The notes: generated by a model from the sequence alone, not told the origin. 34,662 nt of DNA from Limisphaerales bacterium (GCA_044225505.1 JBGAIN010000083.1:1-34662), one strand, 5' to 3'. Positions 1-34,662 are shown, counted from the stretch's first letter. Numbers and translations: made by a program.

Positions 1-858
1 CGGGATGGGCGCTGTGGAAAAGACAAAGCTGCGCGCGCGGTGGATCAACAGATCGATCAACACCTGAGATCCGCAAATATAACCTCCCGAGGCGCCCAAG
101 GCTTTGCCCAACGTCCCCATTTGGACGTCGATTTGTCCGCTGACTCCATCGCGGTCCGCCAAGCCGCGCCGGTGTGGGCCGAAAAAACCGGTCGCATGGG
201 CTTCGTCCAACATCAACCAGGCTCCGTAACGGTCTTTGAGTTCCACGATATTCCGAAGCGGCGCGCAATCCCCATCCATGGAGAAGACGCTCTCCGTAAC
301 AACGAGAATGCGCGGACGACGCGCGGCGGGGGTGGGTGAGGGTGAGGACCGGCGCGTGTCGGCCCAACGCAGAATCTTTTCTAACTGAGTCATGTCGTTG
401 TGGACGAATACCCGAAGCTTGGCGCCGCAGAGCCGCGCGGCGTCCACCACGGAGGCATGGACCAGGCGATCGATGATGATGATGTCGCCGCGTCCCACGA
501 GGGCTCCGATGGTTCCCAGGGCTGTGGCATAGCCACTGGAGAAGGTCAGCGCCGCTTCGGTGCCCTTGAATGCGGCTAGCGTCTCTTCGAGTTGATGATG
601 GGGAGCCAGGGAACCACAGATCAACCGAGCGGATCCGGACCCGGCGCCGTAGTTCGCGACCGCGCGGGTGGCGGCATCGCAGACGGATGGGTGCCCGGCC
701 AGCCCGAGGTAATCGTTGGAAGAGAAATTGAGATAGCGTCTGCCATCAAAGGTGATCCGAGGCGATTGGGGAGAATCAATCCGCCGCAATTGACGGAGGA
801 GGCCATGTTCGCGAATGGCGGCCAGTTCCAAGCCTAGATCTCGGTCAAATGCAGACAT
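1..858 (-). CDS. bioF: 8-amino-7-oxononanoate synthase (PLP aminotransferase class II); 3' end runs off the window
   Basis: Manual translation from ATG at 858: MSAFDRDLGLELAAIREHGLLRQLRR...YLNFSSNDYLGLAGHP...GAGSGSARLICG...FSSGYAT...DRLVHAS...VTESVFSMDGD...LDEAHATG...GTLGKALG. These are hallmark BioF motifs including the PLP lysine. Missing from the ORF track because it has no stop in the window. Confidence 0.93.
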   Translation of the reverse strand, partial: MSAFDRDLGLELAAIREHGLLRQLRRIDSPQSPRITFDGRRYLNFSSNDYLGLAGHPSVCDAATRAVANYGAGSGSARLICGSLAPHHQLEETLAAFKGTEAALTFSSGYATALGTIGALVGRGDIIIIDRLVHASVVDAARLCGAKLRVFVHNDMTQLEKILRWADTRRSSPSPTPAARRPRILVVTESVFSMDGDCAPLRNIVELKDRYGAWLMLDEAHATGFFGPHRRGLADRDGVSGQIDVQMGTLGKALGASGGYICGSQVLIDLLIHRARSFVFSTAPIP

Positions 859-953
859 GAGCCCGGAGGTTAGCAATCTGGGCTAGGGGGAGCAAACCAG
901 GGGAATCCCTGGACCCACGGTGCGGGCGCGGATTGGGCGGCCAGCATAGCTTT

Positions 954-1044
954 TTAACAAGGAATGGACACGGTATTAACCGGGATTTAACACGGATTCT
1001 AGCCGTGTGAAATCCCTGTTATATCCGTGTTATATCCGTGTTAA
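954..1044. repeat. Imperfect inverted repeat built from 4+4 tandem 11-bp units (TTAACACGGAT / ATCCGTGTTAA)
   Basis: Left arm: ttaacaaggaa, tggacacggta, ttaaccgggat, ttaacacggat (954-997). Spacer: tct. Right arm: agccgtgtgaa, atccctgttat, atccgtgttat, atccgtgttaa (1001-1044). Confidence 0.9.
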
Positions 1045-1096
1045 ATACGAATGGACAGCGAAGAATCTGGCGCGGAAGGGCGCTTGACTCAGCCCC

Positions 1097-1135
1097 AAAA
1101 GCAACAAGGGCCAGGATTGCTCCTGGCCCTCGTTG
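1097..1135 (-). terminator. Rho-independent terminator of the LamG/PA14 gene
   Basis: Minus strand reads CAACGAGGGCCAGGA-GCAA-TCCTGGCCCTTGTTG-CTTTT: long stem, GNRA loop and T-rich tail, about 20 nt after the stop at 1158. Confidence 0.85.
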
Positions 1136-1157
1136 TTGTTCCTCTGCTATCCGCCTT

Positions 1158-3800
1158 TTACTTTAGGCGGAAGAATTTACCTGCGCCCGAGATCGGGATC
1201 GTGGCTGGGCTCGCCGCCCCCGCCACTGGGGTCCATGGACCCGTGACGCTATCCGCTTGTTCCAGGGTTCCGGTAGTCCAGGCAATGACGAGGTTATTGC
1301 CTGTGCGCGCCACACTGCTAAACGTGGGACCGCCAGCGCTGGGAGTCTTAATCCCAGGCAATGTGCTGACTGCAGTTCCGGCGCCGCCCTTGTAGAGCGT
1401 GGCGATTTCGGTTTCGTTCAGCACGCGATTCCAGATGCCGATATCATCAATTTCACCTTTCCATTCGCGCTTCTTGGCTTCGGGATTTTCCCCGATGAAC
1501 AGGTGAGCGCTATTGGCGGTAAGGACCGGCTTTGCTGGGTTGATCCCATGGATAACGCCGTCAATGTAGAGGGCGGTGCCAAACTTGTTGGTCTTGGCGT
1601 CGCTGACCGCGACGAAGTGATGCCACTTACCGTCATTGATGTTCGGCACGTCATCCGCACCTTCACCGGTGCCGCCCGCGTAGGCGACGCTGTTTCCGAG
1701 GGAACGGCGCGCGATGCGGTAGTTCGAGCCTTCGCCTTTGGCGATCAAGGCCTGCCATTCGGTATCGAACGCGTCCACTTTAAACCAGCCGGCAATCGAC
1801 ATGCTCCCGCCTGCGAATTCGAGTTCGTTCTCGTTCCCGCCGGTGATTTCGACATATTGATCCGTGCCGTCCAGCTTGATGGCTTTGCCAAACCCGGCTT
1901 TGCCATCGACGAAGGCGACCGGATTGGTGCCCTTGCCCGTGCCGTTGAAGTCCTTGATGGAATCAAGGAAATGACCATCGAAATTCCAGTAAGCCACGAG
2001 GCCGTCTGGGATGTTGGCCTGCTCCACTGGGGGTGGTCCGGGCAGGTCGATTTCAGCGGAGAGAAACTCCGCAGGAATCGGCTTGAGCTTGTTCGCCGCG
2101 GTGGTGTCGCCTTCTTTGCGCCAAGCGACTTGACCGTAATCACCGCCACCGCCTTCTTTGTAAACCAGGCGGATGAAGTATTTCTTCCCGGCGACCAGGG
2201 CGACCGGATCCGAGGTGCGGAGCATTTCGTCATGAGTGGCACCCGGTTCGGTGAAGTTATTGCAGCAGCCAGTCTCTTCCGCAATCTTGACCAGGTTGGC
2301 AGACTTGTCGTCCGTGCTCAGGAACAGCTCGGAGGAGTCGTCTGTATAGATGAAGAACCGATAGCTGCCCGATTCTTTGGGAGTCAGGAACCCTTCGAGA
2401 GTGCCTCCGTAGTTCTCGTGGCTATCGTCCGGGAAAGCATCCCGGCTATTGAACGAATAAACCGGCAATACCAGATCCGGGGTATTCGGAAAACGTGGAT
2501 CGTCATACAGACCTTGCACAGCGGTGCCAAAGATGGCATTCGCACCAGAGGGATCCGTCAAGTCACCAAAGTAGGAGAACTTGAGCAGTCCGTTCTTGGT
2601 CATCACGAAGGAATTCACCGTCACGGTTGTGCCGGTGGCGACCTCGTTCTTCGACAGGTCCTTGATGCCTTTCAGCGTGACCGTATACGCGGTTGCAGGC
2701 GTCTGTTTGGCCGTGGTCAGTGTCACCACTTTGTTTTTGTAAGCGACCGCCGAGATCGTGAGACTTGGGCTGATCGCATAATTCGCCAGGTTGGTCGCCG
2801 TGGAGGCATCGAGCGCTTCGGAGAAGGTCAGCTTGATCGAGTCGAAGGTGCTGTTGCCGGTCGCTGACACCACCGTGGGCTTGACCGTATCGCAAGGATC
2901 CAATCCAGCTTTATACTCGTCCAGGTTCGTAACGCCGTTGTTGTTGCAGTCCTTGGCGGCATCCGTCGCGTCGTTGGGATTCAAGCCATACTTGGTTTCA
3001 AAGGAATCGGGCATCCCGTCCTTGTCCGAGTCCGGGTCCGGAGTGAAAAACGAGCTCAGGGGCTTGCCTGTGCCGCCATTGTAGAGCGCTTTGATTTCGT
3101 CTTCCTTCAAAACGCGGTTCCAGAGCGCCAGGTCGTCCACTTTGCCATTCCAAAAGCGTCCGAGAGCGTCCGGGTTTTCACCGATGAAAACGCGTTTGCC
3201 GTTGGCGGCCAGGGCAGGAGCGGTTGCGTTAACCGAGGTTTGGACACCGTCGACATAGATGGCTGTGCCAAAGCTGGCGGCGTCGGCGTCGCTCACGCCC
3301 ACGAAGTGGTGCCAGAGACCGTCTGAGATGTCGGGGCCGTCGTTAGGGCCTTCGCCTACGCCACCCGCGTAAGCCATGGTCGGATTGCTTCCGTTCCGGT
3401 GCACGCGCCAATTGCTTCCTTCACCTTTAGCAATCAGAGCTTGCCACGATTTATCGAACGAATCGACTGTGAACCATCCGGCAATCGACATGCTTCCGCC
3501 TTCAAACGCCAGATCGTCCTCGGCACCGCCGGTGATCTCGACGTATTGATCGACGCCGTTCAGCTTCATGGCCTGTCCGAATCCTGACTTGCCTTCGACG
3601 AAGGCGATCGGATCCGCCCCGTTGGCCGTGCCGTCGAACTGGGCAATCGAGTCTTTGAAGTTCTTGAGGTCGAAGTTCCAATAGGCGACAACGCCATTGG
3701 TTACAGTACTCTGAGCCTGAGTGGTCACACTCAGCAAACTCAGAACTGAGGCTAGTCCTCCTAGCCATAGTCTGCCTGAATTCCTACGTTTACTTCTCAT
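1158..3800 (-). CDS. Secreted multidomain protein: LamG - TSP3-like Ca-binding repeat - Ig-like - PA14 - LamG - C-terminal domain
   Basis: 880 aa. Signal peptide (..TTQAQ). Two LamG-like domains (VAYWNFD...WHHFV...G.[VI]DD[LI].[LI]WNRVL). DSDKDGMPD..E...GLNP motif. Ig-like PTVVSA...LTFSEALD. PA14-like YRFFIYTDDSSELFLS...KEGGGGD. Confidence 0.88.
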   Translation of the reverse strand: MRSKRRNSGRLWLGGLASVLSLLSVTTQAQSTVTNGVVAYWNFDLKNFKDSIAQFDGTANGADPIAFVEGKSGFGQAMKLNGVDQYVEITGGAEDDLAFEGGSMSIAGWFTVDSFDKSWQALIAKGEGSNWRVHRNGSNPTMAYAGGVGEGPNDGPDISDGLWHHFVGVSDADAASFGTAIYVDGVQTSVNATAPALAANGKRVFIGENPDALGRFWNGKVDDLALWNRVLKEDEIKALYNGGTGKPLSSFFTPDPDSDKDGMPDSFETKYGLNPNDATDAAKDCNNNGVTNLDEYKAGLDPCDTVKPTVVSATGNSTFDSIKLTFSEALDASTATNLANYAISPSLTISAVAYKNKVVTLTTAKQTPATAYTVTLKGIKDLSKNEVATGTTVTVNSFVMTKNGLLKFSYFGDLTDPSGANAIFGTAVQGLYDDPRFPNTPDLVLPVYSFNSRDAFPDDSHENYGGTLEGFLTPKESGSYRFFIYTDDSSELFLSTDDKSANLVKIAEETGCCNNFTEPGATHDEMLRTSDPVALVAGKKYFIRLVYKEGGGGDYGQVAWRKEGDTTAANKLKPIPAEFLSAEIDLPGPPPVEQANIPDGLVAYWNFDGHFLDSIKDFNGTGKGTNPVAFVDGKAGFGKAIKLDGTDQYVEITGGNENELEFAGGSMSIAGWFKVDAFDTEWQALIAKGEGSNYRIARRSLGNSVAYAGGTGEGADDVPNINDGKWHHFVAVSDAKTNKFGTALYIDGVIHGINPAKPVLTANSAHLFIGENPEAKKREWKGEIDDIGIWNRVLNETEIATLYKGGAGTAVSTLPGIKTPSAGGPTFSSVARTGNNLVIAWTTGTLEQADSVTGPWTPVAGAASPATIPISGAGKFFRLK

Positions 3801-4085
3801 AGTTGGTTGGTCGGTCGCAGTTGTTGTAATACCCGTTTGCTAAGCCAGGCTGCTTCAAACGCCACGACCAGAGATCTCCCTCTGGGGGTAATGTGGATTA
3901 TGCCTGGGAACAGCGGGAGTTTCTCAGGGGTGAGCCGGTTTCGTCAAGTGCATTCCGCCGTCGCAAATGAGATTTTTCTGGTGCCCAACCGCGAACCACT
4001 GCCGCTTCGATTGGGTAGCGGCTGTCCCGCGGAACCCCCGCCAAGCGTCTCTCCCTGCCGACTGCAACAACGATCGGGTCGTGGC

Positions 4086-4114
4086 TTGACCCCGGTGCGC
4101 CTGACCGTTAGCAT
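4086..4114 (+). promoter_or_regulatory. Putative sigma70 promoter of the TPR-CRTAC1 operon
   Basis: TTGACC (4086-4091), 17-bp spacer, TAGCAT (4109-4114), about 60 nt upstream of ATG 4174. Confidence 0.55.
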
Positions 4115-4173
4115 TTTTTCAGCAACCCCGAGGCAACAGCGATTTTATTGGTAGCATTATTGGCACAACATCT

Positions 4174-5559
4174 ATGCGGTTGGAATCGTCGCCACCTGGT
4201 ATCTTTTTGCTTCTTCGTCGAGCGCGACGGCTGGGTTCGCTCTTGGCCGTCGCGCTCTTGGCGGCAGTGGTGAGTCCAATCGAATCTCAAGGTGCGGCCG
4301 TCCCATCCGCAGGGACTCCTCAAGCGACCGGGGCGGAGAATCCTCTGCTGGCAGAGGTGGCTGCTCTTAAACAGGATGCGGTGGCCAGGGCTAGAGAGCT
4401 GGCAGAAGCCTATCCGGACGATGCGTTAGCGTATGCGCTCCTGGGGGCAGCGTATTACAACACCGGGCGTTCCGAAGAAGCGACCAAGTACCTGCAGAAA
4501 TGCCTCCAATTGAATCCCGCACAAGCGGATGCCTACGAAATCCTTGCCAAAGTTGCTTATGAGAAGGGGGAGCTTGAAAACTGCGTCCGCCTTTGTTTGG
4601 AAGCCTTACAGAGAGGTCCGGCGAATGCCGACGTGTTGAACCGCTTGGGGCGCGCTTATATGGATTCGGGTCAAACCGAGGATGCGGCCCGCGTGCTCCG
4701 CCAAGCGGTGGAGCTGCCCAAGCCGGTGAGCGAGAGTTTCTACTTGTTAGGCCAAGCCTTCATGCAGCTGGATCATCCCGCGGATGCGAAGGAGAGCTTT
4801 CAGCAGGCCGTGCGGCTTCTTCCCGACCATACTCAAGCGGTCTTCGGGCTGTATCGAGCTTGCCTGAAACTTGGGCAAACGAGCGATGCGGCTCGATACC
4901 GGTCGGAGTTCGTGAAACTCGAAGCGCAGGATCGGCATTCCCTCACCGACCGGATTGCGCAAGAAGATGCCTTGACCGGCCTTCCCTTGGTCCGAAAAAC
5001 CGCGGCGCGGACCTTTTTCGGGGCGGCGCAGGTTTACCGAGCCCACCGGGAAGGTCCGAAAGCCGCTGAGCTTCTGCTCAAGTCTGCGTCGCTAGACCCG
5101 GACCAACCTGGCTATCGTGCGGCGCTGGAGGGCTATTATGTCCAGCGCAATGCCATCCCGGAGGGAATTACCGCGTTCGAAAAACTTACCGCGGCGCAGC
5201 CGGAGAATCCCTTGAATTACTTGTTCCTGGGCCGTTTGCATGGACGTTTGAACCATACCGACGCTGCCGCTCAAAACTTTCGCAAAGTACAAGCGCTCGC
5301 TCCGGCCTGGGCGGAAGGCCACCGTGCTCTCGCGGAACTGTATCTCCGCGCTGACCGTGAGCCCGCGGTGGCACGGGAGCTCGCGCAAAAGGCAGTCCAG
5401 TTGGAGCCCACGGGTTCGCATTACTACCTTCTGGCAGTGGCTTGCTCAAAGAACGAGGATCGTGCTGCCGCGCTCGACGCGATTCAAAAGGCGGTGGCGG
5501 CCAATCCAGGTGAAAAAAAATACCAGGAGTTGCTGCAGAAGCTGAGTCCTTCTCGCTAA
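4174..5559 (+). CDS. Secreted tetratricopeptide repeat protein
   Basis: 461 aa. N-terminal hydrophobic segment, then many TPRs (e.g. AYALLGAAYYNTGRSEEATKYLQKCLQLNP; SFYLLGQAFMQLDHPADAKESFQQAVRLLP). Confidence 0.9.
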   Translation: MRLESSPPGIFLLLRRARRLGSLLAVALLAAVVSPIESQGAAVPSAGTPQATGAENPLLAEVAALKQDAVARARELAEAYPDDALAYALLGAAYYNTGRSEEATKYLQKCLQLNPAQADAYEILAKVAYEKGELENCVRLCLEALQRGPANADVLNRLGRAYMDSGQTEDAARVLRQAVELPKPVSESFYLLGQAFMQLDHPADAKESFQQAVRLLPDHTQAVFGLYRACLKLGQTSDAARYRSEFVKLEAQDRHSLTDRIAQEDALTGLPLVRKTAARTFFGAAQVYRAHREGPKAAELLLKSASLDPDQPGYRAALEGYYVQRNAIPEGITAFEKLTAAQPENPLNYLFLGRLHGRLNHTDAAAQNFRKVQALAPAWAEGHRALAELYLRADREPAVARELAQKAVQLEPTGSHYYLLAVACSKNEDRAAALDAIQKAVAANPGEKKYQELLQKLSPSR

Positions 5560-5560
5560 T

Positions 5561-7279
5561 ATGAGGTTGGGAGATTATTGCGAGACTCCGTGTTCGCGCT
5601 GGCTCCGAGCACTGCTACTAGTTGCCGGGATCTTGAACCCGAGCGGTGCGGCAGAAGGGCCTAGCTCGATTCAACTGCGCGACGCCACCCGCCAGACAGG
5701 CATCCATTTTGTTCACACCGATGGAAGCTCTGGCCAGCGTTACATTGTCGAGACGGTGAGCGCGGGATTGGCTCTGTTCGACTACGACGGCGATGGAGAT
5801 GTAGATATCTACTTCCTCAATGGTGCGCCCCTCCCTGGGGCTTCCTTCACAACGGCTCCACGCAACGCCCTTTACCGTAATGATGGGGGTTGGCGGTTTA
5901 CGGATGTGACCGAGCAGGCGGGCGTCGGAGACACAGGCTACGGTTTGGGGGTTTGCACGGGAGACTACGATAACGATGGGGACCAAGATATTTATATCAA
6001 TAACTTCGGGCGCAACGTGCTTTATCGAAATAACGGGAATGGCACTTTCACAGACGTGGCGCATGAGGCGGGCGTTGATCTGGGGACGCATGTTGGGGGA
6101 GGCGCTTGCTTCGTGGACATTGACGGGGATGGCGATTTGGACCTCTTTGTAGCGAACTACGTCGAGTTCAACTTTCAGAATCATCATATCTCTCACATGA
6201 ACGGCTTTCCGGCGTACGTCGGGCCGCTTAATTATCCTCCAACGGCCAACGTGCTGTTCCGCAACAATGGGAACGGGACCTTTACGGACATCAGCGTGGC
6301 GTCTGGCATATCTGGCCACCTGGGTTCGGGCATGGGAGTGGTTTGCGCCGACTACGACAACGACGGAGATGCCGATATTTTTGTGGGCAACGATTTAAGG
6401 CCGAACTTTGTTTTTCAAAACGATGGCACCGGGAAGTTCAAAGAGGTCGCTGTTCAACTCGGGTTGGCTTACGATGCGCTCGGGAACGTTCACGGCACCA
6501 TGGGCGTCGAATGCGCGGATTGGAACAACGATGGTTGGCTGGATTTTTATGCGACGGCCTACCAGCGGCAATTGCCGTGTCTTTATCAAAACAAGGAGGG
6601 AATTTATTTTGATGATGTCACGCGACAGACGGGCGCAGGCGCGGGCGCTTACTCCAATGTGACTTGGGGGACAGGAGTCGTCGATTTTGATAACGACGGT
6701 CACCGCGACATCTTTATCGCTTGCGGTCATTTGATCGACAATGTGGAGCAGTTCGATGACACGACGAGTTACAAGGCCAGGAACATCCTGCTGCAAAATA
6801 CCGGGGCCGGGAAGTTCGTGAACATTTCCGAACGGTGTGGGGATGGTCTCCTGCCGAAATACAGCAGTCGCGGCGCGGCATTTGACGATTTAGACAACGA
6901 TGGGGATATCGACGTCGTCATCCTGAACGCGCGCGGCGCGCCGACCATCCTCCGAAATGATTCGAACCGAACCAACCATTGGCTCCAGATTCAGCTCCGC
7001 GGCACGACCAGCAATCGGGATGGCATCGGCGCGCGAGTGACGGTAGTTGCGGGTGGCCGAACTCAGGTGGACGAAGTGCATAGCGGAAGGAGTTATCAAA
7101 GTGATTTCGGCCGGCGCCTCTCCTTCGGCTTGGGGCGAGCGGAACGGGTGGATCGAATTACGGTCGACTGGCCGGCCGGGCCCATCGACGTGATCAGCAA
7201 CGTCGCTGCGGATCGACGAATGACCATCGTTCAAGGAGCGAATGCCAATCCGTCGTTGGAGAAACGGCGCAAGCCATGA
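5561..7279 (+). CDS. CRTAC1-family FG-GAP repeat / ASPIC-UnbV protein, paralog 1
   Basis: 572 aa. Repeated DxDxDGDxD Ca-binding motifs and LYRNNGNGTFTDV. C-terminal SNRDGIGARV...SG.SY.S...FGLG...V.WP (ASPIC/UnbV). Starts 1 nt after the TPR stop. Confidence 0.92.
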   Translation: MRLGDYCETPCSRWLRALLLVAGILNPSGAAEGPSSIQLRDATRQTGIHFVHTDGSSGQRYIVETVSAGLALFDYDGDGDVDIYFLNGAPLPGASFTTAPRNALYRNDGGWRFTDVTEQAGVGDTGYGLGVCTGDYDNDGDQDIYINNFGRNVLYRNNGNGTFTDVAHEAGVDLGTHVGGGACFVDIDGDGDLDLFVANYVEFNFQNHHISHMNGFPAYVGPLNYPPTANVLFRNNGNGTFTDISVASGISGHLGSGMGVVCADYDNDGDADIFVGNDLRPNFVFQNDGTGKFKEVAVQLGLAYDALGNVHGTMGVECADWNNDGWLDFYATAYQRQLPCLYQNKEGIYFDDVTRQTGAGAGAYSNVTWGTGVVDFDNDGHRDIFIACGHLIDNVEQFDDTTSYKARNILLQNTGAGKFVNISERCGDGLLPKYSSRGAAFDDLDNDGDIDVVILNARGAPTILRNDSNRTNHWLQIQLRGTTSNRDGIGARVTVVAGGRTQVDEVHSGRSYQSDFGRRLSFGLGRAERVDRITVDWPAGPIDVISNVAADRRMTIVQGANANPSLEKRRKP

Positions 7280-8994
7280 GGATTCTTGCTCTGACTCGTC
7301 GGGATTGGTTTGGCGGGACAACGCCCCGTTTGGCTGGCCTTCTGGTTGGTTTTTGCCTGGGGATCCGTGGTTTGGTTGATGCCACGGCGGCGGCCGACTC
7401 CTCGTCGCCCATCCGCTTGAGCGACGTGACCGCACAGACCGGGATCCACTTCGTCCACACGGACGGCAGCTCTGGGCGCCGCTACATTGTGGAGAACATC
7501 TGTTGCGGTATGGCCACGTTTGATTACAACGGCGATGACAAGACCGACATTTTGTTTTTGAACGGGGCGGCGTTGCCCGGAAGTCCAGCGGGTGCTCCTG
7601 CGCACAATGCTCTCTACAGGAATGACGGCAATTGGAAATTCACCGAGGTGACAGCACTGGCGGGTCTGAATGATTCGAGATATCACCTGGGTGTTTGTGT
7701 GGGGGATTATAACAACGATGGCTTTCCCGACGTTTACCTGAACAACTTCGGTCCCAATATCCTCTATCGAAACAATGGGAATGGCACTTTTACAGACGTA
7801 ACCGAAGCGGCAGGAGTGGCAAACGGAGATAAGGTTGGCGCCGGCGCCGCTTTTCTCGACATCGACAACGACGGAGATCTTGATCTGTTCGTTGGTAACT
7901 ACGTTGATTTCACGCTCGAGAAACATCAGACAAGGCATGTGAACGGATTCCCTGCTTACGTCGGACCCATGGCTTACGGTCCAGTCGCGTCGACCCTGTT
8001 CCGAAACAATGGTGATGGCACGTTCACCGATATTAGCCGCGAATCCGGGATTGCTGCTCACGTGGGAACTTGCATGGGGGTCGTTTGCGCAGACTACGAC
8101 GAAGATGGCGATACCGATATCATTGTCGGAAACGACGCTTTGGCAAATTTCGTATGGAAGAATAATGGCAAAGGTCATTTCGAGGAAGTGGGGCTACTCT
8201 CGGGCTTGGCCTACGATGGCCATGGGGTCGGGTTAGGAACAATGGGGGTGGAATGCGCCGACTATAATAACGATGGCCATCTCGATTTTCACATGACTTC
8301 CTATCAGAAACAGTGGGCCATTCTTTATCGGAATGTCGGCCGCGGGTTGTATGAAGATGTCACCCACATCACTGGGGCAGGGGCCGGGACCTTCAATCAA
8401 GTCACTTGGGGCTCCGGGCTGATCGATTTCGACAATGATGGAGATCGTGACCTTTACGTTGCGTGTGGACATTTGCAGGACAACGTCGAGTTGTGGGATG
8501 ACACCACCACTTACGAAGCCCGGAACCTTCTCCTGGAGAACACTGGCAAAGGCAAGTTTCGTGACATCTCCTCGCGCTCGGGGGATGGAATGGCGGTAAA
8601 ACGGAGCAGTCGTGGCGCAGCTTTCGACGATCTGGATAACGACGGCGATATCGACGTGGTGGTTCTGAACTCGCGGCGCGAACCAACCGTCCTCAGAAAC
8701 GATACACCTCGGACAAATCATTGGCTCCAAATCCAGCTCCGAGGTATTAAAAGCAACCGCGACGGCGTTGGCGCCAGGATCCAAGTAACGGCAGGGAATC
8801 TGACCTTGATGGATGAGGTGCATAGCGGACGGGGATACCAAAGCAGCTATAGTGCGCACCCTCATTTCGGTTTGGGGCCTCACAGCGTCGCCGATCGGAT
8901 TGAGGTTCGCTGGCTTAACGGCACGGTGGATATTCTGGACAAGGTGAAAGCGGATCAGCGCGTGACGATCATCGAGGGATCTTCGCGGCGTTGA
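7276..8994 (+). CDS. CRTAC1-family FG-GAP repeat / ASPIC-UnbV protein, paralog 2
   Basis: 572 aa, colinear with paralog 1. ATGA start/stop overlap at 7276-7279. Confidence 0.92.
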   Translation: MRILALTRRDWFGGTTPRLAGLLVGFCLGIRGLVDATAAADSSSPIRLSDVTAQTGIHFVHTDGSSGRRYIVENICCGMATFDYNGDDKTDILFLNGAALPGSPAGAPAHNALYRNDGNWKFTEVTALAGLNDSRYHLGVCVGDYNNDGFPDVYLNNFGPNILYRNNGNGTFTDVTEAAGVANGDKVGAGAAFLDIDNDGDLDLFVGNYVDFTLEKHQTRHVNGFPAYVGPMAYGPVASTLFRNNGDGTFTDISRESGIAAHVGTCMGVVCADYDEDGDTDIIVGNDALANFVWKNNGKGHFEEVGLLSGLAYDGHGVGLGTMGVECADYNNDGHLDFHMTSYQKQWAILYRNVGRGLYEDVTHITGAGAGTFNQVTWGSGLIDFDNDGDRDLYVACGHLQDNVELWDDTTTYEARNLLLENTGKGKFRDISSRSGDGMAVKRSSRGAAFDDLDNDGDIDVVVLNSRREPTVLRNDTPRTNHWLQIQLRGIKSNRDGVGARIQVTAGNLTLMDEVHSGRGYQSSYSAHPHFGLGPHSVADRIEVRWLNGTVDILDKVKADQRVTIIEGSSRR

Positions 8995-9265
8995 GTGCCA
9001 GGGCCCTTCTCCAGGCTCGTTAAGGCATCCCTTGGATCGGATAGGTAGGGATTCTCCCCATCCTCATGACCTTGAGGAAATCGTTTCCTCGAGGATGTCG
9101 ATCAGCTCGTTCGGCGGTGGATCTGGCTTTCGCTGAACCATCGCCTCACACCTCCGAGGTCTTCGGGTTGTTCCTCGTCCGAGCAGGCTTGGTGGATTGT
9201 CGTTTGCGTCGCGCGTGCCCCCGGTGCAACTTAGAGCACCCGAGGAGAATGCAAACGGTTGCCCG

Positions 9266-9718
9266 ATGTCTATGAGCTATCTCGCTGAAATAACTTTGCC
9301 GCTCGTTCGAGTGTTACGTCACTTTGCGACACTCCCGGCGCATCAACTTGCCGGCCAAGCGGCTAACATGGAGTTCTGGCGATCGGAAGTTGAGCATCGT
9401 CGACTGATCATTCGCTCGTATCGGGATCGGTTTCGCCGCATGCGCGATGCGGAGCAAGCCTACAGTAGAGAACACGGGTTGGGTTCTCCTTCGGTCGAGA
9501 GTTCTGGAGATTCCCCTTCGAACGAGATGGGCTCCCTCGCCCTGGCAGGGACTGGCACTCAAGATTCGGAACGACAAGAACTCCTCCGTGAACTCGATGC
9601 TGCATTCGGTGTTTTCTGGAATCGAATCACGCAATTCCAAGCTGGCCAGCTTAACGGCGCCGACCCGTCGGCGAACGTCACGCGTCCGGTCGCGGCTGAG
9701 GAAACGCCGTCGATTTAA
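9266..9718 (+). CDS. Hypothetical helical protein
   Basis: MSMSYLAEITLPLVRVLRHFATLPAHQLAGQAANMEFWRSEVEH...; protein-like amphipathic composition. Start at ATG 9266 or 9272 preferred over the track's 9197. Confidence 0.65.
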   Translation: MSMSYLAEITLPLVRVLRHFATLPAHQLAGQAANMEFWRSEVEHRRLIIRSYRDRFRRMRDAEQAYSREHGLGSPSVESSGDSPSNEMGSLALAGTGTQDSERQELLRELDAAFGVFWNRITQFQAGQLNGADPSANVTRPVAAEETPSI

Positions 9719-10131
9719 TCTGCCGCCGGGGCCTGCAGCTTGGCTGCGAACAGCGAAGGTTTCTCCTGTTGAAAAAACGTGGCTGGGGGTCGACAAACGT
9801 AAAGGCAAAGTCCACGCCGGGTCGGCGTCATCCGAAGCGCTTCGCCGGCATCGCAGGGCTCCAGAAGGGATAACTGCGCGTCGATGGACTCTTCACAAGA
9901 AGAGTTCTAAACTCCCTCGCAGAGCCGCCGCGCTCAGCCGCACGACCATCCGATGCGGCCAGCAGCGCTCGAATCCTTCGCGGTCGGGGTCGCACCGGCG
10001 GACATTCCTGCGGGATAAATCCCGCGATCGTGGTGGTCCGGTCAAGGTACGTTCGCTGCATCCTGATACCTGCTTCTTGGCTTCCACTGTCTCGGGTTTC
10101 GTGCTCTGCTTTAAACGTTCAGTGTTCAGAG

Positions 10132-10695
10132 ATGAGTGAACGCCGCCAACCTCAATCCGGGATACACCCGGTTCGCCAACGCTTGTTCATTTGCGGCTCC
10201 GACGAATGCACACCGTATCAGTACCGACAGATTTCGCACCTCCTGAAAGTCGGAAACCCAGGGGCTCCTCTTGCGAAACCGACCTGGTTTAACGGCCAGT
10301 ATCTGGAGTTGCGCTTTGGGGATGTCACCTCCGAGGCGGACGCGCGGCGGTGTCAATCCCAAGTCGCTGCCCAAGAGCAAATTCGCCAGGCGATGGAGTT
10401 CTTTCGCTCTGCTTCCGGTGTGTCCGAGTCCAGAATGCTGGTGACGTGCGAGTATGGCGCGTCTCGGTCGCCCGCACTGGCGTATCTTTTTATTGCCGAT
10501 GAGCTCGGGCCGGGCTTTGAATCCGAAGCCCTTCACCTGATGCTGCAGATTCGACCGGAGGCTGTCCCGAATGCTTGGGTGGTTCACTTGGGAGATGCTT
10601 TCCTGCAACGCCATGGTGCGTTACTTGAGCCCTTGAAAAAATTTCATTCTCGATTAAATGCGGAGCTGGCCGAAGGTTCGGCGGATCGTCCGTGA
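10132..10695 (+). CDS. Predicted protein-tyrosine/dual-specificity phosphatase-like protein
   Basis: CX5R P-loop LVTCEYGASRSPALA, upstream L.F.D general-acid segment (LRFGDV), and downstream IRPEAVPN. Start placed at ATG 10132. Confidence 0.8.
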   Translation: MSERRQPQSGIHPVRQRLFICGSDECTPYQYRQISHLLKVGNPGAPLAKPTWFNGQYLELRFGDVTSEADARRCQSQVAAQEQIRQAMEFFRSASGVSESRMLVTCEYGASRSPALAYLFIADELGPGFESEALHLMLQIRPEAVPNAWVVHLGDAFLQRHGALLEPLKKFHSRLNAELAEGSADRP

Positions 10696-10725
10696 AGGGG
10701 TTGGCCGCAAAACCATTCCCAGCGT

Positions 10726-11595
10726 ATGAAAAACTCTCGAAGATGGATTACTGCCTTCGTCTTCGCATTCGTGGTCGCGGTCACGGCCATTCTGATCGCG
10801 CGACCTCGCGGACCTTCGTATGGAGGTAAATCGATCAACAAATGGTTCTATGCGGTGGGCGATTTTCGCGCCCCACCCGACCCGGAAGCGGACCGGGCCG
10901 CGTTTCGGGCGATGGGATCAAACGCTGTGCCATTTCTGATCGCTCGGTTGCAGGCCGCTCCCTCCGAAAGAATCAGGGAAGCCCTGGCACGAATTTGGAC
11001 CCCGGCCAGCGAAATCTATCGTCAGCGGAAGCAGATGTGGCAGAGCAGGGCGGCTTTCTTGTTAGGGGAGATGGGTCCGCTCGCGCTTGCGGCGGAGCCG
11101 ATCCTGGTGCAATCGGCGGCCACTGGTTTCTGGGCGGTTCAAGGGGAAGCCAAGGTCGCTTTAATGAAGATACGACAGGAATCACCGGACACATTGATTG
11201 AGAAATTGAACGATACCAGCGATTGGCGAGCGTGGTATGAAAATGCGATGATGGTTGGGGAGTTCGGTGCTCGCGCGGAACCCGCTGTTCCCATACTTCT
11301 GCAAGCGCTGCAACATACAAATAATATCATCCAGGCCCATGCTCTAATTGCGCTGGGGATGATCAGTCGGCAACCGGAAAAGTGCGTGCCGGCAATCCTT
11401 CCATTTATGAATTCGCGCAGTGTGAGCGACCGTCAGAAGGCGATCGGTGCGTTGAGATCCTTCGGCTCCAACGCTTTTTCGGCCAAGCCAGCCATCGAGA
11501 AGGCACTTAACGACAACGACCCGTGGGTCAGGCGCCAGGCGGAGCTTGCCCTAAAGAACCTCCCGATGAGCCATGGTGCGGATCGTAAACCCTAG
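10726..11595 (+). CDS. Membrane-anchored HEAT-repeat protein
   Basis: N-terminal TM helix, then PSYGGKSINKW...AFRAMGSNAVPFLI and HEAT/PBS-like repeats (AVPILLQAL...; KALNDNDPWVRRQAELAL). Confidence 0.82.
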   Translation: MKNSRRWITAFVFAFVVAVTAILIARPRGPSYGGKSINKWFYAVGDFRAPPDPEADRAAFRAMGSNAVPFLIARLQAAPSERIREALARIWTPASEIYRQRKQMWQSRAAFLLGEMGPLALAAEPILVQSAATGFWAVQGEAKVALMKIRQESPDTLIEKLNDTSDWRAWYENAMMVGEFGARAEPAVPILLQALQHTNNIIQAHALIALGMISRQPEKCVPAILPFMNSRSVSDRQKAIGALRSFGSNAFSAKPAIEKALNDNDPWVRRQAELALKNLPMSHGADRKP

Positions 11596-11676
11596 CCAGC
11601 ATCGGAGGGAAGTTGCGCGGTGGCAAAGTCTTAGCAGCGTGGCAGGTCGCATTTACAGAATATTTCTCGCTGGCCT

Positions 11677-12003
11677 ATGAAATCTACCCGATTTATGGGG
11701 GGGTGTGCGCTTTTGATCGTCGCCGGGTTGCTTGGGTTGATCGTTGTACGGGTGCTCCGATGGGTCGCATCCGCAGCTCCACCGCCCGTCCTTAGCGCCC
11801 ACGTCCACGATACCGTTCACATCATCGTTCACATTGTTTTCGGCTCAGTTTCGTTTACGACCGGGCAGCTCTATACGGGGGCCTCGGCCGTGGCTCTTTT
11901 CGCGTTGGCCATCGCTGCAATAGGGCTTTTCCTCCTGTTCCCGTCGCCAAATGCCGCCGATTCTGCCGCTCAGCCAACTTCGCGACCGCCCGGTGTCTCC
12001 TGA
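11677..12003 (+). CDS. Small hypothetical membrane protein
   Basis: 108 aa. Two or three hydrophobic segments with a His-rich loop (HVHDTVHIIVH). Confidence 0.6.
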   Translation: MKSTRFMGGCALLIVAGLLGLIVVRVLRWVASAAPPPVLSAHVHDTVHIIVHIVFGSVSFTTGQLYTGASAVALFALAIAAIGLFLLFPSPNAADSAAQPTSRPPGVS

Positions 12004-12134
12004 TCCCAGACGCGGCGATGATGTTTCTGCGGCAGCCTGCAAAACCAAGTCACGCGCAGTGTTCTTTGGTTCCGCGATTCTGCCTTCCCATTGACGTTGA
12101 CGATGGTAGCCGCTGATAGGATTCTGTTCCAACC

Positions 12135-12818
12135 ATGCGCTGGTTGTCTGCCCGATCCACTCTGGTGACTATCGTTATCCTGTTTTTTGCCGGATTCATC
12201 GGCACGACGGCTGCCTTCTATGACTGGCGTAGGGATGGCATCAAATCTGTCGATGCGCGGGATGCTGTCAAGACAGCAGCCAACGTTGCCCTGGCCATCG
12301 GTGTGTGCCTGACTTGTTTGCAGTTCTGGATCAGCTCGGAAGATCGATCGATCGAGAACCGGGAGCGGGAGGCGATGCTGAAAGTCGAGAACGAACAGCG
12401 CTGGGTGCAGAACCTGATTCGATTACACGAGCTTTGGCAGCGGGTCCTGGATAAGCAATCGGTGCGGGACGATTTGGAATATCTGGCGGAACATGCCTTG
12501 ACGGAAGCGGACTTCCTGAACATCGCTAACGGCCACGCTGTATCCACAGAGGTCGATGCCGCTCGATCTCGCCAGATGCGGACTCACTTCATCGCGGCTT
12601 TAAATGTCTTTGAGATCATCGTGGTGGCCTATGCCTATAAGTTTGCCGATTCCAAGCTGGTCGAACCGACGCTTATCGAGCCGACTCTTTACTACACAGA
12701 GAAGTTACGTGGCTTTGTCAAAGCTTGGAAACAGACCGGCCACAAGGGGTGGAAAGGCTTGGATGACTCGATGAAACTGAGCGCTGCCGGATCACCCGAG
12801 CGGCTCGGTGCCTCATGA
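12135..12818 (+). CDS. Membrane protein, DUF4760-like C-terminal domain (tentative)
   Basis: 227 aa. Two TM helices, a coiled segment, then ALNVFEIIVVAY....AD, resembling the LN.FE..A.....D motif of DUF4760. Confidence 0.6.
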   Translation: MRWLSARSTLVTIVILFFAGFIGTTAAFYDWRRDGIKSVDARDAVKTAANVALAIGVCLTCLQFWISSEDRSIENREREAMLKVENEQRWVQNLIRLHELWQRVLDKQSVRDDLEYLAEHALTEADFLNIANGHAVSTEVDAARSRQMRTHFIAALNVFEIIVVAYAYKFADSKLVEPTLIEPTLYYTEKLRGFVKAWKQTGHKGWKGLDDSMKLSAAGSPERLGAS

Positions 12819-13031
12819 TTCTGCCGCTTCCGAGCGTCGAAAGGCCCAACAGTTGCCCTGATTCTTTAACCAGGGAGTTACCTGATGGCAAACAGACGGT
12901 GTCTCGGCGTATCGTTCGCCAGAGGGCAGGTTAGGCTGAGAGAGTGCTTCATTGATTGGGCTATTGCCCGAGTTAAAACAGAGGCATTTCGTTGGCCGCC
13001 CGCCGCCTGGAATGCTTGCGCACATCGTCTC

Positions 13032-13277
13032 ATGAAACCGACTGGAACGAGCCTCGAAAGCGTCATTGCCATCGCCGCGGGTCTTGCTGGCATCTACTTG
13101 GCTGGGATCGTCTGTGAGGTGCCTTTAGAATGGGTTCTCGGGCTCTACGGGCTTGCTGTCGTCGCAACAGTCTGGATGGCGATTCGGATCCTAAAAGATC
13201 CTTTCACCGTCGATAAAACCTTCGACGACAGGTTCTACCAGGACCGCGAGGATTTACGGCCGAGTGGCAAGCATTAA
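13032..13277 (+). CDS. Small two-TM hypothetical protein
   Basis: MKPTGTSLESVIAIAAGLAGIYL...VWMAIRILKDPFTVDKTFDDRFYQDRED. ATG 13032 preferred over 12885. Confidence 0.7.
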   Translation: MKPTGTSLESVIAIAAGLAGIYLAGIVCEVPLEWVLGLYGLAVVATVWMAIRILKDPFTVDKTFDDRFYQDREDLRPSGKH

Positions 13278-13927
13278 GGCGTTCCTCGGTGTGGATCGAA
13301 GCGCGTCTGAGGGCGACGCCGGCCGGATCCGGGCGTCCGAAGGTCCGTCATCCGTCGAAAGCGAACGAGCGAGCGTTGCTACTCAGGGACCATTTTGTCA
13401 CCTGTCCTGGGAAGGTCTGGTTTCTGGGGGAAAATTGACGGTGGACCGTTCTATGGTTCGGTCAAATCAGTGTGCCAACAGCTTCCGGTCACGAGGAGAA
13501 CTTTGGAGGAGACTCTGTCGTAGCGTGTTTTAGCGTTCTCTGCGAGTTTAGAATCACCCAACAAACCTCTCGAATTGCAGTTTGAAGTGTCGAGAGAACC
13601 ACCCAGACTTGGTTGAGCTGGGTAGGCAGGGAATACGTTGGGTGAATTCGCCCAATCCAAGAGCAAATTGCTCTCAACGATCAATGGGGCACTTTCGATT
13701 CGTTAAATCATTGTCAACTAGGCGGTTAACGTTCGTGTCCGCAAATTGTGGACAGTGGCAAATCCTGGAGACTGCCCGGCTAAAGTAATCCCGCTCACGG
13801 TTTGGGAACGGACCGTTCCCAATTCTGTTGGTCGAGTACGGCTCTGGCTGCGATTTTTCTACAGACTTCAGCGATGGCTTGTTTCGAGCGAGCTCGCAGG
13901 TTATCCATAGCCGCTCACTATCCACGT

Positions 13928-14284
13928 ATGAATCTCGAAAAACTAAGCAGTTCCATTCTTCTGGTCTCGTTGGGGGTCGTCTTTCTATCTGGTTGCTCTA
14001 CCGCTACCATAGTTTCTATTTCCGGTTCACCAAACCTAGCGTATACGGGGCACTACCGAGGTACGCATGTCGATACCGACTTCCGAGGAACCGGCGGAAT
14101 GCGCTTGGATTTAGGGCGCCAAGCCCTTCACGAAATAGAGATTCAAAAGGTTGCGGCCGAACAGACTGCGCACCTGCAGATTCGTCAGGGACGTAAGGTC
14201 GTTGTCGACGCGACCGCCGAGCCAGGGGTGCGCGGTCTTCGGGTCCGCAATAGCGACGGTTGGAGAATCGAGCACACGCAGTGA
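13928..14284 (+). CDS. Putative lipoprotein
   Basis: MNLEKLSSSILLVSLGVVFLSGC: lipobox LSGC followed by a beta-rich domain. Start at ATG 13928. Confidence 0.7.
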   Translation: MNLEKLSSSILLVSLGVVFLSGCSTATIVSISGSPNLAYTGHYRGTHVDTDFRGTGGMRLDLGRQALHEIEIQKVAAEQTAHLQIRQGRKVVVDATAEPGVRGLRVRNSDGWRIEHTQ

Positions 14285-14462
14285 CGGCTCGAGAATGCGG
14301 ACTAGGGCGGCGATGGGGACGGATGCCGGGCGATTGCCATTAATACGCGGACGAGGTGACCCTCCACCGTGCTGAAACATCCTTGCCGAAGAGTCGTAGA
14401 CGGCGGAGGCGGTAAGTGCTAGCGTCAGGAATCCCGTTTGTCTCTCTTGAGATCTTTAGACG

Positions 14463-15326
14463 ATGCCAGGCAATCATCTTTCCGCTCGGGTTCAGAGGCC
14501 ACCGCGGCTTGGGTCGCACTTTGCTGGCTTCACGCTCATTGAGCTGTTGGTGGTCATTGCGATCATCGCGATTCTTGCAGGCCTACTATTGCCGGTCCTG
14601 GCAAAATCAAAGACCAAGGCTCATGGGATTCTCTGCCTGAGCAACCAAAAGCAGTTGGCCCTGGGTTGGATCATGTATGCGGACGACCATAACGACACTT
14701 TGGTTTGGAATGATCTCACCGCCACAGGTTCCGGATGGGTCCGAGGGATTTTGGATTACAACGGCAACAATCCCGATAACACCAACACGATCAACCTGAC
14801 GAATCCCATTTACGCGCTCTTGGCTCCCTATACCTCGGGGACAGCAGGCATCTACAAGTGTCCTGCCGATAAGAGCTCCGTGAAGACCAAAGGGGGAGTT
14901 TTTCGGCGAGTCCGCAGCCTATCGATGAGCCAAGCGATGAACTCCAAGGATGACTGGCTGAGTTATCTTACAAAGAAAAAGTACGTTGTCTTTCGGAAGA
15001 GCTCTGACTTGAATCTCATGGGCGCCGCGTTGGCCTACGTCTTTCTCGATGAGCATCCGGACAGCATCAATTTTGGCGATTTCGCTGTCGCGATGAATGA
15101 CGGGATTGCTCCGACTCGCATTTACATCGTCGATGTGCCCGCGAGCTACCACAACGGCGCCGGCGGCATCAGCTTTGCCGACGGGCATGCCGAGGTGCAC
15201 AAATGGAATGATGTTCGGACCCGACAACCAATCACGGGCAAGTATATGTGGGGATCCGTTCAGGCCTCGCCCAACAACCGGGATATGGTCTACCTGTCGG
15301 AGCATGCCTCGGTCTCAGCACCGTGA
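14463..15326 (+). CDS. Prepilin-type N-terminal cleavage/methylation protein with H-X9-DG motif (DUF1559-like)
   Basis: GFTLIELLVVIAIIAILAGLLLP; CLSNQKQL; YKCPAD; YHNGAGGISFADGHAE. Confidence 0.93.
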   Translation: MPGNHLSARVQRPPRLGSHFAGFTLIELLVVIAIIAILAGLLLPVLAKSKTKAHGILCLSNQKQLALGWIMYADDHNDTLVWNDLTATGSGWVRGILDYNGNNPDNTNTINLTNPIYALLAPYTSGTAGIYKCPADKSSVKTKGGVFRRVRSLSMSQAMNSKDDWLSYLTKKKYVVFRKSSDLNLMGAALAYVFLDEHPDSINFGDFAVAMNDGIAPTRIYIVDVPASYHNGAGGISFADGHAEVHKWNDVRTRQPITGKYMWGSVQASPNNRDMVYLSEHASVSAP

Positions 15327-15457
15327 GCCACCGCGCTCCTTTGGGAAACTGCAGAAAAGAGTCACTTGGCCGGCCGCGGACGCCGGATGGCACCGGAAGC
15401 GGTTTGTAATCTTGTTAATCATTTAGTATGGGTAGTTACACATTCTGGTAAACATAA

Positions 15458-15694
15458 ATGAAGGCGAAGCTGGGAAGGCCTAAATTGGAGATCACCCGAT
15501 CGGTGCTGGCTGGGGCACGCTTTACACCTGAGGAAGCCAATCTGATCGATGGTGCCGCCGCTGGTTCCGGCCGAACCAAGTCGGAATGGATTCGTGAGAT
15601 ATTATTGAGTGCTGCCGGCGCCGGTTCCGCTAACCCGTCCCGGGCCGGGTCAGGATCCGTTGGATTAGGGACTGGTGACGATTTCCTGGATTAA
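15458..15694 (+). CDS. Small ribbon-helix-helix (CopG/MobC-like) DNA-binding protein
   Basis: GRPK motif, then ARFTPEEANLIDGAAAGSGRTKSEWIREILL, a beta-helix-helix pattern typical of RHH proteins. AT-rich upstream region. Confidence 0.7.
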   Translation: MKAKLGRPKLEITRSVLAGARFTPEEANLIDGAAAGSGRTKSEWIREILLSAAGAGSANPSRAGSGSVGLGTGDDFLD

Positions 15695-15930
15695 GAGCCG
15701 CGTTATTGACGTTGGATGGGGATAAAGCATTGCCACCTGTGAGGTGCGGGAAACACGCCTCGACCAAGGTCTTGGACATCGTCGCCGTGCTACCGCACAG
15801 TCTGAGCCAACGGACGGGCGGGAAAAAGATGAGCCCGAGGAGAAAAAGGCAAAGGCGAGCGGCCGCTGAATCATCCCAAAGATACCGATTCCTCAGCTCC
15901 ATCCCAACCTGGAACTCCGCTCGATCTTGC

Positions 15931-16428
15931 TTAAGGGGCAATCAAGCCCAGAAACTTTATAATGCACTCCGGAAGCTCTTGTCTCTGTCTGCTTAACTCT
16001 GCTTCCAATCGTCGGAGGTCGATGGTTTTGAGAATCAGCCTTTCGAAGCAGGCTTTTGCTCCGACGCAATCGAAGGACTCGGAACGGGTCACGATTGCCT
16101 CGAGCAGTTGCGTGACAGAGACGATTTCCTGGAAAGCCGGTTGCAGAGCGAGCTAGTCATCCACTGTTTCGCGCCAGACGCGGAGAATGTTCTCTTCGCG
16201 CGCGGGTGTGAATAACTCGTCGCTTTTGGCCCAGGCCAGCAACTGATGGTAAGCTCGCGCTTGTTGGATGTCGTCCAAAGGCACTTCATCAAGGGTGCGT
16301 TCCCACATCAGGCCGAAGCCTTCCGCCGCGGAACCGCCCGTACACAAGTGCGCAATCAGCCTTCGCTGAAATGCTAAACAGAACGCACTGTGCAACTTGC
16401 AGCTATCGCTGCGGGGTTCCCGTTTCAT
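15931..16428 (-). pseudogene. Hypothetical protein interrupted by an in-frame TAG at 16153-16155 (or an intact 91-aa gene followed by an in-frame open tail)
   Basis: ATG 16428 MKREPRS...WRETVDD, then TAG, then the same frame stays open for 73 codons (LALQPAFQEIVSVTQLLEAIVTRSESFD...LRRLEAELSRQRQEL...IAP) to TAA at 15931. Confidence 0.5.
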
Positions 16429-16729
16429 GTAGGGGCGCAGTTTGACTCGCCGTGTGCGCGCATTCAACCAAACTTTACAAAAAGTTGTCCACGTTCAGTT
16501 CACTGAGTTTTTCAGAGTTAAAAAAGGCCGATCTGGAGGCGTCCTGCCGCTACTTCTTCACCTAATTCACTGAAGATGTTCACAGCCAGACGGCTCTCGC
16601 TCAGGGGAAAAGGAGCTGACGCGAGGGAGCGAACAGAGATCGTTCTTCAGCTTCGTTAGAGGTTGTTCATCCGAAGCGGTCCCGTTCCTTCTTCGAAAAA
16701 CGATTCAGGTCGCTGGCGATTCTTCGCGG

Positions 16730-18151
16730 CTAACTCCGTGGGGCTGCGGCATGCGCTTGGTCTCGACTCGAATCGCCGGGACGATTCTGAATGGTAAAAT
16801 TGAAGACTGCACCTTGATTGACTCGAGCCTCCGCCCAAATCGTGCCGCCATGCCGGACGACTATTTTCTGGCAGGTGGCGAGCCCTATTCCAGTGCCTTC
16901 GTAGTCATGCGCCGAGTGCAACCGTTCAAATGGTTGGAAAAGTTTGGAGGCGTATTTCATTTCGAAACCCGCACCATTGTCCCGCACAAAAAAGACTTGA
17001 AGCCCACCTTCACGCTGCTCGGAGCCGAACTCAATTCTCGCCGCGCCGGTCTTCGCTGTAAACTTCCACGCGTTGCCAATCAGATTTTGGAGCAGTATGC
17101 GAAGCAAGCCAGGGTCGCCTCGGACGATGCGCTCTGGACAGCAGACGAAATCAACTTGTCGTTTGCTTGAAGCCGCCTGCAACTCCGCGACTACCGTCGC
17201 TGCGATCACGGAGAGATCGACCGGCAGCCATTGGATGTCGCCTCGGGCAATTCGTGAAAGCTGCAACCAAGCTTCAATGAGTTCATCCATGCGCAGGGCA
17301 GCTCCCTGGATGCGAGAGAGGTGACTCAAGGCCGAGGAATTCAGCTCCGTGTGCGATTCCTCCGTGAGCAACCGGGCAAACCCCTCGATGCTCCGCAGTG
17401 GAGCGCGCAGATCATGAGCGACAGAATAACAGAAACTTTCAAGTTCCTGGTTGGCGGCCTGGAGGTCCGCCGTTCGTTCTACGACGCGCTGCTCCAGGGT
17501 CAGGTTGCTTTGGCGAAGCTCCTCCTGCAGGCGCCGCTGTTCTGTCACATCGCGCACCACCAGGGTGTAGCCAGCCTCATTCTCCATGGAGTCCCAACGA
17601 GAGACGGACGCCTCGGCGCAGAACTCCGTCGCATCCGAACGTCTGGCGGTGACCGTCCAGAGTCGTAGGCTGCCGGGAGCGCCCGAGACAGGCTCCGCCT
17701 GGGCCCCAGGAAAATCAGAGATAAACCGTCGGACATCCTTACCAAAGGCGTCTGGAGCAGAACAGCCGAACATCAGCTGCGCTGCGGGATTGAACACGAC
17801 AATCTCGTATTTGGCGTTGATGCCGACAATGGCATCCAGCGCGGATTCGATCAGGTTTGTCAGTTGCGCTTGGCTTGCTCGCAGTGCTTCCTGAATTCGA
17901 TGTTGTTTTCGAAGCTCGCGCCAGACGATCCAGGAGACGACCAAGGCGCTGGCAATCACGAAGAAGAGACCAACTAATCCCTTGTAAAGGACAGCCTGCT
18001 GCGGGGTCGCCGCCAGCCGCGCAGCCAGTCGTTCGAAAACAGCAAACCAAACGACGGCCGCGCCAAAGTAGAGCAGAGCTGCGGCCAGAGCTCGCAGCCA
18101 GCGCCGGTGTCTTCGGGCGGCTTGTCGCCGAATGTGATCAGGTTGAACCAT
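16730..18151 (-). CDS. Membrane PAS-domain sensor histidine kinase (HisKA + HATPase_c)
   Basis: Two TM helices; PAS (FNPAAQLMFG...VVRDVTE); H-box ELESFCYSVAHDLRAPL; N-box QNLIGNAWKF; G1/F/G2 boxes VRDNGAGF..LFQPFERLH..GTGIGLA. Confidence 0.95.
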   Translation of the reverse strand: MVQPDHIRRQAARRHRRWLRALAAALLYFGAAVVWFAVFERLAARLAATPQQAVLYKGLVGLFFVIASALVVSWIVWRELRKQHRIQEALRASQAQLTNLIESALDAIVGINAKYEIVVFNPAAQLMFGCSAPDAFGKDVRRFISDFPGAQAEPVSGAPGSLRLWTVTARRSDATEFCAEASVSRWDSMENEAGYTLVVRDVTEQRRLQEELRQSNLTLEQRVVERTADLQAANQELESFCYSVAHDLRAPLRSIEGFARLLTEESHTELNSSALSHLSRIQGAALRMDELIEAWLQLSRIARGDIQWLPVDLSVIAATVVAELQAASSKRQVDFVCCPERIVRGDPGLLRILLQNLIGNAWKFTAKTGAARIEFGSEQREGGLQVFFVRDNGAGFEMKYASKLFQPFERLHSAHDYEGTGIGLATCQKIVVRHGGTIWAEARVNQGAVFNFTIQNRPGDSSRDQAHAAAPRS

Positions 18152-18407
18152 TCTCGACTACTGCGACGGATTTCTTCCTTCCGGAGGATTCTCGTCGAGA
18201 ACAACGGTCTGGCAGACTATCTGGATCTAGTCCGGGGAGCTATCGGGGAAACCCTGGACTTGCGCTCGACGCGGAACCTTGACGGAGTGCCTTTGCTCGA
18301 AGGGCCGCAGCAAGCCAGTGACAGCGAACCTCGCCCGAACGGGAAATCGACGTTGAGACTCAGGGGTGCTCAGCGCTGCGCAGGCGTTCTCAAAAAGGGC
18401 CAGAAAC

Positions 18408-20258
18408 TCACAATGAATTGAGATAAGTACAGAGATCTTCGATGTCCTGAGGAGCGAGGTTGGACGTCTTGCCGTGACGATCCTCGCGATTCCGCGATGT
18501 TACGACGTCCCGAACGGTGACGGCTGAGCCGTCGTGAAGGTACGGTGCCGTTCGCCAGATTTCGAGGAGGGTGGGGGTATCAAGTTGATCTGCCGCGCGG
18601 TCGAGTTGTCCGCGGGTTCCCACGTCGTAGCGATTTAGATCGGTAAAGAGGCCTGGCGGATGGCAGTCCGCGCACCCGGCCGTTTGGAAGATCTTTTGGC
18701 CACGTTCCGCCGCTGGAGAGAGCTTGCCGTTGACCAGATTAGGGCTTGGGACCGGTCTGAGGCTCTTAAGATACTCGTCCATGGAATCGGCGACTTCCGC
18801 TGGCTGCTCTGTGAATAGAATGTGTCGAATTCCCGCACGCACCGCCATTTCTGCGGTTTCGCGCACCCCCAGGCTCATCGCCGGAGGGGTTCGGTGGACC
18901 AAGAGCAAACTTTTGTTGTTTTTCGGATTTCCCGTGCCGTCATTGAGCAAATCCCAGTTCAAGGCGTCCATGCGGGCATCTCCCGGATGACAGCTGGCAC
19001 AGCTTTGCCAGCCCTGAAAGCAAATGCTCGCATCATGAAAGTAAAATTCGCCCTTCCGAGCGAGCGTCATCGGCCTGGGCTCTGCAAGCGCGATGGATGC
19101 CGTAACCATTTTTTCTGAGATGATGCTTAGGGTGTCGGAAAAGTAATTCGCGGTAACGAGGAGTGAACCAACAAACGCGATGGCGCGCGGTCCTCGATCC
19201 GTGTTGGGCAATCGAACTCTATGACGCAGTCCCACGAGGAAGGAGAGGTCGTTGGGAACATCTGCTTGGCACCGCGAAGCGAACGAGTCGTTACTGGAGC
19301 TGGCGGCCGACGGGGTGGCGGGGATTTTGGCCAAACGAGCGCGTAGCGCTGGGAAGTCAATAACGCTGACCTCGTGTGTGCCAGCGTGTGCCACCGCTAA
19401 GGTCGCGCTATCCGAGGACCATGCAACGCCCCATGGATTGGCCGCACCGCTATCGACACTGTCGAGCAAGACGGTGTTGATTACTTCCAGGGTTTCCACG
19501 TCGATCAAAGTCCCGGCATTGGTGTTCATCCACCCTCGGTCCAATTGAGTGGCGGGCAGCGGGTAGCGGGAGAGGAGATGGCTGACAAACGCGTATTTGC
19601 CATCAGGAGAAAGTGCGATGTCGTTCAAAGAGCCGCTTCCGATGGGCAGGCGGAGCTCTTTCAGTAAAACTCCTTTGGCTACATCGAGGACAGAGACAAC
19701 GGCGGCGACATTGTCCGCGTCAGCGGCGCCATTGTGCAGGAGGTTGGCGACGAGGAGGTATCGCCCGTTTCGTGTCAGGGCTGATGCGACCGGTTCTCGT
19801 TGTACGGGCAGGCGCCGGCGCACTTCACGCGCGCTGAGGTCCAGCACACTCACATCATGGTTGAAACGATTGCAGACTAAGACCGTTTGTCCGTCCGGAC
19901 TGAACACGGGGGCCATGGCAGTGTGTCCGGCCGCCAGGCTCGCGACCACCTCGCCATCAGCAGTCTCGATGATCAAGACCTTGCTTTCCGGTCCAGCGCA
20001 GGTCACAGCTAGTTTGGATCCGTCAGCAGAAAGCGAGAGTCCCGTTGGAACGTTAGGTGTTTCGAAACAGGCAACGACCTTCCGGCTTGAGATGTCCACG
20101 CGCAGGACCTGATTCGCGGTCGCGCAGGCCACAAAGAGTGTCTTCCCGTCCCGGCCCGCGGCTAAAGCGGTGGGAGAGAGTGGCATTTCGGCGGCGGTGC
20201 ACTTCAGGAGGCCCCCCATGGAGGCCATCCAACCAAGAAGCAGAACTATGCGGTTCAT
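18408..20258 (-). CDS. Secreted YVTN-type beta-propeller fused to a diheme cytochrome c peroxidase-like domain
   Basis: 616 aa. Signal peptide; propeller repeats (SPDG..LV.N....VSV.D); two CxxCH motifs (CASCH, CADCH); CcP/MauG-type TPTL...RTAPYLHDGS. Confidence 0.9.
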   Translation of the reverse strand: MNRIVLLLGWMASMGGLLKCTAAEMPLSPTALAAGRDGKTLFVACATANQVLRVDISSRKVVACFETPNVPTGLSLSADGSKLAVTCAGPESKVLIIETADGEVVASLAAGHTAMAPVFSPDGQTVLVCNRFNHDVSVLDLSAREVRRRLPVQREPVASALTRNGRYLLVANLLHNGAADADNVAAVVSVLDVAKGVLLKELRLPIGSGSLNDIALSPDGKYAFVSHLLSRYPLPATQLDRGWMNTNAGTLIDVETLEVINTVLLDSVDSGAANPWGVAWSSDSATLAVAHAGTHEVSVIDFPALRARLAKIPATPSAASSSNDSFASRCQADVPNDLSFLVGLRHRVRLPNTDRGPRAIAFVGSLLVTANYFSDTLSIISEKMVTASIALAEPRPMTLARKGEFYFHDASICFQGWQSCASCHPGDARMDALNWDLLNDGTGNPKNNKSLLLVHRTPPAMSLGVRETAEMAVRAGIRHILFTEQPAEVADSMDEYLKSLRPVPSPNLVNGKLSPAAERGQKIFQTAGCADCHPPGLFTDLNRYDVGTRGQLDRAADQLDTPTLLEIWRTAPYLHDGSAVTVRDVVTSRNREDRHGKTSNLAPQDIEDLCTYLNSL

Positions 20259-20259
20259 G

Positions 20260-22776
20260 TTATTTCAATTCAGCGTCGAATACTTTCTGGCCCACGCGGA
20301 GCGCCGCTCGGTTCTTCTGCTCGCGCAGCCGGCGCGCCTCATACTTCGCCTCTCGCCACTGGTCGAGAGGATTGGGGTGAAACCCGGGCGCATCGGCCTC
20401 GGGCGTATCGGTCAAGAGAGTTGCACCCGAACGGATCAGGGCGAGGGCTTCGCGGTAGAGTGGGTCGGTGCTGGAACCGAATCCAGATAAACACGGACTC
20501 AGTTCTGGCCGGTCGAAGCTAATTTTAGGACCGCGATTGCTCGCATGGGTGGCGGTCTGGCGCAGAGGAATTCCGGTGAGTTGTTCGAGCCGGCCGAGTT
20601 GTGCGTCGTTGAGAGGCGACCGGCCGGCCAAATTGTTCGGATATGCGCATGCGTAACTTGGGTAATAGGGCGCGTTAAGGTCGATCCAAGTGACGATTCG
20701 CTCCCAATCTTCTGGTGAAAGTGTGCTGCGGCAGCGCGGTTGCTCCCTAAGGACAGCCACGAGTTTGCTGGCGTGCGCTCCCCAGCTGTACGGTTTCTGC
20801 GTTTCGGACGGCCCAGCCCCGACCACCGTAAGGTAATTCTTTCTCCAGAGCTCGTTATAGGAAGCGTTGAACACCAAGTCGCGATCCGCGGCCAAATTGA
20901 GAACATGGCCTGCGGTCGTATTGAAGTCGTGACAACGAACACAGTGTCGATCAAACACCGGTTGCACTTCCGCGAGGTAGTTGAAATCGCGCGCGGGTCC
21001 GTGCCAACCCTCAAGTGTCGCAGGCGGCTTGTGGAACGCGGTCTGACCTCTGTTGTTCACCGGGCTCGGTGCCAGGCGTCGATCTTCATGGCACCCGATG
21101 CAACTCGATCGTTCGCCCGATTGTACCATCACACCACTCCGCATCGACTGGACCATGAGGCCGTCCTGATCGAGCAATTGGAAATAGACGAACTTGTCCG
21201 GGGGAACCGTAAAATTCGCGGACCCGTCGTCGGCCACGGGCACGGTCCCTAAAATCCGTTTGTTGTTGAAGTCATGCCAGTTCATCGCGGGCGCTTCCTG
21301 GCCTTGGCCCCCCCATGCTGGCCGGGTCCAGAATCGCTTTTCCGGAGATTCTACCACCCGTAGCCATTTGATCGTGCCGCGGCGGACGCTCGCCATCTCG
21401 ATGCCCTGATAGACATCCTGGACGTAGAAGTGCCCCGGTTCGTTGTCATAGTTCCGGCGCGAGGGAATAGTGGGCGGCCGCATTCGAGGTGCCACAGGCA
21501 TGGGATCGAAGCAACCTGGCGCTTCCGCATGAATTAAGAGTTCATTTCCAAATCGATCGAGAAGTTCGATGGCCATCTCGTCCCCTTGGCCCGTCATTTT
21601 CGCGGCCAGAAAGTATTTCTCTCCAAGTGGAAACGGATCTTCGTATTTTGCTTTCACGCGAGTGAAAGCATCGAAGATCTCCCAGCCAGATTGTCGAATA
21701 AGATTGGTCGCACTAGACGGCCACATTTGCAGGACAGGCGTGGCACCGTCCATGCCCAAGCGTCGGTCAATCAGGGCTAACGCTCCCCAAGGCCGGTCGT
21801 GACACGAGCCAAAGACGCAGATGGCCAATTCGCTGTCCGGGATCGCGCGCGCATCAATGACCGCCCCGGGCGCCGCCGTGTTGTTTCCCCAGAAGGCATG
21901 ATGTGCTGTCCCGTCCGGGTTGGCCGTCCAGAGCGCTTGCGCATCGCCGAAATTTCGATCCACGTATTCCCATCGATCGTAAAGAATTCGTCCATCTGGC
22001 ATGAGTGAGCCATGCCCTTCGAAAAGCGTGCTTTTGCCAATCTGGTGAATGTTGGAGCCGTCACGTTCCATGCGAAACAGATTGGCCATGACATGGCGAT
22101 TGCACATGCAGTACTTCGGCTCGCGAGTTGACGAGAAGGCGATGCTGCCGTCCGCTAAGTAAAACGGGTCTAGGTCATCGACGTCCGTGGCAAAAGTCAG
22201 TTGACGAAGCTCCGTCCCGTCAGCCCGAATCTCATAAATATGATAACTGGCGGTGACATTCGTCCGCATGGAAAAGAGAATATGGGCGCCGTCAAAGTCG
22301 ACCTCCGGATCACGCAGCACGCCGTCCGCCGTTTCTAAAAGCGTCGTGACTTTGCCCCCTTTGGCCAGATCGATCTGCTTCAATGCGGCGCCAGGCGTAA
22401 ACGAACCGTCGTTATATTCGTGCTGGGCGGCGGGGAAAAAAGTGGCTGTGTTATGGTGGTCTGGACGGTATTGCTTGCGCACGACGAACAGGATGGGATG
22501 CGCCGAGACCAGTGGATTTGCTAAAAGCGCTTCGCTTTCCAGCTGCCTGTACTCGCGTTCTGCCGAGGTTGCTGGGCTGACGCCCGGCGAATGCAATCGC
22601 GATTCGATCCGGTCGAGTCTTTCAAGAAACCTTGGCCCGCCCGGATAACTTTCTCCAAAAGTGACGCTGAGATCTTTGATAGCTGCGCGAAGCGAACCGG
22701 GCTCAGGTGCCGCCAAGCTGAGGAATGATAGCCCCATCCCAACGCTCGAGATCAAGACCCAGCGTGTGATATTCAT
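20260..22776 (-). CDS. Hydrazine synthase alpha-subunit-like protein (TolB-like propeller + HZS-alpha middle domain + diheme c domain)
   Basis: 838 aa. Signal peptide; LRQLT...DLDPFYLADG.IAFSSTR; DGRILYDRWEYVDR; LWTANPDGT; LGTVPVADDGSANFTVP....YFQLLD.DG..VQSMRS.....GE..SCIGCHE; VQPVFDRHCVRCH. Confidence 0.85.
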   Translation of the reverse strand: MNITRWVLISSVGMGLSFLSLAAPEPGSLRAAIKDLSVTFGESYPGGPRFLERLDRIESRLHSPGVSPATSAEREYRQLESEALLANPLVSAHPILFVVRKQYRPDHHNTATFFPAAQHEYNDGSFTPGAALKQIDLAKGGKVTTLLETADGVLRDPEVDFDGAHILFSMRTNVTASYHIYEIRADGTELRQLTFATDVDDLDPFYLADGSIAFSSTREPKYCMCNRHVMANLFRMERDGSNIHQIGKSTLFEGHGSLMPDGRILYDRWEYVDRNFGDAQALWTANPDGTAHHAFWGNNTAAPGAVIDARAIPDSELAICVFGSCHDRPWGALALIDRRLGMDGATPVLQMWPSSATNLIRQSGWEIFDAFTRVKAKYEDPFPLGEKYFLAAKMTGQGDEMAIELLDRFGNELLIHAEAPGCFDPMPVAPRMRPPTIPSRRNYDNEPGHFYVQDVYQGIEMASVRRGTIKWLRVVESPEKRFWTRPAWGGQGQEAPAMNWHDFNNKRILGTVPVADDGSANFTVPPDKFVYFQLLDQDGLMVQSMRSGVMVQSGERSSCIGCHEDRRLAPSPVNNRGQTAFHKPPATLEGWHGPARDFNYLAEVQPVFDRHCVRCHDFNTTAGHVLNLAADRDLVFNASYNELWRKNYLTVVGAGPSETQKPYSWGAHASKLVAVLREQPRCRSTLSPEDWERIVTWIDLNAPYYPSYACAYPNNLAGRSPLNDAQLGRLEQLTGIPLRQTATHASNRGPKISFDRPELSPCLSGFGSSTDPLYREALALIRSGATLLTDTPEADAPGFHPNPLDQWREAKYEARRLREQKNRAALRVGQKVFDAELK

Positions 22777-23047
22777 TAGATTAGGCGGGAAGCGTATCCT
22801 GTCTCGTTAAAATTAGGAAGAGCGATCTGCCATTCGTGTGCAAAACTTTCGCCTGCGCCTCCAGGCGGGCGCTTTTCCCGGTTAACTGTAGCCCGGGGTG
22901 CACGCCGGTCAGAAACGCATCGGCCGAGTCAATGTGCAATGCAACGCTGCAACCTGACGGACAGAGTGACTTGCAGCGGTTGGAGTGTGTCGCGGGACAC
23001 CGACTGGAACAGCGCAGCCAAACCTGCACGTGCGTGCGTGACCCTTC

Positions 23048-23076
23048 TTGACCATCAGACGGTGCGTTCCTATAAA
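23048..23076 (+). promoter_or_regulatory. Putative sigma70 promoter of the radical SAM gene
   Basis: TTGACC (23048-23053), 17-bp spacer, TATAAA (23071-23076). Confidence 0.55.
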
Positions 23077-23172
23077 ATGCCTCCAAGGCGGCGGTTAAAT
23101 CGTTCGCTCGCGGATTGAAAAGCCATAATGCCAGTTCAGGCGTTACGAGGTCGGCCACTGCGATCAACGTTC

Positions 23173-24465
23173 ATGGCGGACCGTAAACTCACTCTCTTGC
23201 TGATCACGGTATCTTCACCGGGAATTCTCAGGCGGAGACGTTCTCGCGTGCTGAATTTTCAGCAAGTTACGATGCCATATCTCGCCGCCTTCGTTCCGCC
23301 CCATTGGGAGGTTTTGCACGTTGACGAGGCGGTGAACGCGGTGGATTTGACCACGCGCGCCGATTTGGTGGGTCTCACGTTTCATACGCCGAGTGCGCCT
23401 CATGCGTATGCATTGGCGGCTCGCTTCCGAGCGCGGGGCATCCCCGTGGTGCTCGGTGGACCGCATGTCACTTTGGTTTCCGATGAGGCTGAAAAACACG
23501 CCGATGTGGTTTTTGTCGGAGAAGCAGAAGACTCATGGCCTCAGTTCCTGCGGGACTTTGAGTCTGGGCACTTTCAACGCCGCTACCAGTCAAATGCGCT
23601 GCCGTCCTTAGAGGCCGTCCCCGCGGCGCGGAAGGAACTGTTTCATCGACGCGACCATGCCGCGGGAGTTCTGTTTGCCACACGAGGGTGCGCTTATCGA
23701 TGCGACTTTTGCAGTATTGCAGTCATGTATCGAAGTACGCTCCGCAAGCGTCCTGTCGAGTCTGTCTCCCGGGAGTTTGGGGCTTTCCGAGGCAAAGTGA
23801 TCATCCTCTGGGATGACAATCTCAGCGGCGATATGGCCTACGCCAAAGAGTTGTTCCGGGCGCTGGCGCCCTATCGGAAATGGTGGAGCAGCCAAGTCAG
23901 CATCCAAGCGTCAGCGGACGAGGAGTTTCTGGAGTTGGCTGCCGCTAGCGGGTGTAAGCAACTGTTTGTGGGCCTCGAATCTGTTAGTCAGGCTAGCCTG
24001 GATGGGGTTTCAAAAGGATTTAATCGGGTGCAACAGTATGCTGAGGCGATTGCGCGCATACATTCTCATGGGATCGCGGTTCAGGCTGGGCTGGTTTTCG
24101 GCTTCGATCACGACACGCCGTCCGTTTTTGATGAGACCTTGGAGTTCCTCGAATCCACAGGAGTGCAAAATGCGACCTTTAACATTTTGACGCCCTTCCC
24201 TGGAACGCCGCTATATTACCGTTTCGAAAAAGAAGGAAGGATTCTGACGCGAGATTGGACCAAGTATAACGGTCGAACCGACGTTGTCTTCCAGCCCCGG
24301 CAGTTGAGCGTGCCGGCCCTGCTGGAAGGCTTCCGCGAAATCAACCGGCGCTTTTATTCGTGGCGGAGCATTGCCAAGCGGTTAAGCTGCTCTCCGGTGC
24401 AATGGCCATGGGCTCTTCCTTTGAACTTGGCCTATGCCTTCGCCCTTCGGCGCAATGCAGATTGA
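23173..24465 (+). CDS. B12-binding-domain radical SAM protein
   Basis: N-terminal cobalamin-binding domain (ADLVGLT...PVVLGGPHVT...VFVGEAE); CxxxCxxC motif TRGCAYRCDFC; GLES; LTPFPGTPLY. Start at ATG 23173. Confidence 0.93.
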   Translation: MADRKLTLLLITVSSPGILRRRRSRVLNFQQVTMPYLAAFVPPHWEVLHVDEAVNAVDLTTRADLVGLTFHTPSAPHAYALAARFRARGIPVVLGGPHVTLVSDEAEKHADVVFVGEAEDSWPQFLRDFESGHFQRRYQSNALPSLEAVPAARKELFHRRDHAAGVLFATRGCAYRCDFCSIAVMYRSTLRKRPVESVSREFGAFRGKVIILWDDNLSGDMAYAKELFRALAPYRKWWSSQVSIQASADEEFLELAAASGCKQLFVGLESVSQASLDGVSKGFNRVQQYAEAIARIHSHGIAVQAGLVFGFDHDTPSVFDETLEFLESTGVQNATFNILTPFPGTPLYYRFEKEGRILTRDWTKYNGRTDVVFQPRQLSVPALLEGFREINRRFYSWRSIAKRLSCSPVQWPWALPLNLAYAFALRRNAD

Positions 24466-24620
24466 CCGCGACGGGAAAACGTTGAGCAAATCTCGCTGTT
24501 TAATAGTCTTTTTCTTCCTTGCTCCTAAGCAGTAGGAATTAGAGGATGTTGCGGGTCGGTATTTTATCATGCGCAATCCTGATGATGATTCGCAAAGCTC
24601 AAACGGAAGATCAGACGTTT

Positions 24621-25949
24621 ATGAAAGCTCTCAATCGCTTCCCCTTCACACGACGGCAGTTTTTAACTCGTGGAATGAAAGCCGCGACCGCGGTGGCAAT
24701 CCCTTGTCTGATCCCCGCATCGGCGCTCGGACTTTCTGGAAAGGTTCCACCAAGCGAGCGGATCGTAATGGGCGGCATTGGCCTGGGGGGACGCGGTTCG
24801 TACGACTTGGGCTATATGTTGAACGAGCCGGATGTCCAATGGACCGCAGTTTGTGATCTAGTGAAAAACCGGCGCGAGGCTGCCAAGGGCATCGTCGATC
24901 GCAAGTACGGAAACAGCGACTGCGCAATTTACAGCGATTTGCGTGAGCTGCTCGCGGAGCAAACCGGGATTGACGCCGTCCTGATCGCCACAGGCGATCG
25001 ATGGCATGCGTTGGCTTCAGTTTTGGCCATGCGCGCCGGGAAAGATGTCTACTGCGAGAAACCAGCCTGTTTAACCATGGCGCAAGGACAGATGGTGGTG
25101 GAGACAGCACGTCGTTACGGGCGAGTTTATCAAACGGGCGCGCAACGACTCAGCGAGCCAGCCCACGTCTTCGCGATTGAAGCAGCTCGGTCTGGTCGCT
25201 TGGGGCCTGTCCATACCGCCTATGCCGACATTCGGTGGCGGGACGGCATGCGGCGCGATTGGCTACCCGCGGAAAATGAACCTCTAAAGGAGGATTTCGA
25301 TTGGGATCTCTGGCTGGGAGCGTGCCCTTGGCGCCCGTATAACAGCGGCTACGTTAACGGCGGCGGATGGTATCATTACTATGACTTTGCGACAGACGTG
25401 GCGATGTGGGGGGCGCATACGGTCGCTCAAGCGCTGGCGGGATTAGACCTGACCAACGTGTCGAGCATTAAGTTCGAATACGCCGGACCGGATGCGACAA
25501 TGGTGACCCGTTTGTCTAACGGGGTGAAGCTCGTGCTTTACCGCGTGGGCGGCTCGGTCTGGGAACCGTGTGCGTATTGGCATGGGGCTTGTGGAGAACG
25601 GTTCGAGGGGCCGGAGGGCTGGATCGCCGCTGCTGACGGTTACACCAAGCCAGATGTCTCTTCTCCCGGATTGCTGCGCGACTATACAAAAGTCTTAGCC
25701 GAATACGTCGCCCGGACGCAGCGGCCTCTCAATCATGTGCGGGATTTCTTCGATTGCATTCGCTCGCGTCGGGCGACCGTTGCCAGTCCTGAAGTTATGT
25801 ATCGCTCCATGAGCATCTGTTTAGCCGCCGATATTTGCGAGCAGTTGCAGCGCAACCTTCAATTCAATTTGGCGACGTCGGAGTTTGTCGATGACACCGA
25901 GGCGAATCGGATGCGATCGCGAGCGACCCGGTCTCCCTATTCCTTTTAA
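24621..25949 (+). CDS. Tat-exported Gfo/Idh/MocA NAD(P)-dependent oxidoreductase
   Basis: Twin-arginine FTRRQFL; PPSERIVMGGIGLGGRG; DAVLIATGDRWH; GKDVYCEKP; DWDLWLG..P. Start at ATG 24621. Confidence 0.92.
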   Translation: MKALNRFPFTRRQFLTRGMKAATAVAIPCLIPASALGLSGKVPPSERIVMGGIGLGGRGSYDLGYMLNEPDVQWTAVCDLVKNRREAAKGIVDRKYGNSDCAIYSDLRELLAEQTGIDAVLIATGDRWHALASVLAMRAGKDVYCEKPACLTMAQGQMVVETARRYGRVYQTGAQRLSEPAHVFAIEAARSGRLGPVHTAYADIRWRDGMRRDWLPAENEPLKEDFDWDLWLGACPWRPYNSGYVNGGGWYHYYDFATDVAMWGAHTVAQALAGLDLTNVSSIKFEYAGPDATMVTRLSNGVKLVLYRVGGSVWEPCAYWHGACGERFEGPEGWIAAADGYTKPDVSSPGLLRDYTKVLAEYVARTQRPLNHVRDFFDCIRSRRATVASPEVMYRSMSICLAADICEQLQRNLQFNLATSEFVDDTEANRMRSRATRSPYSF

Positions 25950-25969
25950 CCCCTCTCGGGCCAAATGCT

Positions 25970-28459
25970 ATGAAACAACTGCTGATTGCCTTTTGCCTTT
26001 TCGCCGTCACTGCTTTCGGCCAGGAAGAGAAACTCTTGGGCGTCCTGAAGTCGGACGCGCCGACGAAGGACAAAATGGATGCTTGTCGCGAATTGGCTCG
26101 TGTGGCCACTCCGCAAGCCGTGCCTGTGCTCGCGTCGCTTTTGGCAGACGAGAGCTTGTCCCATATGGCTCGCTATGCATTGGAACCGATCGCCGATCCG
26201 TCCGTGGACGCCGCGTTGCGAGAAACCCTGGGAAAAGTCAAAGGCCGCATTCTCACGGGCATCATTGGGAGCCTGGGCTCTCGTAAAGACACCCGCGCCG
26301 TTGAACCCCTGGCGCAGAAGCTTCATGACGCTGATCCCGCGGTTGTGGAGGCAGCAGCTCGAGCTCTTGGCAGCATTGGCGCGGAAGCGCGGCCAGCTTT
26401 GGAGGCGGCCTTGACCACCGTCACTCGAAATGCGCAACTCGCTATTTGTGAGGGATTATTCCGGTGTGCGGAAGCGATGCGCCCTTCCGAAGCAGTGGCG
26501 ATCTATGAGACGATTCGAAAATTGCCCGAGTTGCCAGCGCAAGTTCGGTTGGCGGCACTTAAGGGGACCGTGCGTACTCGCGGCCCGGAAGGCGTGGTGT
26601 TGATGGTGGACGCGATTCGCGGCGGGGCCTTGAGAGAAGCGGTTTCGGCGGTGGAGTCTGTGACCGGAGTTTCAAAGGAGGAACTGACCCGTGTGTTAGG
26701 CAGCGAACTGACCCAGGCTAACGAGGAAATGCGGTCTGTGCTGATCCGAATCTTGGGTTACTGGGGCGATACGACGGCGGTCCCGTTCCTTGCGCCTTGG
26801 GTAAAGCGTGGTTCGGCGCGCCTGCGTGTGACGGCTATCCAAAGCTTGGTGCAACTTGGCCAAAGCACTTTGGTGCCGACGTTGGTGGAACTAGCAAAAG
26901 ATAGCGAGCCAGCCGTGGCAAGTGCCGCCCAGGCTGGGCTGTTCGCATTCCCTGGCGGCGAAGCGGATGCCGCGATACAGAGCCTGATACAGGACAGGGA
27001 TGCGGGACTTCGGGTGGCCGCGAGCAGTGCGGTGGCTCAGCGCCGCCTCGTCTTGGCAATCCCGGATTTACTGAAAGCGGCATTGGATGCCGACGAAACG
27101 GTGGCGGCCGCCGGTTTTAAAGCGCTTGGCGAACTCGCATCGGCTACCGAGATAGTCGCAATGGTGGACGCTGCGTTAACCACTAAAGCCGTGGCAGCGG
27201 CGGAATCGGCGCTGTCGGCGCTATGTGCGCGGCAAGCGAGCCCGGAATCGTGTCTCAATGGTTTACTCGCGGGACTAACTAAGGCCCAGGGGGAGTCAAA
27301 GCTGGCTTTGCTGCGGGTCCTCGGCGCGATTGGCAGCCAGGAAGCCTTGTCGGCGCTTCGAGTGGCGGCGGCCGATCCGGACGCGTCTGTAAAGGAAACT
27401 GCCATTCGTGTCCTATGTGATTGGCCGAGTGTCGACGCCCTGCCTGATTTGGCGCGGATTGCTGCGGCAGCGCAGGCTCCGAATCTTCGAATTCTGGCTC
27501 TGCGGGGACAATTACGACTGATACCGCTTCAGTCCGTGACGGACGCCAAGAAAGTGTCGGACGTCCGCGCTCTCGTGCCAATGCTGGAAAGGGCCGAGGA
27601 AAAACGTCTCGCCCTGGCCGTCTTAACCGACGTTCCGACCTCAGAATCACTGGAGTTGGCGACTTCCTATTTAAACTCAAGCGAGGTGAGCGAAGAGGCG
27701 AGTGTGGCAGCGGTGACGATTGCCGAAAGGCTGGTCGCGCGTCAACCGATCAAGGTGGCGGATGCCCTGGAACGCCTGACCACGAACAACCCTTCACTGA
27801 CTGAGCGTGTCCGCAAATTGCGAACACGCCTGGCCGAGAGTGCGGAAGCAGGGTTCACAGCAATCTTCAATGGCAAGGACCTGACGGGGTGGCATGGAAA
27901 ACCGGGGTGGTGGACGGTTGAGGATGGCGCTCTCACTTCCGAGAGCACGCCGGATAAGCCATGTCGGGAATGCAATTACCTGATCTGGCGCGGTGGGCGA
28001 CCTGGAGATTTCGAGTTGCGGGCCGAGTTTAAGCTCAGTCGCAGCGCTAATTCCGGAATCCAAATACGCTCCGAGGAGCGTGCGAATTGGGATACTTCTG
28101 GTTACCAAGCCGACATGACCGGGGATGGCGAGTTGATCGGTTTTGTCTATCATCACCAACGTGGCCTGATCGCAGGGCGAGGCGAAAAGGCTCTCTTTGA
28201 TTCAGAAGGTCGCAAGACGGGCGCAAGGTTCGGGGATGCCGCCGACTTATTAAAGAGTTTCAAACCTGAAGATTGGAACACCTACCGCGTCGTCTGCGAG
28301 GGGCCGGAGATAACCTTGTTTATCAACGGGGTGCGGATGTGCCAAGTGGAGGACCATCACGCTTCCCAAGCGGCGGCGCGAGGCATCATCGCGCTCCAAA
28401 TGCATCCTGGACCGCCGATGAAAGTCCAGTTCCGGAACATACGGTTGCGTGAATTCTAA
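25970..28459 (+). CDS. Secreted HEAT-repeat protein with C-terminal DUF1080 (3-keto-glycoside hydrolase/lyase-like) domain
   Basis: Signal peptide; about 600 aa of HEAT repeats; then FNGKDLTGW...W.VEDG...DFELRAEFK...NSGIQ.RS...GYQAD...WNTY...GIIALQMH...VQFRNIRL. Confidence 0.9.
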   Translation: MKQLLIAFCLFAVTAFGQEEKLLGVLKSDAPTKDKMDACRELARVATPQAVPVLASLLADESLSHMARYALEPIADPSVDAALRETLGKVKGRILTGIIGSLGSRKDTRAVEPLAQKLHDADPAVVEAAARALGSIGAEARPALEAALTTVTRNAQLAICEGLFRCAEAMRPSEAVAIYETIRKLPELPAQVRLAALKGTVRTRGPEGVVLMVDAIRGGALREAVSAVESVTGVSKEELTRVLGSELTQANEEMRSVLIRILGYWGDTTAVPFLAPWVKRGSARLRVTAIQSLVQLGQSTLVPTLVELAKDSEPAVASAAQAGLFAFPGGEADAAIQSLIQDRDAGLRVAASSAVAQRRLVLAIPDLLKAALDADETVAAAGFKALGELASATEIVAMVDAALTTKAVAAAESALSALCARQASPESCLNGLLAGLTKAQGESKLALLRVLGAIGSQEALSALRVAAADPDASVKETAIRVLCDWPSVDALPDLARIAAAAQAPNLRILALRGQLRLIPLQSVTDAKKVSDVRALVPMLERAEEKRLALAVLTDVPTSESLELATSYLNSSEVSEEASVAAVTIAERLVARQPIKVADALERLTTNNPSLTERVRKLRTRLAESAEAGFTAIFNGKDLTGWHGKPGWWTVEDGALTSESTPDKPCRECNYLIWRGGRPGDFELRAEFKLSRSANSGIQIRSEERANWDTSGYQADMTGDGELIGFVYHHQRGLIAGRGEKALFDSEGRKTGARFGDAADLLKSFKPEDWNTYRVVCEGPEITLFINGVRMCQVEDHHASQAAARGIIALQMHPGPPMKVQFRNIRLREF

Positions 28460-28806
28460 AGCTTAACGACAGGAAAACGCAGGTGGCACCCCGTTTACTC
28501 GGGGAGGAGCGTACGCACGCCGGACAGATTCGCGACTTCTTAACGGTATACTCCATCACTCGAACCGCCCGGGCCACAATGGCCTCCTGCAGTTGCCTGA
28601 CACTCTCAGGGCTGACGTTACGGGAGGGTCAAGAAGAATGTTGCAATTTGGCGGTGCCTCACCCGGACCTGCCGTTCGCGCTCTAGGGAGCGGACGGTGG
28701 CAGGGGGCGGCTAGCGGGATCCAAACAATCCCTCAGGTATCGCGATTAGGATTGCCTCGCTTCTAGAACCATTGAAAATCAGAGGCGAACCTGGCTTCGC
28801 GGAACT

Positions 28807-30093
28807 ATGCACCAACGTATCATTTATCATGTTTTGGGCGCAATCCTCTTACTGGCGGCATGGCGGACAGCGGGTGACGTCGTGCCTTTGAAAGACGCTC
28901 AGGTTTCAGCCTCGAGCTCTGCTTCGGAACGGCAGCCATTGGGCGCGGTGGACGGAGCTCGTTTTTCAACGGAACCAGCGCACGGTTGGCAGGGCATTTC
29001 CGGAGCGCAGGGCTGGTGGTGGCAGATTCAATTTGAAATTCCTCGAAAGATCGGAGCCATTTCACAAGTCTTCGGCGATCACCCCTTTGTTCTCCGAAAT
29101 GCCCCACGCACTTATGTTTGGCAATGGAGCAATGATGGACGGCAATGGCATGATCTCGGGTCCACCTGGACCCTGCGCGAACGACGCTTGTTCCATGTGC
29201 ATCGTCTGCCTGAAGCACAATCGATTCAGTATCTCCGCATGCAAATCTCTGCGGTGACCGGCGATTGCCCGACTCTGCGGGAGATTGAGTTTTATTCCGA
29301 TCCTGCGGAGGCCATTCCGTTTCCGGATTGGATTGTGGCTGTCAATACGACCGACCGGCCGACGCTCCCGGGGCATGGCCAAGAGTTTATTCCGTTGGCC
29401 CAGTCCTGCGCAGGCTGGGGTCAAACACTGGCACAACAGGTCTGGTTAGCCGATTTTGACGAGTCCTTCATCCATGTTGAACCGCGCCCGCTCTGCGCCT
29501 TTTTGTCGGGCAACTTCAAAGATTGGTGTGAAATCGCTCGTGAACCATGGCGGGGTACCCAGGAGATTCTGCGAAACCGGTCCTTGCCCCTTTGGGCATC
29601 TTGTGGCGGCGCCCAAGGCTTGGCAATTCTGGCAGAAACTGGTGTCGATCAGCCTTGGGACTGTCCCCACTGCCGCAATCCGCAGTTTCCTCGGACACCG
29701 ATTTACACCCATATCGGCCACACCGGAACCCGGCTTTGTGGAGATTATTCAGCCTGTGTTTTTGAACGTGGCCCGCATTCTATTAAACAGGTGATCCACG
29801 ACCCAGTTTTCGAGGGATTGCCAGACTCATTTCTCGCGATGGAAAGTCATTGCGGACAGATTGAATGGCCGCCCAAGGGGTGGCAACTCATTGGCACGGG
29901 AGGAGAAGGGACTTTGACCAAGAGTCAATGTTTGCGGCTGGAGGGCTATTACATCTACGCGGCGCAATTCCACATCGAAATGGAGGGGACACCGGACGTT
30001 TCGCGGCGCATTATGCGCAACTTCTTGGGCCTGGCCAAAGCTTGGAATCAAGCAAACGGAAAGGTTGAGCACCGGCCGCAACCGGTCCCTTAA
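28807..30093 (+). CDS. Secreted discoidin (F5/8 type C)-like domain fused to a class I glutamine amidotransferase-like domain
   Basis: Signal peptide; ASSS...AVDG...W...WWQI.F...WSNDG..W...YLRM.I.....LREIEFY (F5/8C). Nucleophile elbow PLWASCGGAQ, MESH, and AQFHIE (Cys-His-Glu triad). Confidence 0.8.
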   Translation: MHQRIIYHVLGAILLLAAWRTAGDVVPLKDAQVSASSSASERQPLGAVDGARFSTEPAHGWQGISGAQGWWWQIQFEIPRKIGAISQVFGDHPFVLRNAPRTYVWQWSNDGRQWHDLGSTWTLRERRLFHVHRLPEAQSIQYLRMQISAVTGDCPTLREIEFYSDPAEAIPFPDWIVAVNTTDRPTLPGHGQEFIPLAQSCAGWGQTLAQQVWLADFDESFIHVEPRPLCAFLSGNFKDWCEIAREPWRGTQEILRNRSLPLWASCGGAQGLAILAETGVDQPWDCPHCRNPQFPRTPIYTHIGHTGTRLCGDYSACVFERGPHSIKQVIHDPVFEGLPDSFLAMESHCGQIEWPPKGWQLIGTGGEGTLTKSQCLRLEGYYIYAAQFHIEMEGTPDVSRRIMRNFLGLAKAWNQANGKVEHRPQPVP

Positions 30094-30189
30094 TACCGAA
30101 TTTTTGTTCCAAGCTGGTGAGAAAGCCCCGTGGGCTTGCAGTTATATTACGCGCAGACGCGAGGGAAATCGCTGCTCCGTCGCCTTTTG

Positions 30190-33018
30190 CTATCTGGCCA
30201 ACCGGTAATACCGAGCTTGATCAACGAATGGGACGATGAATGGACTTTCAGCGCCTTTGACCTGGCTCCATCGCGAGGCACTCTCCAGCGTGGTGGCGCT
30301 TTCGAGTTGAACTGTCGGATCCCGCCAATAGAGCACGCCTTCCGCTCCGAATCTGGCCATTTGCAGCCGCGGCGGTGCAGGGACTAGCACGCCGACTAGT
30401 TCTAGATCGAAGCTAACATCCGACGAAGTTGTTGATTCCTGATGAATTTCGACGGCGATGGTGTTTTCCCCAGCCTGCAGGCCCTGAGCGGTGAGCGTAA
30501 CGCTATCGATGGAGTTTTCTCCGGTGGACAACGCTAGAGTCGTGAAAGTGATTTGGGCTGGCGAGGGCGGAAGGTTGGCGCTGCGGAATATCTCCGCGCC
30601 GTTCAGATAGACTACGCCCGCGTCATCGCGCAACAGGCGCATGTTCATGGAGGCGATCACCGACGGATCCGCCACCGTAAACGTCTTGCGAAAGTAGTAA
30701 GTAATGTTGGTCGTGCCCAACGTCCCAACGCGGCGAATTTGCGTCGCTTCATCATTGTCGCCAAACCCGAGTTGCGCTGGCCCCTCGAGCCAGCTGCTCT
30801 CGTCGAACGCACTGGCGCGCCAGGCTGTTCCTTGATCCGATCCCTCATCGAGATAGTGCCAGGACGCGTTATACGGAATCAGCAGGATGTCCGACCTGTT
30901 GGTGTCCGCTGGCAGCAGAAAAAGCTGCGCGGCCGTGGTGATTTCCGCGCCAACCGGCGATTGCATGGAGACACGCGCCAATCCTGCCTCGGGCAAAGTT
31001 GCATTCGCCACGGTTAAGACTTTCACCGTCTCCCCTGGTCGGAAATCCAGATGGCCCATCGCGAGTGTCCCGCTTGGTGTGTCGACAGTGTAGTCCACTT
31101 GAACGTCGTGAGTCGTGAATGAGCTCAGCCGAATCGGGATGCCGTTGGCGACGTTCGCGCGGGTCACAGGATCCCAATTGGCGAATCCGATTCCGACTGC
31201 GGCGGCGCGGGGTGTGCCCATGAATGGAAGCAAGCGGGCGGCATCGCGGGTCGGATCCCAAACCAGATTGTCCGGATGATAGGCGTTCGATGCAGAAAAG
31301 TGATTTCCGTGGAAGCTCATGCGGTTGCTTCGATAATCCCATGTGTCATCCCAAGGCCGTCCGAACACGTCGCGATAGTTGTGAATTAGGATCGAGTTCG
31401 TGACGGTCAGGAATCCTGTCTTTAATCCCAAGCCGGTCGTCCCTTGATAATTATCGCCATAACGGGCGCCGACCGAATTCGCCAGGCTCAATAGACGTTC
31501 GGCGTAACAGAGCGGGGAATTGGTGCCAGTGCTCCACCCGCATTCAATACCTTGGCCCGAGTTGATCAGGATCGAATCATAGGTCAAAGTCTGCCGTTCA
31601 CCCCCGGACCAGGCGAGCGCCTCATGCAATGCCGACTCTACCCAGCAATTCGTCACGACCACGCTCCCGGCTCCGCCCGAGCCGGAGTCGATCGCGTCGT
31701 CTTTGGCAAATCCCAAGAGACTGTCTTTGAGAATGTGGGTGCCCGTTGTGAAATAGATCGCGTCGTAGTCTGCATCGGCAATGGTCGCGTTATAAACGCC
31801 GTCGATTGCAGGGAACTCGATGACCGCGGAATTGTTCACGATGACCGTGCCGCCTTCATACTCGCCTCCGGTGATCGCGCGCTGCAAGAGGCAATGATCG
31901 TAAGTGACTTCTGCATCGTAGCCGTTGCCAATCTGGCCGGCATTGTTGATCAAAAAGCAGTTGGTCAAGAATGCTTTTGCGCCCGAATGAACCAGGAGCA
32001 GCGCTTGCTCGCTGCGATGACTAACCCCTGGCGAGAAATTGAAACTGGCAGAAGCTCCTGCGCCCGTCATGATCGTCCCGTTCGCGATCAGTTCCGCAGA
32101 ACTGCCGCGCATCAAAAAACCTCCCCAAGCTCCTTCCGGGTGTTCGGGAGCGACGTGTTTTTGCGCCGTCAGGACCACGGGAGCTTCGCGTGTGCCCAGG
32201 ATCTCGATGCGGCCCGTATTCGTAATGTTCACTGACGGGTCAAGTAGGACGACCGTGCCAGCGCCGATGGTCAAGGAGTTGCCCGCTAAGACCGTGATGC
32301 TGTTGGTCACGTGAATGCGGGAGTTCGTCGGCCAGTTTGCCTCTGCCGGCAAGATTCCTGAAACAACCTGCCACGCTGGCATCGAGTCGATCTGAATGGA
32401 CTTGGCCGCAGAAAGCATTTGAATGCGCGCGTCTAAACTCAAAATTCCCGCCGTTGTTGCTGGCGCCATGAAGGCATGCCCAACGCCGCGGCGCAACGGC
32501 AGCACCAGACCCGCCGCGATGACGGTGCCGTTGACCCGGCGGGCATTGCCCGGACCATCATCCACCCAGGCAATCATCGGAATCTCCAGACCCGCGGGGT
32601 ATTCCTGCGGCGCGACGAGAAACAGTTTCGCCTCAGCGAATTCTTCGCGCCCCGAAGGAATCAGCGGGTACGGAGTCCATTCAATCAGTCCAACTTCCGG
32701 ACTTCCTCGCCGTGACGAAACGACAATGAATCGAACGGCCTGCCGCGCGCTTGACCCGTCCGATGCTTGCGTCCGTTGCACGACCAGATCGTAGTAATCC
32801 ATCGCGGTCACAACTTGCGGCACGCCCGCCGCGACCGGCTTGTCATTAAGCATCACCTCATACGTGAATCCTTCCACGGTCGGAACGGTGAAGGTGGCGG
32901 TATCGGTATAGACCGTGCGATCTGTGACGCCAACGATCAAAGAAACCTGCGCATGCAAACACCTTGTGAAAGCCAAGAGAATAACGAGCGCGAGTTTCAA
33001 TCTCAGGTAACTAATCAT
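30190..33018 (-). CDS. Secreted right-handed beta-helix protein with Calx-beta-like and galactose-binding-like domains and a C-terminal domain
   Basis: Signal peptide from ATG 33018 (MISYLRLKLALVILLAFTRCLHA). LTIGAGTVV...GT...PVV.T...WGG; DDAIDSG beta-helix repeats; GHLDFRPGETVK (Calx-beta-like); WHYLDEGSDQGTAWR...TYYFRKTF...RDDAGVVYLNG...SSDVSFDLEL. The track start 33258 overlaps the divergent gene. Confidence 0.82.
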   Translation of the reverse strand: MISYLRLKLALVILLAFTRCLHAQVSLIVGVTDRTVYTDTATFTVPTVEGFTYEVMLNDKPVAAGVPQVVTAMDYYDLVVQRTQASDGSSARQAVRFIVVSSRRGSPEVGLIEWTPYPLIPSGREEFAEAKLFLVAPQEYPAGLEIPMIAWVDDGPGNARRVNGTVIAAGLVLPLRRGVGHAFMAPATTAGILSLDARIQMLSAAKSIQIDSMPAWQVVSGILPAEANWPTNSRIHVTNSITVLAGNSLTIGAGTVVLLDPSVNITNTGRIEILGTREAPVVLTAQKHVAPEHPEGAWGGFLMRGSSAELIANGTIMTGAGASASFNFSPGVSHRSEQALLLVHSGAKAFLTNCFLINNAGQIGNGYDAEVTYDHCLLQRAITGGEYEGGTVIVNNSAVIEFPAIDGVYNATIADADYDAIYFTTGTHILKDSLLGFAKDDAIDSGSGGAGSVVVTNCWVESALHEALAWSGGERQTLTYDSILINSGQGIECGWSTGTNSPLCYAERLLSLANSVGARYGDNYQGTTGLGLKTGFLTVTNSILIHNYRDVFGRPWDDTWDYRSNRMSFHGNHFSASNAYHPDNLVWDPTRDAARLLPFMGTPRAAAVGIGFANWDPVTRANVANGIPIRLSSFTTHDVQVDYTVDTPSGTLAMGHLDFRPGETVKVLTVANATLPEAGLARVSMQSPVGAEITTAAQLFLLPADTNRSDILLIPYNASWHYLDEGSDQGTAWRASAFDESSWLEGPAQLGFGDNDEATQIRRVGTLGTTNITYYFRKTFTVADPSVIASMNMRLLRDDAGVVYLNGAEIFRSANLPPSPAQITFTTLALSTGENSIDSVTLTAQGLQAGENTIAVEIHQESTTSSDVSFDLELVGVLVPAPPRLQMARFGAEGVLYWRDPTVQLESATTLESASRWSQVKGAESPFIVPFVDQARYYRLAR

Positions 33019-33202
33019 GAGGACGGAACTTCGGGAAGGCGCATCTTCCTTTGATCTACTCCAAAAACTCTTCCGCCATGACCAAAGTGGAAACGTGTTG
33101 GGGTTGACGAGGGCAATGGAAAGGCCCTTCAAACCGTGATGGCCGAATGAATTTGCTGGCGCTTGTAGCCAAAGGCGCTTTTCTTGTGTCATATCCTTGC
33201 TT

Positions 33203-34662
33203 ATGCAAATCCCTCGGCGCACCTTGGCGTTCTCGCTCTCCGCGCTCGCGATTGTCATCTTAGGGTGGAAAGGACCGCTCTCGGTCGCTCGTGGGGCGCC
33301 GGCGCTCGACCGTCAGGCGGGCCCGGCCTCGACCAACTGGACTGCGCAGCAGGATCATCGAAACATGATGGAGCAGTTGGGCATCAAGAAGCTTCGACCC
33401 GGGCCGAGCGGTCAGCCCAGCGCCACGAATGCCGCCAACTATGACCCGGGCAAAGCGAATCCTTACCCGGATTTGCCCGACCCGTTGACGTTGAAGAATG
33501 GACAGAAAGTGGCGACGGCCGTGGCCTGGTGGAATCAGCGCCGGCCTGAGATCGTCGAGGATTTCGAGCGGGAGGTGATCGGTCGACTCCCGAAGAACGT
33601 TCCTAAAGTGACCTGGACCGTGGTAACCCAGGCGACGGATCGTGTTGTGGCCGAAATACCGGTCGTTGCCAAGCAACTCAGTGGCCTGGTTGACAATTCG
33701 GCCTACCCCGAAATCACGGTGGACATCCAGTTGATCCTGGTCACACCGGCGCGAGCCAAAGAACCCGTTCCTGTGCTTATTATGTTTGGCGGATTCTGGG
33801 GCGGTGGCTTTCCCCGGAGGCCAGGAGAACCTGCACCAGCCCGAGGCGGACCTTTCGGTGGCGGGAGCCTCGCAGACCCACCTTCGACCGATCAGCTGAT
33901 TGCCGCTGGGTGGGGCTATGCCTGGTTGAGTCCGGGGAGCATCCAAGCGGATAACGGTGCCGGCTTGACGAAGGGAATCATCGGACTGGTGAACAAAGGC
34001 CAGCCGCGCCGGCCGGAAGATTGGGGCTGCCTTCGTGCGTGGGCCTGGGGCGCAGCCCGGGCCTTGGACTATTTGGAAACGGAGAAATCCGTTAACGCCA
34101 GGAAAGTCGGAATTGAGGGAGTCTCGAGATACGGCAAGGCGGCATTGGTCACGATGGCCTTTGAATCACGCTTCGCGGTCGCTCTGGTAGGGTCGTCGGG
34201 AGAGGGAGGAGCGAAGCTCCACCGCCGCAACTTCGGCGAAGCGGTCGAGAATCTGACTGGGTCGGGTGAATACCATTGGATGGCAGGGAATTTCCTCAAA
34301 TACGGCGCGGCCGAATCGACCTTCGGCAGCAAGAACGCCAACGACCTTCCCGTGGATGCACACGAGCTCATCGCTCTTTGCGCGCCGCGTCCTGCATTCA
34401 TTAGTTACGGTGTGCCCGAGCGTGGGGATGCTCTCTGGCTTGATCAGCAGGGGAGCTTTATGGCCACGGTGGCGGCCGGTTCGGTCTACCGGCTTCTAGG
34501 AGCCAAGGACCTTGGGGTAAAGGAAGACTATCGAACGGCGGCCATGCCACCGGTGAAAACGGGCCTGCTCGATGGAGAACTCGCGTGGCGACAGCACGAT
34601 GGGGGTCACGAAGATCGGTCTAACATGAAATCGTTTCTAGCTTGGGCGAATCAACACCTGGA
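33203..34662 (+). CDS. CE15-like (glucuronoyl/acetylxylan esterase family) alpha/beta hydrolase; 3' end runs off the window
   Basis: Manual translation from ATG 33203: MQIPRRTLAFSLSALAIVILG...WTAQQDHRNMMEQLGI...LPDPL...WGCLRAWAWG...GIEGVSRYGKAAL...SSGEGG...LPVDAHELIALCAPRP...WRQHDGGH. G-x-S-R-x-G-K is the CE15 nucleophile motif. Absent from the ORF track. Confidence 0.88.
   Translation, partial: MQIPRRTLAFSLSALAIVILGWKGPLSVARGAPALDRQAGPASTNWTAQQDHRNMMEQLGIKKLRPGPSGQPSATNAANYDPGKANPYPDLPDPLTLKNGQKVATAVAWWNQRRPEIVEDFEREVIGRLPKNVPKVTWTVVTQATDRVVAEIPVVAKQLSGLVDNSAYPEITVDIQLILVTPARAKEPVPVLIMFGGFWGGGFPRRPGEPAPARGGPFGGGSLADPPSTDQLIAAGWGYAWLSPGSIQADNGAGLTKGIIGLVNKGQPRRPEDWGCLRAWAWGAARALDYLETEKSVNARKVGIEGVSRYGKAALVTMAFESRFAVALVGSSGEGGAKLHRRNFGEAVENLTGSGEYHWMAGNFLKYGAAESTFGSKNANDLPVDAHELIALCAPRPAFISYGVPERGDALWLDQQGSFMATVAAGSVYRLLGAKDLGVKEDYRTAAMPPVKTGLLDGELAWRQHDGGHEDRSNMKSFLAWANQHL

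Follow-up and report, generated by a model that had tools for sequence, protein, structure and literature searches.

Hydrazine synthase and related proteins of non-anammox bacteria

Hydrazine synthase (HZS) of anammox bacteria depends on several special residues. In its alpha subunit, Tyr591, which lies four residues past the motif histidine, is the proximal ligand of haem alpha-I, Cys303 binds zinc along with the haem-motif His587, and His772 is the distal ligand of the bis-His haem alpha-II. In the gamma subunit, Cys165, adjoined by Asp168, attaches haem gamma-I through a third covalent bond, and His144 sits between the two haems. Loop 245–260 of the beta subunit extends to the tunnel and carries the Mg-binding Glu253.

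Gene clusters encoding HZS-like alpha and fused beta-gamma proteins have been described in non-anammox bacteria, namely clades I–IV of Hagglund et al. 2025 (PMC12758564) and a cluster of Phycisphaerae UBA1845 (Dalcin Martins et al. 2023; PMC10732223). A 'previously undescribed HzsA' was also found in cold-seep MAGs, including Verrucomicrobiota, and was read there as anammox potential (PMC11828985). Clades I–III are characterised by an FG-GAP/CRTAC1 gene between or beside the pair, extra beta-gamma haems (clades I and III), an alpha protein without haem II (clades II and III) and, as in CcP/MauG, a Trp at the position of gamma-His144 (PMC12758564).

Gene pair and its neighbourhood

The window (the whole 34,662-nt stretch of DNA analysed) derives from a wastewater Verrucomicrobiota bacterium. 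It contains two ORFs on the minus strand, where all features of the pair described below also lie: gene A (20260..22776), encoding an HzsA-like protein of 838 aa, and gene B (18408..20258), encoding a 616-aa protein in which an HzsB-like propeller is fused to an HzsC-like di-haem domain. A preliminary description of this DNA had reported two secreted genes 1 nt apart. The ORFs and the 1-nt spacing read from the sequence agree with this, as do the N-termini of A and B, which are putative Sec signals as judged by eye. The span then given to the junction (20258–20262) was too short, because it drops two bases of the ATG; the junction TAA-C-ATG occupies 20256..20262, with the stop codon of A at 20262–20260, a single C at 20259 and the start codon of B at 20258–20256. 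An RNA-library contig of 271 nt bridges this junction (20185–20455) with zero differences.

Pfam calls within the window confirmed carbohydrate and redox genes as neighbours of the pair, including GFO_IDH_MocA, 3-keto-disaccharide hydrolase, glucuronyl esterase, F5/8 type C and Laminin_G_3. The FG-GAP/ASPIC genes of the window are 11 kb from the A/B pair, and two copies of a CcsA-type cytochrome c maturation gene are present in the host genome. The divergent neighbour of A encodes a B12-binding radical SAM protein of 445 aa (23128..24465, plus strand; Pfam), which is a possible, weakly supported associate of A. Rid/chorismatase-like and B12-radical-SAM genes are recurring neighbours of the A family. 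No conserved neighbour pointing to a substrate was found in the neighbourhoods of the A orthologues, which are widely variable.

Domains and motifs of A and B

The A protein consists of a signal-like N-terminus, helices, a six-bladed propeller, an HZS_alpha middle domain, a cytochrome c domain and a C-terminal helical tail. The middle domain (aa 467–564; 21085..21378) matches the full 98-position model of Pfam HZS_alpha PF18582 (1.5e-31; 109.2 bits against a cut-off of 26.6), and a genome search gave the same span. In the translation, the haem-I motif CIGCH (aa 559–563; 21088..21102) is followed by EDRR, and the haem-II motif CVRCH (aa 612–616; 20929..20943) lies in the cytochrome c domain. 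The top Foldseek match of the A model (pLDDT 81.7) was 5c2v_A, Kuenenia HzsA (E 6.8e-25, 794 columns, TM 0.54–0.59), and the runner-up was TolB (6.4e-10). The propeller, the middle domain and the two CxxCH motifs ascribed to the first gene in the preliminary description are thus all present.

The A propeller (about aa 92–445; 21442..22503) is TolB/PD40-like according to the strand pattern of the model, TolB matches and invariant columns, and it carries clade-specific invariant motifs. In DHHNT (aa 106–110; 22447..22461), defined by the homologue alignment and not found in HzsA, His107, His108, Asn109 and Thr110 are invariant and Asp106 nearly so. The YCMCNRH loop (aa 222–228; 22093..22113) and the CHDRP segment (aa 325–329; 21790..21804), both already pointed out in the preliminary description as putative metal-binding sites, were located by translation and alignment. 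Cys223, Cys225 and His228 of the former and the whole of the latter are invariant in 47 of the 47 aligned homologues, and in A the latter is part of an invariant CHDRPW, besides which A has several invariant Trp. In the alignment, the YCMCNRH loop is missing in HzsA and in all five A-like paralogues of the host genome, three of which retain the His at position 326. Such a pattern of pocket motifs, invariant within the clade and different between paralogues, suggests a specificity site. We infer that the Cys/His propeller loops lie near haem I solely from the alignment of alpha-Cys303 of HZS to the WGNN loop of A.

B was matched by NCBIfam hydrazine_BC (E 3e-46) and by PDB chains 5c2v_C (1.6e-25) and 5c2v_B (2.4e-23), and a B profile matched HzsC (2.6e-38) and peroxidases (4.5e-9) in the PDB. 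Like the HZS_alpha match of A, the domain matches of B greatly exceed what chance would give. Its model (pLDDT 80.2) contains a seven-bladed YVTN-type propeller (about aa 28–392; 19083..20177), for which the top Foldseek match was 5c2v_B (E 5.7e-25; TM 0.85 on the target). The loop LPATQLDRGWMNTNA (aa 234–248; 19515..19559) aligns to the tunnel loop of HzsB, is similar to it in length and is conserved as LPxTQL[D/E]RGWMNTNA. The two Glu of the HzsB loop align to Gln238 and Asp240 of B, either of which may correspond to the Mg-binding Glu253.

The di-haem CcP/MauG/HzsC-like domain of B (aa 397–616; 18411..19070), defined by Pfam, NCBIfam and PDB matches, contains the translated motifs CASCH (haem gamma-I-like; aa 420–424; 18987..19001) and CADCH (haem gamma-II-like; aa 529–533; 18660..18674). 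It passed the cut-off of Pfam CCP_MauG PF03150 marginally (28.9 bits against 25.6; positions 7–100 of 149), so that the HMM searches proposed earlier with the HZS-alpha and CcP_MauG models both gave scores above cut-off. The beta-propeller and CcP/MauG-like di-haem domain attributed to the second gene are likewise borne out. B shares with CcP, MauG and MbnH a CcP-like fold holding two CxxCH motifs, as well as a conserved PY(L/F)HDG segment. However, it stands much nearer to HzsC, carries a fused propeller, and has a Ser at the position of the inter-haem Trp. This residue, Ser462, aligns to gamma-His144 and is preceded by an invariant Met461. Because neither the HZS His nor the CcP/MauG Trp lies between the haems, inter-haem transfer in B is putative.

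Comparison with hydrazine synthase and with the HZS-like clades

Kuenenia HZS (5C2V/5C2W; NF052339–NF052342) has a three-domain alpha subunit with two haem c motifs, as in A, and a seven-bladed beta propeller with an inserted loop plus a di-haem gamma subunit, as in B; the beta-gamma fusion of B is like that reported for Scalindua HZS. The 5C2V chains were the best structural matches of both models, and homology to all three subunits was detected by HMM and fold, in line with the previous notion that the pair rebuilds the whole HZS domain inventory. As judged from sequence and modelled fold, A and B are true but distant relatives of HZS.

The equivalog scores are far below their cut-offs: 44.6 bits for A against NF052339 (HzsA; cut-off 800), and 157.9, 99.3 and 92.7 bits for B against NF052342, NF052340 and NF052341 (cut-offs 1250, 560 and 625). 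In a search of 301 Planctomycetota genomes, true HzsA was recovered from 14, at 1518–1606 bits, and no further match reached E<=1e-30. A search of the host genome for HZS families yielded no HZS-grade match, the best hydrazine_BC score being 143 bits.

The special residues of HZS have also been lost. Alpha-Tyr591 is replaced by Arg567 in A, as expected from the earlier remark that no Tyr follows the first haem motif (CIGCHEDRR): HzsA reads C-x-G-C-H-D-G-S-Y in four of four sequences, whereas the 12 aligned rows of the A family read C-x-G-C-H-(E/D)-(D/E)-(R/H)-(R/K). Alpha-Cys303 is replaced by Asn299 of the WGNN loop, in which WGN is invariant and Asn299 nearly invariant; this Cys is missing in Scalinduaceae too (PMC12758564). 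The region of alpha-His772 has an 8–9-residue deletion in A and no conserved His. In B, Ser462 replaces gamma-His144, the 9-residue gamma loop SSLDRVCGR containing Cys165 and Asp168 is deleted in 10 of 10 aligned B-family rows, and no Cys occurs between the two haem motifs in its sequence. Inserts of roughly 50 residues in alpha and roughly 30 in gamma are missing from A and B, the gene order (alpha, then beta-gamma) is the reverse of that in anammox bacteria, the invariant Cys/His motifs of the A propeller are its own, and both proteins have Sec-type N-termini (by eye). These low scores and lost catalytic residues uphold the previous judgement that hydrazine synthesis is unlikely. Since the special catalytic residues are missing, we place A and B in the published HZS-like family and not in HZS.

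Like the published clusters, the pair has an alpha-like gene followed immediately by a beta-gamma-like fusion gene and has lost alpha-Tyr591, and the signal peptides (by eye) and C-terminal helical tail reported for the proteins of PMC11828985 are also seen here. In contrast to clades I–III, there is no FG-GAP gene between A and B, B has no extra N-terminal haems, and A retains haem II; therefore, the pair falls outside these clades as described. It also has Ser462 where they have Trp. The pair fits clade IV (no FG-GAP gene and no ABC binding proteins), as far as a short verbal description allows comparison. Another contig of the host genome carries a clade-I-type cluster, comprising an alpha-like gene, an FG-GAP/ASPIC gene, a ten-haem beta-gamma gene and two binding proteins, with Trp at the gamma-His144 position. 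In a quick tree, limited by long branches, A formed a separate clade farther from HzsA than this clade-I-type paralogue. A and B are members of a large family that is already in the literature. The novelty of the pair was rated too high in the preliminary description, because the same kind of pair, in Verrucomicrobiota too, had appeared in PMC11828985, PMC12758564 and PMC10732223.

Association of A and B

Among 301 genomes of the phylum, a B-like gene is present in 57 of the 59 genomes with an A-like gene (these genomes are related, and the counts are not independent), and the same is true of four of four such genomes in other phyla. Where at least 2 kb of DNA follows the A orthologue, B comes directly after it in 8 of 64 loci, these eight being from several phyla; a B at any position within reach was seen in 13 of 80 loci, and in 21 of the 29 loci having at least 9 kb on each side, no B occurs within 10 kb of A. 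Adjacency is therefore a minority state for the A clade, not the rule. The host genome contains six A-like (HZS_alpha) loci and four B-like copies. Given this excess and the mostly unlinked state, many A-like proteins would have no dedicated partner.

Two of the six long representatives checked (P0273 and P0318) are natural A–B single polypeptides, in which the signal region of B is outside both matches. We also predicted the complex of A 440–838 (leaving out the A propeller) and B 24–616, using custom-made alignments and three controls. The score was 0.64, and that of the best control was 0.00; 116 of 157 solved complexes attained this value, as did 2 of 215 mismatched pairs. At least 73% of contacts were common to the runs, and the partner pLDDT was at least 88. 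The predicted interface joins residues 449–453, 556–560 and 565–584 of A to residues 229–246, 264–268, 326–339 and 434–445 of B; as in HZS, it comprises the alpha haem-I loop, the beta loop (LPATQLDRGWMNTNA in B) and a segment beside gamma haem I. The prediction may have succeeded through memory of 5C2V, but the fusions support binding independently of the solved HZS structure. Binding of A to B is thus supported by the predicted interface, the two fusions and genome co-occurrence. Together with the four CxxCH motifs, the interface and the co-occurrence of the families agree with the four-haem complex proposed earlier, and the HZS-alpha match, interface and co-occurrence on which that proposal was staked were all found.

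Possible function and alternative explanations

It is quite possible, and this is the reading that we tentatively prefer, that A and B form an alpha/beta-gamma haem complex built like HZS, in which product or redox equivalents are passed to haem I of A and which does not synthesise hydrazine. Both proteins would be exported to the periplasm, loaded with two c-type haems each, and assembled on the plan of anammox HZS, with the loop past the first haem motif of A clamped by propeller loops of B and the segment beside the first haem motif of B. Going by the HZS precedent, the second haem of B, which is exposed, would swap electrons with a soluble carrier, and a small molecule (for example peroxide, O2 or an N-oxide) would be bound and converted at the first haem of B. 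Product or redox equivalents would then move across the interface into A and reach its haem I, whose pocket would be built from the clade-specific, Cys- and His-rich propeller loops. In this scheme, homology, haem motifs, the loss of the HZS residues, co-occurrence and the fusions are observed, the complex and its interface are predicted, and the substrate, a channel and the direction in which electrons flow are putative.

Alternatively, B may be no fixed subunit but a MauG-like maturase or shared redox partner whose di-haem domain, perhaps with the radical SAM enzyme, oxidises or cross-links the invariant Cys, His and Trp of the A propeller into a protein-derived cofactor or metal site, leaving A as the working enzyme. 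The di-haem domain of B belongs to the CcP/MauG superfamily, in which pre-methylamine dehydrogenase is the target of MauG and MbnP that of MbnH. A-like genes are more numerous than B-like genes, and most have no linkage to B, as for a shared helper, and A has suitable invariant residues (YCxCNRH, CHDRPW and several Trp). Furthermore, B12-binding radical SAM genes lie beside A in the window and, in 6 of 80 loci, members of this broad family come immediately after A, set against only four hits of the family in the 9-Mb host genome. However, the six loci probably represent one lineage, and their proteins are only 28–32% identical to that of the window. The inter-haem Trp required for MauG chemistry is Ser462 in B, and the fusions and an interface centred on haem I of A, not on its propeller, favour a permanent complex. 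We therefore consider this explanation unlikely.

That A and B are independent, B being a periplasmic peroxidase-like or electron-transfer protein and A a separate haem protein brought next to it incidentally, would fit the variable neighbourhoods and the many loci lacking a nearby B, but is improbable in view of the 1-nt spacing, the A-then-B order recurring in several phyla, the fusions, the co-occurrence and the predicted interface. A non-catalytic periplasmic electron conduit or scaffold would account for four haems, two propellers typical of protein–protein contact and the lack of recognisable catalytic residues of a known enzyme; yet invariant motifs of polar, Cys and His residues are densely placed in the A propeller and around the first haem of B and resemble active sites, and the pocket differences among A paralogues suggest substrate specificity, which makes this quite improbable. 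Finally, the chance that the pair is a real HZS conferring anammox potential, as such genes were read in PMC11828985, is practically negligible despite the matching domain inventory, haem count and predicted assembly, given the equivalog scores, the residue replacements and deletions and the host-genome search described above, and related clades were likewise judged not to be HZS (PMC12758564).

Beyond the preferred reading of an HZS-like haem complex, the invariant His107/His108, Cys223, Cys225, His228, His255, Cys325 and His326 of A might make up, against haem I, either a metal site or a protein-derived cofactor produced by cross-linking, which B would feed or mature with the assistance of the Rid/chorismatase-like and B12-radical-SAM genes. 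We regard this as distinctly unlikely. If true, the active site would have two centres, a type without a described precedent among haem enzymes, and the many paralogues with different pockets would constitute a large set of periplasmic oxidoreductases acting on different, probably carbohydrate-derived substrates.

Structure of the gene pair

Gene A (20260-22776, minus strand) is an ORF encoding an HzsA-like protein of 838 aa, and gene B (18408-20258, minus strand) is an ORF encoding a fused HzsB/HzsC-like protein of 616 aa. B begins one base after A, and a reading of the sequence confirmed the TAA-C-ATG junction of the preliminary description and placed it at 20262-20256 on the minus strand. 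Two haem-binding motifs are present in each protein: CIGCH (aa 559-563) and CVRCH (aa 612-616) in A, and CASCH (aa 420-424) and CADCH (aa 529-533) in B. Judged by eye, both N-termini have a short basic and then a hydrophobic stretch resembling a Sec signal, and the genome contains two CcsA-type cytochrome c maturation genes. A scan of 18000-23300 for promoters and terminators yielded only chance-level numbers (2 versus 1.6 expected and 7 versus 5.5 expected, respectively).

Homology to hydrazine synthase

A matched the whole Pfam HZS_alpha model (1.5e-31, 109.2 bits; cut-off, 26.6), and HzsA, the alpha subunit of anammox hydrazine synthase (HZS), was its sole match among solved structures (6.4e-6 when A alone was the query; 6.5e-15 for a profile of 47 sequences). 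The AlphaFold model of A (pLDDT 81.7) was aligned with the HZS chain 5c2v_A over 794 columns (E 6.8e-25), the second-best fold being TolB (6.4e-10). PF26549 is listed for many A homologues, and in an Atlas search with the propeller part of A, all clusters retrieved were annotated as 'hypothetical', PD40 or HZS_alpha. B matched the NCBIfam models hydrazine_BC (3e-46), hydrazine_beta (2.4e-28) and hydrazine_gamma (2.2e-26). The B profile matched 5c2v_B (2.7e-39) and 5c2v_C (2.6e-38), both of which were outscored by an archaeal YVTN surface-layer propeller (1l0q_A), and di-haem peroxidases reached 4.5e-9 at best. The best fold match of the B model (pLDDT 80.2) was 5c2v_B (TM 0.85). Because both proteins match HZS subunits by HMMs, solved structures and folds, the initial domain reading (alpha-like plus fused beta/gamma-like) was right.

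Absence of the tested catalytic residues of hydrazine synthase

Judging from its sequence, the A/B pair is nevertheless not a hydrazine synthase. Against the curated equivalog models, A scored 44.6 (cut-off, 800) and B 157.9 (cut-off, 1250). Real HzsA was found in 14 of 301 Planctomycetota genomes, with at least 1518 bits in each, and apart from these the search yielded no match at E<=1e-30 in the same genomes. We compared residues by aligning four true HZS operons from Planctomycetota genomes with the families of A and B. The position of alpha-Tyr591 is occupied in A by Arg567, in line with the earlier remark that no Tyr follows the first haem motif, and HzsA has CxGCHDGSY in all four operons. 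In the alignment, Asn299 of A lies at the position of alpha-Cys303, and the region of alpha-His772 is deleted. Similarly, Ser462 of B lies at the position of gamma-His144, and the nine-residue loop with gamma-Cys165 and Asp168 is missing; no Cys is present between the two haem motifs of B. A loop similar in length to the HZS beta loop is retained in B, with Gln238 and Asp240 aligned to the two Glu residues of HzsB, among which Glu253 would be sought. Elsewhere in the 9.0-Mb genome, no HZS-grade gene was found, the top hydrazine_BC score being 143 bits. The view that hydrazine synthesis is unlikely is thus upheld by the failure at the equivalog cut-offs and by the absence of every HZS catalytic residue tested.

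The propeller of A contains motifs that are mostly invariant among 47 homologues of 60-71% identity (DHHNTATFFP, EPKYCxCNRH, FEGHG, YDRWEYVDRNFGDAQ, WGNN and SCHDRPWGA), none of which is carried by HzsA in the alignment. Five A-like paralogues in the same genome also lack the Cys/His motifs and have other residues in those positions, with His at the 326 position common to three of the five. According to PMC12607021, which gives the current HZS mechanism, alpha-Cys303 contacts the site of haem I, the first haem of the alpha subunit. Because this residue aligns with the WGNN loop, the conserved propeller loops of A may line the haem-I pocket and would then set its specificity.

Association of A and B

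The preliminary description had envisaged a heterodimer, and an interface was indeed predicted. With self-built alignments as input, the complex of A 440-838 and B 24-616 scored 0.64, versus 0.00 for the best of three controls; among 157 solved complexes, 116 reached this score, as did 2 of 215 mismatched pairings. At least 73% of contacts agreed between runs, and partner pLDDT was 88 or higher. The predicted interface involves the haem-I loop of A (556-584), the beta loop of B (229-246) and a segment of B beside its first haem (434-445). Since the HZS structure has already been solved, this prediction may reflect mere likeness to HZS. Evidence independent of that structure was obtained from A-B fusions, in which one chain contains A followed by B and which account for two of the six long representatives chosen among the 150 listed. 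These fusions, P0273 and P0318, align with B at 42% identity (556 columns) and 35% identity (603 columns), respectively, and in both the signal region of B lies outside the match. The 1-nt spacing of the two genes also speaks for joint action. A and B most likely make up a periplasmic enzyme built like HZS, with two subunits and four haems, and both the observation and the cautious interpretation of the preliminary description hold.

Among 301 genomes of the window's phylum (E<=1e-20), A-like genes were found in 59 and B-like genes in 64; 57 contain both, 2 contain A-like genes alone and 7 contain B-like genes alone. These counts speak for joint action but, the genomes being kin, do not amount to a statistical test. 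Outside the phylum, a B-like gene was present in each of four genomes with an A orthologue. Among the best 80 A loci of the species genomes, B directly follows A in only 8 of the 64 with at least 2 kb downstream, and any B is present at 13 of the 80. At 29 loci the flanks extend 9 kb or more in each direction, and 8 of these have a B. The pair is conserved as co-occurrence, with direct adjacency at a minority of loci. In the window's own genome, A-like genes exceed B-like genes (six versus four), and this imbalance, like the rarity of linkage, counts against joint action.

A 271-nt contig from a biofilm metatranscriptome is identical to 20185-20455 and spans the A/B junction. It is a weak hint that A and B act together, because DNA may be present in such libraries. 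A 15.5-kb contig from activated sludge covers 18000-23200 with 14 differences. Sequencing runs X19 and X20 gave only pieces of 151-250 nt, and X18 left most of the stretch uncovered, a gap that has no bearing on expression.

Neighbouring genes

Clustering of 880 ORFs from 80 loci and the window identified no neighbour kept in most loci. Apart from B, recurrence was confined to three kinds of gene, namely an additional A-like gene and genes of the radical SAM and Rid/chorismatase-like types; GFO_IDH_MocA and sulfatase genes occur near A in no fixed position. The Rid/chorismatase-like protein, of 376-393 aa, matches FkbO/Hyg5-chorismatase and Rid weakly. Among the 13 loci with a B gene, 7 encode it after B (L028, L050, L057, L061, L068, L084 and L086; L039 is grouped with them). 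The window contains no Rid-like gene, and elsewhere in its genome a 192-aa Rid-like ORF (L097:13405-13983, minus strand) lies just 5' of a clade-I-type A-like gene. A B12-binding radical SAM gene (23128-24465, plus strand) adjoins A divergently. In six loci (L009, L010, L011, L020, L026 and L081), such a gene directly follows the A orthologue; its products belong to the same broad family, are 28-32% identical to that of the window and contain DUF4070. The window's genome has only four matches of this family.

A PAS histidine kinase gene (16730-18151) lies downstream of B in the window. This gene and the GFO/3-keto-disaccharide genes were dropped as candidate functional partners because their positions are not conserved. 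In the remainder of the window, a 1022-aa ORF (30190-33258, minus strand) and four plus-strand ORFs (9447-10139, 10030-10695, 12135-12818 and 13802-14284) had no Pfam match at E<=1e-5, and the ORF at 14463-15326 contains a prepilin-type N-methylation motif.

Other copies in the genome

A-like and B-like paralogues are also encoded on two other contigs of this genome. On C117, the gene order is Rid-like, A-like (679 aa, one haem), FG-GAP/UnbV_ASPIC, B-like (1044 aa, ten CxxCH), an unknown protein and two periplasmic binding proteins, the layout described in PMC12758564 across clades I-III of the non-anammox HZS-like groups. An FG-GAP/UnbV_ASPIC gene lies between the alpha-like and beta-gamma-like genes on C117 and, in that paper, in clades I-II, whereas the window's tandem FG-GAP and UnbV_ASPIC (CRTAC1-like) genes (5561-7279 and 7276-8994, plus strand), preceded by a TPR protein gene (4174-5559, plus strand), are 11 kb from the A/B pair. 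On C328 (L098, 171-11699, minus strand), IclR, A-like (two haems), FGE-sulfatase-like, Mal s 1-like propeller, unknown, Dak1, Dak2, DeoC aldolase and B-like genes lie on one strand, a row that ties an HZS-like pair to genes of triose and sugar metabolism. In addition, the C-terminal region of the A-like representative P0265 resembles a polygalacturonase (PglB model, 3.2e-13), which may hint at carbohydrate substrates.

Distribution of the family

A profile search with A identified 17,689, 5,604 and 2,088 50%-identity clusters at E<=1e-3, E<=1e-10 and E<=1e-30, respectively. With 8,000 candidates scored per search, at least 3,802 A-like and 6,286 B-like sequences were found at E<=1e-10. In the species genomes, 552 of 567 matched stretches encode a relative of A. 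The best 80 relatives are 54-72% identical to A and carry the titles Verrucomicrobiota, Armatimonadota, Hydrogenedentota, Planctomycetota, Kiritimatiellia, Lentisphaerae and Sumerlaeota, placing the family, by record title, in at least seven phyla. A orthologues of 57-63% identity also occur on contigs titled Nitrospirales/Nitrospiraceae (L028, L038, L047 and L069) and Bathyarchaeia (L057), on two of which (L028 and L057) B and a Rid-like gene accompany them; these cases represent either binning errors or gene transfer. Five genomes of the phylum (G197, G287, G257, G299 and G026) have 33-72 first-look A-like candidates versus 12-21 B-like ones, with three or four scored per genome, a pattern suggesting that the alpha-like family has expanded greatly in particular lineages. 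In quick trees, A and B each fall into their own clade (SH-aLRT 98 and 99, respectively), and HzsA groups with the C117 paralogue on long branches, a grouping that is unsafe.

Relation to published work and significance

The pair adds one more member to a very large family that is already in the literature. PMC10732223 describes a Phycisphaerae hzsA-like gene immediately upstream of a fused hzsBC-like gene and proposes a broad family of HZS-like enzymes with other substrates. A 'previously undescribed HzsA' from ten phyla, including six Verrucomicrobiota MAGs, appears in PMC11828985, where Sec signals, C-terminal helices, fused beta-gamma subunits and predicted complexes were read as anammox potential. 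In PMC12758564, co-located homologues that have lost Tyr591 and other residues are grouped into clades I-IV, and the anammox reading is rejected on these residues. Our literature search found no tested function for any non-anammox member of the family. New here are the residue-level exclusion of HZS for this clade, the A-B fusions, a putative Cys/His pocket peculiar to the clade and the finding that A and B mostly lie apart in the genome.

Such genes have already been taken as anammox markers. The window is a clear case in which all tested HZS-specific catalytic residues are absent, in a bacterium from activated sludge and bioreactors, where hzs-based surveys are common. First biochemical work on this family could start from the A-B fusions, the putative helper genes that recur nearby and the putative Cys/His pocket.
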